Part shown: positions 1 to 64,000 of the stretch, one piece after another
Layout: the number at the start of each line of letters is the position of its first letter
How positions within the stretch are numbered: the first letter of the stretch is position 1
Assembly (NCBI GenBank): GCA_045863395.1
Contig: BTVJ01000038.1
Location: 1 to 64,000, forward strand
DNA: 64,000 bases
Direction of reading: 5' to 3'
DNA from: Myxococcales bacterium
Lineage (GTDB): Bacteria; Myxococcota_A; UBA9042; JABWCM01; BTVJ01
Program-made: the position numbers and the translations under genes
Notes under the pieces: model-generated
Told to the model about the DNA's origin: nothing
What the model saw: only the letters and a program-made list of their open reading frames with translations
Databases searched by the model: none

Positions 1-235
1 CCGCCGCGAACTCGGCGCATGAGGGCCGCGCCCATATTTGTTGCTGACCCTGTGAGTGGGTCGGCTGTGGAGTCCCTGTGGACGAAGCGCCCCGAACCCG
101 GCGCGATGCACGAGCAGCTCCCTGAAATCGCAAGGGAAGCGGCTTGCGGCGCTCCGCGGGACTTCTGCACAACGTCGGCAATGGGCGCCGCAGAGCCGCC
201 CGTGCGGCTGGCCCGCGTCGACGTTCGCGGGCGGG

Positions 236-1075
236 TCAAGGGGACTTGACGACCATCACGTCGCGCCGTGCGCGTCTTACTACTTGGTACACCGTGTCGC
301 CGAGGAGCAGGTCTCGCAGGACGGTGGCGTCTCCGTGGCTGCCGATGACGATGGGGTCCGCTCCCTCCTCGTCCGCGACCTCCAGGATCGCCTGCGCGGC
401 ATTGCGTTGCGCGACCCGGAAACACACGCTCAGCCCAGCCATGTCGCGCAGCGCCGCCGCGTCGTGGAGGCGCACGAGCGCTTCGTGCTCCGCCCCCGCG
501 CCCTCGTCTACGGTGAGCAGCACGAGGCGCGCGCTCAGGCCCCGCGCCAGCTCTGCGCCCACGCTCAGTGCCCGCAGGCTGTGCGTACCGAAGTCCACAG
601 GGACCAGGATGGTCCGCGCGGCCTCGCTCGGGGATGGGGCCGGTGACACGCAGAGCACCGAGCACGGGGACTGCCGCACGACGCGATAGGTCGTGTTGGC
701 CAGCGGGAACAGCGAGTCGATGGCAGTGGAGCCTCGGCGGGCGATCACGACGAGGTCGGCGCCCACACCCAGGCCCGCCTTGAGCACCTCCAGATACGGA
801 GTGCCCAGCGTGACCACTCGCTGGACCTCGCAGGCAGCGCCCCCGGCCTCCGCGACTACCCGATCCAGCGACTCCGTGAACCGCGCGACGAGCTGACGCT
901 CTACGTCATCGCCCCGGACCATGTAGGCGAGCGTGTTGACCTCGCGCGGCTCGACCACCGTGTGGAGGATCAGCGATGCCCCGCATGCGACGGCCAGCTC
1001 CAGGGCACGCTGGAGGGCCACCCGCGACCCCGGAGAGAAGTCGATGGGCACCAGGATGCGGTGGAAGCAGCTCAT
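236..1075 (-). CDS. Universal stress protein, tandem UspA domains
   Basis: Two repeats of the ILVP(I/V)DF...ADL(V/I)VIG/A...G(D/N)T...VVR...C/D(S/V)LV pattern typical of Usp domains. Confidence 0.9.
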   Translation of the reverse strand: MSCFHRILVPIDFSPGSRVALQRALELAVACGASLILHTVVEPREVNTLAYMVRGDDVERQLVARFTESLDRVVAEAGGAACEVQRVVTLGTPYLEVLKAGLGVGADLVVIARRGSTAIDSLFPLANTTYRVVRQSPCSVLCVSPAPSPSEAARTILVPVDFGTHSLRALSVGAELARGLSARLVLLTVDEGAGAEHEALVRLHDAAALRDMAGLSVCFRVAQRNAAQAILEVADEEGADPIVIGSHGDATVLRDLLLGDTVYQVVRRARRDVMVVKSP

Positions 1076-1103
1076 CGAACGGTCACAGCGGGAGGGCGGG
1101 CGG

Positions 1104-1505
1104 TCAGCGTCCCTCTACGCGGAAGGCGCGCCAACGACCGATGGGCTCACCGGCCGTGGACAACACCTGGCCCGTCAGCACGTGCTCCCCCAACACCCCT
1201 TGGAACGTGTACCGCTGAGCGGACGCGCTGCAACTCACGGCTCGGCCCGCCAGATCGAGCTGGAAGGAGATCGTGTCGTCCTTGAGCTGGCTGGTGCAGA
1301 GGTCCAGGCGGCGCGGCTCCACGCCGGCTGCCGCGGTGTAGATGGCGTGACCAGCGGCCTTCCCGGCGAGCTCCAGGTCCAGCTCGAAGCGGTGATCACG
1401 GTCGATCTCGCCCGTGCCCTTCCACTGCCCTGCGATGCCCGGCCCGCAGCCCGTGGCTGCAATGACGAGGAGCAGAGCTGCGGACATCCTGAAAAATCCT
1501 GCCAT
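1104..1505 (-). CDS. Hypothetical lipoprotein
   Basis: Hydrophobic signal ending in lipobox-like ATGC; co-oriented with neighbours; GC3-rich codons. Confidence 0.6.
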   Translation of the reverse strand: MAGFFRMSAALLLVIAATGCGPGIAGQWKGTGEIDRDHRFELDLELAGKAAGHAIYTAAAGVEPRRLDLCTSQLKDDTISFQLDLAGRAVSCSASAQRYTFQGVLGEHVLTGQVLSTAGEPIGRWRAFRVEGR

Positions 1506-1529
1506 TGAGATCCCTCGCGGCCCGTCGGA

Positions 1530-2594
1530 TCAGGAGCTCGGGTGCTCGCCCTTCGGGCAGTCGAAGCGGAGGTGGAAGTGGTCCCTGTGGCCCCGGATGT
1601 GCCGGATGACGGCGGAGCGGCTGGCCCCGTCCTCGTAGCCTCGCGTCTCGAAGAGGCGTGACAGGGTCTCCTCGTCGTACCCCATCTTGAGCGCGGCGTC
1701 CCGGAGTGGCTTGTGGAGCCAGCGGTCGACGTAGATGGCCGAGACGTGGCCCGTGGAGAGGGCAGCGTCGAAGAAGGCCCAGGTCTTCTCGGCGTCCATC
1801 GTCTCGGGCGTCACGGCCACGAAGTGGGTGAAGGGCTTGTTGTCCTTGGCGAAGTAGCCGATGTCCACGTCCCGCCCGCCGCGGTGGCTCTTGTGCGGCG
1901 GCATGAAGCCGCCGTTCCTGAAGCTCACGTCGCCGATGAACGCGGGCACCGTGCCCGGGAACTGGCGGGCAACGGCCGCGGAGGCCTCCTGGATGTGCTC
2001 CACCGTCCCCCGTGTACCCCAGGTTCGATCCCTGCGAGGCGCAATGTAGCCGGGCCCGCTCTCTGGCAGCGACACGCCGTCCTCCAGGCGCCGCGGGCCC
2101 GAGCCCGGCTTGGAGATGCGCACGACGATGGCCTTGCCCGCCTTGAGGCCTCCTGGCTTCATGCGGTTGAGCTTCCGGAGGGTCTTGACGTCCGTGTTGA
2201 ACTTGCGGGCGATCTTGACGAGGCTGTCGCCGCGCTTGACCTGGTAGGTGACCTTCTCGAGCTTCACGCCGCGCGCGCCCTTCTTGGTCGAGGCTGTCGC
2301 CTTCGTGACCTTGGCGCCCTTCGTGGCCGTAGCCTTGGCGCCCTTCGTGGCCGTAGCCTTGGCGCCCTTCGTGGCCGTAGCCTTGGCGCCCTTCGTGGCC
2401 GTAGCCTTCGAGCGGGAGGGCTTGGTGACCTTGGCGCCGGGCTTCGTGGCCTTCTTGGGAGCGGTGGCGGCGGCCCCACTTCGAGCGTCACTGCGAGCGT
2501 GAGCCAGCTCGGGGATGCCCACGAGGAGGAGGCCCAACAGACAGGCAGCTCGCAGGGAGCCAGTGAATCCAATGAACTCAGCGATCCGTGGCAT
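1530..2594 (-). CDS. LysM-domain penicillin-insensitive murein endopeptidase (MepA family) with Lys/Ala/Thr-rich linker
   Basis: Signal peptide, LysM (YQVKRGDSLVKIARKF), MepA motifs IGDVS...GG...HKSHRGGRDVD and H-x-x-HFH; start placed at ATG 2594 (uncertain). Confidence 0.85.
   Translation of the reverse strand: MPRIAEFIGFTGSLRAACLLGLLLVGIPELAHARSDARSGAAATAPKKATKPGAKVTKPSRSKATATKGAKATATKGAKATATKGAKATATKGAKVTKATASTKKGARGVKLEKVTYQVKRGDSLVKIARKFNTDVKTLRKLNRMKPGGLKAGKAIVVRISKPGSGPRRLEDGVSLPESGPGYIAPRRDRTWGTRGTVEHIQEASAAVARQFPGTVPAFIGDVSFRNGGFMPPHKSHRGGRDVDIGYFAKDNKPFTHFVAVTPETMDAEKTWAFFDAALSTGHVSAIYVDRWLHKPLRDAALKMGYDEETLSRLFETRGYEDGASRSAVIRHIRGHRDHFHLRFDCPKGEHPSS
2309..2404. repeat. Intragenic 24-bp tandem repeat x4 (encodes KATATKGA)
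   Basis: ccttggcgcccttcgtggccgtag repeated four times exactly, with degenerate flanking copies. Confidence 0.95.
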
Positions 2595-2651
2595 CGCAAA
2601 CCTCCGTGTCACGGGTCGAGGGGCCACCGTACCCGCCTTTGGCGCCAGCGG

Positions 2652-3548
2652 TCAACCCGTCTTTTCGTGGGCGCTGTCACCCGAGGCAGGGGCGGGCGGT
2701 GCGGCGCCCGGCCCGGACCCGAGCTCAGGGTCGAACAAGCGCTTGTCGAGCAGAGTTGACGGGCTGATGCTCCCCATGGCTGCCAACAAGCTGTTCTTCA
2801 CGCCCGGGTATTCCCGCTGGAGGTCCGACAGGAGCCGCTTCATGCGCTCGCGCTTGAGCCCCTCCTGGCTGGAGCAGAGGGTGCACGGGATGACGGGCCA
2901 CCCCTTCGCCTCCGCGAACTCGATGATCCACTCCTCCGGCACGTAGCCGAGCGGGCGGATCACCGTGTTGCGGCCGTCGTCGCTGCGGAGGCGAACGGGC
3001 ATCCCCTTGTTCTGGCCCACGAAGAACAGGTTGAGGAGGAAGGTCTCGATGATGTCGTCCCGGTGGTGGCCCAGCGCCAGCTTGGTGCACCCGCGCTCTG
3101 CGGCCTGGTCGTACAGGATGCCGCGCCGCAGCCGGCTGCAGAGCGAGCACGTCGTCGCGCCCGGCTCGATCTTGTCCAGCACGATGTCGTAGGTGTTGCG
3201 GTGATGGATCACCGTCTCGTAGCCCTCGGACTCCAGGAACGAGCGGAGCTGCTCCGTCGGGAAGCCCGGGTGGCCTTGGTCGAGGTGGAACGCGAAGAAG
3301 CTGAACTCGAAGGGCGCCACTCGCTGGAGGCGCCGCAGGAAGTGCAGCAGCGCATAGGAGTCCTTGCCGCCGCTCACGCCCACCAGGATGCGATCCCCGG
3401 GCTCGATGAGGTTCCACTCGCGGCAGCACTCCGCGAAGCAGCGCGCGATCTTGTGCTCCAGGGCGTCGATGGTGCGGGCGGCGCTCGTGCCCTTGGGGCG
3501 GCGCGCGTCGGCCCGGCGCTCCAGGGTCTGAAGGCTGACGGTGCTCAT
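2652..3548 (-). CDS. ttcA: tRNA 2-thiocytidine(32) synthetase
   Basis: PP-loop SGGKDS, CSLCSRLRRG, LGHHRDD, VIRPL, IPCTLC motifs. Confidence 0.95.
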   Translation of the reverse strand: MSTVSLQTLERRADARRPKGTSAARTIDALEHKIARCFAECCREWNLIEPGDRILVGVSGGKDSYALLHFLRRLQRVAPFEFSFFAFHLDQGHPGFPTEQLRSFLESEGYETVIHHRNTYDIVLDKIEPGATTCSLCSRLRRGILYDQAAERGCTKLALGHHRDDIIETFLLNLFFVGQNKGMPVRLRSDDGRNTVIRPLGYVPEEWIIEFAEAKGWPVIPCTLCSSQEGLKRERMKRLLSDLQREYPGVKNSLLAAMGSISPSTLLDKRLFDPELGSGPGAAPPAPASGDSAHEKTG

Positions 3549-3590
3549 GGGGCAGGCATCCTAGCGGCGGCGCACGGCCGTGTCGAGCCG

Positions 3591-3618
3591 TTGACAAGGC
3601 GGGGCCCTTCGGTACGCT
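3591..3618 (+). promoter_or_regulatory. Putative sigma70 promoter for the redoxin operon
   Basis: TTGACA-N16-TACGCT, flanked by inverted repeat gtcgagc(3582)/gctcgac(3616), in the divergent gap with ttcA. Confidence 0.45.
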
Positions 3619-3683
3619 CGACGGGCGCGTAACGGGAGCGGTCGCCACATGAAGTCGCCGCCCCGAGCCGCCCGGAGGAGACC

Positions 3684-4304
3684 ATGAACCGCATCGCCGT
3701 CGTCCTGGCCCTCGCCGCCCTCGGGGGGTGCCTGGCGGACGAGAACGACATCAAGGCCTCCGTGGGCCTCCAGGAGGACGCCGGCGCTGCCGTGGACGTC
3801 GTCGTCGCCGATGTGCCGGCATGTGAGGCGCCGTCCGAGGGCTTCGGCACCGCGCCGGGGGGGATCTTCGACGCCAATGTGGTCCTCAAGGACTGCGACG
3901 GCAACCTGGTGCGGCTCGCGGACCTGATGTGCGGCAAACGGCTCACGCTCGTCGACATCGGCGCCGGGTGGTGCGACCCCTGCATCCAGCAGGCAAAGAC
4001 GTTGGACGCGCAGATCTACGAGCCCAACAAGGGCAAGGGCCTCCAGGTGATCTCCATCCTGTTCGAGGACTCCAAGTCCCTCCCCGCCACCGCGGCCTTC
4101 TGCAAGCAGTGGCGCGCCGACTTCGGCCTGACGTCTCCCGTCCTCTATGACCCCACCTTCAAGATGAAGCCCTACTTCACCGAGGTTGCCTCCTCCACCC
4201 CGGTGAACATGCTCGTGGACGGGGACTTCCGCATCATCTACAAGCGCTCCGGCGAGGCGCCGGCGGACCTGGGGCAGACCATCGCGTCCGAGCTGGCGAA
4301 GTAG
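3684..4304 (+). CDS. TlpA/redoxin-family thiol-disulfide oxidoreductase lipoprotein
   Basis: Lipobox LGGC, AGWCDPC active site, cis-Pro-like STP; RBS GGAGG. Confidence 0.8.
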   Translation: MNRIAVVLALAALGGCLADENDIKASVGLQEDAGAAVDVVVADVPACEAPSEGFGTAPGGIFDANVVLKDCDGNLVRLADLMCGKRLTLVDIGAGWCDPCIQQAKTLDAQIYEPNKGKGLQVISILFEDSKSLPATAAFCKQWRADFGLTSPVLYDPTFKMKPYFTEVASSTPVNMLVDGDFRIIYKRSGEAPADLGQTIASELAK

Positions 4305-4315
4305 GAGGGCTCCCC

Positions 4316-4846
4316 GTGCGCAGCTTCATCGTGGCGCTCATGATCCTGGCGGCCTGTGGCGGCGCGGGCCAAGCGGTGCAGGGGGACGAGCCCCCGGCCG
4401 GGGCCAGCGGGACGCCCATGAAGGCGTTCACCCTGAAGGACATGACGGGGCGCGCCTTCGACCTGCGGGACCACCTGGGCAAGGACGTCATCATGGTCTC
4501 GTTCTGGGCGACGTGGTGCGCGCCCTGCAAGAACGAGCTCGAGCGCATGAGCAAGGTGTACGAGGCGCTCAAGGGGGACGGCTTCGTCTATCTGGCCGTG
4601 TCGACGGACGGCCCCACGTCCGTCGCCCAGGTGCGCCCCTACATCCAGGGGCTCGGCTACACCTTCCCCGTGCTCCTGGACACCCAGACCCAGGTCATGA
4701 GCCGCCACAACCCCCGGGGCGACATGCCCTTCTATGTGCTGGTCGACCGGGCGGGCCGCATCGCGGACATCCACCAGGGCTTCACCCCCGGCGACGAGGT
4801 GGACATCGAGCGCCGCATTCGGGCCTTGCTCGCGGCCGCCCCGTGA
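4316..4846 (+). CDS. TlpA-family disulfide reductase lipoprotein
   Basis: Lipobox LAAC, FWATWCAPC, YTFPVLLD, MPF. Confidence 0.9.
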   Translation: MRSFIVALMILAACGGAGQAVQGDEPPAGASGTPMKAFTLKDMTGRAFDLRDHLGKDVIMVSFWATWCAPCKNELERMSKVYEALKGDGFVYLAVSTDGPTSVAQVRPYIQGLGYTFPVLLDTQTQVMSRHNPRGDMPFYVLVDRAGRIADIHQGFTPGDEVDIERRIRALLAAAP

Positions 4847-6435
4847 GAGGGTCCCCTTGGCTGGCCGCCCTGGTCGCGGCGCTGCTCCCCGCCCAGGCGG
4901 CGGCCTTCGACGTGGAGCTCCCCGTCATCGGCACCATGGGCTTCGACGTCACCGAGAGCCTGCTCATCCGGTGGCTGGACGACAACTTCGACCGCAACGA
5001 CCGGGACGACCAGGTCCTCGGGATCCTCAGCAAGACCAACCTGATCGTCACCGCGGGGCCCGCCACCGCCGGCGTGCGGCTCGACGTGGCGCTGTTCTTC
5101 AACGAGGCCGAGTGTGGCGCCGGCACGGAGAGCGCGCTGTGCTTCTTCAAGGACTACATCCGCCCCGAGAAGACCTGGGGGACCTGGGACTTCGGCGACG
5201 CGAGCCTGACCGCCGGCGACGTCTACGCCAGCTTCGGGCGGGGCCTCGTGCTCAGCGTCCGCAAGATCGACGAGCTGGGCATCGACACCACCATCCGGGG
5301 TGGGCGCGCCGCCTTGACCACGGGCCCTCTCAGCGTGCAGGTGGTGGCGGGGGCGACCAACGTCCAGAACGTGGACAACACGAGCCAGCAGTTCATCGAG
5401 GACCCCGACGACGTGCTGGTCGGAGCCGAGGCGTCGCTGACCCTGCCTGGCGGAGTGGAGCTGGGCGTCCGCGGGGTGCAGGCGTTCTTCGAGGGCTCCG
5501 CGAGCATCGGGCACGAGGAGCGGACCACCATCGGGGGCGCGTCCCTCAGCTTGGGGGACCTGTTCGGTGTCGCGGCGCTCTATCTCGAGGGCGCGATCCT
5601 GCGTCACACGGACGAGGGGTCGGGGGCGCGCATCGTCGACGAAGGGGGGGCGGTCTATGGCAGCCTCTCCGTCTTCGCCGGGGCCTTCAACGTCCTGCTG
5701 GAGGGCAAGCACTACCGCAAGTTCCAGCTCCAGGCCGCAGATCCGCGCCTCGCCTCCTTCGGCATCGTCTACGCGGAGCCCCCGGCCCTGGAGCGCTTCG
5801 ACCAGATCGTGCCCAACAACTCCGACACGACCGGGGGGCGGCTGCGAGCCGAGTACTCCGTGCTGTCCACTGGCACCCGCATCCACGCCAATGGCCTGTT
5901 CTACGTCTACAACAACCGGGAGGAGGACCCCCTGGAGGACGGCGCCTGGGCGCTCCACGCCTACGGGGGCGTCCGCCAGGACTTCGGGCTCGGCTTCTTC
6001 GCGGACGTCTCCGGCGGGTGGCGCGAGGAGCGCGAGCTGCTGACCGACGAGCTCGTCCTCAAGATGTGGCACGCGGAGGGCGAGGTGAACCTCCCGCTCG
6101 GTGGGCCCCACCACCTGGGGCTCAAGGTGAACCACCAGTCCGAGGTCAAGCGCGGCGTCCCTCTCAACCACTCGTTCATCCGGGGTCAGGCCATCGCGAC
6201 CTGGTCGCTGGCGCCCATCCTGCGGGTCGCGGCTCTCTATGGTTACACCACCCGCAACGAGGTGCTCGAGCCCGTACACAACGTGGCGGGGGAGGTGAGC
6301 TGGGACTTCGCGAGCTGGGGGACCCTCACGGCGTTCGGGGGGCAGATCCCCGGCGGCATCCTCTGCGTGAGCGGCACCTGCCGCAGCTTGCCCGCGTTCA
6401 GCGGCGCCAGCCTCGAGACCGTGCTACGGTTCTGA
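4843..6435 (+). CDS. Outer-membrane beta-barrel protein, DUF6029-like
   Basis: GTG overlaps upstream TGA; signal peptide; alternating beta-strand pattern; GDVYASFGRGLVL motif and C-terminal GGILCVSGTCRSLPAFSG ending in Phe. Confidence 0.65.
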   Translation: MRGSPWLAALVAALLPAQAAAFDVELPVIGTMGFDVTESLLIRWLDDNFDRNDRDDQVLGILSKTNLIVTAGPATAGVRLDVALFFNEAECGAGTESALCFFKDYIRPEKTWGTWDFGDASLTAGDVYASFGRGLVLSVRKIDELGIDTTIRGGRAALTTGPLSVQVVAGATNVQNVDNTSQQFIEDPDDVLVGAEASLTLPGGVELGVRGVQAFFEGSASIGHEERTTIGGASLSLGDLFGVAALYLEGAILRHTDEGSGARIVDEGGAVYGSLSVFAGAFNVLLEGKHYRKFQLQAADPRLASFGIVYAEPPALERFDQIVPNNSDTTGGRLRAEYSVLSTGTRIHANGLFYVYNNREEDPLEDGAWALHAYGGVRQDFGLGFFADVSGGWREERELLTDELVLKMWHAEGEVNLPLGGPHHLGLKVNHQSEVKRGVPLNHSFIRGQAIATWSLAPILRVAALYGYTTRNEVLEPVHNVAGEVSWDFASWGTLTAFGGQIPGGILCVSGTCRSLPAFSGASLETVLRF

Positions 6436-6438
6436 GCC

Positions 6439-6978
6439 ATGCGGACTGGTCTCGCCTGCGTCGCGCTTCTCTTCGCCCTGGGCGGCTGCGCCATCGACTC
6501 GACCTCGTCCGGTGCGGAGGTCTCCGAGCGCCAGGCCCTGCGCGCCCTTCACGGCATCCGGGTGTCGCCGGTGACCCACGCGGGCGCCAGATTCGGGGCG
6601 ATGATGCCGTCCGGTCCCGGCTGGAGCAACGTGGAGCTCGCTGGCCGGCTCCTGGCGCTGGAGCTTGGGGTCCCGACCCCGGTGACCGTGGTGGTGAGCG
6701 TCCGCGCGCAGGGGACCGTCGCAGACCTGGTGGCGCGGTGGCGCGGCGCCTTCAAGGGCAAGGGGTTTCGCGTCGCCGAGGACGTGGGCAGGGACGCGGT
6801 CGTCCTGCTCGCCGAGGGCACCGAGGCGGTGTCGGGGCGGTCCGTGGATACGGTCGTCATCCGGGTGCTCTCCGATGGGCGCGCGGTCCAGTGCTCCGTG
6901 GGAGCCCCGGCGGCGGAGGCGCGCACGTGGGCCCAGGCCATCCGCGAGATCTGCGACACCGTCGAGCCCGTGCGGTGA
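6439..6978 (+). CDS. Hypothetical lipoprotein
   Basis: Lipobox LGGC; directly follows the previous gene. Confidence 0.6.
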   Translation: MRTGLACVALLFALGGCAIDSTSSGAEVSERQALRALHGIRVSPVTHAGARFGAMMPSGPGWSNVELAGRLLALELGVPTPVTVVVSVRAQGTVADLVARWRGAFKGKGFRVAEDVGRDAVVLLAEGTEAVSGRSVDTVVIRVLSDGRAVQCSVGAPAAEARTWAQAIREICDTVEPVR

Positions 6979-7148
6979 CGGGGCGCGGTCGCTTCCGGCG
7001 GACGGCGGGCCAGGGGGCCTGCCCGTGGGGCTGGTGCGGGCGCTCGCCTCCCGCTATCATGGCTCCGTAACCGAGACGGCGGTCGGCTGTGCTGCTCCAG
7101 GATGACAGCGCATGGCGCGCCGCTGGATCACGAACGTGACGGGTGGTC

Positions 7149-8411
7149 ATGGCGCTTGTCTGCACGACGTGCTTGAAGGAGGCCCCAGACGCCGCCCGGT
7201 CGTGCCCCAACCCCCAGTGTGGCTCGGAAGTCTGGCAGCCGGTGCCGTCCCTGGTCGCGCGGGTGCTCGACGGTCGCTACAAGGTCGAGCGGCTGCTTGG
7301 CGTAGGCGCCATGGGCGAGATCTGGCAGGCGTCCCACGTCCACACGGGCCAGCCGCGGGCCATCAAGATCCTGTCACCGGCGGCGAGCGACGAGGGGGCC
7401 ACCGACCGGGTGCTCAACGAGCTGCGAGCCACGGCGCTGGCAGACAATGCCCACACGGCCACCGTGTACGAGGCGGGGACCCTTGGCGACGGGCGCGTGT
7501 ATCTGGCGCTGGAGCTGGTGGCCGGGCGGACCCTGGAGGAGGACCTGCTCTCGCGCCGCGGCTCGGGTCGGGAGAGCTCCTGGCGACGCGTCGCCCACAT
7601 CGCCGCCCAGGTGTGCGCGGGGCTGGACAGCGCGCACCGCGTCGGCGTGGTCCACCGCGATCTGAAGCCCGCCAACGTCATGCTCGCCCCGAGGGATGGG
7701 GACCCCCTGTTCACCAAGGTGCTGGACTTCGGCATCGCCACGATCACCGCCGGGACGTCGACCAGCGGCGCGGTCAAGCCGGGCCTGGTGGCCGGGACGC
7801 CCGAGTACATGAGCCCCGAGCAGCTCCACGGGGGCAAGCCCGTCGACCACAGGACCGACCTGTACTCTCTGGGGGTGCTGATCTACGAGATGCTGGCAGG
7901 AGCGCCGCCCCTGATCGGGCCGACCCCGCTGGACATCGCCCGCGCGCGGCACAAGAAGGTGGCCCCGTCCGTGCGGCACGTGCGCCCCGATGTACCGCCC
8001 GCCCTCGATCAGCTCATCCAGGACCTGCTCGCCAAGGAGCCCTTCGACCGCCCGCCGTCCGCCGCCGCCGTGCGCGAGCGCCTCCGCTCCCTGCTCGGCC
8101 AGCCACGGACCGGTCAGTCTCAGGTCACGCTGGGGGCGACCACTGTGGAGCGGCCGCTCTCCCGCCTCGCCATCGGGCGAGGGCTGAACTGGCGGCGGGT
8201 CGCGACGGTCGGGCTCGTCGCAGCGATCTCGGTGGGCGTGCTCTGGGGCATCCTCCGCCTGGCGACGCTGGAGGACGCGCAGCCCCCTGCACTGAAGACG
8301 CCGTCCTCCGAGCGAGCCACGCCCGCCGCACCCGCCAGCCCTTCGCCGCCGGTGGCGCCCGCCGTCACCGCCGGGCCTGGCGAGGCCGCCGTGGGGTCGG
8401 CGCCACGCTGA
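7149..8411 (+). CDS. Hanks-type Ser/Thr protein kinase with N-terminal Zn-ribbon and C-terminal TM helix
   Basis: CTTC...CPNPQC; LGVGAMGEIW, AIK, HRDLKPAN, DFG, GTPEYMSPE. Confidence 0.92.
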   Translation: MALVCTTCLKEAPDAARSCPNPQCGSEVWQPVPSLVARVLDGRYKVERLLGVGAMGEIWQASHVHTGQPRAIKILSPAASDEGATDRVLNELRATALADNAHTATVYEAGTLGDGRVYLALELVAGRTLEEDLLSRRGSGRESSWRRVAHIAAQVCAGLDSAHRVGVVHRDLKPANVMLAPRDGDPLFTKVLDFGIATITAGTSTSGAVKPGLVAGTPEYMSPEQLHGGKPVDHRTDLYSLGVLIYEMLAGAPPLIGPTPLDIARARHKKVAPSVRHVRPDVPPALDQLIQDLLAKEPFDRPPSAAAVRERLRSLLGQPRTGQSQVTLGATTVERPLSRLAIGRGLNWRRVATVGLVAAISVGVLWGILRLATLEDAQPPALKTPSSERATPAAPASPSPPVAPAVTAGPGEAAVGSAPR

Positions 8412-8549
8412 GGTAGCCAAAATGTGGGCGAGCGGGGTTGACGGGGGGCGCTCCGTCGGTTCTGCTAACGTCGGGTCGCGCATCGGCGCGGCTCATCGTC
8501 GACCCGAGGCCGGGGGCTCAACCCCCGTTTATCACCATGTGTAGGCACC

Positions 8550-8843
8550 ATGAAGGCCACGTTCCTCCCCCTTGGGCGGACGGTGGAGGTGCTGCCAGAT
8601 GAGAGCGTCTTGCAAGCCGCGATCCGGTGCGGCGTGCTCATCCGCACGGTCTGCAATGGCCGCGCGACATGCGCCGCGTGCAGGGTTCGCGTCGTGGAGG
8701 GAATGAGCAACACCGTGAAGCCAGGCTTCGTGGAGAAGAACCTCATCGGCAACACCTGGTTCATCACGAAGGAGCGGCTGGCCTGCCAGCTCCTCCTCCG
8801 CGGTGACGTGATCATCGACCTGTCCGAGAACCAGCAAGGTTGA
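8550..8843 (+). CDS. 2Fe-2S ferredoxin
   Basis: C-x5-C-x2-C (CNGRATCAAC) and RLACQ. Confidence 0.9.
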   Translation: MKATFLPLGRTVEVLPDESVLQAAIRCGVLIRTVCNGRATCAACRVRVVEGMSNTVKPGFVEKNLIGNTWFITKERLACQLLLRGDVIIDLSENQQG

Positions 8844-8899
8844 GGGGCGCCCGGGCTGCGGTCCGGGCGCCCAGCTCCTCCTCATTGGAAGTGGGGGCG

Positions 8900-9817
8900 A
8901 TGGCGCTGCACGACACACATGACCGTCATGATCATCATGGGCACGACCGGTCGCGGGAGACCCGGTCGCTGCGGCTGACGCTGCTCCTCACCGGGACCAT
9001 CCTGGTCGTGGAGGTCGTCGGGGGGCTCCTGTCCGGCTCGCTGGCGCTGCTCTCCGACGCCGGGCACATGCTGGGCGACGTGTCCGCGGTCGTCCTGAGC
9101 ATGCTGGCGCTGCGGCTGGCCGGCCGGGCGGCCGACACGCTGCGGACCTATGGGTGGTACCGGCTCGAGATCCTGGCGGCGCTCGCCAACGGGGTGGTGC
9201 TCCTCGGCATCGCCACCTTCGTCGTGCTGGAGGCCATCGAGCGCCTGCGGTCGCCCCAGCCCGTGGACTCCATGCTGATGCTCGGCGTCGCCGTCATCGG
9301 CCTGGCGGCGAACGCGGCGGCCCTGTTCGTGCTCCACGGGAGCCGCTCGAACCTCAACGTGCGCAGCGTGTTCCTGCACGTCATGGGCGACGCCCTGTCG
9401 TCCGTCGGCGTGGTCGTCGGCGCCGTGCTGATCGCGGTGACCGGCAACACGATGATCGACCCCATCCTGTCCTGCGTGATCGGCGTCATCATCACCATCG
9501 GGGCGGTGTCCCTGGTGCGCGAGTCCGCCCACATCCTGCTCGAGGGGGTGCCCGCGCACATCGACGCGACGGCGGTCGGCGGCAGGATCCTGGACGTGCC
9601 GGGCGTGGAGGCGGTGCACGACCTCCACATCTGGTGTCTGACGTCTGATCGGGTCGCGCTCAGCGCACACATCGTCGTGCCGCCCGGCAACGACATGGAG
9701 GAGAGCGGGCGCATCCTCCACGCAGTCGAGGCGCTGCTCGTGCAGGAGTACGCCATCTCCCACGCCACGCTCCAGATCGAGGCGCGGGGCTACGAGCACG
9801 TCGCCGAGATCCACTGA
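8900..9817 (+). CDS. Cation diffusion facilitator (CzcD/ZitB-like Zn/Co/Cd exporter)
   Basis: His-rich N-terminus, SLALLSDAGHMLGD, TYGWYRLEIL, FLHVMGD, VHDLHIW, HATLQIE. Confidence 0.93.
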   Translation: MALHDTHDRHDHHGHDRSRETRSLRLTLLLTGTILVVEVVGGLLSGSLALLSDAGHMLGDVSAVVLSMLALRLAGRAADTLRTYGWYRLEILAALANGVVLLGIATFVVLEAIERLRSPQPVDSMLMLGVAVIGLAANAAALFVLHGSRSNLNVRSVFLHVMGDALSSVGVVVGAVLIAVTGNTMIDPILSCVIGVIITIGAVSLVRESAHILLEGVPAHIDATAVGGRILDVPGVEAVHDLHIWCLTSDRVALSAHIVVPPGNDMEESGRILHAVEALLVQEYAISHATLQIEARGYEHVAEIH

Positions 9818-9974
9818 GGCGTAGCCGAGGGTCAAGGGGCCGCCGGGGGGCGAGCCGAGGGTCCGAGGGCAGCGGAATGCTTGCCGACGGAGCGGGGTTT
9901 CTGCTACCGTTGCCGGCCGTGCGCCCCGGATTTGGGCGAAAGTCACTGAAATCGTTGAACTTGAGAGGAAGCGA

Positions 9975-10577
9975 ATGAAGAAGGCAGCGGTCCTGGCCGG
10001 CTTCGGGCTCATCGCCATCGTGGCCGTCGCGTGTCAGCCCGCGGCGCAGGAGCCCATCAAGTGCGTGTGCAACTGCGACGGTCCCCCACCCGAGGGCGCG
10101 AAGGTGACCGTCCAGGGGCCGGCCCCGGCCGCAGCTCCAGCGGTCGCTGCCGCCCCGACGCCCGCCGCGGCGGTGCCGGCGGCCCCTGCTCCGTCCCCCG
10201 GCGTCGCGTCGGGCAGCGTGCCGCAGGAGCCGGGCACTGGCGCCCCCGTGCAGGTCAGCGACGCGGACAAGGAGGAGATGAAGAAGGCCTTCTCCGCGTT
10301 TGCCGCAGCAGCGGGCAGCCGGAACATGGACGAGATGCGGAAGTGGACCACCGAGCGCCTCGGGGGCTCCCTGGCCGGCGCCGTGGAGAAGTACAAGGAC
10401 CGCCTGTTCAGCCGGACGGACATCTTCACCAAGGGGGCGGCGGGGGGCGTCACCGTCGGCTCGGTGCTCGAGGGCGGCCCGGGCAACTTCGACGTCGAGT
10501 TCAAGTTCAGCAACGGGGAGTCGGCGCGGGTCTTGTTCTTCAAGGAGAACGGCGCCTGGAAGCTGAACCGGCTGTAG
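9975..10577 (+). CDS. Hypothetical lipoprotein with Pro/Ala linker
   Basis: Lipobox AVAC, RBS GAGGA, strongly GC3-biased codons. Confidence 0.7.
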   Translation: MKKAAVLAGFGLIAIVAVACQPAAQEPIKCVCNCDGPPPEGAKVTVQGPAPAAAPAVAAAPTPAAAVPAAPAPSPGVASGSVPQEPGTGAPVQVSDADKEEMKKAFSAFAAAAGSRNMDEMRKWTTERLGGSLAGAVEKYKDRLFSRTDIFTKGAAGGVTVGSVLEGGPGNFDVEFKFSNGESARVLFFKENGAWKLNRL

Positions 10578-11582
10578 TCACTCCGTGATGCGGTCGACGG
10601 CCTCCACGTCGAAGGTGGGGGCCGTGTTGCGGGCCAGGTCCAGCAGGTAGGTCTCCCGCGCCCGCTCCAGGATCGCGCCGCACAGCCCGTCGAAGAGCTC
10701 CTTGCGCGCGCTCGGGTCGTCGGGGCCGCGGTCGCTCTTCGGGCGGTGCTCCTCCACCCACAGGATGTGATAGCCGTAGGCGGTGCGCACCGGCTCCGTG
10801 AGCGTGCCCGTCTTGGCGCCGCGGACCGCATCGATGATCGCGGGGTCCATCACGACCCAGGTGCCCCCCTGGTCGGCGTGGGGGCGCGAGAAGTCGTAGG
10901 CGAAGGTGTAGCGGTGGGCTCCGAGGCCCGGGACGCTCGCCGCGGCGGCCTCCGCGGCGGCTTGCACGGCCTCCCCGGCTCGCGCGGGCGCGATGCTGGC
11001 GCGGACGACCTCCATGGTGGCGGCGCCGTCCACGAAGCAGCGCGCGGCCTCCCCGTCCTGGCAGGGCGCGCGGTCCTTCGGACAGCAGATGAGCTGCACG
11101 TCCACGACCTTGAACACGTCCGGGTGGATGAAGCGGCGGCGCTGACGGCGCCAGGCGTCGGCGATGGCGGCGTCGTCGACGCCGTGGCAGCTCGTCGTCG
11201 GGCTGAAGGTGGTGGCGAGGAAGCGGTCCACATGGTCGTCTGCCGCCTCGCCCGCGTGCCGCGTCATGCCTGCGCGCGCGGCCTCGTCGGCGGCGATGCG
11301 GCGTCCAGCCGCGAGGAGGGCTGCGTGGCGTGGGGTCGTCCCCGGGCGTGCGCGCCGAAGGGCCTCCCGCACGTCGGCCTCGGTGATGGGCTTGCCGACC
11401 ACCTCGCCGATGGGGGGCGCGGTGTCGGGGGCCGGTGGGTGCAGTGGGGCCTCAGCAGGCTCCGGCACGACTTCGCTGACCGGCGGGGCACTCGGGGGCG
11501 TCGGAGGAGTGGGCGGAACGCTGGGTGTCTCCGCACGGCACGCGCCGGCGAGGAGCGCCAGGGCGAGCCCGCCCCGAATCAC
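10578..11582 (-). CDS. PpiC/parvulin-type peptidyl-prolyl isomerase lipoprotein
   Basis: Lipobox AGAC; EPVRTAYGYHIL parvulin motif. Confidence 0.75.
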   Translation of the reverse strand: MIRGGLALALLAGACRAETPSVPPTPPTPPSAPPVSEVVPEPAEAPLHPPAPDTAPPIGEVVGKPITEADVREALRRARPGTTPRHAALLAAGRRIAADEAARAGMTRHAGEAADDHVDRFLATTFSPTTSCHGVDDAAIADAWRRQRRRFIHPDVFKVVDVQLICCPKDRAPCQDGEAARCFVDGAATMEVVRASIAPARAGEAVQAAAEAAAASVPGLGAHRYTFAYDFSRPHADQGGTWVVMDPAIIDAVRGAKTGTLTEPVRTAYGYHILWVEEHRPKSDRGPDDPSARKELFDGLCGAILERARETYLLDLARNTAPTFDVEAVDRITE

Positions 11583-11953
11583 GGCTGGACCAGCGCGTTC
11601 ACGACCCGGAGCATCTCGCGGATGCTGAACGGCTTGCGGAGGAGCCCTTCGTGGGACAGGGCGCCGAGCCGCGACTCGGTGGACGTGTCGGGGTAGCCGG
11701 TCATCAGGATGACCGCGGGGCGAGCGGGCCGGGCGTGGAGCTGCTCCAGGACGGACACGCCATCCATGCCCGGCAGGCGGATGTCCACGAGGGCCACGGC
11801 GAAGGTGTCGAGATCGAGCATGCGCAGCGCCGCCTCGCCGGTCCCCACTGCGGTCACCTCGAACCCCGCCGAGGTGAGCGCCGCGATCAACAGCTCGCAG
11901 ATCAGCCGCTCGTCATCGACGACGAGCACCTTTGCGGGTTCCTGCGCGGGCAT
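11579..11953 (-). CDS. Single-domain response regulator (REC)
   Basis: VLVVDDE, LVDIRLPGMDG, ILMTG, LRKPF. Confidence 0.9.
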   Translation of the reverse strand: MPAQEPAKVLVVDDERLICELLIAALTSAGFEVTAVGTGEAALRMLDLDTFAVALVDIRLPGMDGVSVLEQLHARPARPAVILMTGYPDTSTESRLGALSHEGLLRKPFSIREMLRVVNALVQP

Positions 11954-11961
11954 GAGGCAGA

Positions 11962-12894
11962 CTATACACCGCCCATCAACAGCAGGAGCAAGGCTTTCTG
12001 CGCGTGCATCCGGTTCTCCGCCTCGTCGAAGATCACGCTCGCGGGGCTGTCGCACACCTCGGCGCTGACCTCCTCGCCCCGGTGGGCGGGCAGGCAGTGC
12101 ATGAAGATCGCCCCCTTCGCGGCACGTGCCATGAGGGCGGCGTCCACCTGGAAGCCCGCGAAGTCCTGCTCCCGCTTCTTCTGCTCCGCCTCCTGGCCCA
12201 TGGAGGCCCACACGTCCGTGTAGACGCAGTCGGCGCCCTTGACGGCCTCGGCGGGGTCCGGGACGACCTCGATGGTCGCGCCCGTCGTCGCCGCCGCCTC
12301 CTGCGCTGCGGTTACAATTGCTGGGTCTGGATGGTAACCGATCGGCGCGCCGACCGAGACGCTGACCCCGAGCTTCGCTCCGCAGAGCATGAGGGAGTGG
12401 GCGACGTTGTTGCCGTCCCCCACGTAGGCGAGCTTGAGGCCGGCCAGCGCCCCCTTGTGCTCGCGGAGGGTCTGGTAGTCGGCCAGCGCCTGGCAGGGGT
12501 GGAACGTGTCCGACAGGCCGTTGATGACCGGGACGGTCCCGAAGCGGGCCAGGTCCTCGATGTCAGACTGGGCGTAGACCCGCGCCATGATGGCGTCCAC
12601 GTAGCGGGAGAGCACCTGAGCCGTGTCCGAGATGGTCTCCCCGCGGCCGAGCTGCAGGTCGCCCGCGCCGAGGAACAGGGCGTGGCCGCCGAGCTGGTAC
12701 ATGCCCACCTCGAAGGAGACCCGCGTGCGTGTGGACTTCTTCTGGAACAGCATGCCGAGGGTCTTGCCGGACAGCGCGGTCCGGAAGCGGCCTGGCTCCG
12801 CCTTGATGGTCGCAGCGAGGGAGAGCACCTCCTCGATCTCGTCGGTGCTCCAGTCCATGAGTGAGATCAAGTGCTTCTTGTTCATGGGAGACAT
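11962..12894 (-). CDS. argF: Ornithine carbamoyltransferase
   Basis: STRTR, HPCQALAD, GDGNNVAHS, YTDVWASMG, HCLP. Confidence 0.96.
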   Translation of the reverse strand: MSPMNKKHLISLMDWSTDEIEEVLSLAATIKAEPGRFRTALSGKTLGMLFQKKSTRTRVSFEVGMYQLGGHALFLGAGDLQLGRGETISDTAQVLSRYVDAIMARVYAQSDIEDLARFGTVPVINGLSDTFHPCQALADYQTLREHKGALAGLKLAYVGDGNNVAHSLMLCGAKLGVSVSVGAPIGYHPDPAIVTAAQEAAATTGATIEVVPDPAEAVKGADCVYTDVWASMGQEAEQKKREQDFAGFQVDAALMARAAKGAIFMHCLPAHRGEEVSAEVCDSPASVIFDEAENRMHAQKALLLLLMGGV

Positions 12895-12974
12895 CTCCGG
12901 GGGGTCGACGGTTCACGGGGCCGGTGCCCCACGGGGGCGGTACTGTAGCGGGGTTCGCCGGGCAGGTCGAGGGC

Positions 12975-13607
12975 TCAGCCGTCGCCATCCAACTCTACGA
13001 AGCCGCGCAGCATACGCGTCACCATGCCGACGGCGGCCTCGTTGCGCTCGTCCCAGGGGAGGATGATGTCCGCGTTCCTGCGGCTCTTCTCGACGAACTC
13101 GCGGTGCATGGGGCGGACCGTCTCCAGATACTGGTCGATGACGGACGAGACCGACCGCCCGCGCTCCTCCACGTCGCGGCGCAGGCGCCTGATGAAGCGC
13201 AGGTCGTCGTCGGTCTCCACGTAGAGCTTCACGTCCATCAGCGAGCGCGTCTCCTCCAGCTCCAGGACCAGGATGCCCTCGACGATCAGGATCTCCGCGG
13301 GCTCCACCCGCACCGTGCGGTCCGTGCGGGTGTGGGTGCGGAAGTCGTAGGTGGGCATGTCGATGGCCTGGCCCCGCTTGAGGGCGCCGACGTGGGCCCC
13401 CATGAGGGCGGCGTCGATGGCGCTCGGGTGATCGAAGTTCACCCGGTCGCGCTCCTGCGGGGGCAGGTGGGACCAATCACGGTAGTAGTTGTCCTGGACC
13501 ACCGTCACCACGCGGCCTGTGCCCAGGTCCCGCGCGATGCGCCCGGCGACGGTGGTCTTGCCGGACCCCGTGCCTCCCGCGATGCCGATGACGAAGCTCC
13601 CGGCCAT
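12975..13607 (-). CDS. udk: Uridine kinase (paralogue 1)
   Basis: GIAGGTGSGKTT, NFDHP, IVEGIL, RRLRRDVEERGR, VRPMH. Confidence 0.93.
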   Translation of the reverse strand: MAGSFVIGIAGGTGSGKTTVAGRIARDLGTGRVVTVVQDNYYRDWSHLPPQERDRVNFDHPSAIDAALMGAHVGALKRGQAIDMPTYDFRTHTRTDRTVRVEPAEILIVEGILVLELEETRSLMDVKLYVETDDDLRFIRRLRRDVEERGRSVSSVIDQYLETVRPMHREFVEKSRRNADIILPWDERNEAAVGMVTRMLRGFVELDGDG

Positions 13608-13764
13608 GGCGCACCTCCTCTGGGGCCATCTTGCGGTATTCGAGGGGGGAGCGGAAGGCGCCAACGGGAGGGCGAGGCGGGTTGTTGTGGCGGGGGCACC
13701 ATTGGGGGTGCTACAACCCTGGCCCGCGCCGGGCGCGCATCGTCCGGTCACCGCAGGAGCAACC

Positions 13765-14307
13765 ATGCGAGGGCAGTCGACACGGGGCGCAGCGATCCTG
13801 GTGGCTTGCCACCTCCTCTCCTGCGACTCCGGCGCGTCGGACTCCGATCTCTGCGCGGGGCTCGACGAGGGGGCGTGCGGGACCACTGCCGGGTGTGCGC
13901 CGGTGCGCGGTAGGGAGAGTGCCTCAGAGGCCCAGTTCCTCGGTTGCAGCACGTCTGAAGGGTGCAAGCAGGCCCGCCTGAGCCTGACGCACCCGGAGAC
14001 CGGGAAGTGCTGGGCCATCGCCACCACCTGCCTGCCTGGGCCGTGGAGCAAGGCAGCCGCCTGCGATGGCGCAAGTGCCGTGTGCAAGGGCCTCGATGAG
14101 GCGGCGTGTCAGGTGGATCCATGGTGCGCGCCGATCACGGGGAGCCTGGGCTACGCGGGCTGCTGGACCGCGCTGACCGAGGACGGCAGCGCCTGGACCT
14201 GCGGAGGCGCGGCCACCACCTGCTCGCACCCAGCGACCGGCGAGTCCTGGACGTTCCCATCCACCTGCATCCCCGACGGGTGGGACGAGAGCACGTGCAA
14301 CCTCTAG
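13765..14307 (+). CDS. Cys-rich secreted protein/lipoprotein with an internal duplication
   Basis: RBS AGGAG; lipobox-like LLSC; two copies of C(A/K)GLDE(G/A)AC...CAP...GC...HP-x-TG-x-x-W...TC-x-P-x-x-W. Confidence 0.65.
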   Translation: MRGQSTRGAAILVACHLLSCDSGASDSDLCAGLDEGACGTTAGCAPVRGRESASEAQFLGCSTSEGCKQARLSLTHPETGKCWAIATTCLPGPWSKAAACDGASAVCKGLDEAACQVDPWCAPITGSLGYAGCWTALTEDGSAWTCGGAATTCSHPATGESWTFPSTCIPDGWDESTCNL

Positions 14308-14355
14308 GGATGCGGCGGAGTGGCATCGCCGAAGTGTCCGGTGAGACCGTGGTGG

Positions 14356-15480
14356 CTACGAGTCTGTGCCCAGCCAGTCCAGGAGCGCCACGGCGGCGGG
14401 CGGCGGCAGCACGCCGCTGGTCCAGAGGGTCCGCTGCGGGCCGACCAGCGCGACGGGCTCGATCCTCCACCCCCGGTATCGGGTGCTCCCGTCCCAGGGG
14501 GCCTCGTGGGGCAGCTCGTCAGGGTAGGGGGCCGCAGGGCTCTGGAGACCGCTTGGGTCGAAGGCGATGACGAAGACCCGGTCGCCGTCCCGGTCGTAGA
14601 GCGCGCGCTCGGCGTGGACGTAGCGCGCGACCACGTCTGCCCCCTCGAAGACCGCGATGTCGGGGACCGGTATGCCCAGCGTCGACAGGAGCTGCCCGAG
14701 GGAGAGGGCAGGCGAGCCGGGGCCACGGTCGACGCGTCGGATGGCGCGCTGGGCGAAGTGCGAGGTGTCGCTGACGGTCCGCCACTCGCCGGTCCCGGCT
14801 CGGAAGGCCACCGCCGCGCCGCGGCCCGACAGCGGGCTGCCCCCGCCCTGGAAGACGTACCACCGGTGTCCGTCCGACTCGACGACGAGCACGCCGTCTC
14901 TCCACATCCCTAGCAGGGCGCCGAGGGGCAACCTCCCGCCAGGGCGGAAGAAGACCCGCGCGTGCGCCGGGTAGACGCGGATGTCCCTCCAGCCTGGGCG
15001 CTGCTCGATGGTGTGGTACATCGCCAGCAGCCGGTCGAGGTTCTCCGCGAGCAGCCGCGTGTCCGACCTCGTGGCGCGGGCCCTTCCCGCGCGGATGTCG
15101 TAGGCGCTCCGTGCGGCCCGCGCGAGCGCGACGAGGCGCTCCGGGTCGAGCTCCAGCAGCTCGGACAGCCGCCGCGCCTCATCCTCACCGGGCAGCTCCT
15201 CGGCGCGCTCGAAGCGCTCGATGCGCTCGGCGAGGCTGCGGACGTCGCTCCCGCCGAGCTGCCGCGCCAGCTCCTCGCGGCTGAGGCGGACGATGTCACG
15301 CCGCGCGAGCTGGAGCAAGGTTGCCAGCTCCTGGTGGGGAGGTGGGGCGTCCTGGGGTGAGCGGTGAGTGGGACGCTGGCGGGCCACCGGGGAGCTCGTG
15401 GGGCCGTCATCGATCACCGCGCCGGTCTGTGGGGGCTGGGCCCCCCTCGGGCGTCTCGGGAAGGGAATCACGGTACCCAT
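14356..15480 (-). CDS. Hypothetical protein with N-terminal XRE-like helix-turn-helix
   Basis: RBS GAGGAGG; LSREELARQLG...IERFER...P...RRLSELLEL resembles HTH_3. Confidence 0.55.
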   Translation of the reverse strand: MGTVIPFPRRPRGAQPPQTGAVIDDGPTSSPVARQRPTHRSPQDAPPPHQELATLLQLARRDIVRLSREELARQLGGSDVRSLAERIERFERAEELPGEDEARRLSELLELDPERLVALARAARSAYDIRAGRARATRSDTRLLAENLDRLLAMYHTIEQRPGWRDIRVYPAHARVFFRPGGRLPLGALLGMWRDGVLVVESDGHRWYVFQGGGSPLSGRGAAVAFRAGTGEWRTVSDTSHFAQRAIRRVDRGPGSPALSLGQLLSTLGIPVPDIAVFEGADVVARYVHAERALYDRDGDRVFVIAFDPSGLQSPAAPYPDELPHEAPWDGSTRYRGWRIEPVALVGPQRTLWTSGVLPPPAAVALLDWLGTDS

Positions 15481-15497
15481 GGGCGTCCTCCTCGTTC

Positions 15498-15533
15498 GTC
15501 TGCCTCGGATGTCTGCCTCGGATGTCTGCCTCG
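15498..15533. repeat. 13-bp tandem repeat (gtctgcctcggat) x~2.8
   Basis: Read directly; lies just upstream of the RBS of the HTH gene. Confidence 0.85.
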
Positions 15534-15554
15534 CCGCTCGCCTCGCGAGCCCGG

Positions 15555-16157
15555 TCACCGCCTGGCCCCCGCGGTGCTCAGGCCGAAGTCGGCAGCGTCG
15601 TACCAGCCTCCGTTGAGGGCAACGGCCTGCGGGCACGCCACCGCCAGGTCGCGGTAAGTCACCACGGGTGGCGCAGGTGCCCCGTAGGCGCCGAGGATGA
15701 GCCCGTCGATGGAGCGGACCGCCCCGATGGAGCGGGAGGCGATGTCCAGCACCTCGGCCGCGATGGCCGGGACGGCGCTGCCTCCGCCCGCGAGGGCCAT
15801 GCGGACCGGGTTCCCCTCGATGACGTGCCGCCACCGCATGGGGAAGTGGAGCAGCTCCCGGCGCAGGCTCCAGCACGCTTGCAGGATGCCCTGCTCGTCG
15901 ACGCCGAGGTGGTCGGGCGACAGCGCCGCCTCGAGCGCATCCTCGGTCGCGGCGGCGTCTCGCCAGACCGCTGAGACACCCGTGTGACCGAGGCCGAGCA
16001 GCTCGAAGCCGGCGGCGACCGTCACCTGGAGCTCGTGGGCGTGCTGGGCGTCGTCACAGGCGCCGCTCGTCCGCAGCGTCGCCAGATTGAAGACCACGTG
16101 CGGGTCGATGAGAGTCTCCGGGGAAGCGCAGAACAGCATCTCCATCTGCCAGGACAT
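15555..16157 (-). CDS. Hypothetical protein
   Basis: RBS GAGGAGG before ATG 16157; protein-like composition; no family recognised. Confidence 0.55.
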   Translation of the reverse strand: MSWQMEMLFCASPETLIDPHVVFNLATLRTSGACDDAQHAHELQVTVAAGFELLGLGHTGVSAVWRDAAATEDALEAALSPDHLGVDEQGILQACWSLRRELLHFPMRWRHVIEGNPVRMALAGGGSAVPAIAAEVLDIASRSIGAVRSIDGLILGAYGAPAPPVVTYRDLAVACPQAVALNGGWYDAADFGLSTAGARR

Positions 16158-16268
16158 GGCGAACCTCCTCGGCACCGGGCGCCGGACACACTCCGCCGCC
16201 CGAGCCTCGAACCAAGACCCATTGGTCTCCGCGCGCCGACCCTCGGCGCCGGACTTGTCTGTGGCGCG

Positions 16269-17554
16269 TCAGCTCGCCGGCTGCTCCCAGGGGAGCTCCG
16301 GCTTGCCAGAGTGGCCGTAGTTCGTCGTTGATCGGTAGATTGGGCTCAGCGGGTCGAGCCGCTCGATGACCGCCCCCGGCCGGAAGTCGAAGGCCCGGAC
16401 GAAGGCCTCGGCGGCAGCGGCCTCGCCGGTCCCGAAGGTGTCCACGCGCACCGAGACCGGCTGGGCCACCCCGATGGAGTAGGCGACCTGGATCTCGGCG
16501 TGCCAGGCCAGTCCCGCAAGGACGAGCTGCCGGGCGACGTGACGGCAGAAGTACGCCCCGCTCTGGTCGACCTTCGACGGGTCCTTCCCGCTGATGGCCC
16601 CGCCGCCGATGCGAGCCGCGCCCCCGTAGGTGTCGACGCCGATCTTGCTTCCGGTAACCAGCGTCGGCAGACGGCCCGCCCTGGACGAAGCTCCCTGTCG
16701 GGTTCACCAGGACCTGCGTGTCCTCCCGCCACCACCCACCGAGGGCCTGCGGCGCGAGGCGCCCGGTCACGAACGCGCGGATGTCTTCTTGCGACGCAGT
16801 CTTCGCGTGCTGCGTGGACACCAGGATGTCCGTGACGCCGACGGGGCGGCCCCCCTCGTAGGCGACGGTGACCTGGGTCTTGGCGTCGGGCCGCAGCCAG
16901 GACTCTCCACCCCGGCGAAGCTCTGCGAGGGTCCGGGCGAGCCTGTGTGCGAGCAGGATTGGCAGGGGCATGAGCTCCGGCGTCTCGTCGGTGGCGTAGC
17001 CGAACATGATCCCCTGGTTCCCGGCGCCTTGTGTGAACAGGGATCCGCGCCGGACGCCCGCGTCGATCTCGGCGGCCTGCTGGCTGAGCAGCGTCTGGAT
17101 GGCGACCCCATCCGCCGAGAACGGATCCGTCGGGTCCGTGTAGCCGATCTCTACGAGGGTGCGGCGCGCGACGCGCTCCACGTCTACTATGGCGCCGGTG
17201 CACAACAACCTGTGCCATTCGGCCCCCGCTGCATCCCCGCTGGCAGCCTGGCGAGACCTTGGAAGGACAAGGCCCTGCCTGCGGCCTCGCCAGACTGCCA
17301 GCGGGGCGCATCGGGCCCCTCGATGGATCAGGTTGTCATGCACCGGCGCCCATGGCGGTCGACGTGATCTCTCCCGCGATGATCAGATGATGGCCCTTGC
17401 AGAGCACCTCGGCGGCGACCAGGGCCAGCGGGTCCTGGTCGATGTGAGCGTCGGGGATGGCGTCCGCGATAGTGTCGCAGACCTTCTCGGGGTGCTCCTC
17501 TGAGACGGACTCCGACGTGAAGGGGTACCTGTCCCGGTCACTCTGGACAAGCAT
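16269..17554 (-). pseudogene. metK: Methionine adenosyltransferase pseudogene (insertion, frameshift, degenerate motifs)
   Basis: [69 protein letters not shown] in separate ORF segments; insertion at 17191-17350; frameshift near 16655-16660. Confidence 0.92.
17191..17350. mobile_element. 160-bp palindromic MITE/REPIN-like insertion
   Basis: Terminal inverted repeats 20/22 identical, arms pair over ~65 bp; atggcg at both junctions; removal restores the metK frame at this site. Confidence 0.75.
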
Positions 17555-17893
17555 GATCGACCCTCCGGCAGCGGCTGCTCGGCGCCCGCGCGACACCATG
17601 CCGAGCGAGCGTGCAGCGACGAATGTCGGTCACGCCCGCTCGACAACGAGTCGAGCAAGCCCGCGGTCACTTCGCCTGGAGGGGATGCCCTGGAGGCGTG
17701 GAAGGCGCTCTCGCGCCCACCGTGGCCGCAACTTAGACGGTGTACTTCCCCTTCTCGCGTGGCCCGTCAAGTTACAGCAGAAATCGCCACGCGACCGCCC
17801 TACTGTAGGTCGTGCGGGCGACTACGTCAAGCGGAATTTTGCAGCCTTGGTGTCGGCGGGCTGAGGTGCCTCGTCCCGCTCACTCTCGATGGG

Positions 17894-17922
17894 TTGACAA
17901 TCATGGGATGGTGCCGTAAAGT
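17894..17922 (+). promoter_or_regulatory. Putative sigma70 promoter
   Basis: TTGACA-N17-TAAAGT in an AT-richer stretch upstream of the ADP-ribosylglycohydrolase gene. Confidence 0.6.
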
Positions 17923-17982
17923 ACGGCTGTTAGCAACGATTGCTGGCTTCTTTCAAGGAGGGCCGAGGCGCCCTCGGGGGTA

Positions 17983-19083
17983 GTGATGAAGAACCTGACA
18001 CCCGTCCCGGAGACTCCTGATGCCCGCGCCGCCGCGTGGGGACTCCACCGCATCCCGGACGCACCGGCTCCTCACCCGGTTGGCTTGGACCAGCGCGTCC
18101 GCGGCCTTCTCCTCGGGCTTGCCATGGGAGACGCGCTCGGCAACACCACGGAGAGCAAAGTCCCGCCGAAGCGTCCGGGGGCGCCGATCCGCGACTACCA
18201 GCCGAATCGCAACGCGGAGTGGCGCGCCGTCGGGGTCCCTTCCGACGACACGCAGCTCGCCTTCTGGACTCTCGCCGCGCTCCTCGAGTGCGACCGGCTC
18301 GACCCCGCGCGGGTCCTGGAGGAGTTCGGCCGGACGCCCGTATTCGGCGGCGGGGGCACCTGCGAAAAGGCCATCGCGCGCTCCCGTGGCGGGCGGGACT
18401 GGCGCACGGCCGGCCTCGCCGGCTGGGGGAACGGGGCGCTCATGCGGATCGCCCCCGTTCTGCTCCCCCACCTGCGCCGCCTCCCCGGGGGTTCTCGGGC
18501 GCTGTGGGACGACGTCGCGGTCGGGACGACGCTCACCCACGCGTGTCCCTCGTCGCTGGCCGCCTGCGTTGGCTATGTGGGGTTGCTGGCAGAGCTGCTG
18601 GCGCTCCCTGCGGGGAGCGCGCTCCCTTCGCCCCGGTGGATCCCCGAGACCTTCCTCCGGTACGCGGGGGACCTGGACGGTGGGGAGCTGCTCTCTCCAA
18701 AGGCGCCGCAGCTCCGGGAGACGCGGGTGTCGCTCACCGCCCTCGTGCGCCAGGAGGTGCTGCGCGCCGTGGAAGAGGGGTGGTCGCTCCGTCGTGGCCT
18801 CGACCGCTGGTACTCCTCGTCGCGCATCTGGGAGACGGTCCCGGCCGTGCTGTTCCTGCTCGCACACCACGCGGGCGACGCGGAGGAGGCCATCGTCCGC
18901 GCCGTCAACGACACGAAGGACAACGACAGCATCGCGGCCATCGTCGGGGCTGCCGTGGGGGCGCTCCACGGCGCGAGCGCCCTGCCGCAGCGGTGGCACG
19001 ACGGCCTGCTCGGCCGCACGCGTGCGTCAGACGACGGGCAGGTGCAGGCGCTCGCGGACGAGGCGGTGGGGCGGTGGGCCTGA
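17983..19083 (+). CDS. ADP-ribosylglycohydrolase (DraG/ARH family)
   Basis: GLAMGDALG, SDDTQ, GNGALMRIAP, DNDSIAAIVGAAVGA. Confidence 0.92.
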   Translation: MMKNLTPVPETPDARAAAWGLHRIPDAPAPHPVGLDQRVRGLLLGLAMGDALGNTTESKVPPKRPGAPIRDYQPNRNAEWRAVGVPSDDTQLAFWTLAALLECDRLDPARVLEEFGRTPVFGGGGTCEKAIARSRGGRDWRTAGLAGWGNGALMRIAPVLLPHLRRLPGGSRALWDDVAVGTTLTHACPSSLAACVGYVGLLAELLALPAGSALPSPRWIPETFLRYAGDLDGGELLSPKAPQLRETRVSLTALVRQEVLRAVEEGWSLRRGLDRWYSSSRIWETVPAVLFLLAHHAGDAEEAIVRAVNDTKDNDSIAAIVGAAVGALHGASALPQRWHDGLLGRTRASDDGQVQALADEAVGRWA

Positions 19084-19098
19084 TGCCCACTGACCAGG

Positions 19099-20340
19099 CT
19101 ACCCCTGTCCGGGGGGCGCAAGGGCGGGGCGCGGGCTGATCGCCGGGCGGGCCGCGCCTCGGGTGAAGTAGGAGACGGCGGCCCGCAGGCGACCGACGCG
19201 CAGGTCGGGGTCGAGGCCGTTGCCCATGCGGTGGATCTGGAGCTGGTACCAGGCGCCCTGGACCAGGGAGTCCAGCATCTTCAAGCCGCTGTTCAGGCGT
19301 ATGGTCGGGGCGGAGGCGAGGCTCCCGCCCAGGAGCTGCGCGGGCAGGTCCGGCACGGCGGCGAAGGGGCGGGCCAGGCCGACGAGGTCGATTCCGCCCG
19401 CCACGGCGGACTCCATGGCCTCGGCGCTTCGGAACCCGCCCGTCACCATCAGCGGCACCTTCACGCGGGAGCGCACGGCGTTGGCGTAGTCGAGGAAGAA
19501 CGCCTCGCGGCGCCTCGTGCTCTCCGAGCGGCTCTCGGCGAACATGGCGGCGGCCTCGTAGGTGCCGCCGGAGATCTCCAGCAGGTCGATCCCCTCGGCG
19601 TTCAGCGCCTCCACGACCGCCATGGACTCTGTCTCGTCGAAGCCGCCCCGCTGGAAGTCGGCGGAGTTGAGCTTCACGCCCAACGAGAAGCGCGGACCGA
19701 CGGCGGACCGGATTGCGCGGACGATCTCGAGCAGGAAGCGGCGCCGGCGCTCCGGCGACCCGCCCCACCCATCGGTGCGCAGATTGGTCAGCGGAGACAG
19801 GAACTGGCTCACCAGGTAGCCGTGCGCCGCGTGGATCTGGACGCCGTCGAAGCCCGCCGCCTGGACGAGCGCGGCCGACTCGGCGAAGCGCTCGACGATG
19901 CGGTGAATCTCCGTCTCCTCCAGGGCCCGCGGACGTGCGAAGGCGCCCCAGAGCCCGCGCATCGGGACCACCGACGGCGCGACGGGGCGTGACGACACCG
20001 TCCGCGGCGCCTGGCGCCCCGGGTGATTGATCTGCACCCACGTGGGCGTGGGCCCGCAGGCCGCGGCCCAGTCTCGGAGGGCCGTCAGATCGCTGTCGGC
20101 CTCGATGACTGCGTTGCGGTGCTCGGCGATGGCCTGTCGGTCTACCATGACGTTGCCCGTGATCAGCAGGCCGGCGCCGGACTGGCCCCAGCGGCGGTAG
20201 AGGGTACGGAGCTCCTCTCCCGGTACGCCGCCCGCGCCGGCGAGCCGCTCGCTCATGGCGGATTTTGCGACGCGGTTCGGGAGCACGGCCCCGTTTGGCA
20301 GGGTCAGCGGGCGAGCGAGGTGGGCGACCTGGTCAGTCAT
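19099..20340 (-). CDS. NADH:flavin oxidoreductase (Old Yellow Enzyme family)
   Basis: NRVAKSAMSE, QINHPGRQ, GFDGVQIHAAHGYLVSQFLSPLTNLRTD, EISGG, VTGG. Confidence 0.93.
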   Translation of the reverse strand: MTDQVAHLARPLTLPNGAVLPNRVAKSAMSERLAGAGGVPGEELRTLYRRWGQSGAGLLITGNVMVDRQAIAEHRNAVIEADSDLTALRDWAAACGPTPTWVQINHPGRQAPRTVSSRPVAPSVVPMRGLWGAFARPRALEETEIHRIVERFAESAALVQAAGFDGVQIHAAHGYLVSQFLSPLTNLRTDGWGGSPERRRRFLLEIVRAIRSAVGPRFSLGVKLNSADFQRGGFDETESMAVVEALNAEGIDLLEISGGTYEAAAMFAESRSESTRRREAFFLDYANAVRSRVKVPLMVTGGFRSAEAMESAVAGGIDLVGLARPFAAVPDLPAQLLGGSLASAPTIRLNSGLKMLDSLVQGAWYQLQIHRMGNGLDPDLRVGRLRAAVSYFTRGAARPAISPRPALAPPGQG

Positions 20341-20475
20341 TTGAGTCCTCCTGTGAGCAGCTTCGGTTCGTGAGGAGCAGCGCAGGGTGCAACGCTGTGT
20401 CGTGCGACGTCGGCGTCACTTCCGTGGGCGGGAGCCTGCGTCGCAGCGGGCGCGGTCGCATCGTGCCGCGCTCCG

Positions 20476-21597
20476 TCACCTGGCGGCTCGCGCGATGCCG
20501 GCGGCGATGCGCCGCGCTTCGATGGCGACCTCGCGCAGAGCGCCCGTGGGAGGGTTGGAGAAGCCGATGAACCAGAGTCCGGCGAGTGCCTGCGTGCCGT
20601 GCCAGCGCGGGTAGCCGCGGTCGTCGCAGAGCTCGGCCGCGCCGTCGAGGAAGCCGTCGAGCGCCGCCCGGTACCCGGTGGCGAGCACGACGGCGTCGAC
20701 GAGGTGGCGCCGGCCGTCGACTGTCTCCACGCCGTCCGGCAGGAACGCGCGGATGCCCGGCACGACGGGGATGGCTCCCTGCTTGATCAGCGCGACGGTG
20801 CCGACGTCGATGAGCGGGATGCGCCCGAGCTGGCGTACCTGGGAGACCGGGCCGACCTCCGGCTCGACGAGGCCCCACCTCGAGAGATCGCCGGTCACCC
20901 GGCGGGTCAGCGAGGCACCGATGCGGTCTGCGAGGCGCACCGGCAGCCGCGACAGGGCGAGGCTGGTCACCTGCGCCGGGATGCCGAGGGGATCGCGGGC
21001 GACGACCCGCACGGGGCCGCGCACGCACAGCAGCGGGCGGGCGCCGTGCTCCCACAGGTCGAGGGCGATCTCGGCGCCGGAGTTGCCCGCGCCCACGACC
21101 ATCACCCGGCGGTCGCGCCACGGCGCGCCGTCCCGATATGCCGAGCTGTGAAGGAGCGCGCCGCCGAAGGTCTCCTGGCCGGGCCACTCCGGCTGCTTCG
21201 GTGTGCGGTTGTACCCGGTCGCCACGACGAGGTGGCGCCCTGCGAAGGTCGCGCCCGGCGTGGAGACACGCCACAGGTCACCGTCCCGCCACGCGCGCTC
21301 CACGCGGACGCCGAGCCGCGGGGCCACGCCGAACCGCTCGGCGTAGGTCTCCAGGTAGTCGACCACCTGGGCGCGGGACGGGTAGCGCGGCACGTCGCGG
21401 GGGAAGGGCAGACCGGGGAGGGCGGAGAGCTGCTTGATGGTGTGCAGGTGGAGCCGCGCATAGTGGCGGCGCCAGGACGAGCCGACCGCGCCCGCCTGCT
21501 CCAGCAGGTCATGGGGGACGCCGGCCTGGCGCAGGCAGGCGGACACGGCGAGCCCCGCGGGGCCGGCTCCGATGACGACGGTGTGCGAAGGGTGCAT
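20476..21597 (-). CDS. Flavin-containing monooxygenase (FMO/YUCCA-like)
   Basis: GAGPAGL, F-x-G-x-x-x-HSSAY FMO motif, GAGNSG, ATGY. Confidence 0.9.
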   Translation of the reverse strand: MHPSHTVVIGAGPAGLAVSACLRQAGVPHDLLEQAGAVGSSWRRHYARLHLHTIKQLSALPGLPFPRDVPRYPSRAQVVDYLETYAERFGVAPRLGVRVERAWRDGDLWRVSTPGATFAGRHLVVATGYNRTPKQPEWPGQETFGGALLHSSAYRDGAPWRDRRVMVVGAGNSGAEIALDLWEHGARPLLCVRGPVRVVARDPLGIPAQVTSLALSRLPVRLADRIGASLTRRVTGDLSRWGLVEPEVGPVSQVRQLGRIPLIDVGTVALIKQGAIPVVPGIRAFLPDGVETVDGRRHLVDAVVLATGYRAALDGFLDGAAELCDDRGYPRWHGTQALAGLWFIGFSNPPTGALREVAIEARRIAAGIARAAR

Positions 21598-21677
21598 GAT
21601 GGAGCGGGATAGCTGCCCCGCGCCCCAGCGTCAAGCAGAGGGCGCGCTGCGCACTGGGCGCGAGCTCGGAGGACACC

Positions 21678-22442
21678 ATGAGCACACCTGACTTCGGCCG
21701 GACCGCCCGCGACTACGCCACGCACCGGGCAGGGTTCCCGCCGTCCCTGTTCGCGCGCCTTCAGCACCTTGGCCTCGGTGTGGCCGGGCAGGCCGTCGTG
21801 GACCTGGGGTCCGGGACCGGGAGCCTTGCGCGGGGCTTTGCGGCTCGCGGGTGCCGGGTGGTGGCAGTGGACATCTCGGCGCCGCTGCTCGACGAGGCCC
21901 AGCGGCTCGCGGGCGACCAAGGGGTGCCCCTGGAGGTGCGGGTCGCGCGGGCGGAGGACACGGGCCTCCCCGCCGGGGCCGCCGACGTCGTGACCGCCGG
22001 GCAGTGCTGGCACTGGTTCGACCGGCCCGCCGCTACGCGGGAGGCGTGCCGACTGCTGCGGCCCGACGGCGCCGTGGTCATCGCCCACTTCGACTGGGTT
22101 CCCCTCAGGGGCAACGTCGTGGAGGCGACGGAGGCGCTCATCCAGGAGCACAACCCGGCCTGGGCCATGGGCGGGGGGACGGGGCTCTACCCCCAGTGGC
22201 TGCGTGACCTCGGCGAGGGCGGGCTGCGGGAGCTTCAGTCCTTCTCCTACGACGAGGCCGTGGACTACACGCCGGAGGCCTGGCGGGGCCGCATCCGCGC
22301 CAGCGCGGGTGTGGGTGCGAGCCTCGCCCCCGGCGCGGTGGGGGCCTTCGACCGCGCCCTCGCCGAGGTCCTCGCCCGTTGCCATCCAGGGCTGGTGCTC
22401 TCGATCCCGCACCGCGTCTTCGCGGTGGTGGGGCGGCGATGA
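21678..22442 (+). CDS. Class I SAM-dependent methyltransferase
   Basis: VDLGSGTG, VDIS, AGQCWHWFD, LLRPDG. Confidence 0.9.
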   Translation: MSTPDFGRTARDYATHRAGFPPSLFARLQHLGLGVAGQAVVDLGSGTGSLARGFAARGCRVVAVDISAPLLDEAQRLAGDQGVPLEVRVARAEDTGLPAGAADVVTAGQCWHWFDRPAATREACRLLRPDGAVVIAHFDWVPLRGNVVEATEALIQEHNPAWAMGGGTGLYPQWLRDLGEGGLRELQSFSYDEAVDYTPEAWRGRIRASAGVGASLAPGAVGAFDRALAEVLARCHPGLVLSIPHRVFAVVGRR

Positions 22443-22446
22443 GCGG

Positions 22447-22497
22447 CGCCAGACTGGCCGCGCTGCATCCCCGCTGGCAGCCTGGCGAGACCTTGGA
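22447..22497. repeat. Partial second copy of the palindromic element
   Basis: 22461-22497 identical (37 bp) to 17227-17263; 22447-22456 (cgccagactg) matches the element's right arm. Confidence 0.85.
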
Positions 22498-22703
22498 TGA
22501 CCTGAAGTGCCGCCTGGTGGCGACCCGTGAGGCATGGGAGCCTCTGGCGACGCAGGCGGGGGCTCTGAGCCACTTCCAACCCTCGATGGCCGCGCCTGTC
22601 GGGGTCGCCGAGCAGTGCACCGCGCATTGACGCCGGCGCCTGCAGGGTCCATGGTGTCTGCGTCGAGCGGTCTCTTCCCCGGCTCCAGCGTTGAGAGGCG
22701 TTC

Positions 22704-23750
22704 ATGAATACGAGGCGAGTCTGGCTACTGTGCGTGATCTTCGTGGCAGCTGGGTGTGCTGGTGCTGGTGGAAACACAGGCGACAGCGGTCCGGTCGCGG
22801 GCATCGACACGGTGAACGCCGACGGCGCTGCGGGCGATGCGGTCGGTCCGACACCCGACGTCTTGGGCGACTCGACCACCCCACCGGACTCGGTCGCAGA
22901 CGCCACCCCAGACACGGTCGCCGACACCACCCCGGACGCCGCCGACTCCACAGGCGACGACACAACGGACGGGGGCGGCGACGCTTCCCCAGACACTGGC
23001 AAGCCGGTCTATGTCGCCTGCTCGTCGTGCGGGAGCGAGGACGAGTGCCGCGGCAAGCCGTGTGAGACTGACGGGGAGGAGTGCTCCGTCGCGCCCTACT
23101 GCGATCCGTGGTTCGGAGAGTGCGTCTGCAAGGACGGCGAGTGGGCCTGCACGTCCACGGACTGCCCCCTCGATTGTCCGGGCCCGACGCCCGCGTGCTG
23201 CACGAACGGACAGACCGTCGCAGCGGAGTGCACGCCCGTGGACTGGGACTGCGGGCAAGGCACTCTCGGCGCCTGTCCTGGCACATGCGGCGGGCAGCCC
23301 CCGATGGAGTGGTGCCTCTCCACGTGCATTGGCCGCGCGATCATCCCCCCCGAGTGTACCGATGAGCTCGGTTGGCACTGCCCGGGTGAGAGTCTCGCCC
23401 CCGGTGAGTGCTGCGACGCCCCCTTGGTCTACACTGTCGGGGGGTGCTTGACCTGCGGCGACGCCATCGCCGGTATGCAGGCGTCCATCGCCGCTGCCGT
23501 GGCTGCCCACGCGGACTGCACGGTCGACGCGGACTGCACGGCAGTCTTTGCGGACACCGCCTGCCAGGGCGCCTGCCAGGTGCCGGTCAGCAAGGCGGGC
23601 GAGGCGGACCTCCTCGCCGCCATCAAGAACGCCTCCACCGCATACTGTCAGGACTACGTGCAGCAGTGCGGCTACGCGACGCCGGACTGCGCGCCGGTCA
23701 CTCCGTACTGCAAGGAGGGCGCCTGTGCCCTAGAGTGGAATCTCCCGTAG
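22704..23750 (+). CDS. Cys-rich lipoprotein with Asp/Thr/Pro linker
   Basis: Lipobox AAGC, DT-rich spacer, many Cys, C-terminal CTVDADC motif. Confidence 0.75.
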   Translation: MNTRRVWLLCVIFVAAGCAGAGGNTGDSGPVAGIDTVNADGAAGDAVGPTPDVLGDSTTPPDSVADATPDTVADTTPDAADSTGDDTTDGGGDASPDTGKPVYVACSSCGSEDECRGKPCETDGEECSVAPYCDPWFGECVCKDGEWACTSTDCPLDCPGPTPACCTNGQTVAAECTPVDWDCGQGTLGACPGTCGGQPPMEWCLSTCIGRAIIPPECTDELGWHCPGESLAPGECCDAPLVYTVGGCLTCGDAIAGMQASIAAAVAAHADCTVDADCTAVFADTACQGACQVPVSKAGEADLLAAIKNASTAYCQDYVQQCGYATPDCAPVTPYCKEGACALEWNLP

Positions 23751-24131
23751 CTTCGGTGGTGTGCGTTTGCCGACCAGCCCCGACCCATCGCGCCCCAAGA
23801 GCGGGGTCACGACGCCTCGCGCTACGTCGTACTCCCGGCCGGGTGGGAGACTTGCCGCTGGGGGCACGCCCTCATCGCCCGTCGAAGGAGGCGCTGCGGC
23901 CGCGGCGTCGGACTCGGTGCTTGCCAGCGCTGCGCCTGGTGCGACACCATGGGCAGACAGTCGCCCAGAGTCCGGTGGGCGCGGGGTGTCGCCCGGCTGG
24001 TGAGGTCGGCGCACCAAGGCGTGCCCGCCTTCAGGAGCACGTCTTTGCTCGTCCACTCCGGGCGCTCAAGGCGGGGTGTCCGAGACTCGCGAGTGCGTCA
24101 GGGTCATCGTTGCTCGCGGCCGGCTACGTCA

Positions 24132-24160
24132 TTGACGCCCGCGCATTGCCAGGTTATACC
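24132..24160 (+). promoter_or_regulatory. Putative sigma70 promoter of the TA operon
   Basis: TTGACG-N17-TATACC, overlapped by an imperfect operator-like inverted repeat gttatac...gtaagaac. Confidence 0.55.
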
Positions 24161-24184
24161 TCACGTAAGAACGCGGAGGTCGAT

Positions 24185-24415
24185 GTGAGCGTCGCACGAA
24201 AGAAGCTCCAGCGGATCGGCAACAGCACCGGGGTCGTGCTCCCGGCCGAGCTGCTTCGGGACGCTGGGCTCCGGCCAGGCGACGAGGTCGTCATGCAGGC
24301 TGAGCGGGGGCGGGTCGTCATCACGGCGCTCGACCCGGACTTCGACGACCTGGTCGCTGCCGCGGATCGCTTTGTCGCCAGCCACCCGAACGCGCTCAGG
24401 AAGCTCGCGGAGTGA
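24185..24415 (+). CDS. AbrB/MazE/SpoVT-family antitoxin
   Basis: KLQRIGNSTGVVLPAELL...L-x-x-GD; RBS GGAGG; GTGA overlap with the toxin. Confidence 0.9.
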   Translation: MSVARKKLQRIGNSTGVVLPAELLRDAGLRPGDEVVMQAERGRVVITALDPDFDDLVAAADRFVASHPNALRKLAE

Positions 24416-24801
24416 GGTTCCTCTCGAAGCGCTTCGTGGTCGCATACCATGCTCGCCTCATCGATCTCTTTGGCGGCGCGCACGGGCTCAGAGACGAGGG
24501 GCTGCTCGACTCCGCCGTCGCGCAGCCCGAGCCGACCTTCGATGGGGAGCCGCTTCACAGCGACGTCTGGGAGATCGCCGCGGCCTACGGGTGGCACATC
24601 TGCCGGAACCACCCGTTCATCGACGGCAACAAGCGGGTCGCGGCGGTCGCGATGGGCACGCTCCTCGCCATCAACGGAGAAGAGAGCGTCTTCGACGAGG
24701 TCGCGCTGTATCTGACGGTCGTCGCGATCACCGAAGGGCGCATGGACAAGGCGGAGCTGGCGGCGGGGCTTCGGACGCACGGCGGCGGGGCCTCTTCGTG
24801 A
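24412..24801 (+). CDS. doc: Death-on-curing (Doc/Fic) toxin
   Basis: GLRDEGLLDSA and NHPFIDGNKR Fic/Doc motif. Confidence 0.92.
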   Translation: MRFLSKRFVVAYHARLIDLFGGAHGLRDEGLLDSAVAQPEPTFDGEPLHSDVWEIAAAYGWHICRNHPFIDGNKRVAAVAMGTLLAINGEESVFDEVALYLTVVAITEGRMDKAELAAGLRTHGGGASS

Positions 24802-24904
24802 GGGCCAAGCGCTCGGGCGAGTGGAACTCTGTGCCTCGCAGAGGGGACCACGGGGCGGACGCCGGGATTGACCGGAGGGACGCGACGACGGTGGAGGGTG
24901 AGGC

Positions 24905-27730
24905 TCAACGCTCGGGGCGGGCCGGACGCGCCACACGGAACCCAAAGCTCCTGTACCGCTCCAGCACTTTGAGGTTGTGTCGCGCCGCGGCCACCAGGTA
25001 GCGCGCCGGGTCGTACCAGGAGCCCCCGCGCAGCGGACGCGCCTCATCATCGCCCGTCGCGCACTCGGGATCCCGTTCTCCGTCCTGGCGCCCCCGGTAG
25101 GCGTCTTCCTTCCAGGTGTCGCGGCACCACTCCCACACGTTGCCGGCCTGATCGAGGGTGCCGAAGGGCCCCTTGCCCCGCGGGTAGGCGCCCACCGGGC
25201 TGGTGCTTCCGACCTGTATGCCAAAGTTGGCGTGCTCCGCCGTCGGTGCGTCCTTGCCCCACGGGTAGGGCAGCCCCTCGGGCCCTCGCGCGGCGGCCTC
25301 CCACCAGGCCTCGGTCGGAAGGACCAGACCTGCCCACGCGCAGTAGAGCGAGGCGTCGTCCCAGCTCACATTCACGACCGGCTGGTCCTGGCCGCCGAAG
25401 CGCTTGTCCTCGAGGAGCCCGGACCCCTGGGCCCCAGGGTTGTCCGCCAGGAACCGCGCATACTGCGCGTTGGTGACGGGGTACTTCCCGATCCAGAAGG
25501 CGGGCAGGGTGACCCGGTGGGCAGGCCGCGACCGCTCCAAGAGGTCGTCGCCGATGGGGTAGACCCCCGCCGGCACGTACACCAGCACGCTCCCGTCCCG
25601 CTCGTTCACCGACTCGGACCCCGGCGCCGGCTCGCCGCCCTCGACGCGCCCCGTCGTGCCACCCGGCAGCCCCAGCAGCTCCGCCAGCAGCCCCCGCGCC
25701 GCGCTGTCGGTCTCCGCGGCAGCCAGCTCCTCCAGCGTCGTGCGGTCCCCCGCCGCCGGCTCCTCCCCCGCCAGCAGCACCTTCACGGCCCGCAGCGCCT
25801 CATACCGAGCCCCCGCGTCCGCGACGCCCTCCCGCAGCGCGGTCAGGAACGGGCGAGGGGACCGCCGGCCCGCGTCGCGGAGGACGTCGTCGAGCCAGCC
25901 GGGGTGGCGGGTGAAGCGGGGGGAGCGGACCAGCGCCGCCATGAGGGGCTCGAACACGGGCGGGCCCTCCAAGGCGCCGGCGAGCAGGAGCACCTCCTTC
26001 CACCAGTCGTCGCCGAAGTGCCCGGCCAGCTCATCGAGCACCTGCGGGCGGACACCGAAGGTGCATTGGACGTGGGTGGCGCACAGGTACTCCTGGAACG
26101 TGAGGTGCAGGAACCCGTAGAGCCCCCGGCCCACGTCCACGACCAGCCCCGAGTCGTCGCGGACGGCCGCCAGCAGCTCGTCCACGTCGATGCCCAGGCG
26201 TCCCGCCTCCACCGCTGCGTTCCCGAGGACCACCCGCACCTGGTCGAGGGGCGCCTCCGCCCGCTTCTCTACCTGGTGGAGCCACCAGGCCATGGGCCGC
26301 AGCAGCGACAGAGCTTGGGAGGCGGGGATGCGGAGCGGCAGCTCCTTGGCCTCCCGCCAGCACTGGAGGAGCACCTCGACGCACCGGGCGTAGAGCTCCA
26401 CGCGCGCGTCGGGCAGAGTGCCGCCCTGCAGGTGGACGAGGCAGAGGATGTGCAGCAGGAGCGGGTTCTCGGACAGCCGGCGCAGGGAGCGGGCCCGGTC
26501 CTCGCCAGAGAACACGCGGCCCAGGAGCTGCCCCGCCATGCGGTCCGCCTCGGCGCGGACGGTCGCGTCGGGGTGCTCTGGGTGGATCGCGCGCTGGACG
26601 GCATGCTGCCAGCGCGCCACGTAGCGGCGTGCCTCGCCCTCTTCCAGGGCGCGGATGTGCAGCTCCAGGAAGCGGCCGTCCAGCCGCGCGTCGCCCTTGT
26701 AGGCCGGGTAGCGCGAGGTGAGCACCACGCACACGTCAGGCCGGTCCGTGACCAGCGAGTCGATCCACCTCAACACCCTCACCTGCGCGCCGGAGCTCGG
26801 CACCTCGTCCAGGCCGTCCACCAGCAGCAGCAGGTTCCTCCGGCCCAGGAGCTCCCGTGCGAAGCCGGACCCGGTGCCCAGCTCCGGCTGCTCCACGGCG
26901 CCCTCGACAGCCGGCAGCAGCCCCCCGGGCGCCCGCGGGATGCGCCGCAGGGTGACGAGCACCGGCACCGTGTCCGCCGGCAGGCCCAGCGTCGCCGGCC
27001 CCCGCCGCGGGTCCGTCAGCACGAGGACGAAGTGCTTGAGCAGCGTGGTCTTGCCGCTCCCGGGCTCGCCGAGCATGACGAGGCCCTTCATCCCCTGCGT
27101 GCGCACTTGGCGAAACGCCTGGTCGAGGGGCACGTCCACCGAGTCACCGCAGGCCGCGTCCACGCCCCGCGCCGCCCCGGGCTCCAGGTGGCCCCACACG
27201 GGGCGGTGCGCCAGGGCCCGCAGCGGCACGAACACGTCGTCGAGAGACAGGGGGATGCGGATGTTCCCGGGGATCCCCTGCACGGGGATGGTGCTGGCCC
27301 GCGCCCGCAGACAGCCCAGATACGACGCGAGCGCGCCGCCGGCCTCAGGGGCGGGCGCTCCCTCTCGAAGCGCCCGCGTCAGCTCCCGCGCCCCCGCCTC
27401 CAGGCTGGCCGAGCAGTCCGCGTGCCGCTCGTGCCTCAAGAGCGCAGGCACCCTGGCCCGGGCGTCCAGCTTCGCGACCAGCACGCGGTTGCGGCCCTCG
27501 ATCTTGTGGTGGATGAGCGCCTCCAGCACCCCCTCGAAGCCCTCGTCCCCCGCGGCGGCGCGGCTCATGCACACCACGAAGCAGGCGTTGCCCTCCATGG
27601 CGCTCTGCAGCATCCCCACGTGGAGCTCCCCGTCCCCCGGGTGCAGCTCCGCCCCGACCTCCGACAGGTGGCGCGCCAGCTCAGCGGCCCGCCCGCGGTC
27701 ATCGGGCACGTGCAAGACCACCACCCTCAC
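24905..27730 (-). CDS. NLR-like protein: degenerate TIR - NACHT - FGE-sulfatase (SUMF1/CLec-fold)
   Basis: Walker A GEPGSGKTT, Walker B LLLVDGLDE, VLTSR, NPLLL, FLHLTFQEY; C-terminal PVTNAQY, PVVNVSWDDA, LPTEAWWE, YPWG, GNVWEWC, RGGSW, GFRVA. Confidence 0.9.
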   Translation of the reverse strand: MRVVVLHVPDDRGRAAELARHLSEVGAELHPGDGELHVGMLQSAMEGNACFVVCMSRAAAGDEGFEGVLEALIHHKIEGRNRVLVAKLDARARVPALLRHERHADCSASLEAGARELTRALREGAPAPEAGGALASYLGCLRARASTIPVQGIPGNIRIPLSLDDVFVPLRALAHRPVWGHLEPGAARGVDAACGDSVDVPLDQAFRQVRTQGMKGLVMLGEPGSGKTTLLKHFVLVLTDPRRGPATLGLPADTVPVLVTLRRIPRAPGGLLPAVEGAVEQPELGTGSGFARELLGRRNLLLLVDGLDEVPSSGAQVRVLRWIDSLVTDRPDVCVVLTSRYPAYKGDARLDGRFLELHIRALEEGEARRYVARWQHAVQRAIHPEHPDATVRAEADRMAGQLLGRVFSGEDRARSLRRLSENPLLLHILCLVHLQGGTLPDARVELYARCVEVLLQCWREAKELPLRIPASQALSLLRPMAWWLHQVEKRAEAPLDQVRVVLGNAAVEAGRLGIDVDELLAAVRDDSGLVVDVGRGLYGFLHLTFQEYLCATHVQCTFGVRPQVLDELAGHFGDDWWKEVLLLAGALEGPPVFEPLMAALVRSPRFTRHPGWLDDVLRDAGRRSPRPFLTALREGVADAGARYEALRAVKVLLAGEEPAAGDRTTLEELAAAETDSAARGLLAELLGLPGGTTGRVEGGEPAPGSESVNERDGSVLVYVPAGVYPIGDDLLERSRPAHRVTLPAFWIGKYPVTNAQYARFLADNPGAQGSGLLEDKRFGGQDQPVVNVSWDDASLYCAWAGLVLPTEAWWEAAARGPEGLPYPWGKDAPTAEHANFGIQVGSTSPVGAYPRGKGPFGTLDQAGNVWEWCRDTWKEDAYRGRQDGERDPECATGDDEARPLRGGSWYDPARYLVAAARHNLKVLERYRSFGFRVARPARPER

Positions 27731-28107
27731 CGGAGCGCCTCCAGCACCGCTGCCATCGCCCCGTCGAAGTCAGCGACCGCATCGGCCAGCAGCAGGTCGG
27801 CGAGGATCGGGGGCAGGTCCCCGCCAGTCAGGCGGATGGGCAGGATGCGCCGCTCGCCCCGCTGGAGCATGGAGTGCAGATAGGCCTGCCACTCCCTGCG
27901 CATGAACGGGCCGTCCCCCTTGTCGGAGAGACACAGCACCAGCGCGTCGCTCGCCATGGCGTCGTTCATGAACCCGATGATCGAGTCCCCGACGCGCACG
28001 TCCCAGTCATCGAAGCGGACGATGTGCCCCGCGTCCTGGAGAACCTCGGCGACCCGCGTCGCGGCGGCCGTGTCGGCGGTGCGGTGGCTCAGGAACACGG
28101 TCTTCAT
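27727..28107 (-). CDS. Stand-alone TIR-domain protein (TIR_2)
   Basis: VFLSH, F-D-x-W-D-x-x-x-GDSI, LVLCLS, REW (putative catalytic Glu), ILPIRL...LPPIL. Confidence 0.88.
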   Translation of the reverse strand: MKTVFLSHRTADTAAATRVAEVLQDAGHIVRFDDWDVRVGDSIIGFMNDAMASDALVLCLSDKGDGPFMRREWQAYLHSMLQRGERRILPIRLTGGDLPPILADLLLADAVADFDGAMAAVLEALR

Positions 28108-28299
28108 GGCGGCTCCGTCTGAAGTCGGTGGGGAGCCCCATCTTCGATCCCAAGCCTCCGCGGGTCAATGTCCGCGCGACCCAGCGTCCAGGCTCTCGCA
28201 CTGACGAGTTGCATTCGCCGGCGGGCGCTTCACCGGCGGCGGCCCTCTTGCCCATGCCGGCAGGGGTCGCATGTGGAAGCAGAGGCTGGCATGGTTCAT

Positions 28300-28334
28300 T
28301 CGCGAATCGCGAATCGCGAATCGCGAATCGCGAA
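28300..28334. repeat. Heptamer tandem repeat (TCGCGAA)5
   Basis: Five perfect units read directly in the divergent intergenic region. Confidence 0.95.
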
Positions 28335-28360
28335 CGCGGAGCCAAGGACCCGGACGAGCT

Positions 28361-28918
28361 GTGAGCCGTCAGACACCCGCCCTCAAGCCCCAGGACGTCG
28401 TCGTCGCGCTCGCGCTGTCGCTGAGTCCGTCCTGGACCTTCGCCAGCGTCGCGGCCTCGCTGGGCATGTCCGCGTCGGAGGTGCACGGCGCCGTCAAGCG
28501 CCTGCGGACTGCGCGTCTCTACAGCGAGGATCGCCGAGGCCCTGCGGTCGACAACGTTCTCGAATTCCTCGTGCATGGCATCAAGTATGTCTTCCCCGCC
28601 GAGCCCGGCCCGGTGCGCAGAGGCGTGGCCACCTCTGTCTCGGCCCGCCCCTTGCGGGAGCACTTTTCGGGAGCCGCCGGCCCGCTGAGCGAGTTCGTCT
28701 GGCCGACCGCCGACGGGACCGACGCCGGGCAATCGGTGGAGCCGCTCTTCCCGACGGTTCCAGACGCGGCGCTCCGCAACCCGGCGCTTCACGAGCTGCT
28801 CTCCCTCGTCGACGCGCTCCGGATCGGACGTGTCCGTGAGCGCGCCGCGGCAGAGGAGGAGCTGCGCCGGCGCCTCACCGTGTCTTCACAGGACCGGTCT
28901 GCTCCAAGAGCGCCATGA
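28361..28918 (+). CDS. Putative type IV TA antitoxin-like HTH protein
   Basis: LKPQDVVV...LGMSASEVHGAVKRL HTH, LEFLVHGIKYVFP, VWP, LVDALRIGRVRER; ATGA-coupled to an NTase gene. Confidence 0.65.
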   Translation: MSRQTPALKPQDVVVALALSLSPSWTFASVAASLGMSASEVHGAVKRLRTARLYSEDRRGPAVDNVLEFLVHGIKYVFPAEPGPVRRGVATSVSARPLREHFSGAAGPLSEFVWPTADGTDAGQSVEPLFPTVPDAALRNPALHELLSLVDALRIGRVRERAAAEEELRRRLTVSSQDRSAPRAP

Positions 28919-29613
28919 GCGAGAGCAATCTGCAGATTCTGGCTCGCGTCGCGGCTGCGCTCAGACGGGCCAACGTTCGCGCAGTCTTTGTCGGGGGGGC
29001 GACGATCAGTCTCTACCTCGACCCGGTCGCGGCGTCGCGTGTGCGCTCTACGCTGGACGTGGACTGTGTCGTCCCGGCGGCGACTCGATCCGAGTACCGC
29101 AGAATCGAGGCGGTGCTCCAAGCGCACGGCTTCTCGCCGTCCTCCGAGGAGGGCGCCCCGCTGTGCTGCTGGACTCTCGACGGTGAGGTCACGGTGGATG
29201 TCCTCCCGACGTCGAGCGAGGTGCTGGGGTTCGGCAACCGATTCCACGCAGCGGCGCTCGCCACCGCCGAGGAGCATATCGTCGAGGGACAGGTCATCGC
29301 GGTCGCTCCCGTGGCGCTGGCGCTGGCCATGAAGGTCGAGGCGTACCGCGCGCGAGGCGCCCCAGACCCCATCGCGAGCCGCGACCTCGAAGATGCGGTC
29401 GCCCTCCTGGATGGCAACGCCCGCAGCGTCTAAGCCATCGGCACCGCGCCGGTCGACGCTCGCGACGCCGTGCGGGGATGGGCGGCCGCCTTGCTCCAGC
29501 ACCCGCGAGTCAGCGACCTGGTTCTCGGCCACCTGGGACCGACGGGCGACGCCGGCCTGAGGGTCGTCCTCGCGCGACTTCATGCGCTGGCTGCTCTTCC
29601 CGAGACTCTTTGA
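28915..29613 (+). pseudogene. AbiEii-like nucleotidyltransferase with in-frame premature TAA at 29431-29433
   Basis: VFVGGA, R-x-T-x-DVD, K...R...SRDLED NTase motifs; frame stays open for 59 more plausible codons to TGA 29611-29613. Confidence 0.65.
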
Positions 29614-29649
29614 AGCGACCCCGCGCCCGCCGCTCCGCCACTCCCCGAC

Positions 29650-31356
29650 TCACTCCCCCATGGGCAGCGTGCTCAGGTGCCGCAGGTACGCAATCAGGTA
29701 CTCCCGCTCGGCGGGGGCGAGGTCCGGGTAGGCCGGCATGTCGTTGAACTGCCCGAAGTGGATGGCCGCGCCCGGGTCGGCGAGGAAGCTGCGAAGGTAT
29801 GGGACCGACCCGAACCCCTGCAAGGTGGGCCCTACCAGGGCCGTGCCGTCGAGGGTGTGGCAGTTCGTGCAGCCGTTGTCGTCGAAGGCCGCGACGCCGC
29901 GCCCGACCAGGTCGGCGTCCACCGGCGGCACGTGGGCGAGGCCGCTCTGGCTGGCGAGCAGCTCCACCAGCGCGTCCCGGTCCTCGGGGGTCAGGTCGGG
30001 CACCGGCATGGCGTCCTGGCACTTGAGCCCCCCGCAGAAGCGGGGGCCGCTCGGGTCTCTCAGATAGATGCGGAACCAGTCGCGTGACAGGTACCCGGTC
30101 AGCTCGAAGCCTTGCTTCTTCTCGGGAGCCTCTCGCCCGTCGACCTTGTGGCAGTTGAGGCAGCGCTGCTCCTCGAAGATGCGGTGCCCCTCGTACAGGA
30201 TCACGGCGCCCGTCGGGTCGATGCCGCCGGCCCGCGCATACTCCCTCGCCAGCTCCGCCTCCCGCTCCTGCATCGTGACATGGGCGTTGAGCTCGGCGTC
30301 GCCGCTGTCCTCCACGAGCGCGATGGCGGTGAGCACCACCGTGGCGCCGATCAGCGTGAAGAAGGCCGCGAACCAGGGCTTGCGCATGGACGGCGCGCGA
30401 CTCTCCCCCCTATCCAAGAAGGGCAGCAGCAGCAGGAAGCCCGCTCCCAGCGTGGGGATGACGATGGTGCCGATCAGGGCCATGGGCCCCTCGAAGTACT
30501 TGAGGATCTGGAACAGGAACAGGAAGTACCACTCGGGGCGCGCGTCGTAGTTGCTTGACGGGTCCGCCGGCGCGTCGAGCGGGGCGCCGACGAAGATGGC
30601 CAGGGCGAGCAGCACCCCGACGATCACCAGCATGTAGACCGTGTCCTTGAAGACCTGGGCGGGCCAGAAGCGCTCCAACCGGGCGGCGAGCTCGTCCTTG
30701 GACAGCCGCCACGACGGCGTGACCCCGTGCCGGCGGAACAGCGCGAGGTGCAGCACGAGCAGCGCGATGAGCGCGCCCGGCATCACGAACACGTGCAGCG
30801 CGTAGAAGCGCGTGATGGTGAGGTTCCCGTACTCGGTGCCGCTCTGCATGAGCGCCTGCATGGAGGGCCCGAGGACCGGCGCCGTCCCCATGATGCGCGT
30901 CGCCACCTGCGTCGCCCAGTAGCCCTTTTGATCCCAGGGCAGCAGGTAGCCGGTCAGGGCGAAGCCGAGCACCACGAAGAGCATGAGGACGCCGATGAGC
31001 CAGTTCAGCTCCCGGGGGCGCTTGTAGGCCCCGAGCACGAACACCTGCACCATGTGGACGACCGAGAGCACCACCATGGCGCTGGCCCCGAAGTGGTGGA
31101 GCCCCCGCACGAGCCAGCCGAAGCGCACCTCATTCTGCAGGTAGTAGACGCTCCCCCAGGCGTCGCTGGTCGAGGGGCTGAAGTACATGGCCATGACGAT
31201 GCCGGTGATCGCCTGGATGGCGAAGGCGAACACCAGGCCGCTGCCGGTCACGAACATCCAGCGGCTCCCGCCGGGGATGGGCTCGTCCAGCGCCGCTCGC
31301 GCCACCCGCCGCCACCCGGCGCGGTCGTCCAGCCAGTCCAGCACCTTGCGCACCAT
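29650..31356 (-). CDS. Cytochrome b/b6 fused to subunit IV and two c-type heme domains (bc complex)
   Basis: RGLHHFGAS, TGYLLPWDQKGYW, RFYALHV, RPEWYF, CLNCH and CTNCH. Confidence 0.92.
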   Translation of the reverse strand: MVRKVLDWLDDRAGWRRVARAALDEPIPGGSRWMFVTGSGLVFAFAIQAITGIVMAMYFSPSTSDAWGSVYYLQNEVRFGWLVRGLHHFGASAMVVLSVVHMVQVFVLGAYKRPRELNWLIGVLMLFVVLGFALTGYLLPWDQKGYWATQVATRIMGTAPVLGPSMQALMQSGTEYGNLTITRFYALHVFVMPGALIALLVLHLALFRRHGVTPSWRLSKDELAARLERFWPAQVFKDTVYMLVIVGVLLALAIFVGAPLDAPADPSSNYDARPEWYFLFLFQILKYFEGPMALIGTIVIPTLGAGFLLLLPFLDRGESRAPSMRKPWFAAFFTLIGATVVLTAIALVEDSGDAELNAHVTMQEREAELAREYARAGGIDPTGAVILYEGHRIFEEQRCLNCHKVDGREAPEKKQGFELTGYLSRDWFRIYLRDPSGPRFCGGLKCQDAMPVPDLTPEDRDALVELLASQSGLAHVPPVDADLVGRGVAAFDDNGCTNCHTLDGTALVGPTLQGFGSVPYLRSFLADPGAAIHFGQFNDMPAYPDLAPAEREYLIAYLRHLSTLPMGE

Positions 31357-31379
31357 GGGTTGGCCTCCTTCTCCGAATG

Positions 31380-31931
31380 TCAGGCGAGCGGCTGGCGGTC
31401 GGCGACGCCAGTCCGGTAGCGCACGTAGCGCACGAGGAGCTGGCCGTCCTCGACCCGCCAGTCCAGCGGGTCCATGCCTCGCGGCGCTGGGTTCTGCGCC
31501 TCGCCCGACGCTTGCCGCTCGCCATCCTTCGAGAAGTGGCTCCCGTGGCAGGGGCACAGGAACTGGGCGCTCGACTCACGCCACTGGACACCGCAGCCCA
31601 GGTGGGGGCAGACCGTGGAGAAGACCGCGAAGGTGTCGTCGTCCCCGCGCACGACCCAGGCGGCCCCGATGGAGACCCCGGCGCGGCGGACCCAGGCGTC
31701 CGTGGAGTCTCCGATGATGGTCACCTTGACGGGCTCCCCGACGGGGAAGCGGCTCACAGGCCCCAGTGGGCTCCAGCCGGTGGGCTTCTTGACGATCTCT
31801 CCGTCCAGCGGGAAGGCGATGGTGCCCAGCACGGGTACGGCCACTCCCGCGGCGATGGCGCCCTGGATGGTCAGGGAAGCGCGCTTGAGGAAGCGGCGCC
31901 GGGGGGTCTCGGGTTCGGGCTCGTGGCTCAT
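31380..31931 (-). CDS. Rieske 2Fe-2S subunit of bc complex
   Basis: Tat motif RRRFLK, CPHLGC, CPCHGS. Confidence 0.93.
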   Translation of the reverse strand: MSHEPEPETPRRRFLKRASLTIQGAIAAGVAVPVLGTIAFPLDGEIVKKPTGWSPLGPVSRFPVGEPVKVTIIGDSTDAWVRRAGVSIGAAWVVRGDDDTFAVFSTVCPHLGCGVQWRESSAQFLCPCHGSHFSKDGERQASGEAQNPAPRGMDPLDWRVEDGQLLVRYVRYRTGVADRQPLA

Positions 31932-32041
31932 GGGCGGTGCTCCTTGGACAGGGGGCCGTCCTCAGAGCATCGCCGATGCGGGCCCGGATGCCAAATCCGG
32001 CGCGATGAGCACCACGCCTCGCCGTACTCCGGGAGTGCGCG

Positions 32042-32653
32042 TCAGGCGCGCCGGTAGACCGCCGTGAGGTTGTTGGCGGGCATCTCGACCACGTCCTCGA
32101 GGAGCAAGCCGTGGGTGGCGGCGACGCGCGCGACCACGTCCAGGTCGCGGACCCCCCACGCCGGGTCCCGGCTCCGCAGGCTGGCGTCGAAGGCGGCGTT
32201 GCTCGGCGCGGTGTGGCCGCCCCGCAGGTAGGGGCCGTACATCGCCAGAACGCCGCCCGGCCGCAGCACACGCCCTGCTCCGGCGAGCAGCGCCTCGCAC
32301 ACCTCCCACGGGGCGATGTGGATCATGTTCGCGCAGAAGATCGCGTCGAAGGGGCCCGCGGGCCACGCGCGGCGCACGTCCAGGTCGAGGGGAGGGAGCA
32401 CCCGCGTGGCTCCGCTGTGCGCGATCCACGCGGCGATGCTCTCCCGGTTCTCGGGCTCCGGATCGCTCGGCACCCACTCGACGTCCAGGTGGGCCGCGAA
32501 GTGGACGGCGTGCTCCCCCGTGCCGCTCGCCACCTCCAGGACCCGCCCCGGCAAGGGCAGCGCCCGCCGGAGCACGTCCAGGATGGGGTCGCGGTTCCTC
32601 GCCGTGGCCGCCGCGAACCGCCTCTTGTCATCCCCTGACTGCCCGACAATCAC
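32042..32653 (-). CDS. DUF938-family class I SAM-dependent methyltransferase
   Basis: RNRDPIL, LEVASGTGEH, NMIHIAPW, YGPY, SNAAFD, EMPANN. Confidence 0.88.
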   Translation of the reverse strand: MIVGQSGDDKRRFAAATARNRDPILDVLRRALPLPGRVLEVASGTGEHAVHFAAHLDVEWVPSDPEPENRESIAAWIAHSGATRVLPPLDLDVRRAWPAGPFDAIFCANMIHIAPWEVCEALLAGAGRVLRPGGVLAMYGPYLRGGHTAPSNAAFDASLRSRDPAWGVRDLDVVARVAATHGLLLEDVVEMPANNLTAVYRRA

Positions 32654-32663
32654 GTGCCGCGCT

Positions 32664-33175
32664 CTAGACCTCGGCCTTCGGCTCGGGCTTGATGGTCCCC
32701 ATCAGGCCCCCGAGGGCGCCGCCCGCTCCGGACACGAGCAGGAGGTGCATGGCGACGCCGACCGCCGACTCGGCGCCCGTCTCCTTGAAGGCCGCGCTCA
32801 ACAAGGCCCAGATGCCGAGGCCGATCAGCCCGAAGAGCAGGGAGCCGATTCCCAGGCCGCGGCCGAAGCGCTTGGCCGCGCCGATGCCGCCGAAGAGGAG
32901 CAGGAACACCGCCGGCGCGAAGCAGGCCAGCACGATGCCCTTGACCGCGCTGAGGGCCTCGTTGGGTCCTTGACGGCCGCCTTGTCGGTCTCGCTGTCGA
33001 CGATCTTGCCGGCCTCGCCGACCACGTCCTGGGTGGAGCTGATGCCCTTGACGATCTGGAATGCGCTGAGCTGTCCCGTGAAACCACTGTCCTTCACCGA
33101 GGCGAGGGGCAGGAAGAAGGCGGCGACGCCGACGATGCCGGCCAGGAGGACGATGAACTTCGAGATCTTGGACAT
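32664..33175 (-). pseudogene. Membrane protein split by a 1-nt frameshift near 32965 (or sequencing error)
   Basis: MSKISKFIVLLAG...AAVKD in one frame continues as NEALSAVKGIVLAC...KPEPKAEV in another; both halves GC3-rich. Confidence 0.7.
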
Positions 33176-33380
33176 GGTGCGACTCCATGAGGTGGCTGTG
33201 ATGCCGAGCCGCACCGGCGGCCGGGCCATCTACTTCATTTGGGCGCCATGTGTAGCACAGGTCCGGGCGCTGCGGAAGTTGTTGTTCCTGGCGTTCACGC
33301 CGTGGTGATCCCGAAGAGATCCCTTGCGGAGCGACGCGCACGCAGCAACCCTGCACTGCGACCACACACGGGAGGACCCG

Positions 33381-34343
33381 ATGCCCGACCCCTCGCCTCT
33401 CCCCTGCGCCGCCGAGGCCCGCTGGCTGCGCAAAGGTCCCCTGCCGGCGCTCGACGACCCGGAGGGGGACCGGGTCCCCGATGGGGCTCCCCCGATCATC
33501 GACGCCCACGTCCACCTGTTCCCCGACGGCCTCTTCGAGGCCATCTGGCGGTGGTTCGACGCCCACGGGTGGCCGGTGCGGTACCGGCTGCACGCCCGCG
33601 CGGTGATCCGGTTCCTCCTGGACCGCGGCGTGGACCACGTCGTGGCGCTCCACTACGCCCACAAGCCGGGGTTGGCGCGGGCCATGAACGCCTTCATGGC
33701 GGAGGTGTGCGCCGCCGAGCCGCAGGTGACCGGGCTCGCGACGGTGCTGCCGGGGGAGCCGGACGCGGGCGCCATCCTGCGAGACGCCTTCGCCGCGGGC
33801 CTCCGCGGCGTCAAGCTCCACTGCCACGTCCAGTGCTTCGCGCCCGACGACCCGCGCATCGCCCCGGTCTACGAGGCGTGCGCGTCCGCGGGCCTCCCCC
33901 TGGTCATGCACGCCGGCCGGGAGCCTGCGAGCCCCGCATACTGCTGCGACCCCTACGCCGTCTGCGGGGTGGAGCGGGTCGAGGCGGTGCTGCGGGAGTG
34001 GCCGAGCCTTCGTCTCTGTGTGCCGCACCTCGGCGCCGACGAGCTGCCGGGGTACGCCCGCCTGCTGGAGCGCTACGACACGCTCTGGCTCGACACGACC
34101 ATGACCATGGCCGGCTACTTCGGCGGCGACGACCCCCTGTGGATGCTCGGCGTGCGGCCGGACCGGGTCCTCTACGGCACCGACTTCCCCAACCTCCCCT
34201 ACGCCTGGGATCGGGAGCTGCTGCGCCTGCTCCGTGGCTGCCCGGAGCGGCACCACGAGGCGCTCTTTGGGGGCGTCGCGCGGGGGCTGTTCGGGCTCCC
34301 GCAGGTCAGCGCAGCAGGAACCACGCCGCCGCGACCAGCGTGA
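33381..34343 (+). CDS. Amidohydrolase (Amidohydro_2 family)
   Basis: IDAHVH, GVKLH, VMHAG, PHLG, LYGTDFP. Confidence 0.9.
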   Translation: MPDPSPLPCAAEARWLRKGPLPALDDPEGDRVPDGAPPIIDAHVHLFPDGLFEAIWRWFDAHGWPVRYRLHARAVIRFLLDRGVDHVVALHYAHKPGLARAMNAFMAEVCAAEPQVTGLATVLPGEPDAGAILRDAFAAGLRGVKLHCHVQCFAPDDPRIAPVYEACASAGLPLVMHAGREPASPAYCCDPYAVCGVERVEAVLREWPSLRLCVPHLGADELPGYARLLERYDTLWLDTTMTMAGYFGGDDPLWMLGVRPDRVLYGTDFPNLPYAWDRELLRLLRGCPERHHEALFGGVARGLFGLPQVSAAGTTPPRPA

Positions 34344-35079
34344 TCACCACCAGGAAGCGCCGGATCCACGCGTCCCCCCCGGCGATGGACATGGTGACCC
34401 CGAGGCGGGCGCCGACCAGCATCCCTGCCGTCAGCGGGATCGCGTAGGCCAGATGCACGAGGCCGTGGGCGACGAACACGAACGTCGCCGTCAGGTTCAT
34501 GACGAAGCTCAGCGCGGTCTTCACGCTGTTGCCGGTCACCAGGTCCAGGTCGAACAGCAGGACCAGGAGCGGGAGCATCATCAAGCCGAGCCCGCCGCCG
34601 AAGAAGCCCCCGTAGATGCCGAGGACTCCGAAGAGCGCCACGCCGCCAACAGCGGCTCCGCGCCGCAGGGGAGGGCGCTCCGTCCGGCCCTTGGGTCGCG
34701 GCTTCTTGAGCACGAGAACGAGCGTCCCGAGCATCAGCAGGCCGACGATGCGCGAGAAAGCCCGTTCGGGGAGCTCCACGACGAACCATGACCCCAGGAC
34801 GGCTCCAGCGACCGCAGGAAGCGCCAGGATGGCGACGAGTCGCAGGTCGCGGAAGCCACGCCGCGCGAAGGACGCGGCGCTGAACAGGGACTGGGCGGTC
34901 GTCGCGAGGTTGTTGGTGGCGTTGGCCGCGTTGGCCGGGAGGCCCAGCCAGGCGAGCACCGGCATGCACAGCAGGCTCGCGCCTCCCGCCACCGTGTTGA
35001 TGAAGCCCCCCGCCACGCCGACGACCGCCAGGGTCGCCGCCTTGACGAGCAGCAGCGCGAAGGTGTCGTCGGTTCCCAC
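34306..35079 (-). CDS. TSUP (TauE/SafE) family membrane transporter
   Basis: GFINTVAGG, ANATN, GIYGGFFGGG, multiple TM helices. Confidence 0.88.
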   Translation of the reverse strand: MGTDDTFALLLVKAATLAVVGVAGGFINTVAGGASLLCMPVLAWLGLPANAANATNNLATTAQSLFSAASFARRGFRDLRLVAILALPAVAGAVLGSWFVVELPERAFSRIVGLLMLGTLVLVLKKPRPKGRTERPPLRRGAAVGGVALFGVLGIYGGFFGGGLGLMMLPLLVLLFDLDLVTGNSVKTALSFVMNLTATFVFVAHGLVHLAYAIPLTAGMLVGARLGVTMSIAGGDAWIRRFLVVITLVAAAWFLLR

Positions 35080-35188
35080 GGTGCCCCTGCCAGCTCGGGC
35101 CGCACACTACGCGAGGCGCGGCGCAGGCGCAACGGCTCGACGTCGCCCGTCCCATTGGCTAGAGTCGCGACCCCACACGGAGGTCCCC

Positions 35189-37099
35189 ATGCGCATCGCG
35201 ACCTTGCTCGTGCTCTTCGTCACGACTCCCGCCGCCGCCTCGACCCTCTATGGCCTGCCGGCGCTCGACCGCGCCGACTTCAACCGCCTGGCCGCGGCCG
35301 CCGGCGTGCCCCTGTTCTGGAAGGTCGACGCCGCGTCGACAGGGCAGGTGGACCCGGACGAGCTCGTCGCCATCGGGGACGCCTCACTCAGCCAATGGGT
35401 GGGCGCCGGCGCCTTCACGGCCGCCTTCGAGAGCGCGTACCGCCGCCTCGTGGAGCTGCGCCGCCGTGAGGCCGTGGCCCGGGAGCTGGCGCAGGGGCGC
35501 CCGACCCTCGTCGAGACGGACCTGAGCGCCGCAACCAGAGAAGATCGCGCCGTCATGGGCCACCTGCTGGAGGTGGCGAGGCTCATCGACGCGCTCTACG
35601 CTGTGCAGATCGGCGCCGCTGGCCTCCTGGAGCGCGTCGCTGCCGACGACCCGGCGAGCCGGGCCCTGTTCCACAGGAACCACGGCCCCTGGTGCGAGGC
35701 CCCCGAGACCGAGGCCGACCCCTTCTGCAACGCGCTGCCCGACTTCCCCGAGGCTCGCTCCTTCGCCTACCCGGACGACGTGGTGGTCGACAAGGCCTTC
35801 TGCGACGCGCTGGCCAAGGAGCCCAATGCCAGCGCCCTCATGGACCCCTTCACGGTCGTCCGCCGCCGCGACGGCGCCCTGGTCGCGGTCCCCTACACCG
35901 AGGTCTACGGCGACCTGATGGCCAAGACCGCCAAGGCGCTGCGGGCGGCGGCGGAGGCGGCGGACCCGAAGGACGAGGCGGCCCTGCGCGCCTACCTGCT
36001 CGCGGCGGCCGCCGGCTTCGAGACCAACCAGTGGGAGCCGGCGGACGAGGCGTGGTCCCGCATGAGCGCCCGCAACAGCCGGTGGTACGTCCGCGTCGGG
36101 CCCGACGAGACCTACTTCGAGCCGTGCCAGCTCAAGGCGGGCTTCCACCTCTCCCTCGCCCGGGTCGACGAGGGCGCCCTGGCGTGGGAGGAGCGCCTCG
36201 TCACCCTGCGGACCGAGATGGAGCAGCGCATCGCCGCGATCATCGGCCCCCCCTACGCGGCGCGGGACGTCCAGTTCCACCTGCCGGAGTTCATCAACGT
36301 CGTGATCAACGCCGGCGACAGCCGGAGCGGCCTCGGCGCGACGGTCGGCCAGTCGCTGCCCAACTTCGGCAAGGTGGCCGAGGAGGGGCGCGGCCGCACC
36401 GTCGCCATGGTCAACCTCTACACGGACGCGGACTCACTCGAAACGGCCCGCCGCCAGGCCGCGTCCCTGTTGGTGCCGGACGTGGCCGCCCTCGCAGGGG
36501 ACCCGGCCATGGCCCAGCTCGACACGGTGCTGCACGAGGCGACCCACAACCTCGGCCCCTATGGCGGGACCACCATCGACGGCAAGCGCCCCGAGGAACA
36601 CTTCGGCGGGCGCGTCGACGCCATCCTGGAGGAGCTCAAGGCCCAGGCGGGCTCGCTGTTCCTCATGAAGTACCTCGGAGAGAAGGGCACCTTGACCCCC
36701 CAACAGGTGCGGCAGGGTTGGGTGAGCACCATCAGTTGGGCCTTCGGGCACGTGGCCCGGGGCATGTGGACGCCGACGGGGCAGCCGAAGACCTACTCCC
36801 AGCTCGCGGCGATCCTGCTCGGCGAGCTCCAGCGCGCGGGCGCCCTGGCCTTCGTCGAGGGGGGCGAGGGGCCGGACCCGGGGCGCTTCACCGTGGACTT
36901 CGCGAAGATGCCGGCGGCCGTCGACGCGCTGCTCGCGGAGGTCGGCCGCATCAAGGCGTCCGGCGACCGGGAGGCGGCCGACGCGCTCATTGCGCGTCAC
37001 ACCAGCGAGGGCGGCCTGGCGGCGATCCGCGCCGGCCTGATCACGGAGCGGGTGCTCCGCTACCCCAAGGCCAGCTTCGTGTACGCGGTGAAGAGATGA
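35189..37099 (+). CDS. Secreted zinc metallopeptidase, M49/DPP III-like (HExxH)
   Basis: Signal peptide; GPDETY, GQSLPN, LHEATHNLGP, LEELKA. Confidence 0.65.
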   Translation: MRIATLLVLFVTTPAAASTLYGLPALDRADFNRLAAAAGVPLFWKVDAASTGQVDPDELVAIGDASLSQWVGAGAFTAAFESAYRRLVELRRREAVARELAQGRPTLVETDLSAATREDRAVMGHLLEVARLIDALYAVQIGAAGLLERVAADDPASRALFHRNHGPWCEAPETEADPFCNALPDFPEARSFAYPDDVVVDKAFCDALAKEPNASALMDPFTVVRRRDGALVAVPYTEVYGDLMAKTAKALRAAAEAADPKDEAALRAYLLAAAAGFETNQWEPADEAWSRMSARNSRWYVRVGPDETYFEPCQLKAGFHLSLARVDEGALAWEERLVTLRTEMEQRIAAIIGPPYAARDVQFHLPEFINVVINAGDSRSGLGATVGQSLPNFGKVAEEGRGRTVAMVNLYTDADSLETARRQAASLLVPDVAALAGDPAMAQLDTVLHEATHNLGPYGGTTIDGKRPEEHFGGRVDAILEELKAQAGSLFLMKYLGEKGTLTPQQVRQGWVSTISWAFGHVARGMWTPTGQPKTYSQLAAILLGELQRAGALAFVEGGEGPDPGRFTVDFAKMPAAVDALLAEVGRIKASGDREAADALIARHTSEGGLAAIRAGLITERVLRYPKASFVYAVKR

Positions 37100-37133
37100 G
37101 GGCCGCGAGGCGCCCTCATGGGCCAAGAAAAAA

Positions 37134-37211
37134 TGGTGTCCCCAAGGGGATTTGAACCCCTGTCGCCGGCGTGAAAGGCCGGTGTCCTGGGCCTGACTAG
37201 ACGATGGGGAC
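37134..37211 (-). tRNA. tRNA-Glu (UUC), CCA encoded
   Basis: GTCCCCATCGTCTAGTCAGGCCCAGGACACCGGCCTTTCACGCCGGCGACAGGGGTTCAAATCCCCTTGGGGACACCA cloverleaf. Confidence 0.96.
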
Positions 37212-37216
37212 CTGAG

Positions 37217-37289
37217 TGAGCCGTGCTGGAGTCGAACCAGCGACCATCGGATTAAAAGTCCGGTGCTCTACCAACTGAGCTAACGGCCC
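37217..37289 (-). tRNA. tRNA-Lys (UUU), CCA not encoded
   Basis: GGGCCGTTAGCTCAGTTGGTAGAGCACCGGACTTTTAATCCGATGGTCGCTGGTTCGACTCCAGCACGGCTCA cloverleaf. Confidence 0.96.
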
Positions 37290-37347
37290 GAGCGACCAGC
37301 GCTCGCGACCTCGCGAGCGCGGAGCCAGCGCCGTGCGCCGGCCGCGT

Positions 37348-37377
37348 ACCTTACGAGAGCCTGCCGGCGCGTGTCAA
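37348..37377 (-). promoter_or_regulatory. Putative sigma70 promoter of the tRNA pair
   Basis: TTGACA-N18-TAAGGT on the minus strand followed by a GC-rich discriminator. Confidence 0.5.
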
Positions 37378-37435
37378 CCCCGGCGACTGGCGCAGGCGAT
37401 GCAGTTGCGCTAAGGTCCCCCACCCGGAGGAAGAG

Positions 37436-38056
37436 ATGTGCGTGCGTGCCGCAGCGGTGATCCTGGTGGCGACCGTGGTCGGATGTGGCGGCGGGCGCGC
37501 CTCCAACGCCGGGGACGCGTCCGGCGAGGCCGTGGTGCTGCGCCCCTCGCCCCTGCCGAAGCCGGGCGAGGCGCCCCCCGACGGCATCCTGGCAGAGATC
37601 CTGCGCACCCCGAAGGTCATCGACGCGGTGGACAGCGCGGACTTCGCCGCGGCGATCCTGGAGGCGGCCTACCGGGACGGCGACCTGGCGACGGTGATGG
37701 ACACGGTGTACTGGTCCCACCGGCGCTGCCGCATCGGGGTGTTCAAGTGCAGCGAGCTCGGGTCGACGGCGCGGCGGGTCGGCGCCCTGGTCCCGCTGGT
37801 GCCGAGCGCGGCGCTGCGTCCGAAGGGCATGCCGCCGGAGGCCTTCGCCGCCACCGTCGCCACCACCGTCGAGCGCCTGGAGGCGGGGAATCTGCCGGAC
37901 AACGAGCCGGAGCTGCCCTATCACGCCAAGCACGGGGAGGCGCTCTTCCGGTTCCGCGACCACCATGGTATGCAGCGCTTCCTGCTCCTGGTCCGCACCG
38001 GGACCGCCTGGAAGCTTCTGTTCATCGGCGGTGTTGAGCCGCTGCGCACGTTGTGA
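37436..38056 (+). CDS. Hypothetical lipoprotein
   Basis: Lipobox VVGC, RBS GGAGG. Confidence 0.6.
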   Translation: MCVRAAAVILVATVVGCGGGRASNAGDASGEAVVLRPSPLPKPGEAPPDGILAEILRTPKVIDAVDSADFAAAILEAAYRDGDLATVMDTVYWSHRRCRIGVFKCSELGSTARRVGALVPLVPSAALRPKGMPPEAFAATVATTVERLEAGNLPDNEPELPYHAKHGEALFRFRDHHGMQRFLLLVRTGTAWKLLFIGGVEPLRTL

Positions 38057-38128
38057 GCACGTTGTCGCCCCCTGCATCGACGGGGCATGGAAGCCGCGCC
38101 CGTCGCGGTGGGCAGTGAGGAGGAGAGC

Positions 38129-40063
38129 ATGAGCAGAGTCACGGCGCGAGCCCTGGTCGCCGTCGCCCTGGTGGGCACACTGGTCGCCTGCCAGAAGGCG
38201 GGCGAGCGCCCCATCGAGTACGAGTATGTCTACAAGGGGACACCTCAGGCCGTCGCGGTGACTGGCGCGGGCGCCCCGCTGTCCCTCGCCGCCGCCCCGT
38301 CCATGGGGCCGGCCAACGCCAAGGTGACCATCGTCGAGTCATCCGACTTCGAGTGTCCCTTCTGCGGCAAGGTCTGGCCCACCATGGACCAGCTCAAGGC
38401 CGAGTACCCGAACGACGTGCGCATCGTGTTCGTGCACAACCCCCTCGGCTTCCACCAGAAGGCGATGCCCGCGGCCAAGGCGTCCATGGCCGCCCACAAG
38501 CAGGGCAAGTTCTGGGAGTACGGGCGGCTCCTCTTCGAGCGCAAGAACCTGAGCGAGGAGTCGTACGTGGCCTACGCCCAGGAGCTGGGCCTCGACCTGG
38601 CCCGCTTCAACGCGGACCGCGCCTCCCAGGAGATCCAGGACCTGATCCTGCACAACCAGAAGGCCGTCGTTACGCTCGGGGCCGGCGGGACGCCCGCGTT
38701 CTTCATCAACGGCAAGAAGCTGAGCGGCGCGCAGCCCTACCCGGCGTTCAAGACCGAGGTCGACGCGGCCCTCGCAGCGGCCAACGCGGAGCTGGCCAAG
38801 GGGACGAAGCAGGAGGACCTGCACCGGGTGCTGGCGGGACGCAACGCAGGGCAGTCGTTCGTCGACTGGATCATCGATGGCAAGCCCGTGACCGGCTCTG
38901 CCCAGGTGGCGCAAGGCGGAGACCGGGGCGGCCGCGGCGAGCGTCCAGCGCAGCCACCCCAGCCCACGGGCCCGGTAGACGTCCCCGTCGAGGACGACGA
39001 TCCCGTCCACGGCAAGGCCGACGCGCCTGTGACCATCGTGCTGTTCAGCGACTTCGAGTGCCCCTTCTGCTCACGCATCGGGCCGACCTACAAGCAGATC
39101 GAGGAGACCTACGGCGACAAGGTGCGCTTCGTGTTCAAGCAGCAGCCGCTGCCGTTCCACAAGAAGGCCCAGCTCGCGGCGGAGGCCTCGCTCGCCGCCA
39201 ACGCCCAGGGCAAGTTCTGGGAGTACCACGACCTGCTGTTCGCCAACCAGAAGGCCCTGGAGCGCCCGGACCTGGAGCGCTACGCCGAGCAGCTCGGCCT
39301 GGACATGGCGAAGTTCAGGGCGGCCCTCGACTCGAACCAGTTCGCCGAGGCCGTGAAGAAGGACCAGGCGCTGGCGAGCAAGGTCGGGGCGACCGGCACG
39401 CCCGCGTCCTTCATCAACGGCATCAAGGTGAACGGCGCCCAGCCCTTCCCCGCCTTCCAGGCGGTCATCGACAAGGCCCTCGCCGGCGGCCCCGCCGTGG
39501 CCGCTCCCCCGAGGCGGGACGGCGCCGGCCTGGCCGCCCCGGTGACCGGCCTCTCGGCGGACGGGCCGGCCCTCGGCCCCGACAAGGCCAAGGACCTGGC
39601 CATCGCCTTCGTGGACCTGGGTAACGCCGAGTCCCTCCAGGCGGTGTCCTCGCTGCTCGCCCTCCAGGAGTCCAACGGCGGGACCATGCGGCTGCTCGTC
39701 CGCCACGCCCAATCGGTGGACGGGCGCCGCGCCTCTCCGGTCGGGCAGATGCTCGTCGCGGCGCTCCGCAAGGACGCCCCGAAGGCGTGGGTCGCGCTGG
39801 CCGCCATCGCCAAGGGAGCGGACCCGAGCCTTCGGACCGTCACGGACGCCTTCCAGAAGGCGGGCCTGGACCCGGCGGACCTGCGCGGCGCCATGCGGGA
39901 CCAGGCGGTGCTCGACGCCCTCCGGGCCGACGCCGCGGAGGCACGCAAGGCGGGCGTCGCGACGCCCCCGGGCGTCGTGCTCAACGGCCGCCCCTACCTG
40001 GGCGGGAAGGGCTGGGACAAGGCGACCCTGGAGGGGCTCCTCAAGGAGTCGCGGGGGCGCTGA
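38129..40063 (+). CDS. Multi-domain DsbA/Thioredoxin_4 lipoprotein (two CPFC domains plus one Cys-less domain)
   Basis: Lipobox LVAC; SDFECPFC twice with GTP(A/S)...ING...GAQP; third domain keeps TPP..VLNG but lacks CxxC. Confidence 0.9.
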   Translation: MSRVTARALVAVALVGTLVACQKAGERPIEYEYVYKGTPQAVAVTGAGAPLSLAAAPSMGPANAKVTIVESSDFECPFCGKVWPTMDQLKAEYPNDVRIVFVHNPLGFHQKAMPAAKASMAAHKQGKFWEYGRLLFERKNLSEESYVAYAQELGLDLARFNADRASQEIQDLILHNQKAVVTLGAGGTPAFFINGKKLSGAQPYPAFKTEVDAALAAANAELAKGTKQEDLHRVLAGRNAGQSFVDWIIDGKPVTGSAQVAQGGDRGGRGERPAQPPQPTGPVDVPVEDDDPVHGKADAPVTIVLFSDFECPFCSRIGPTYKQIEETYGDKVRFVFKQQPLPFHKKAQLAAEASLAANAQGKFWEYHDLLFANQKALERPDLERYAEQLGLDMAKFRAALDSNQFAEAVKKDQALASKVGATGTPASFINGIKVNGAQPFPAFQAVIDKALAGGPAVAAPPRRDGAGLAAPVTGLSADGPALGPDKAKDLAIAFVDLGNAESLQAVSSLLALQESNGGTMRLLVRHAQSVDGRRASPVGQMLVAALRKDAPKAWVALAAIAKGADPSLRTVTDAFQKAGLDPADLRGAMRDQAVLDALRADAAEARKAGVATPPGVVLNGRPYLGGKGWDKATLEGLLKESRGR

Positions 40064-40079
40064 CCGTCACCGCCGGCGC
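40004..40079 (+). repeat. Direct repeat copy 1 (3' end of dsbA-like gene)
   Basis: 76 bp, 72/76 identical to 44194-44269. Confidence 0.93.
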
Positions 40080-40111
40080 TGGCGGGGTCAGCATGGTCCA
40101 GAGGAGGACGA

Positions 40112-42883
40112 ATGACCCGGACTGCCTGGACTTGGCCCGGCGCGCGCTGGTGGCGCTGCGACCTGCACGTCCACACGCCGGCCTCCTACGACTTCAGCAA
40201 GCGCGAGACCGCGACATACGAGCGCTGGGTCGAGGGCGTCCGGGCTGCAGGCATCTCCGTGGTGGCGATCACGGATCACAACACCGGCGACGGCATCGAC
40301 AAGGTGCGAGCTGCGGCAGGATCGGGCTTGACCGTGTTCCCGGGGGTCGAGCTGACGGTCTCGCCGGGGGTCCACATGCTCGCGCTTTTCGATCCCTTAC
40401 GAGGTCGCGACGAGGTCGTGTCCCTCCTGGCGAGCTGCGGCATCCCGACGCCCGAGTTCGGCATGCGCGAGGCCATCTCACCGAGGTCGGTGCTCGACGC
40501 GATGGCCGAGATACACCGTCTGCACGGGCTGGTCATCCTCGCCCACGCTGACGCCGAAAAGGGCGTGCTGCACGAGATCCGCAACGGCCAGGACCTGATG
40601 CGCATCCTGCGGAGCCCGCACCTGGCCGCCGTGGAGGTCAAGAGCAGGGAGTCCGCGTCGTTGCGGTACGTCGACGGATCGATGCTCGACTACGTCCCCG
40701 AGTCGGGCCCCCTCTGCCTCGTTCAGTCGTCGGACGCCCACACGCCGGAGCACATCGGCCAATCGTCGACCTGGATCAAGATGACGAGCCCCACTCTCGA
40801 GGGGCTGCGCCTGGCGCTTCGCGACAGGTCGCTGAGCACGCGGGATCCTCTCGAGACCCCGAACCCCAACGAGCACGCCCCCCTCGTCATCGAGAGCATC
40901 ACCGTCGCTGGCGCTCGCTATATGGGGAGGAGAGCTCCGTTCGAGGTCCGCTTCAACCCGTGGTTCAACGCGATCATCGGTGGTCGGGGGACCGGCAAGT
41001 CCTCCGTGGTGGAGCTGCTTCGAGCGGCGCTGCGACGCCAGGACGAGCTCCCCGAGACCCTCCGCGGAGGCTGGGACGACATGATGCGCGCCTACGACCG
41101 GCGCGGCACCGGGGGGATCCTCACGCCGGACACCCAGGTGACGGTCCTCTATCGAAAGGACGACGCGCAGTTCCGGGTGCGGTGGGACTTGAAGGGCGAT
41201 GACCCACCCATCGAAGAGATGGGGTCGGGTGGTTGGGTGGCGAGACCGGGCGACGTGAGGTCTCGCTTTCCCGTGCGAATCTACAGCCAGAAGCAGGTGT
41301 TCGAGCTCACCCGGGATCCCGAGGCGCTCCTCCGCATCATCGACGAGGCGCCCGAAGTGGGACATGCGAACCTCGTCGATCAATGGAAGGCCGAAGAGAC
41401 GCGCTTCCTGACGCTGCGTGCACGGGCCCGCGAGATCGAGTCATCGCTGTCCGACGAGCCGCGGCTGCAAGGGGAGCTGGACGACGTGAGGCGCCGCCTC
41501 GCGGTGTTCGAGAGCGCCGGACACGCCGACCTTCTGCGGCGCTGGCAGCTCAGGCGGCGGCAGGGGTCCGTCGTGGACCGGTGGCAGATGGCCCTCGGAA
41601 CGGCAACTGATCGCTTGAGCGAGCTGGCTGACGCCGCAACAGTGGGGGCGCTGGACGACTCGTCGTTCGATCCCAGTGATCCCGTCGATGCAGCGCTCCT
41701 TCGCGCCGCCTCGGAGGTCAAGGAGCGGATGAGCGAGCTGCAACAGGAGGCCAGGGTCCTCGCGGAGAGGGCCGAGGTCCTACGCGCGTCCTGGCCTGAG
41801 ACGCGATCAGCCTCTCCGTGGACCACTGCTGCGCGAGAGGCCGAGGCAGCCTACGACAAGCTCATCGAGGATCTGGAAGCGGCGGGAGGCGGCGATCCCA
41901 GCGAATACGGGAGGCTCGTGCAGCGCCGACAGCTCCTTGAGGAGAAGCTGTCTACCTTCGCGGGCAAGCGGGCGACCATGGCCGACCTCCAGGCCCAGTC
42001 TCGCGCGTGCCTCGACTCGCTGCGGCGGCTCCGGGCGGAGGTCAGTGATCGCCGGTCCAAGTTTGTCGCGGACGTGTTGAAGGCCAACCCGCTCGTCCGA
42101 ATCGACATCATGCCCATGGGGGCGCTGGATGGAGCGAAGGCTGAGCTGCGGCGCCTCCTGGGCCGCGAGGACGAGGCATTCCAGAAGGACCTCGGTGACC
42201 CCGGGGAGCCCGGCACACTGATAGGTGACCTGTGCGGACCGTATCTCACGGACTTCGAGCGTGCGACCCCCGCGCGACGGCGGGAACTCACTGACGATCT
42301 GTGTGGTCGGCTCGACGCGCTGAAAGCAAGGCTCCACGGCATCCGGTCAGGGACGGCGAAGGCCGCGGACAGCCGGTTCGCGAAGCACCTCGAGGGCCGC
42401 CCCCCCGAGCAGATGGATCGCCTCGACACCTGGTTCCCGAAGGACACGCTGGTCGTCTCGTTCAGGGCCGGCAATGCCTCGGGCTTCCGTCCCATCGAGC
42501 AGGGCTCGCCGGGCCAGCGCTCGGCGGCGCTGCTCGCGTTTCTGCTGTCCCACGGGGTCGAGCCCATCATCCTCGACCAGCCGGAGGACGACCTGGACAA
42601 CCACCTGGTGTACGACCTGATCGTGCAGCAGTTGAGGCAGCTCAAGACACGGCGGCAACTGATCGTCGTCACGCACAACGCGAACATCGTGGTCAACGGC
42701 GATGCGGAGCTGGTCGTGGCGCTGGACGTGCAGTCTGGACAGACGGCGTGTGTGGCGATGGGCGGTCTGCAGGAGCAGGCGGTGCGGGACGAGGTCTGCC
42801 GGGTGATGGAGGGCGGCGCCGAGGCATTTCGCGAGCGCTACCGTCGCATCGCGCAAGGGGGCGGCGATGTTCGACTCCCGTGA
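40112..42883 (+). CDS. PHP-domain + ABC/SMC-like ATPase (TrlF/Ppl-like, putative anti-phage)
   Basis: DLHVHT, ITDHN, GVE, AH, SDAH (PHP); GGRGTGKS, coiled coil, SPGQR, IILDQPEDDLD, VTHN. Confidence 0.88.
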   Translation: MTRTAWTWPGARWWRCDLHVHTPASYDFSKRETATYERWVEGVRAAGISVVAITDHNTGDGIDKVRAAAGSGLTVFPGVELTVSPGVHMLALFDPLRGRDEVVSLLASCGIPTPEFGMREAISPRSVLDAMAEIHRLHGLVILAHADAEKGVLHEIRNGQDLMRILRSPHLAAVEVKSRESASLRYVDGSMLDYVPESGPLCLVQSSDAHTPEHIGQSSTWIKMTSPTLEGLRLALRDRSLSTRDPLETPNPNEHAPLVIESITVAGARYMGRRAPFEVRFNPWFNAIIGGRGTGKSSVVELLRAALRRQDELPETLRGGWDDMMRAYDRRGTGGILTPDTQVTVLYRKDDAQFRVRWDLKGDDPPIEEMGSGGWVARPGDVRSRFPVRIYSQKQVFELTRDPEALLRIIDEAPEVGHANLVDQWKAEETRFLTLRARAREIESSLSDEPRLQGELDDVRRRLAVFESAGHADLLRRWQLRRRQGSVVDRWQMALGTATDRLSELADAATVGALDDSSFDPSDPVDAALLRAASEVKERMSELQQEARVLAERAEVLRASWPETRSASPWTTAAREAEAAYDKLIEDLEAAGGGDPSEYGRLVQRRQLLEEKLSTFAGKRATMADLQAQSRACLDSLRRLRAEVSDRRSKFVADVLKANPLVRIDIMPMGALDGAKAELRRLLGREDEAFQKDLGDPGEPGTLIGDLCGPYLTDFERATPARRRELTDDLCGRLDALKARLHGIRSGTAKAADSRFAKHLEGRPPEQMDRLDTWFPKDTLVVSFRAGNASGFRPIEQGSPGQRSAALLAFLLSHGVEPIILDQPEDDLDNHLVYDLIVQQLRQLKTRRQLIVVTHNANIVVNGDAELVVALDVQSGQTACVAMGGLQEQAVRDEVCRVMEGGAEAFRERYRRIAQGGGDVRLP

Positions 42884-44102
42884 GGAGCTGCTGGACAAGA
42901 TCCGCCTTGGCGAGGACAACGCCCTCGAGCTGAAGGCGCTCTCGACGAGCGGCGCGAAGGTCGTCGGACCTCGGCGCGACGACCTGGCCGACGAGCTCGC
43001 CGCCATGGCCAACACGGCGGACTGCGTGTGCCTCCTCGGCGTGGACGACAAGACCCGCGACATCCTGGGGATCCCTGTCGAGGCGCTGGACATCGTCGAG
43101 GCCTTCGTCCGCGAGCTGTGCAACGACAGCGTGAAGCCGCCGCTCCGCGTCCACATCCTGCGGATGGAGCTCCCCGACATCCTTGGCACGCCGCGAGCCA
43201 TCCTGAAGATCGAGGTCCCGCGGAGCCTGTTCGTCCATGAGAGCCCGGGCGGCTACCTGCACCGTATCGGGAGCAGCAAGCGCCGGATGCCTCCCGAGGT
43301 GCTGGCGCGGCTGTTCCAGCAGCGAAGCCAGGCACGCCTCATCCGGTTCGACGAGCAGGCCGTCCCCGACTCCCGGCTTGCGGATCTGGACCCGGCGCTC
43401 TGGGAGCGACTGTGCGATCCGACCGTCGAGGACCCGGTACGGACCCTGCACGAGCGGAAGGTCCTGACGATCTTCGAGGGGCAAGAGCGCATCACGGTCG
43501 CGGGCGCCCTGCTGTGCTCCACGCGCCCCGATGCCTGGCTCCCCGGGGCGTCGGCACGCGCGGTCCGCTTCCGAGGCGTCCACCAGGACTCCAACAACCA
43601 GGTCGACGCGGCCGACGTGACGGGATCCCTGGATCAGCAGATCCTCGCGCTCTACGCCTTCGCGCGGCGCAACAGCAGGGTGTTCGTGCGGGAGGGCCCG
43701 CCGCGGGAGGAGGTGCCCCAGTTCTCGCCGCGGGCCCTCTTCGAGGCGATCGTCAACGCCGTGGTCCACCGGGACTACTCGGTCTACGGTTCACGGATCC
43801 GCTTGTTCCTGTTCGATGACCGCCTGGAACTCTACTCTCCGGGTGCCCTGCCGAACACGCTCTCCGTTGACAGCATCGCGCTGCGCCAGTCGACGCGAAA
43901 CGAGGCCGTCAAGTCGATCATGGTCAAGCTCCCGGTCGGCGTGGAGGGGCAGGGGAGCGGCCGCGGGTACTTCATGGAGGCCCAGGGCGACGGCGTACCA
44001 ATCATCCTGCGAGAGACCCGCAGCCTCGCAGGCGCGGACCCGGTCTGGCGGGTGCTCGACGAGAGCGAGGTCCTGCTCACCATCCCGGCGACGATGGAGT
44101 GA
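42867..44102 (+). CDS. Schlafen/AlbA_2 domain + HATPase_c_4 (RecG-C-like) protein
   Basis: GEDNALELK, AAMANT...LGVDD, YLHRIGS; EAIVNAVVHRDY, RLELYSPG, RN. Confidence 0.88.
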   Translation: MFDSREELLDKIRLGEDNALELKALSTSGAKVVGPRRDDLADELAAMANTADCVCLLGVDDKTRDILGIPVEALDIVEAFVRELCNDSVKPPLRVHILRMELPDILGTPRAILKIEVPRSLFVHESPGGYLHRIGSSKRRMPPEVLARLFQQRSQARLIRFDEQAVPDSRLADLDPALWERLCDPTVEDPVRTLHERKVLTIFEGQERITVAGALLCSTRPDAWLPGASARAVRFRGVHQDSNNQVDAADVTGSLDQQILALYAFARRNSRVFVREGPPREEVPQFSPRALFEAIVNAVVHRDYSVYGSRIRLFLFDDRLELYSPGALPNTLSVDSIALRQSTRNEAVKSIMVKLPVGVEGQGSGRGYFMEAQGDGVPIILRETRSLAGADPVWRVLDESEVLLTIPATME

Positions 44103-44193
44103 TGCAGAGAAGATGTGGCCTCGATCATCCATTCGGGTAGCGGGAACTCCGGTGGGATCGTCCAGAGTTCCGTGCCCTGCACGGACTGGGCGA

Positions 44194-44269
44194 GGGAAGG
44201 GCTGGGACAAGGCGTCCCTGGAGGCGCTCCTCAAGGAGTCGCGGGGACGCTGACCGTCACCGCCAGCGC
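44194..44269 (+). repeat. Direct repeat copy 2 (orphan dsbA 3' end)
   Basis: Still reads GKGWDKASLEALLKESRGR-stop; preceded by hairpin tccgtgc-cct-gcacgga (44169-44185). Confidence 0.93.
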
Positions 44270-44317
44270 CGATTCCCGTTGCGCCACGCCACCCTCCTGC
44301 GCTACACGTCCTCTCCC

Positions 44318-44944
44318 GTGAGCACGCCATTCGTCATCGGTATCGCGGGCGGCACGGGGGCCGGCAAGAGCACCATCGCCCGGCGGCTGATGGAGGCGGC
44401 TCCGGCCCGCTCCATCTGCACCCTCCAGCACGACGCCTACTACAAAGATCGCCCCGATCTTTCGCAGGCCGAGCGCGCCCGGGTCAACTACGACCACCCG
44501 GACTCGCTCGACAACGACCTGCTGCTGCACCACATCCACGAGCTGCGCGCCGGTCGCGCCGTCGAGATGCCCGTCTACGACTTCGTGACCCACCGCCGCG
44601 CCGAGGAGGCGCGCCACGTCGAGCCGCGGCCCGTGATCCTCGTGGAGGGCATCCTGATCTTCGTGGACCCCCGCCTCAGGGAGCCCATGGACATCAAGCT
44701 GTATGTGGACACCGACGCCGACATCCGCGTGCTGCGTCGCATCCGGCGCGACATGGAGTCGCGGGGGCGGTCCTTCGAGTCCGTGCGCAAGCAGTACTAC
44801 GCGACGGTCCGCCCGATGCACCTGGAGTTCGTGGAGCCGTCCAAGCGGTGGGCCGACCTGATCATCCCCGAGGGCAACGGCGGCAACCTGGACATCGCGC
44901 TGAGCGTGATCATCGACCGCATCCGGGCGCACGCGCGCCCCTGA
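44318..44944 (+). CDS. udk: Uridine kinase (paralogue 2)
   Basis: GIAGGTGAGKST, NYDHP, LVEGIL, RRIRRD...RGRS, VRPMH.EFVEPSK. Confidence 0.93.
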   Translation: MSTPFVIGIAGGTGAGKSTIARRLMEAAPARSICTLQHDAYYKDRPDLSQAERARVNYDHPDSLDNDLLLHHIHELRAGRAVEMPVYDFVTHRRAEEARHVEPRPVILVEGILIFVDPRLREPMDIKLYVDTDADIRVLRRIRRDMESRGRSFESVRKQYYATVRPMHLEFVEPSKRWADLIIPEGNGGNLDIALSVIIDRIRAHARP

Positions 44945-46738
44945 TCACCCCGCCAGCATCTTCTGAAGCGCCACGCCGATGCCCGTCAGGCTCTCGCCCG
45001 CGATGAGCCCCGCCGCCAACACCACCACGAAGCGCTGCGCCCACGAGGCATGGACGCGGAAGGCGATCAGCGCGAGCAGGCCGCCGAGGAAGATGGAGAT
45101 GGAGTTGTGAGCGGGAACGACGATGGCCAGCCCCAGGGCGGCCGGGCTCGGGACCCACGCCCTCACCTTCGGGGGGACGACCTTCTCCAGCACGGCGAGG
45201 CCGATGCCGAGGCCCGCGCCCCACACCATGGCCATGCCCACGCCGGGCGGCAGGTGCGAGAAGCCCTTGGTGAGCACCTCGGCGACGGCCTTCCACTGGA
45301 GCACGGCCGGGGCCGCCCACTCGGGGGTCAGCAGCATCCCCTGCGGGTCGGGGATCAAGAGCAGGTACGCGGCCGAGCCCGCCAGCGCCCCCGCGAGGCA
45401 CCCCGCCACCTGGGCGATGGCCTGGTAGCGGGGAGAGGCCCCGATCATCAGGCCGGTCTTCATGTCGTGGAGCAGGTCGGCGCACTGGCTGGCCGCTCCC
45501 CCGGTGACGTTGGCGGTCATCAGGTTGTCGGTCACGTTGCCCGGGGAGATGGCGCCGAAGGTGAGCTGGGTCACCTTGCCCATGGCGCCGACGGGGGTCA
45601 CGCCGGTCTCTCCGGATACGCGCGCGGCCACGAGCGCGAGCACGAAGGTCAGGATCACCCCGAGGGTCGCGACGAGGGGCGAGATGCTGAAGAACGCCAT
45701 CTGGCAGACCACGGAGAACACGAGCGCCACGATGATGCCGGCGCCCAGCCACTGGCGAGGGACGTCATGGTCCTCGGCGGAGGAGCCGCCCCCTCGCCCC
45801 CCGGTCAGCGCGCGCACCACCGAGCGCCACGAGAACAGGAACGAGGTCAGCGACGACGTGACCAGCAGGACCACGCCCGGCCACACGAGCCACCCGACGA
45901 TGGAGCCGAACCACTCGGCTTCGGGCTTGCCGGGCTGCGCCCAGCCGCGGGCGAGCAGGTCGGGGGCGAGCACGCCCCACGTCACCAGCGCGCCCAGGAG
46001 CAGCGACCAGCATGCGCGCATGCCGATGAGCGCGCCCAGGCCGACCATCAGCACGCTCGGGTCCAGGGCCAGGCCGAGGTTCATCGGGGTGACCGTGACG
46101 GACCCGGCCTTGAAGCTCACGGGAACAGAGAGCTTGGGCAGGCTCCACACCGTCACCGAGATCTTGAGCGCGACCCCCACCGCCGCGCCGGAGAGCAGCG
46201 TGTAGACCCGCGCCATGGCCTCCTTGCCCTTGGCGTACATCTCCTTGAGGGTCTCGCCGGTGGCGATGCCGCCCGGGAAGGGCAGCTCGTCGACCAGCAG
46301 CATCTGGCGCCGCAGCGCGACGGCGACCGCGATGCCCACCAGGGACACGGAGAAGGTCCAGATCACGAGGGCCGTCCAGCTCAGGGTCTCTCCGGTGAGG
46401 ATGGTCCAGGCTGGGATGGGCGCGACGAGGCCCGCCGACGAGATGGACGCGGCCGCCGACGCGGCCGTCTGGTTGACGTTGTTCTCCAGGATGTTCCACG
46501 AGCGGAGGCCCGCCCCGAAGTGCAGCGCCTGCCAGAAGCCGTAGCTCAGCAGGGCCGCAGTGATCGACATGTTGAAGCCCCAGCCGATCTTGAGACCCGC
46601 GTAGATGTTGCAGAGCGAAAGCGTCGCCCCGAGCACCATCCCCGTCATGATCGCACGCACCGTGAGCTGCGGGACCGACGGGTCTGGGATGGGCCAGGGC
46701 TCGTGGGGCGGTGGTCCGGCGGCTGAGGTCGTCGTCAC
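44945..46738 (-). CDS. OPT-family oligopeptide transporter
   Basis: [41 protein letters not shown]; start at GTG after GAGGAG. Confidence 0.9.
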
Positions 46739-46929
46739 GTGCGCTCCTCGTGTGGTTGGTCCCCGTGTGGGGAGCGGCGATTGTACGGCATGAGCCGTGT
46801 CGGGCAAGCGAAACCGGACGCCGCCCCAGGGCAGAGCGGATGATCGCCCGACTCGTGGGCCCTTTGCGCCACCGCCCCCTCGCGGCTATCATCCGTGCAC
46901 CAAAGAACGCGCTCCCTTCGGAGGACCCC

Positions 46930-51333
<4,404 letters not shown>

Positions 51334-51378
51334 GCGGCGTTTCCCTTGGGGGGGCCGACGAGGCCCTCCGGTCCGGCG

Positions 51379-51849
51379 TCAGTCCTTTGCTCCGAGGTCC
51401 TCCCAGAAGGCGTTCATCAGGAGCTCGTTCTCTTCCGCCTCGTGGCGCCGCAAGGTAGCGATGACCATGCGGACCCGCTTGGAGACCGCCTTCGCGTCGC
51501 CGATGTGCTCCTCGGCCAGCAGGCGCAGGCGCTCCAGGGACCGCTCGAAGCCTTGCAGGATCTGCGCGTGCTCCTCCAGCAGGCGCGCACAGTGGGTCGC
51601 GAGGTGCGGCGCCATGACCGGGACCTCCGTGTGGAGGCACCCGCGCTCCTCGCTCGCGAAGTGCATGCGCAGGTTCTCCATGAGCGGAACCAGCGCCGCG
51701 GCTACCCCCGACGCCCACTCGCTCGCCGGCGTCCCGCCGACGCCGAGGCGCCCCTCGACGACGGAGAGGAGCCTCTTCGCCTCCCTGTGCTCCTCCAGCA
51801 GCGCGTCGATCTCGGGATGGTCCGTGGTGCCCGTGAAACCGTGATCCAT
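51379..51849 (-). CDS. Hemerythrin/HHE cation-binding domain protein
   Basis: EEH...HFASEE...EEH...HEAEE. Confidence 0.8.
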   Translation of the reverse strand: MDHGFTGTTDHPEIDALLEEHREAKRLLSVVEGRLGVGGTPASEWASGVAAALVPLMENLRMHFASEERGCLHTEVPVMAPHLATHCARLLEEHAQILQGFERSLERLRLLAEEHIGDAKAVSKRVRMVIATLRRHEAEENELLMNAFWEDLGAKD

Positions 51850-51962
51850 GACTCACCTCCTGCCCCGTGGGCGGGCCCAGCGTAAACCGATCACGCGCCG
51901 CCACACAACAGGGCGCTCACCCCCCGCACGCATCGTCGGTTGCGCTCCAGGAGACCTTCGCG

Positions 51963-52796
51963 TCACCGCTGGAGGATGAACGGCCGGACGAGGCCCCACT
52001 CCACGAGGCCCGCGGCGAGGCAGAGGCTCACACCCAGCGCCAGCAGCAGGAGCGATGCCGTCACCACGCGCAGGGCGCGCGGGTCGGTCATGCGGTACTT
52101 GACGAGCCCCTTGGATACGTAGATGGCGGCCAGCGCGCTGAGCGTCAGGCCGCCTGCGTCCAGCAGCGCGGGCGTGATCAGCACGGCGGTGCTCACCGCG
52201 ATGGCGCCCGCGCCTCCGCCGGCGACGACGGGCGCGGACCCCCACACGCACCCTGCCCACACCAGCCCTGCCAGCGCAGCGTAGGAGCGGTAGACGAAGG
52301 CGACGCCGAAGAAGGCGACCAGGATGGACGTGCGGTGGGTCACGAGGGCACCGAACGACGTGACCGGTTCGGCGCCCGCCGCCTCGATGCGCCCGAGTCG
52401 CAGGGCAGGCCCGAGCAGCTCCACGGTGCGCTCCGCGCCAGCCGTGGCGCCGATGAAGAGGTAGGCAGCGAACACCCCGGCGAACACGGGGAGCAGGCTG
52501 CGGATGGTGATCCAATTGGCCGCGGCGCCCCCCGCGGCTCGCTCCCAGATCAGGCGGCGGTTCTCGTCGAGCAGCTCGTGGAGGCGCGGGAGCAGGCCCG
52601 CGGCCGCCAGGAAGATGGACAGGATGCCCCCGCTGGCCGCCCCCCACCCGAGGCCGATGAACAGCCCGAGGCCGGTGTAGAGGACAGCCTCCCCGAAGAG
52701 GCGCACCGCGCGGCGCCACGGCTCTGTGGGAAGGGGCCCCGAGAAGAGCTGCGCGATGCTCGGTCCGTGGCTGAGCTGGGGCGGGGGCTCGGTCAC
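51963..52796 (-). CDS. Integral membrane protein (possibly SpoIIM-like)
   Basis: Multiple hydrophobic segments; GTGA overlap with upstream gene. Confidence 0.55.
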   Translation of the reverse strand: MTEPPPQLSHGPSIAQLFSGPLPTEPWRRAVRLFGEAVLYTGLGLFIGLGWGAASGGILSIFLAAAGLLPRLHELLDENRRLIWERAAGGAAANWITIRSLLPVFAGVFAAYLFIGATAGAERTVELLGPALRLGRIEAAGAEPVTSFGALVTHRTSILVAFFGVAFVYRSYAALAGLVWAGCVWGSAPVVAGGGAGAIAVSTAVLITPALLDAGGLTLSALAAIYVSKGLVKYRMTDPRALRVVTASLLLLALGVSLCLAAGLVEWGLVRPFILQR

Positions 52797-53449
52797 CGCC
52801 CGAACGCGCCTCCGTCCCGCTCCGGCAGGACGAAGTGGAAGGTGCCGTTGAGCTTGGCGTAGCGCGCCGGGTCCGTCTCGTCCACCATGGTCACGCTCAC
52901 AGACCCGGCGAAGAGCCCGCCGGCCTCCACGCTGAAGTCGGTGATCTCCATGGAGCCCACGGAGCCCGCCTGCTCGCTGGAGTACTTGCGCGGGGGCAGC
53001 TCCGCGACGACCCGCGGCAGCACACCGCCGAGTACGTAGGAGCCGGGGCCGTGGATCGTCGTCGGGTGCTCCGGGGTGCCCACGACGAAGCCGAAGTTCA
53101 GCGTGAGGAACATGAACGGATCGAAGAGCTGGTCTTGCATGGCCAGGGACACGGCTGGCGCGATGTGGGTCGAGCCGAAGGCGAAGGCGCCGGGCTCCTC
53201 CGTCAGGTCCCGGTCCAGGGTGTAGGTCGGGCCGTCCGAGAGCTCCAAGGTGAAGGAGTAGGTGCTCTCGCCGAGGGGCGCGCCACCGGGCTTGTAGTCC
53301 TCCGCAACGTCCGCGTCGATGGTCGCGGTGTCCGGGGCTGGCGCGACGTCGGCTGTCGTGTCGACAACCGCGGTGTCCACGCTCGGGTCACCTGCTGCGC
53401 CATCGCAGGCGACGAGCAGCGTGAGCGCGATGGCCGTCACTGTGCGCAC
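52793..53449 (-). CDS. Hypothetical lipoprotein
   Basis: Lipobox LVAC; strong RBS AAGGAGGAG. Confidence 0.7.
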   Translation of the reverse strand: MRTVTAIALTLLVACDGAAGDPSVDTAVVDTTADVAPAPDTATIDADVAEDYKPGGAPLGESTYSFTLELSDGPTYTLDRDLTEEPGAFAFGSTHIAPAVSLAMQDQLFDPFMFLTLNFGFVVGTPEHPTTIHGPGSYVLGGVLPRVVAELPPRKYSSEQAGSVGSMEITDFSVEAGGLFAGSVSVTMVDETDPARYAKLNGTFHFVLPERDGGAFGR

Positions 53450-53484
53450 GACTCCTCCTTGCGGGGCTCACTCCCCAAGCGGGG

Positions 53485-54075
53485 CTACGCCAGCAGCCCG
53501 TGCATGACGAGCTTCAGGAACTCCTCGGTCTCGCGCTGCCGCTCCTCGGGCCCGATGTCGAAGGGCGCGTCGGACGACAGCCCCTTGAGGCTCGTCTGGA
53601 GCACGCGGGCGATGAGGCTGGCGTCCACCGTCCGAAACTCACCGGCCTTCACACCGCTCGCGATGAGCACCGTCAGCAGCTCCAGCTCCCGGTCCAGGTA
53701 GCGGCGCAGCTCGGCCTCGGCGAGCGGATACAGCTCCTCCATGATCTCCGCGGTCGGGGCGAACATGCGCACCTGCTCGTGGTACACCCGCACGCGGATC
53801 CGCAGGTAGCTGGCGAGTCGCTCCGTCACGGAGCCCGCGCCGGTCAGCTCGGCGACGATGCGGTTGAAGAGCCCGTCGACGACGTGCTGGAGCACTGCGC
53901 CGAAGATCTGCTCCTTGCCGTTCGGGAAGTAGTGGTAGAGCGTCGCCTTGCCCATCTTCGCGGCCTCGGCGATCTCCTCCAGGGTGGTCTTGCGGAACCC
54001 GTGCCGCGAGAAGAGCTGGGACGCGGCCTCGATGATGCGGCTGACCTTCTCGACGCCCTTCCGGGTCGTGGCCAT
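53485..54075 (-). CDS. TetR/AcrR family transcriptional regulator
   Basis: IIEAASQLFSRHGFRKTTLEEIAEAAKMGKATLYHYF..KE. Confidence 0.95.
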   Translation of the reverse strand: MATTRKGVEKVSRIIEAASQLFSRHGFRKTTLEEIAEAAKMGKATLYHYFPNGKEQIFGAVLQHVVDGLFNRIVAELTGAGSVTERLASYLRIRVRVYHEQVRMFAPTAEIMEELYPLAEAELRRYLDRELELLTVLIASGVKAGEFRTVDASLIARVLQTSLKGLSSDAPFDIGPEERQRETEEFLKLVMHGLLA

Positions 54076-54098
54076 GTGCGGCTCCTGTCGCGCGGTTG

Positions 54099-54160
54099 GA
54101 CTCGACCGAAACCGACGCCCGGTCGAATCGGCTTGTACGCGAGCCCCCTGCGGTTGTCAA
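54099..54160 (-). promoter_or_regulatory. sigma70 promoter and candidate autoregulatory operator of the TetR operon
   Basis: TTGACA-N17-TACAAG (54160-54132) followed by inverted repeat gactcgaccg-N11-cggtcgaatc (54099-54129). Confidence 0.6.
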
Positions 54161-54410
54161 TTTCGCAGCAGGGGCGCCCTGTTACCTCGGGCGCTCGGCG
54201 CTACGCCGATGATCAGCGCGTCACGGCTGTAGAGATTGTCTACAGACTGTCCGGGGTCGGGGTCGCGCGAAAGGCCACGAAAGTATTGAGGTCGGCGCCG
54301 CTGGAGGGCTCTGGCACACCGCGTGCAGAGTGCCGCCGCCGCAGATCTGTGGATTCACGCGCCGCCCACGGATCGGGCGGCGAGACCGCGCAACCCGCAA
54401 GGATGGACCC

Positions 54411-55550
54411 ATGAAGCGACTCCTCCTCCTCACGACCTCTCTGGTGCTGTTCCCCGTTGCGGCCTCGGCGGCTCCCTGCCAGACCGACGCCGACTGCGAA
54501 GAGCGCGAGGTGTGCGTCCTCGCCCCCGGCGAGTGCCCCCCGTGCACCCCTGGCGGCGAGTGTCCCCCCTGCGATGAGCCCACCGCCGGCGAGTGCGCCC
54601 CAGCGGACGGTGGCGGCGGCTTCTGGTCGGGCCTCTCCTGCGAGGCCGACAGCGACTGCCCCGACCTGTTCACCTGCGACGAGGTGAGCGTCCCGTGCGC
54701 CATGCCCCCGACCTGCGGCTGCGCGGACTGCGACCCCGACGGCGGCGAGTGCCCCGAGTGTGACTGTCCCGAGGTGGACGAGACCCCCTGCGAGTCCGAG
54801 ACCGTGAAGACCTGCGTGTACGAGCCGGCCACCTGCGAGGCCGATGCCGACTGCGGCGCGGGCTTCGAGTGCTACGCGCAGGAGGTCTGCTCCGGCGGCG
54901 GGTCGAGCTGCGGCTGCGCGCCCTGCGCCGAAGGCGAGACCTGCGAGCCCTGCGAGTGTGACGACGAGCCGGTCTCCGACGAGGGCTCCTGCGAGACCGT
55001 CGGTAGCTATTGCGCCCCGAAGCCCACCCCCTGCAAGGCCGACGCCGACTGCCCCGAGGGCTGGGAGTGCGCCGCGCTCGACATGGGGTGCGCCTGCCCG
55101 GCCTGCGCCTGCGCCGACGGCGAGGAGTGCACGGGCTGCGGCGACTGCACGTGTGACAGCGAGGGCGATGGGCTCTGCCTCCCCGGCGGCTGGAGCGAGG
55201 CCGTCGCGGTGGCCGCGGACGCCGGTGGCGAGGGTGGTCAGGGTGGCGGCTCGGGCGGCGGCGCGTCCGGCCCGACCAAGGGCGGCCTGGGCGACTTCCT
55301 CGGCGGCGCCGCGGAGAGCTTCGACCAGGGCAACGGCGGCGGCAACGACAACGGCGGGGCCGGCGGCAACGACGACGGCTCGGGCGATGGGGCCGGTGGC
55401 GCTGGCGGCACGGGCGGCTCCGGCGGCTCGGGCAGCTCCGGCTGCGCGGTGACCGCCAGCGCGGCGACGGGCTTCGCCGCCATCTTCCTCGTGCTGCTCG
55501 CCATCTTCGCCGTGCTCACCCGCCGCGTCGCCGTCCGCGACGAGCAGTAG
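54411..55550 (+). CDS. Cys-rich secreted protein with MYXO-CTERM-like sorting signal
   Basis: Signal peptide, repeated C-x-x-D-x-DC modules, Gly-rich linker, SGC + TM helix + RR at the C-terminus. Confidence 0.75.
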   Translation: MKRLLLLTTSLVLFPVAASAAPCQTDADCEEREVCVLAPGECPPCTPGGECPPCDEPTAGECAPADGGGGFWSGLSCEADSDCPDLFTCDEVSVPCAMPPTCGCADCDPDGGECPECDCPEVDETPCESETVKTCVYEPATCEADADCGAGFECYAQEVCSGGGSSCGCAPCAEGETCEPCECDDEPVSDEGSCETVGSYCAPKPTPCKADADCPEGWECAALDMGCACPACACADGEECTGCGDCTCDSEGDGLCLPGGWSEAVAVAADAGGEGGQGGGSGGGASGPTKGGLGDFLGGAAESFDQGNGGGNDNGGAGGNDDGSGDGAGGAGGTGGSGGSGSSGCAVTASAATGFAAIFLVLLAIFAVLTRRVAVRDEQ

Positions 55551-55618
55551 CACCAACTTTCTCGCCTCCTCGCGCGCGCCGGGCTAGAATCCACGGCTCC
55601 CCGCGCGCAGGAGGACCC

Positions 55619-56923
55619 GTGCGAACCGTCGACCTCATCCAGAAGAAGCGCGATGGCCGCCCTCTGGCCACCGCCGAGATCGAGCACCTCATCGCGGCTT
55701 ACACGCGCGGCGACGTGCCCGACTACCAGATGGCCGCCCTCGCCATGGCCATCTTCTTCCGCGGACTGGACGCCTCCGAGCTGACGGCGTGGACCCGCGC
55801 CATGCTCCACAGCGGATCGATCCTCGACTGGTCCGCCCTCGGACGTCCCTGCGTGGACAAGCACTCCACCGGCGGCGTCGGCGACAAGATCAGCCTGCCT
55901 CTCGCCCCCGCCGTCGTCGCGTGCGGCGCGGCGGTGCCCATGGTCAGCGGCCGCGGCCTCGGTCACACCGGCGGCACCCTCGACAAGCTGGAGTCCATCC
56001 CCGGCTTCCGGGTGCGCCTGTCCCTGGAAGAGACCCGGCGCGTCATGGGCGACGTGGGCGCGGTGCTCATCGGGCAGACCGACGAGATCGCTCCCGCGGA
56101 TCGCAAGCTCTACTCATTGCGAGATGCCACCGCCACGGTGGAGAGCATCCCCCTCATCGCGTCGAGCATCATGAGCAAGAAGCTCGCCGAGGGGGTCCAG
56201 GGCCTCGTCCTCGACGTCAAGACCGGCTCCGGCGCGTTCATGCGGACCCGCGAGCGGGCAAAGGAGCTGGCGAGGACGCTGGTCGACATCGGCAACGGGG
56301 TCGGCACCCGCACCGTTGCACGCATCACCCGCATGGACCGCCCCCTCGGGCGGCTCATCGGCAATGCGCTGGAGGTGGTCGAGAGCGTCGAGACCCTCCG
56401 CGGCGAGGGGCCCGACGACGTGACGACCCTGGTCGAGGTGCTCGGCGGCGAGATGCTGGTGCTGGCCGGCGTGACCCAGGACCCGGAGGACGGTCGCGCC
56501 CGCATCGCCCGCAGCCTGCGCGACGGGACTGCACTTGAGGTGTTCCGCCGCCTCGTCGAGGCGCAAGGCGGCGACCCGCGCGCCATCGACGACACCTCGC
56601 ACCTCCCCGCTGCGGCGGAGCGGGTGGTGGTGCGCGCCGAGCGGGCGGGGTTCGTCCAGGCCATCGATACGGCGGAGCTCGGCCGCGCCGGAATGGTCCT
56701 CGGCGCCGGCCGCGCCCGGTCCGAGGACAGCATCGACCCCGCGGTGGGCATGCGCGTCCTCGCGACGGTGGGCGATACGGTCTCGGCAGGCGACGCCCTC
56801 GTCGAGCTGCACGTCAACGACGCGGCCCACCTGCGCTGGGCCATCGACGGCGTCCTGCGCGCCTACACGCTCGCCGACACCCCACCCGACCCCGTCGAGC
56901 TGCTGCTGGAGCGCGTGGCTTGA
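55619..56923 (+). CDS. deoA: Thymidine/pyrimidine-nucleoside phosphorylase
   Basis: DKHSTGGVGDK, SGRGLGHTGGTLDKLESIPG, SIMSKKLAEG, DVKTGSGAFM. Confidence 0.95.
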   Translation: MRTVDLIQKKRDGRPLATAEIEHLIAAYTRGDVPDYQMAALAMAIFFRGLDASELTAWTRAMLHSGSILDWSALGRPCVDKHSTGGVGDKISLPLAPAVVACGAAVPMVSGRGLGHTGGTLDKLESIPGFRVRLSLEETRRVMGDVGAVLIGQTDEIAPADRKLYSLRDATATVESIPLIASSIMSKKLAEGVQGLVLDVKTGSGAFMRTRERAKELARTLVDIGNGVGTRTVARITRMDRPLGRLIGNALEVVESVETLRGEGPDDVTTLVEVLGGEMLVLAGVTQDPEDGRARIARSLRDGTALEVFRRLVEAQGGDPRAIDDTSHLPAAAERVVVRAERAGFVQAIDTAELGRAGMVLGAGRARSEDSIDPAVGMRVLATVGDTVSAGDALVELHVNDAAHLRWAIDGVLRAYTLADTPPDPVELLLERVA

Positions 56924-58341
56924 CCCGACGCCTCCCCGTCGGGCGCCTCCTGGTGGTGGCGTTCCTGGCGCTGGTCGCCCTCGGGGTGGCTCCCAGTGCG
57001 GAGGGCGCCAGCCCCGTGGTCCCCGCCGCAGCCCAGGTATTCCGCGACCACGAGACCACCCTCGCCGACCGGGCGCTCAGCGTGCTCGGGATTCCCGCTC
57101 TGCTGGCCGTCGCGTGGTTGCTCAGCAAGGACCGCCGCGCCATCAAGTGGCGCCCCGTGGCCTGGGGCATCGGCCTCCAGATCCTGTTCGGGCTCGTGGT
57201 GCTCAGCCCGACCGTCGGCGACGCCTTCTTCTCCGTCGTGGACCAGGGGGTAGGGCGGCTCCTCTCCTTCGCCGAGAGGGGCGCCGACTTCGTCTTCCAG
57301 GCCGTCGTGCCCCACGAGAGCGTACACTATGCCGACGACGGCACCCGCACGACGACCGTGGTCATCGGGCACATGAGCCCCGTCCTCAAGACGGTGGCCT
57401 TCTGGGTGCTCCCGACCATCATCTTCTTCTCGTCGCTCATGACGCTGCTCTACCACCTGGGCGCCATGCAGCCCCTCGTGCGGCTCTTCGCCTGGGCCAT
57501 GCAGAAGACCATGGGCACGAGCGGCAGCGAGAGCCTGTCCTGCGCCTCCAACATCTTCGTCGGCCAGACGGAGGCCCCCCTCGTCATCCGGCCCTTCCTG
57601 GAGACCATGACCCGCAGCGAGCTGCACGCCATGATGGTCGGCGGCTTCGCGACGGTGGCCGGGGGCGTCCTGGCGGTCTACGTCAAGCTGCTGCAGCACG
57701 TGCCAGGGATCGCGGGCCACCTGGTCACCGCCAGCATCATGAGCGCGCCGGCCGCGCTCGCCGTCTCGAAGATCCTCGTGCCCGAGACGGAGCCGAGCAC
57801 CACGGCCGGGTCCCTGAAGATGCACGTGGAGCGCCCCGACGCCAACTCCATCGAGGCCGTGGCCCGCGGGGCGACCGACGGCCTCCTGCTGGCGGCCAAC
57901 GTGGCGGCCATGCTCATCGCCTTCATCGCCATGGTCGCGCTCGCCGACTGGATGCTCGGGGTAGTCGGGCTCTCCCTGTCGGAGATCCTCGGCTGGGTCT
58001 TCCGCCCCTTCGCCTTCCTGATGGGCGTCCCCTGGTCCGAGTCGGACACGGTGGGCCGCCTGCTGGGCGAAAAGCTGGTCCTCACCGAGCTCATCGCGTA
58101 CATTCACCTCGGGGAGCTGCTGTCGTCCGGCAAGGCCGTGCTCAGCGAGCGATCCGTGATCATCACGAGCTACGCCCTCTGCGGCTTCGCCAACTTCGCC
58201 TCGATCGGCATCCAGATCGGCGGCATCGGCGCCATCGCCCCCTCCCGCCGGAGGGACCTGGCGCAGCTCGGGCTCCTCGCCATGGTCGGCGGCACGCTGG
58301 CGGCGTTCCTGACGGCCAACGTCGTTGGGATCCTGAAGTGA
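56920..58341 (+). CDS. nupC: CNT/NupC nucleoside:cation symporter
   Basis: IIFFSSL, GTSGSES, NIFVGQTEAP, GFATVAG, YALCGFANF.SIGIQIGG. Confidence 0.93.
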   Translation: MTRRLPVGRLLVVAFLALVALGVAPSAEGASPVVPAAAQVFRDHETTLADRALSVLGIPALLAVAWLLSKDRRAIKWRPVAWGIGLQILFGLVVLSPTVGDAFFSVVDQGVGRLLSFAERGADFVFQAVVPHESVHYADDGTRTTTVVIGHMSPVLKTVAFWVLPTIIFFSSLMTLLYHLGAMQPLVRLFAWAMQKTMGTSGSESLSCASNIFVGQTEAPLVIRPFLETMTRSELHAMMVGGFATVAGGVLAVYVKLLQHVPGIAGHLVTASIMSAPAALAVSKILVPETEPSTTAGSLKMHVERPDANSIEAVARGATDGLLLAANVAAMLIAFIAMVALADWMLGVVGLSLSEILGWVFRPFAFLMGVPWSESDTVGRLLGEKLVLTELIAYIHLGELLSSGKAVLSERSVIITSYALCGFANFASIGIQIGGIGAIAPSRRRDLAQLGLLAMVGGTLAAFLTANVVGILK

Positions 58342-58351
58342 CGGAGGGAAG

Positions 58352-59188
58352 ATGAAGGGCGAGTTCGAACGACTGTCACGGGCGCGCGAGGCGCTCGTCC
58401 CCCGGCTCCCCGCGACGCCGCGGGTGGCCATGATCCTGGGCTCGGGGCTCGGGGCTTTGGCGTCGGAGGTCGACGGCGCCGTCTCCATCCCCTACGGCGA
58501 GATCCCCGGCATGCCGGTCCCCCACGTCGACGGGCACGCGGGCCTCCTCGTGTGCGGCACGCTCGCAGGCCAGCAGGTCATGGTCTTCTCAGGCCGCGCC
58601 CACTGGTACGAGGGCCACCCCATCGAGGACGTCGTCTTCGCTTCCCGCCTCTCGCGCCTCTGCGGCGCGTCCATCCTCGCCGTGACCAACGCCGCGGGTG
58701 GTATCAACACGGACCTTCGACCCGGCAACCTCATGTCGATCCGCGACCACATCAACCTCATGGGGGTGAACCCCCTGCGCGGCCCCAACGACGAGCGCCT
58801 CGGCACGCGCTTCCCGGACATGACCGTCGCCTGGGATCGGGCGCTGCGCGGGGTGCTCCGCGCCGCGGCCAACGTGGAGGGGGTCCCGCTGTACTCGGGC
58901 GTCTACTGCGGCCTGTCCGGGCCCAGCTACGAGACGCCGGCCGAGATCCGCATGCTCCGAAAGCTCGGCGCCGACGCGGTCGGCATGTCGACCGTGCCAG
59001 AGGCCATCGCCGCCCGGCACATGGGCATGCGGGTCGTCGGCCTGTCCTGCATCACGAACCTCGGCGCGGGGCTGGGCTCGGCCGAGACCCTCAACCACGA
59101 CGAGGTCAAGGAGATGGGGCGCCAGGTGGCCGGCGACATGCGCCGCCTGGTCCTGCGCTTCCTCGCCATGCTCCCCGGTGACGAATGA
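58352..59188 (+). CDS. punA: Purine-nucleoside phosphorylase (trimeric PunA/XapA type)
   Basis: ILGSGLG, GHAG, GR.H.YEG, TNAAGG, GPSYETPAE, DAVGMSTVPE. Confidence 0.93.
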   Translation: MKGEFERLSRAREALVPRLPATPRVAMILGSGLGALASEVDGAVSIPYGEIPGMPVPHVDGHAGLLVCGTLAGQQVMVFSGRAHWYEGHPIEDVVFASRLSRLCGASILAVTNAAGGINTDLRPGNLMSIRDHINLMGVNPLRGPNDERLGTRFPDMTVAWDRALRGVLRAAANVEGVPLYSGVYCGLSGPSYETPAEIRMLRKLGADAVGMSTVPEAIAARHMGMRVVGLSCITNLGAGLGSAETLNHDEVKEMGRQVAGDMRRLVLRFLAMLPGDE

Positions 59189-59625
59189 CCGACCCGACAG
59201 TGATCGACGCGGAGCACCTCGCCCAGCTCGCCCGCGACGTGCGGGGGCGTGCCTATGCCCCCTACTCGCGCTTCCAGGTGGGCGCCGCCCTGCTCACCCG
59301 CGGCGGCGCCGTGCACCGGGGCGTGAACGTGGAGAACGCGGCCTACCCGGTGGGGCTCTGCGCGGAGCGGTGCGCCCTCGGGAGCGCCGTCGCCGCCGGA
59401 GATCGGGATCTGGTCGCCATCGCGGTGGTCGGTGGCGCGGAGCTGGTCTACCCCTGCGGCATGTGCCGGCAAGCCTTGACGGAGCTCTGCCCTGACATCC
59501 GTGTCATCCTCGTGACGACCGACCCGGCTGTCCCCGCCGTGGAGGTGTCGCTGCGGACCTTGCTCCCCCACGCCTTCGGGCCGGACGATCTGGCGGGCGG
59601 TCAGCTCCCCCCGACCAGCCGGTAG
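59185..59625 (+). CDS. cdd: Cytidine deaminase
   Basis: YAPYSRFQVGAA, NVEN, CAER, PCGMCRQ, LLP.AF. Confidence 0.95.
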   Translation: MTDPTVIDAEHLAQLARDVRGRAYAPYSRFQVGAALLTRGGAVHRGVNVENAAYPVGLCAERCALGSAVAAGDRDLVAIAVVGGAELVYPCGMCRQALTELCPDIRVILVTTDPAVPAVEVSLRTLLPHAFGPDDLAGGQLPPTSR

Positions 59626-59645
59626 GCACCCAGACCGCAGAACGG

Positions 59646-59681
59646 AAAAAAGGGGCCAGGCCCGAGAGCCTGACCCCTTTT
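59646..59681. terminator. Intrinsic terminator, strongest on the minus strand, probably bidirectional
   Basis: Minus-strand GGGGUCAGGCU-CUCG-GGCCUGGCCCC-U6; four T on the plus strand after cdd. Confidence 0.8.
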
Positions 59682-59776
59682 CCCGTCGATGCAAACCCTT
59701 GAAGGAGTCTGACCCTCCGAGCCGGAAGGAGGAGCGGCTCTTCGGGTCGGGTCGGCGGCGGGGCCGCCTTCCTGGC
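59646..59776 (-). ncRNA. Candidate sigma54-dependent small RNA (~130 nt)
   Basis: Bounded by a perfect sigma54 promoter and an intrinsic terminator; three internal stem-loops; G-U pairs fit only the minus-strand RNA. Confidence 0.6.
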
Positions 59777-59786
59777 TGGAGGCATG

Positions 59787-59802
59787 AGCAAGGGTCGTGC
59801 CA
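59787..59802 (-). promoter_or_regulatory. sigma54 (-24/-12) promoter
   Basis: TGGCACGACCCTTGCT matches consensus TGGCACG-N4-TTGCW exactly. Confidence 0.75.
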
Positions 59803-60002
59803 GCGCTGCGACCCTGCGCAGTTCCCCGGCTCCGCGTCGTGGGGCGAGCCTCCGGTGCCCTCCCGCCGCCGCCAATTGCGACATCTGTGTCATGGCCCCG
59901 CGCAGGATGTTTCGCGCACCTCCGACCCTCCCTGGTCGGGCGGGTGCGCCTTGACCCCTCGCCGGGCCATGCACCACAATGGCCGCTCGCCGTGGAGGCC
60001 CG

Positions 60003-61145
60003 ATGCCCGACTCCCGCTGCCGGGGTCGCGAGACCCCGAAGTTGCTCCGGTTCTGCTGGATTGGCGTGCTGCTCGCCTCCTGTGGCGCCTTCGGCGAGCG
60101 CGCGCCCGTCGTCGACCAGGATCTGAGCTGCCCGACCGTGGACCAGCAGATCCCGACCGTGATGGCGCTCATCGAGGAGGGGCGGCTCGCCGGGCTGCGG
60201 CAGGTCATCGAGGAGCACGTCAGCGACTCGCTCCGGGGGCAGGTGGTTGAGCTGGCCCTGGACATCGTGCGAGCGCTCCCGCCGGGGACCCTGGACGGGC
60301 TCCGCGTCGTGGTCCGCAACGAGGCCGTGTGGGCGCTGCTCCCCCTGGTGGCCGACGTGGGGCGCTTCGTGACCGACGGCGGGCGCTGGGAGGTGGTGCC
60401 CGTCGCGGCGGACCTCATCGTCCTCTGCCCCTCCGGGGAGCTGCTCCCCGTCCTCGGCGACCTGCTCCGCGACCCCATGATGCCGGACGCCCTTGCGCTG
60501 ATGCTCTCGGACCCGCAAGGGCTGGAGGCGTTGCTGGCGTCTCTGGGGGTCGATCTCGCCGACCCTGCGGCCCGGGAGGCGCTCCTCGCCCTCGTCGACA
60601 ACGTGCTCGCCAGCTTCGCGGCGCCGGGCTTCCGCCTCGACGAGCTGGAGGAGCTGCTCCTGGAGCTTGCGGACCTGGGCCTCATCGACCTGCGGACGCC
60701 GGCCATCCGGGGCCTGCTGGTCCTGGCGCACGAGGCCATGGACGCGCCCGGGCGCCTGGAGACGCTCCAGGGCTTCGTGGGCTGCCTTCGCACGGTGGAC
60801 CCGTCGCTCTCGCTCGTCGCCCTCATCTATGACCTCATCGCCGAGGGGGCCATCGCGCTCGACGACCTGAGCGCCGTCCTCGCGGTGGCGGACCCGGCCG
60901 CGGGGGGCGACGCCGTCCTCCGGCTCCTCGTGGACGTGCTCGACTTCCTGGCCACGGACGACGAGGCGCGTGGCAGCCTGGCCGACGTCCTGCTGACCAT
61001 CCTCGAGCCCGACGCGGCGAAGGTGGCGCTCCCGGACCTCGTGGTCCTGCTCGACGCGGGCGCGGTGCCCGAGGTGGTCGACCTGCTGGTGTCGCTGGTC
61101 TACGGCTGCCACGGGGGCGACGTGAAGCTCGGGGTGAGCCCGTGA
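60003..61145 (+). CDS. Hypothetical Leu-rich alpha-helical lipoprotein
   Basis: RBS GGAGG, lipobox LASC, GTGA overlap with the next gene. Confidence 0.65.
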   Translation: MPDSRCRGRETPKLLRFCWIGVLLASCGAFGERAPVVDQDLSCPTVDQQIPTVMALIEEGRLAGLRQVIEEHVSDSLRGQVVELALDIVRALPPGTLDGLRVVVRNEAVWALLPLVADVGRFVTDGGRWEVVPVAADLIVLCPSGELLPVLGDLLRDPMMPDALALMLSDPQGLEALLASLGVDLADPAAREALLALVDNVLASFAAPGFRLDELEELLLELADLGLIDLRTPAIRGLLVLAHEAMDAPGRLETLQGFVGCLRTVDPSLSLVALIYDLIAEGAIALDDLSAVLAVADPAAGGDAVLRLLVDVLDFLATDDEARGSLADVLLTILEPDAAKVALPDLVVLLDAGAVPEVVDLLVSLVYGCHGGDVKLGVSP

Positions 61146-62476
61146 GGCGGCTCGCGGCGCTCATCGTGGCGCTGGCGGCTCCCGCCCAGGCCAGCGTCTA
61201 CGACAGCTACGGCGCCAACCCCCGCGGCATGTCCATGGGGCAGGCGCTGATCTCCGCCGTCACCGACTACACCGCCACGTGGTACAACCCGGCGGCGCTG
61301 ACCATGCTCGGGCAGATGAGCTTCGGGCTCGGGTTCCAGGCGTCCTTCCCGTTCGTGGACGTGGAGCGGGGGCGGGCCGTGTGTACGGGCTCGGACTGCG
61401 GCGCCGGGACGAGCCCCTTCGACAGCGTGCTGCCGGAGCCCTTCAGCGGCTTCACCCTGGGCGTGCTCACCCCCTTCGGCGGCATCTTCGAGAACCGGGT
61501 GGCCTTCGGCATCAGCGCCTACCTGCCGGCCAACAACCTGATCCGGGCGGAGGGCCTCGACCCGCAGCGCCCCCAGTTCTACGCGCTCCAGAGCCTGCCG
61601 GACAAGTTCAACGTCCTCGGCGGCCTTGCCTACCGCCCCGTCGACTGGTTCTCCTTCGGCATCGGCTTCCAGGTGCTGGCCAACCTGGACGGCGCCGTGG
61701 ACCTGAAGCTCGACGTGCTCAATCACGCCTTCGAGCGCGCGGACATCGTGGTCCGCGTCAAGCCCAAGGCCAACCTGACCGCGGGCCTGCTGTTCGAGCC
61801 GGTCCCGGGGCTCCGCCTCGGCGCCGTGTGGCGCGGCGAGCTCGACCTCTCCTACGACCTGCCCGTGCAGGCGGACATCGGCGCCGCCATCCAGCTCAAG
61901 ATCGGCGTGTCCGAGACGGTGCTCTTCCAGCCGCACCAGGTCGGCTTCGGGGTGAGCTATGCGCTGGACGAGCCGCGGCTGCTGCTGTCCGCCGATCTGG
62001 TCTGGTCGCTCTGGTCGCGGGCGCCGGACCCCTCGCCCCACGTATCGCTGGACGTGGCGGGCACCCTCGTCGAGGGCCTCGGCATCGGCAGCACCTTGGA
62101 CGTGAACACCGCCGGGCGCACCATCGACATGGGCTTCGTGGACACCCTGTCCCCGCGCTTCGGGGTGGAGTACACGCCGGTCTATTGGTTCACCGTGCGG
62201 GGCGGGTACTTCTTCAGGCCCACGCCCGCGCCGCGCCAGACGGGGGCGACCAACTACCTGGACAACGACTCCCATGGGGGGAGCCTCGGGTTCGCGTTCA
62301 CCTTCGAGGACCCCCTGGAGGTGCACCGGACGCCCATCGTGCTGGAGCTGGGCAACCAGCTCACGGCGCTGTCGCGGCGCACCGTCCGCAAGGCGGACCG
62401 CGACGACCCGGTCGGCGATCTGAGTCACGGCGGCCTCGTCTACAGCGTGGGCGTGAGCGTCAGCCACAACTACTGA
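61142..62476 (+). CDS. OmpP1/FadL-family outer-membrane transporter
   Basis: Signal peptide, SMGQA...ATWYNPAAL hatch motif, beta-strand pattern, terminal aromatic residue. Confidence 0.8.
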   Translation: MRRLAALIVALAAPAQASVYDSYGANPRGMSMGQALISAVTDYTATWYNPAALTMLGQMSFGLGFQASFPFVDVERGRAVCTGSDCGAGTSPFDSVLPEPFSGFTLGVLTPFGGIFENRVAFGISAYLPANNLIRAEGLDPQRPQFYALQSLPDKFNVLGGLAYRPVDWFSFGIGFQVLANLDGAVDLKLDVLNHAFERADIVVRVKPKANLTAGLLFEPVPGLRLGAVWRGELDLSYDLPVQADIGAAIQLKIGVSETVLFQPHQVGFGVSYALDEPRLLLSADLVWSLWSRAPDPSPHVSLDVAGTLVEGLGIGSTLDVNTAGRTIDMGFVDTLSPRFGVEYTPVYWFTVRGGYFFRPTPAPRQTGATNYLDNDSHGGSLGFAFTFEDPLEVHRTPIVLELGNQLTALSRRTVRKADRDDPVGDLSHGGLVYSVGVSVSHNY

Positions 62477-62485
62477 GGGGGGGCT

Positions 62486-64000
62486 GTGGCTTCGCGGATC
62501 CTGTTGTTCCTCGTCATCGCCTGGGTCGGCGCCGCGCGGGCCGGGGAGCGGGACGCGACGGGGTCGCCAGACGGGGGCGACGCGGTGCGGGCCGATGCCG
62601 CGGCGCAGGACGCCTCGAGTGACGGGATCGGGGGCGCCGCGGCCGCCGACACCGTCGAGGCACAGGACTCCGGGGGAGGGGAGGGTGCGCCGCGCTCTGA
62701 AAGCGGGGACGACGGGGCTCAGGGCTCCACGACGCCGCATGGGGAAGCGCCCGACGCCGCGGAGCCCGGCCCCTTCGACGCGCCGACGGTCCTCTTGGAC
62801 GAGGTGCCGCTTCTCACCCGCGCCTCGCTGCCGGAGGGCGCCGCCGAGATCGACGCTGCGGCCGCCGCCCTGTCCGAGCGCCTCGCCGCGCTTGGCTCCG
62901 AGCTTGTCTTGCTTCAGGGTCTGAGCGGCGCCGTGGAGCCCACGCCAGCGGCGGACGAGGTCGCCTCGGCGCCGTATGTCGCTGCGGTCGCGCCGGAGGG
63001 TCCCCGGGCGGCCTACTTCCAGGACGACCCCTTCGAGCCAGGACCCGGCGAGCGCCTCGCGCGGCGCCTGGAGGGTCGCACCGACGCGCTTCGCGCCTCA
63101 CTGGACGGGGCGCCGGCCCTCGCCGCCGCTCTGGAGGACGAGCTGTCTGCGGCGGTCGCCCGGGTGTGGGCCTGCGCCGAGGCCTGCGCAGAGAGCAGGG
63201 AGGCCGTCCGGTTGGCTCGCGCGCGCGTGGCGCTCCTGGCGCTGCACGTCCAGGTGGCCGAGGCGGAGCTCGCCCTCGCCCGGGCCCAGCGCGCCTGGGT
63301 CGAGCGCGCGGCGGCGTGGACCGAGGCCGAGGCGCGGCGACGCGAGGCCTGGGAGCGGGCACAGCGAGAGGAGGAGGAGCGCGCCGCGGAGCACCAGGCG
63401 CAGCGGGCCGAGGCCGAGGCGGCGCGCCTCGCGAGGGAGAAGGCAGAGCGGGACGCGGAGGAGCTGGCGAAGCAGCGCCAGGAGTCCCAGGCGGCCCTGG
63501 AGAGGGCCAAGGCGCGCCAGGAGGAGTTCCTGCGCACGCAGAAGGCCGAGGAGCTGAAGCGCCAGCGGGACCGCGACCTGGAGCAGTTGTACCAGGACAT
63601 CGTCGACCTGACCGGGAGGCACGGGGTCGCCGTGGAGGAGCTGTCCCGCCTCGCCGCGCTCCGCGAGGCGCAGCGGCTCCAGGCGATGGAGTTCATCGAC
63701 CTCGCGCTGAAGGAGGACGCCCACGTCGCCGGGCTGCTGCGGAAGGTCGCCGCGGGGGAGCTGGAGCCCCGGGTCCTCGGCGCCAGGAGCGATGAGCTCG
63801 CGCAGCGCCTGAGGCGGGCCCGCGCGGCGCGCGGCGATCCGGCCCTCGAGGAGGCGTCCGCCCGCGCGGACCTTGCCGCCGCCGAGCTGCGGAGCCGCCT
63901 GGGGGACGTGGAGCTGGTCGCGACCGAGCCCGTCGAGGACGCCGAGCTGCACGACAAGCGCCTTGAGCTCGCCCGGGCGTCCGCGGCGCTGGCCCAGGTC
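62486..64000 (+). CDS. Large secreted/membrane coiled-coil protein, truncated by the window end
   Basis: GTG 62486 after GAGGGG; signal peptide VASRILLFLVIAWVGAARA; frame open to the window end; E/A/R-rich heptads (absent from the ORF track because it has no stop). Confidence 0.65.
   Translation, partial: MASRILLFLVIAWVGAARAGERDATGSPDGGDAVRADAAAQDASSDGIGGAAAADTVEAQDSGGGEGAPRSESGDDGAQGSTTPHGEAPDAAEPGPFDAPTVLLDEVPLLTRASLPEGAAEIDAAAAALSERLAALGSELVLLQGLSGAVEPTPAADEVASAPYVAAVAPEGPRAAYFQDDPFEPGPGERLARRLEGRTDALRASLDGAPALAAALEDELSAAVARVWACAEACAESREAVRLARARVALLALHVQVAEAELALARAQRAWVERAAAWTEAEARRREAWERAQREEEERAAEHQAQRAEAEAARLAREKAERDAEELAKQRQESQAALERAKARQEEFLRTQKAEELKRQRDRDLEQLYQDIVDLTGRHGVAVEELSRLAALREAQRLQAMEFIDLALKEDAHVAGLLRKVAAGELEPRVLGARSDELAQRLRRARAARGDPALEEASARADLAAAELRSRLGDVELVATEPVEDAELHDKRLELARASAALAQV

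Follow-up and report, generated by a model that had tools for sequence, protein, structure and literature searches.

Two overlapping TIR genes at one locus

What does a bare TIR gene do when the gene that it overlaps opens with a second TIR domain that lacks the catalytic glutamate and is fused to a NACHT receptor? This arrangement was found in the window, by which we mean the whole stretch of 64,000 nucleotides that was analysed. The small open reading frame (126 aa, 27727-28107) and the large one (941 aa, 24905-27730) both lie on the minus strand and overlap by GTGA, in full agreement with the preliminary description. The features of the locus are the following:

27727..28107, minus strand: free TIR, 126 aa, predicted NADase (Pfam TIR_2, E 8.7e-20)
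27727..27742, minus strand: translational-coupling junction (GGAGG at 27742-27738; GTGA stop/start overlap at 27730-27727)
27359..27730, minus strand: pseudo-TIR at residues 1-124 of the 941-aa protein (Pfam, alignments, AF2, Foldseek, VIA)
26051..27343, minus strand: NACHT (STAND) NTPase, residues ~130-560 (Pfam NACHT, E 3.4e-12)
24926..25585, minus strand: FGE-sulfatase / CLec-fold domain, residues 716-935, predicted sensor (Pfam, E 1.6e-46)
24212..24801, plus strand: AbrB/MazE-type antitoxin and Fic/Doc pair, outside the dyad (Pfam MazE_antitoxin, E 3.3e-9; Fic, E 8.4e-17)
28271..29433, plus strand: HTH and nucleotidyltransferase gene pair, transcribed divergently from the dyad, PADLOC candidate PDC-M21A/B, outside the dyad (PADLOC, E 8.8e-40 and 6.2e-37)

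The GGAGG sits 7 nt 5' of the GTG start of the large gene, and an overlap or near-zero gap between the two genes was also seen repeatedly in related loci. A frameshift or assembly error as the cause of the overlap was ruled out, as an independent contig from another study covers positions 23000-29059 and spans the junction without an indel. Contigs from RNA libraries overlie parts of both genes, which is not proof of transcription; neither a sigma-70 promoter or terminator consensus nor flanking repeats pointing to a mobile element were found at the locus.

A predicted catalytic TIR beside a TIR fold that lacks the glutamate

The TIR match of the small protein covers residues 4-115 of 126. The catalytic residue is Glu72 in helix alpha-C (codon 27892-27894), present in 39/39 aligned rows of the free-TIR family, and profile alignment to AbTir places the BB loop at G40-D41-S42, with both Gly and Ser present. 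With Glu72, the GDS loop and the TIR_2 match in place, the small protein is the stand-alone TIR with a catalytic Glu that had been described, and it is predicted to be of the NADase type. Position 68 of the small protein holds Phe in place of the family's cyclisation Trp. Among solved structures, the family profile came closest to 7UXR ('TIR domain protein', which we take to be BtTir) and AbTir (7UWG/8G83), with E from 4e-17 to 4e-15. In the tree, the window sequence falls inside the family clade of 10 free TIRs, itself included, with support of 100/98.

The start of the large protein gave a marginal TIR_2 match when residues 1-128 were searched alone (E 2.8e-6, 28.3 bits against a cut-off of 28), and a two-sequence pseudo-TIR profile found no meaningful match by sequence in the PDB. 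The AF2 model of the N-terminal 125 aa had TIR topology (pLDDT 87.6, pTM 0.84), and its top structural matches were TIRs (Foldseek, SPARTA TIR, E 1.4e-4; VIA, Cat1, Z 15.0, rmsd 1.9 over 117 aligned residues). A single-sequence AF2 model of the whole 941-aa protein (pLDDT 40.5) was too poor for use. In both a profile-profile alignment and a 73-row multiple alignment, the column that holds Glu72 in the small protein is occupied by Val68 in the large one, and the Trp column by Gly64; the BB loop is shorter by ~6-7 residues and has lost its Ser, and the beta-A Ser is gone too. The preliminary description had read a TIR layout with V at the Glu position, and the model and alignments confirm that the fold is a TIR and that its catalytic Glu is missing.

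The remainder of the large protein matched expectation, with an intact NACHT and a C-terminal FGE domain as had been claimed. The NACHT scored 47 bits against a Pfam cut-off of 26.7, and its motifs are intact: Walker A at 221-228 (Lys227), Walker B at 301-309 (D305-E309) and a WHD from 540 with His542. The protein is thus tripartite (TIR fold 1-124, NACHT, FGE 716-935) and has the bacterial NACHT (NLR-related) layout. The nearest NACHT family members are 44-48% identical, and most carry an N-terminal calcineurin-like phosphoesterase. In comparison with the relative P0004, the FGE domain is most divergent in the C-terminal binding-site segment (21/38 identical in residues 898-935, 134/182 in 716-897); contigs from 4 runs cover parts of this segment and show no variation there. 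Short-word BLASTN of the 97% complete assembly gave no DGR template for the window FGE, and the genome's DGR, on contig C33, targets a different FGE gene.

Free TIR and pseudo-TIR are conserved as a pair

Among metagenome loci of the free-TIR family, found by a search that was seeded with one N-terminal pattern and sampled one clade, the next gene begins with a Glu-less pseudo-TIR in 32 of 40 scorable cases. In the other eight, no main-family pseudo-TIR comes next: three loci have a TIR that looks active, three a different Glu-less domain and two neither. After de-duplication the pair was found in 29 of 34 loci, with order and tight spacing kept. The reciprocal test gave a similar picture, as the single genome match of the pseudo-TIR profile beyond the window lies downstream of a free TIR gene and overlaps it by ATGA; as a control, a free TIR was upstream of 0/3 NACHT-FGE relatives with a different N-terminus. 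We infer the adjacency of P0004 and P0005 from contigs of equal size (4581) and the same source, and not from DNA reads. In the NACHT-FGE proteins most closely related to the large protein, an enzyme is found in cis where the pseudo-TIR sits. Locus L036 has both domains in one frame; this fusion may result from an error of one base in an A-run close to a contig end.

The Glu column of the partners holds I, V, L or F in 22/22 members of the main family, V in the window protein and L in P0004, whose pseudo-TIR is identical at 77/122 positions. We give very little credence to residual catalysis by the N-terminal TIR, in which Glu66 would serve as a displaced acidic residue: this residue is common to the window protein and P0004, but its column, two residues before the catalytic Glu, is variable, with Arg the commonest in main-family partners (40%), and the Trp equivalent and the Ser of both beta-A and the BB loop have disappeared as well.

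The proteins that carry the pseudo-TIR differ in what follows it. We found it on NACHT-HEAT, NB-ARC, nSTAND5-TPR and pentapeptide proteins, whereas FGE was absent from all 25 downstream partner proteins scanned, and the FGE version of the dyad is rare, limited to the window genome and one relative. With the STAND cores variable and the FGE version rare, what is conserved is thus the TIR/pseudo-TIR dyad and not the FGE sensor. Of the module proposed earlier, a TIR with a pseudo-TIR-NACHT-FGE protein, the pairing of the two TIR genes stood but the FGE part did not prove conserved. Gene context shows the dyad as a portable cassette grafted onto various STAND-sensor proteins.

Matches across genome sets were few, with 10-16 candidates per genome scored. 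In the window's own phylum the TIR profile matched 4/401 genomes at E <= 1e-12, and the six non-self matches sit in open frames of 306-1473 aa. The pseudo-TIR profile matched 1/301, 0/301, 0/301 and 0/251 genomes in four sets, only the window's own genome in a set of 391 and 0/5 in a further set, and the two-sequence version retrieved 6 proteins among 1.84 billion. The system is thus sporadic. The pair was not found in plasmids, in viral contigs (19 pattern matches, 0 confirmed) or by whole-protein patterns in GTDB (15 loci, mostly FGE-only matches).

Selection and the relationship of the window lineage to the family

For the pseudo-TIRs, dN/dS was ~0.04-0.14 in 4/7 pairs, those with estimable dS, and by these estimates the family pseudo-TIR is maintained under purifying selection. 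Distances among free TIRs and among pseudo-TIRs correlate across 21 loci (Mantel, rho 0.515, 3/5000 permutations), a value that is inflated by shared descent. These figures bear on whether the two genes are mere neighbours, with a pseudo-TIR that was once an effector and has decayed, and an upstream TIR that acts independently of it. The close NACHT-FGE relative P0023, which has an active-looking TIR in cis, and the long branch of the window pseudo-TIR would both fit such decay. We nevertheless consider it very unlikely, given the low dN/dS of the family, the order and spacing kept across distinct loci, and the identity between the window protein and P0004, at 63% for the pseudo-TIR and 69% for the NACHT.

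The window pseudo-TIR scored 28 bits on the main-family HMM, less than the 45 bits of an unrelated active TIR. One tree joined it to the main-family pseudo-TIRs at 88/69 with a long-branch warning, and a quick mixture tree left it unjoined. With this low score and the conflicting trees, the family evidence carries over to the window only in part. A beta-C Cys occurs in every free TIR, in every main partner and in the window lineage, and is absent from outgroup TIRs. The surfaces on which the two domains might dock are not consistent across the main family and the window lineage: the former keeps the BB-loop G-x-S, whereas the window lineage has a shortened BB loop and the opposite side is better conserved (30/41 vs 11/22). 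Complex prediction for the window TIR and pseudo-TIR, with 34- and 22-row alignments, gave 0.01 twice against a mark of 0.32, with the controls unfolded, and weighs neither for nor against an interaction.

Genomic surroundings

The TA pairs flanking the dyad had been taken as a sign of a defence island. Both TA-like pairs are present, but the 'island' is only ~5 kb long amid ordinary metabolic genes, and known defence genes are little enriched in related loci; across the window and these loci, the support for a defence-island setting is weak. No third gene recurred beside the dyad in 17 loci scanned, and at cut-off the module matched none of the system models of PADLOC or NCBIfam.

A proposed mechanism

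The reading that we favour, and hold to be probable, is that the pseudo-TIRs displayed by an activated STAND oligomer seed assembly of the free TIR, which thereby becomes an active NADase, making the locus an executor-split, NLR-like conflict module. The role would be in conflict, probably anti-phage, with the large protein as the receptor: its CLec/FGE domain would bind the trigger, and the NACHT would then switch and oligomerise, a step established for the family and presumed for the window protein. The clustered N-terminal pseudo-TIRs would serve as a non-catalytic TIR scaffold, and the free TIR, which is co-translated and itself lacks a domain for oligomerisation, would be recruited into a head-to-tail TIR assembly. 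The two-subunit active site would arise in this assembly, NAD+ would be destroyed and the cell killed or arrested. In favour of this reading, the active site of AbTir, a close solved relative, spans two TIRs in an assembly of the MAL/MyD88 type (10.1101/2022.05.07.491051), and the MyD88 TIR is nucleated by the MAL TIR (PMC8110528).

A broader version may be put forward more tentatively, as something short of an even chance. In it, the dyad would be a dedicated, portable bacterial adaptor-executor TIR pair: the free catalytic TIR would polymerise on a non-catalytic scaffold TIR, the N-terminal module of NACHT, NB-ARC and further STAND receptors, and NAD+ destruction would be amplified in a prion-like manner. 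Such a pair, born by duplication of one TIR gene, would be the prokaryotic counterpart of MAL-to-MyD88 templating and a living intermediate between enzyme and scaffold TIRs.

Co-conservation and translational coupling fit equally well a guard or antitoxin arrangement, in which the free TIR would be constitutively dangerous and kept silent by the bound pseudo-TIR until NACHT activation frees it, much as the RRS1 TIR restrains RPS4. The loss of the partner often goes with a damaged TIR, as in the remnant P0006 and the early stop of L072-L074, and L067 and L068, whose partner is lost, carry Phe at the near-invariant BB-loop Ser. Such decay equally fits plain loss of function, however, and the free TIR of L056 is apparently intact though its partner ends after 16 residues, as are those of L035 and L042, which have no adjoining partner (the flank of L042 is only 92 nt). 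Moreover, TIR NADases require self-association, for which the bare 126-aa TIR has no domain, and we regard the guard arrangement as unlikely.

Signaling could also flow in reverse, as in Thoeris, with the free TIR sensing infection and making cyclic ADP-ribose and the pseudo-TIR acting as the nucleotide receptor that activates the STAND protein. AbTir, a producer of 2'cADPR, is among the nearest solved relatives, the cyclisation Trp is frequent (92% among the free TIRs, 95% among the main-family pseudo-TIRs), and the ThsB and ThcB4 models gave matches, though weak ones only. Yet this would leave the STAND proteins, whose C-termini are variable sensor-type domains, without an executor; no recurring effector gene lies nearby, and the window has Phe (free TIR) and Gly (pseudo-TIR) in the Trp column. 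We consider such a flow decidedly improbable.

Bacterial TIRs are known as enzymes and those of animal TLR adaptors as non-catalytic scaffolds; if true, scaffolding by the pseudo-TIR, with a dead NLR TIR switching on a free NADase TIR, would unite the two modes. The dyad would also account for stand-alone TIR genes of 127-129 aa and for NLR N-termini annotated just as TIR, and it offers natural pairs by the dozen for swaps between cognate and non-cognate partners.

Comparison with known systems

In the literature searched, we found no description of a bare, ParA-less TIR/pseudo-TIR dyad. The preliminary description did not recognise the split-executor architecture as a named system, but versions with bDLD3 adaptors or an extra ParA have been predicted in print. 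The source data of Figure 2 in PMC8195603 contain rows 'TIR-> ParA+TIR+NACHT+FGS', one row in the supplement reads TIR-> EAD8+TIR+NACHT+FGS, and bDLD3+STAND+FGS is predicted to pair with bDLD3+TIR (Kaur et al. 2021, PMC8195603). The STAND-FGS systems with bDLD3 share with the window a NACHT-FGS receptor (the large protein likewise fuses a STAND NTPase to a C-terminal FGS), a putative TIR executor on the adjoining gene and predicted homotypic adaptor coupling. Unlike in the EAD and bDLD3 systems, the window adaptor would be a dead TIR and the executor a bare TIR, and Pfam searches with E up to 1 found no EAD or death-like adaptor on either protein.

TIR-ParA systems (TIR-FC / TIR-FT; FxsC/FxsT) similarly have an active-TIR gene upstream; the protein encoded next joins an inactive TIR to a STAND module, and its possible domains include NACHT and FGS. 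Their authors suggest that inactive TIRs aid multimerisation (10.64898/2026.10.19.760177). The dyad would make this conjecture directly testable with two small domains. In contrast to these ParA systems, the window pseudo-TIR starts at residue 1, no ParA domain was found in the window protein (Pfam) or in 25 partners at E <= 1e-4, and the free-TIR family is not FxsC-like (1/34 members matched, E 0.0055). The ParA-less variant described in the preprint, which is computational only, has an active TIR fused directly to the STAND module and not split as here.

Bacterial NACHT proteins related to NLRs (Kibby et al., 10.1101/2022.07.19.500537) and CLec-NACHT proteins (PMC10907252) have the same 'antigen-receptor type' architecture of N-domain, NACHT and FGS. 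The window differs from them, and from DGR-diversified CLec-NACHT proteins, in that the effector is not in cis and the genome's DGR has another FGE gene as its target. Thoeris (10.64898/2025.12.03.692087) likewise has a stand-alone TIR gene in a small operon, but the partner here is a STAND receptor; the neighbours of the window TIR are the STAND gene and the TA-like pairs, with no ThsA-type or other Thoeris signal-binding effector beside it. MAL shows that one TIR can template another, as proposed here for the pseudo-TIR, and AbTir is among the nearest solved relatives of the free TIR. AbTir has its own coiled coil, however, and the MAL/MyD88 work concerns scaffold assembly, whereas in the window a non-catalytic TIR of an NLR-like protein would template a catalytic one.

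A small TIR gene overlaps a candidate receptor gene whose TIR lacks the catalytic glutamate

The reading frames drawn in the preliminary description stand, both on the minus strand:

27727-28107, minus strand: free TIR gene, 126 aa; Pfam TIR_2, E 8.7e-20
24905-27730, minus strand: large-protein gene, 941 aa; TIR_2, NACHT, and FGE-sulfatase by Pfam

The two overlap at GTGA, with GGAGG 7 nt 5' of the GTG. As a contig from an independent study covers 23000-29059 (11 substitutions) and crosses the junction without an indel, assembly error is ruled out as the cause of the two-gene split. The host genome is 8.77 Mb with high GC, and the sequencing runs best holding it are labeled bioreactor, aquatic, and sludge metagenomes. 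Pfam matches to NACHT (E 3.4e-12; Walker A, Walker B, and WHD His542 all intact) and FGE-sulfatase (E 1.6e-46) agree with the domains first described.

Residues 1-128 of the large protein, scanned alone, match TIR_2 (Pfam E 2.8e-6), and an AF2 model of this pseudo-TIR from a 22-row alignment has five strands and five helices in TIR topology (pLDDT 87.6, pTM 0.84); since the input rows were TIR-like, the fold is only partly independent of the sequence match. The top Foldseek rows were SPARTA, MAL, and MyD88 TIRs, and the best VIA match was Cat1 (Z 15.0, rmsd 1.9, 117 aligned), receiver domains scoring no higher than Z 11; the TIR layout recognized earlier by eye is thus confirmed. Profile-profile and 73-row alignments agree in placing Val68 at the free TIR's catalytic Glu72, as the preliminary description had it, and Gly64 at the aromatic position four residues ahead. 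The pseudo-TIR BB loop has lost its Ser and ~6-7 residues of length. Of the mutants of AbTir, which is closely related to the free TIR and has a solved structure, E208A is inactive, and the activity of S176A is absent or very low (10.1101/2022.05.07.491051). Glu66 falls in a variable alignment column, and displaced catalysis in the pseudo-TIR is highly improbable.

The pair recurs in metagenomes

A search of 5.8 billion clusters with the pseudo-TIR region returned a single further protein, P0004 (952 aa, 68% identical to the large protein overall, Leu in the Glu column). The free TIR had three relatives: P0005 (127 aa, 76% identity), a Nocardia aobensis TIR (131 aa, 42%), and P0006, a decayed remnant whose TIR (81% identical) is followed by out-of-frame pieces resembling the NACHT and FGE regions. 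Because P0004 and P0005 have a common ENA source and longest contig (4581 bp), their genes are probably neighbors. In an Atlas search, the free TIR fell beside two clusters of 128-aa TIRs, with 94 and 74 members, which occur most often in Actinomycetota. The top nonself match of the window pseudo-TIR profile was P0127, a 346-aa protein with a Glu-less TIR (His in the Glu column) and an unannotated C-terminal part.

A metagenome scan seeded with three free TIRs, using patterns that excluded the Glu column, gave 303 matches and from these 48 loci, of which eight were left out (L079, spurious; L060, L075, L077, and L078, without downstream DNA; L072-L074, decayed). A conserved pseudo-TIR opens the next gene in 32 of the 40 scorable loci, nearly always within ~50 nt and often overlapping, and in 29/34 once near-identical TIRs are collapsed. 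This count takes in broken partners (L033, L041, L056, L067, L068, and L076), a TIR interrupted by a stop codon (L070), a 380-nt gap (L059), and an in-frame fusion (L036). Elsewhere the next gene starts with another Glu-less domain (L055, L057, and L065; 3/40) or is an active-looking TIR (L039, L048, and L049; 3/40), or the partner is missing (L035 and L042, the latter with a flank of only 92 nt; 2/40). The co-conservation that the preliminary description had proposed as a check is therefore borne out, and that the two genes are chance neighbors is very unlikely. Every free TIR that was aligned keeps the Glu (39/39, from 36 of the 48 loci plus three proteins). In the main-family partners, the residue in that column is I, V, L, or F in 22/22, these being drawn from the 32, with the others too short or broken to align.

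Among 25 downstream proteins scanned, the main NTPase was NACHT in eight, NB-ARC in two, and nSTAND5 with TPR in one; HEAT repeats occurred in six and pentapeptide repeats in one, and neither FGE nor ParA was found in these 25, many of which were ended by contig edges. In reverse, the pseudo-TIR profile matched 1/301 genomes of a cyanobacterial-centered sample, where a free TIR lies upstream with an ATGA overlap; three other phylum samples gave no match and that of the host phylum only the window protein. Pseudo-TIR dN/dS was ~0.04-0.14 in 4/7 pairs, those with estimable dS. Distances of the two TIRs correlate over 21 loci (rho 0.515, 3/5000 permutations), which is not independent of descent.

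Three loci types deserve separate mention. In L036 (2471-2994), both TIRs share a single frame whose junction is one A longer than typical overlaps; the cause is natural fusion or else a sequencing error, the end of the contig being close by. In L032 (3560-7361), the dyad has a truncated NTPase and is followed by a nucleoside phosphorylase (Pfam) and genes resembling, by eye, the MoxR and vWA parts of a ternary conflict system. L055 (1051-2136), L057, and L065 form a third partner type, with Gln in the Glu column of a divergent N-terminal domain and then a helical region without a Pfam match.

Origin and surroundings

The window free TIR nests inside the family (support 100/98). The window pseudo-TIR scores 28 bits on the main-family HMM versus 45 bits for an unrelated active TIR; one tree grouped it with the main family (support 88/69, flagged for a long branch), and a quick mixture-model tree placed it outside. 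A beta-C Cys occurs in every free TIR, in every main partner, and in the window lineage (the window protein and P0004). Because outgroup TIRs lack it, sequence evidence favors a single duplication from which the dyad arose; alternatively, the window pseudo-TIR may have lost its Glu independently.

Among the best 120 of 351 NACHT-region matches, the nearest relatives (44-48%) mostly carry a calcineurin-like phosphoesterase at the N terminus, and others start with DUF4062, a kinase, or an active-looking TIR (P0023). The pseudo-TIR thus fills the effector slot where this family normally bears an enzyme. As a control, a free TIR lay upstream in 0/3 NACHT-FGE relatives with different N termini. The FGE binding-site segment is the part most divergent from P0004 (21/38 identical versus 134/182). 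A host diversity-generating retroelement (DGR) targets a different FGE gene, and no DGR template for the window FGE gene was found in the genome. The element (G000:C33:45128-52672) comprises two frames, one of 1228 aa ending in FGE and one of 413 aa for a reverse transcriptase, and two copies of a 133-nt repeat (48672-48804 and 52540-52672, 89% identical). A same-order genome (L027, 4728-10993) has, next to ATP synthase genes, two STAND-like genes in tail-to-tail orientation, each with FGE at its end; one opens with a short helical domain that by eye resembles an EAD.

The flanking pairs behind the suggested defense island are present (MazE-type/Fic and PDC-M21A/B), but they form only a 5-kb patch amid ordinary genes (44 ORFs scanned). 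Around related loci, TA, integrase, transposase, NACHT, or PNPase genes are scattered, and most neighbors are not defense genes. Other features of the window are:

16272-17599, minus strand: S-adenosylmethionine synthetase N- and C-terminal matches split over two short ORFs, possibly a frameshifted metK
17983-19083, plus strand: ADP-ribosylglycohydrolase, ~6 kb from the dyad, with no sign of connection
28300-28334: 7-nt tandem repeat (~4 copies) separating the divergent TIR and PDC-M21A genes, one unit fewer in another study's contig; could be a slippage-variable promoter-region element
40112-44099, plus strand: 923-aa AAA_21/SMC-like ATPase overlapping a 411-aa Schlafen AlbA_2 and HATPase_c_4 protein, by appearance a candidate defense pair
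46711-51330, plus strand: 1540-aa protein with MopE-like metal-binding and thrombospondin type 3 repeats

Possible mode of action

In AbTir, two TIRs together form the active site within a head-to-tail assembly of the MAL/MyD88 type (10.1101/2022.05.07.491051), and MAL TIR nucleates MyD88 TIR unidirectionally (PMC8110528). The bare 126-aa free TIR would have nothing of its own for clustering, and a STAND oligomer would bring its pseudo-TIRs together, which would then recruit and nucleate it. Because of these analogies, we consider recruitment and nucleation by the receptor the more probable reading, with trigger binding, oligomerization, TIR-TIR binding, NAD+ loss, and defense all inferred. 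Main-family pseudo-TIRs retain the BB-loop G-x-S, the face used by MAL; in the window lineage the opposite side is better conserved (30/41 versus 11/22), so the docking faces suggested by conservation differ. No recurring third gene was found among 89 neighboring ORFs of 17 loci. A guard or antitoxin role of the pseudo-TIR is unlikely, and a Thoeris-like reverse flow distinctly so.

Comparison with known systems

NACHT-FGS receptors, as well as a pair of bDLD3+STAND+FGS with bDLD3+TIR, are described by Kaur et al. 2021 (PMC8195603), whose listed loci include TIR-> ParA+TIR+NACHT+FGS and TIR-> EAD8+TIR+NACHT+FGS. A bare TIR-> TIR+NACHT+FGS row is absent from the 62 of 66 "TIR+NACHT" places covered in one of its supplements. 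The dyad is not described in the available text of Kibby et al., PMC10907252, PMC13581612, PMC11350192, PMC7159879, or 10.64898/2025.12.03.692087. Neither was it found in full-text searches of openly accessible literature, and no PADLOC or NCBIfam model fits it. The dyad fails membership of Thoeris and of the EAD/bDLD3 STAND-FGS systems on their defining features. Its free TIR is related to AbTir, an enzyme whose active site needs TIR-TIR assembly, and MAL is a precedent for one TIR templating another. In TIR-ParA systems, too, an active TIR is encoded upstream of a ParA-STAND protein that bears an inactive one, and the authors suggest that the inactive TIRs help multimerization (10.64898/2026.10.19.760177), but the dyad lacks the defining ParA. 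The claim of an unnamed architecture thus holds for the bare dyad where searched, but split-effector STAND versions had been predicted (PMC8195603; 10.64898/2026.10.19.760177). The dyad is a real, conserved minimal cassette, apparently undescribed so far, best filed as a variant among those predicted systems, and we infer that it acts in the manner of an adaptor-coupled NLR.

Follow-up and report, generated by a model that had tools for sequence, protein, structure and literature searches.

The 64,000-nt stretch of DNA analyzed here (hereafter the window; positions 1–64000 of the source contig, from a genome of 8.77 Mb with 70.9% G+C) contains an intergenic region between cdd and a divergently transcribed lipoprotein-like gene, in which a small RNA gene is predicted on the minus strand. 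The features of this region are as follows.

59645–59776, minus strand: predicted small RNA of ~132 nt, matched over its full length by covariance model R1 (36.3 bits; fold z-score –3.14).
59787–59802, minus strand: sigma-54 –24/–12 promoter box, with the predicted start at 59776.
59754–59768, minus strand: 5' hairpin 1, for which the 3' region is a possible alternative partner (outer stem).
59711–59748, minus strand: bulged hairpin with a CU-rich 10-nt loop (59725–59734), the likely pairing seed.
59693–59710, minus strand: hairpin 3, weak, with the second CUCCUUC inside.
59645–59684, minus strand: intrinsic terminator-like hairpin and U run.
59879–59892, no strand assigned: palindrome TGACA-N4-TGTCA (one mismatch), 90 nt upstream of the box.
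59185–59625, plus strand: cdd (identified by Pfam), the end of the pdp-nupC-punA-cdd operon, converging on the RNA.
60003–62476, plus strand: lipoprotein-like gene and FadL-like gene, divergent from the promoter.

The product of the lipoprotein-like gene (60003–61145) matches no Pfam, NCBIfam or Atlas family. Homologs of this gene are present in 52 of the 107 genomes of the class, with the FadL-like gene adjoining where checked, and the box together with the CU motif was found within 1.5 kb in 2 of the 29 such loci scanned. The neighboring FadL-like protein groups with Myxococcota. Elsewhere in the window, the gene at 54411–55550 encodes a Cys-rich protein of the secreted type, with a Gly-rich linker and a hydrophobic C-terminal tail, that has no Pfam or NCBIfam match and resembles a MYXO-CTERM substrate.

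The sigma-54 box, the CU-loop hairpin and the terminator hairpin lie where the original prediction, made from the window sequence alone, had placed them. The observation that CUCCUUC occurs twice in the RNA is accurate as well (0.02 occurrences are expected per 130 nt at the genome rate), and so is the statement that the promoter faces no plausible open reading frame: the RNA contains neither AUG nor GUG, and its only UUG (59694) opens a frame of 255 codons that crosses the terminator and runs antisense to cdd and punA. The fold z-score of the opposite (plus) strand is –0.99, and the terminator alone folds at –29.6 versus –21.0 kcal/mol, which fits the argument that stem imperfections are wobble pairs only on the minus strand; for the RNA minus its terminator, the z-score is only –1.25. 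A simple terminator scanner listed no site at 59645–59684; the probable reason is that pairing is possible between the U run and the A run that precedes the stem. The terminator is likely to be shared with the converging cdd operon.

The genome encodes RpoN and yields 51 matches to the activator domain, 45 of them strong. There are 18 strict and 466 relaxed sigma-54 boxes in this genome; among the latter, 17 are followed by CTCCTT and 3 by a terminator-like end, and only the box at this locus is followed by both. The promoter scanner also reported one sigma-70-like site, which faces the lipoprotein gene. Public sequencing runs that contain this DNA number 20, and the contigs of six RNA-labeled runs were compared with the locus. 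In four of the six, contigs enter the RNA and stop at 59794, 59771, 59742 and 59720, the second of these being 5 nt from the predicted start; of the other two, one has a contig that runs through the promoter to 60005 and one has a contig ending at 59621. Contigs from two DNA runs cross the promoter. We consider this a weak hint of transcription given that the RNA contigs are unstranded and may hold DNA or cdd read-through; likewise, RNA cover is absent upstream of the promoter in five of the six runs, which proves nothing.

A BLAST comparison of the region with 60 relatives, suggested in the original prediction, returned only short chance pieces, the source genome being the sole member of its taxonomic family in the comparison set; the homologs described below came instead from pattern and model searches. 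The box followed by CTCCTTC was matched in 18 of the 107 genomes of the class, including 9 of the 13 genomes of family f11, compared with a single match for the reversed control. A two-motif pattern identified nine metagenome contigs, all nine with the same layout. We aligned the nine f11 loci with eight of the nine metagenome loci (L127, identical to L099 over the stretch shown, was left out), to the exclusion of the window. In the consensus structure of this 17-row alignment, 95% of the cells are paired and 12 of the 19 pairs change on both sides (6 of 8 in the loop stem and 6 of 11 in the terminator), a level reached by none of 500 shuffles, with the caveat that the pair counts lean in favor of the structure because the same alignment served to derive it. 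Conservation is highest in the columns of the loop motif and of the second motif; two CCUCCUUC-type motifs stay fixed while the stems co-vary. The original prediction singled out the loop, which is indeed fixed, but the second CU motif is equally conserved in this alignment, its core being invariant in all 17 rows.

Because the first search pattern was taken from the window, the motif match is partly circular, and we therefore relied on three independent checks, namely a promoter-free model, synteny and the palindrome. Covariance model R1, built without the window and without the promoter, aligns the window RNA over its full length, the next best scores being 8.9 bits in the window and 14.2 bits in the genome; among 43 further loci that combine a box with a CU tract, none exceeds 15.3 bits. 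No second copy was detected in the genome with blastn and nhmmer. Among the genomes already identified, R1 scores G006 at 23.4 bits and G033 at 10.6 bits and does not match G001; it also matched six new genomes, in two of which (G039 and G023) the box lies upstream. The matches in G064, G047 and G080 were judged by eye to be driven by the terminator and were dropped, as was that in G054, which covers the terminator only. Altogether, the family comprises loci in 15 of the 107 genomes of the class (14 besides the source), from 5 of the 18 families, with a single copy in each genome, and in the nine metagenome contigs; many of the 92 class genomes that lack a homolog are incomplete. The box is upstream of all 23 family rows, most of which were found by a pattern containing the box.

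Searches over a wider range were less productive. The pattern search of the phylum matched 14 of 401 genomes, and the 5 of these from outside the class did not resemble the family. Model R2 gave three weak matches outside the class among 151 genomes of the phylum, two of which, on inspection, look like coding or leader sequence; across the class, it gave seven further weak matches, none with the full layout. Viral contigs yielded 59 loci, with no family-like member among the matches listed.

The window shares with the R1 family the box, the CU-loop hairpin, the second CU motif, the terminator and the neighborhood, and promoter, loop and terminator are kept across five families. There are exceptions in individual copies: G001 keeps only the loop hairpin, the loop motif is missing from G039, and a clear U run is missing from several f11 copies. 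The loop motif is unpaired with a probability of 0.81–1.0 in all 22 of the 23 rows that have it, and the second CU motif with 0.43–0.99 across the rows (0.44 in the window). Hairpin 1, which the original prediction also included, is present in the window but has no fixed counterpart across the family. An alternative outer stem that closes both CU motifs is favored in f11, with no clear preference in the window, G006 and G033; in the window, this fold has –64.7 kcal/mol compared with –69.1 kcal/mol for the three-hairpin fold, a cost of 4.4 kcal/mol.

The gene neighborhoods provide a further link between these loci. The nupC-punA-cdd genes converge on the RNA in G023 and G033, and the RNA is divergent from lipoprotein and FadL-like genes in G001 and G006, in both cases as in the window. 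A TMEM260-like gene, which ties f11 to the remaining members of the family, is located beside the RNA or within about 3 kb of it in 13 of the 15 genomes; the best homolog of this gene in the source genome is on another contig. These neighborhoods also bear on the possibility that the RNA regulates the converging nucleoside operon in cis, as an antisense RNA, or is simply the terminator of that operon accompanied by chance motifs. The terminator can serve both strands, the RNA contigs join the region to cdd, and the low fold z-score of the body without its terminator would be expected under such a scenario; however, cdd converges on the RNA in only 3 of the 15 genomes, the inspected f11 loci and G001 have other neighbors, and promoter, palindrome and loop are conserved whatever the neighbor, so that we regard this explanation as very unlikely.

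The palindrome upstream of the box, which is absent from the original prediction, occurs with at most one mismatch at –105 in G006, –79 in G023 and –78 in G033, three genomes that share it despite differing upstream neighbors, compared with a genome rate of 0.00065 per 150 nt. Weaker versions are present at several f11 loci, and none was seen upstream of the G001 copy. The distance from the box is the usual place of a sigma-54 enhancer and, judging from position and recurrence, the palindrome at 59879–59892 is likely to be the binding site of a sigma-54 activator. The combination of palindrome and box occurs at two other promoters in the genome, one of which lies on contig C130 beside the genes for a kinase and an NtrC-like regulator. 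At the latter locus (L119; C130:10283–10560), divergent from the kinase/regulator pair, palindrome and box are followed by a long hairpin with a CUCCUUC loop, with no terminator seen, which would make it a leader or a sibling RNA. At the other (C1:181850–182196, minus strand), they are followed by a ~135-nt structure with a long stem and CU-rich tracts that precedes a gene of 325 codons. A different palindrome, TGTRGA-N5-TCYACA, is found in f11 members (e.g., L106, L117, and L126) at about –113, at the 3' end of the TMEM260-like gene.

Rfam contains no family that matches the window at gathering score, in support of the uncatalogued status put forward in the original prediction; the best match, to CsrC, is limited to the 3' end (17.3 bits, where the cut-off is 61), and none of the 10 loci tested, 7 of them family members, has a match at gathering score. 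No published description of this RNA family was found in the mostly open-access literature searched. Given the conservation in five families, the compensatory changes, the synteny and the lack of an Rfam match, we conclude that the comparative data support a conserved, stand-alone gene for a real but uncatalogued small RNA with a predicted sigma-54 promoter, a member of a new family.

With respect to the mode of action, the most plausible interpretation, to which we assign a probability of about 0.7, is that of a trans-acting, Hfq-independent RNA that is likely to be switched on by a sigma-54 activator and to repress mRNAs by pairing of the CU loop with their ribosome-binding sites. Under this scheme, an enhancer-binding protein would bind the palindrome and open the sigma-54 promoter; transcription would start at 59776 and end near 59645; pairing would be initiated by the 10-nt loop at GAAGGAGG-type sites without Hfq, with the second CU motif serving as a spare or a second seed; and the mRNAs blocked at their ribosome-binding sites would go untranslated. 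Of the original prediction of a small RNA that blocks ribosome-binding sites, the RNA itself is now backed by conservation, covariation and synteny, whereas the block is something that we still infer. If the RNA pairs with ribosome-binding sites, its seed should be fixed and exposed while the stem beneath co-varies, as is seen here, and neither Hfq nor CsrA was found in the genome. The loop complements AGGAGG, the most common upstream hexamer (577 of 6122 genes, by our own gene calls on the source genome), and at least nine complementary bases are present for 42 of the 6122 genes compared with 2 of 5802 coding controls. Ranking of targets in the genome gave no coherent set, the 42 genes matching equally well, and the two ribosome-binding sites quoted in the original prediction (before 53449 and before 31356) are real and, as it said, generic. 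Selectivity would then probably come from the accessibility of the mRNAs and from flanking pairs, and the regulon is therefore probably broad.

The same features could be read differently if the RNA is real but its CU motifs bind a protein by mimicking the anti-Shine-Dalgarno tail of 16S rRNA (the assembly did not yield the genome's own 16S end for a direct comparison), in which case the RNA would titrate a ribosomal protein, a maturation factor or a tail-cutting nuclease. Protein decoys, too, typically expose two nearly identical motifs on a scaffold that is itself variable, and a seed this generic seems poorly suited to target selection. Nevertheless, the bases before the CU core vary among the homologs, and some copies have lost one motif or the other (G001, G039, and L101), which makes a protein decoy unlikely. 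Alternatively, the RNA might be a sponge or anti-RNA for one GGA-rich partner, either a small RNA or a single leader, rather than a broad repressor. The fixed 9-nt core ends in UUCC, unlike a plain complement of AGGAGG, and this may suggest a defined partner; against this, the genome contains 70 GAAGGAGG-N-ATG sites (counts of which do not separate genomes with the RNA from those without it), and CsrB-type partners are improbable because CsrA was not found, so that a sponge appears quite unlikely.

Returning to the preferred reading, a repressor acting through the CU loop, we find that the RNA is best viewed as resembling Pxr, NfeR1 and the cuckoo RNAs in its presumed action while belonging to none of them. 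In the accessible text of the respective reports, Pxr of Myxococcus xanthus is about 110–130 nt long, with a functional loop in the 5' hairpin for which the probe implies a C-rich tract, occurs in a long and a short form, blocks development, follows the two-component genes pxrR/pxrK and has been reported from Cystobacterineae alone (PMC5684412; PMC5568312). Also in M. xanthus, which lacks Hfq, Pxr and MXnc1 contact the Shine-Dalgarno regions of several mRNAs, according to the part of the preprint available (bioRxiv 10.1101/2025.09.11.675593). The RNA described here shares with Pxr the Myxococcota host, a predicted sigma-54 promoter (the conserved box at 59787–59802) with an upstream enhancer region, the multi-stem-loop structure and the lack of Hfq. 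Unlike Pxr, it has no adjacent activator gene, its neighbors being cdd and the lipoprotein-like/FadL-like pair, and it carries two CU motifs. With three mismatches allowed, the published Pxr probe finds nothing in the window, in a search where no true Pxr locus could be retrieved as a positive control (none among 201 genomes and none among 5). On both locus and SL1 sequence, we rejected membership in Pxr, although a remote relationship may exist.

With the cuckoo (alpha-r14) RNAs and NfeR1, the likeness consists in repeated, fixed anti-Shine-Dalgarno motifs exposed on variable stems. In the portions of the sources at hand, the cuckoo RNAs carry CCUCCUCCC in two to four hairpin loops and are confined to Alphaproteobacteria (PMC4615179; PMC10746234), and NfeR1, an Hfq-independent RNA whose anti-Shine-Dalgarno loops silence ntrB translation, has no sigma-54 signature (PMC10746234). 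The core in our family is instead CCUCCUUCC, with only one copy firmly in a loop, and the Rfam models of cuckoo/alpha-r14 give no match in the window at E ≤ 10; membership was rejected on motif, Rfam match and range, considering that the FadL-like neighbor groups with Myxococcota. CJnc230/FlmE of Campylobacter jejuni is described, in the text accessible to us, as RpoN-dependent, with an anti-Shine-Dalgarno stretch that pairs with ribosome-binding sites and represses translation, but it is processed from the flgE mRNA and has its seed between hairpins (PMC11187230), in contrast to the stand-alone gene and the loop seed seen here. A decoy of the CsrB/CsrC type was rejected because the loops are CU-rich rather than GGA on the promoter strand, the CsrC score is far below the cut-off and CsrA was not found; NcS25 was set aside as a comparison, there being no sigma-54 motif upstream of it in the available part of its description (PMC10117139).

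Several other units combine a sigma-54 box with CU-rich sequences. One, about 80 nt long (L022–L098; 57 of 78 loci), consists of the box, a hairpin, an unpaired CU tract and a terminator; its hosts are nearly all titled Thermoanaerobaculia, Holophagae or Acidobacteriota, and in the loci checked it lies between murB and a sigma-54 activator gene. It resembles our family in the box, the CCUCCUCCUUC tract and the terminator, and differs in length, in its single unpaired tract and in its neighbors; R1 scores it at no more than 14.6 bits. In f4 and f12 (L110, L111, and L112), a sigma-54 unit that contains hairpins as well as CU tracts left unpaired, and that R1 does not match, is divergent from a carbon-nitrogen hydrolase gene. 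In f7 (L113, L114, and L116), the unit has two common fixed blocks of 14–16 bases, one before the CU motif and the other far downstream. Finally, L034 (Polyangiales) and L056 (Gammaproteobacteria) have a CU-rich loop or tract after the box, and their scores show no relation to R1.

We also considered a more far-reaching scenario, in which the RNA is a deep relative of Pxr, a sigma-54-driven, Hfq-free RNA of this C/U-loop design predates the fruiting myxobacteria and serves to dim mRNAs with strong initiation in general, and sigma-54 activators in lineages without Hfq, among them Acidobacteriota and members of other phyla, have the same design as their default output. This is doubtful at present; if true, it would push back the reported origin of Pxr-type control in Cystobacterineae.

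The family is uncatalogued, and the proposed mechanism belongs to a known kind. What is known of riboregulation in Myxococcota comes mainly from Pxr and from MXnc1, a candidate, and the RNA described here would add a second conserved riboregulator family, in an uncultured class, for which the promoter, the likely activator site, the seed and the terminator have been mapped. The mapped parts make the design testable in M. xanthus reporters and bear on the question of how targets are chosen by a near-generic anti-Shine-Dalgarno seed without Hfq.
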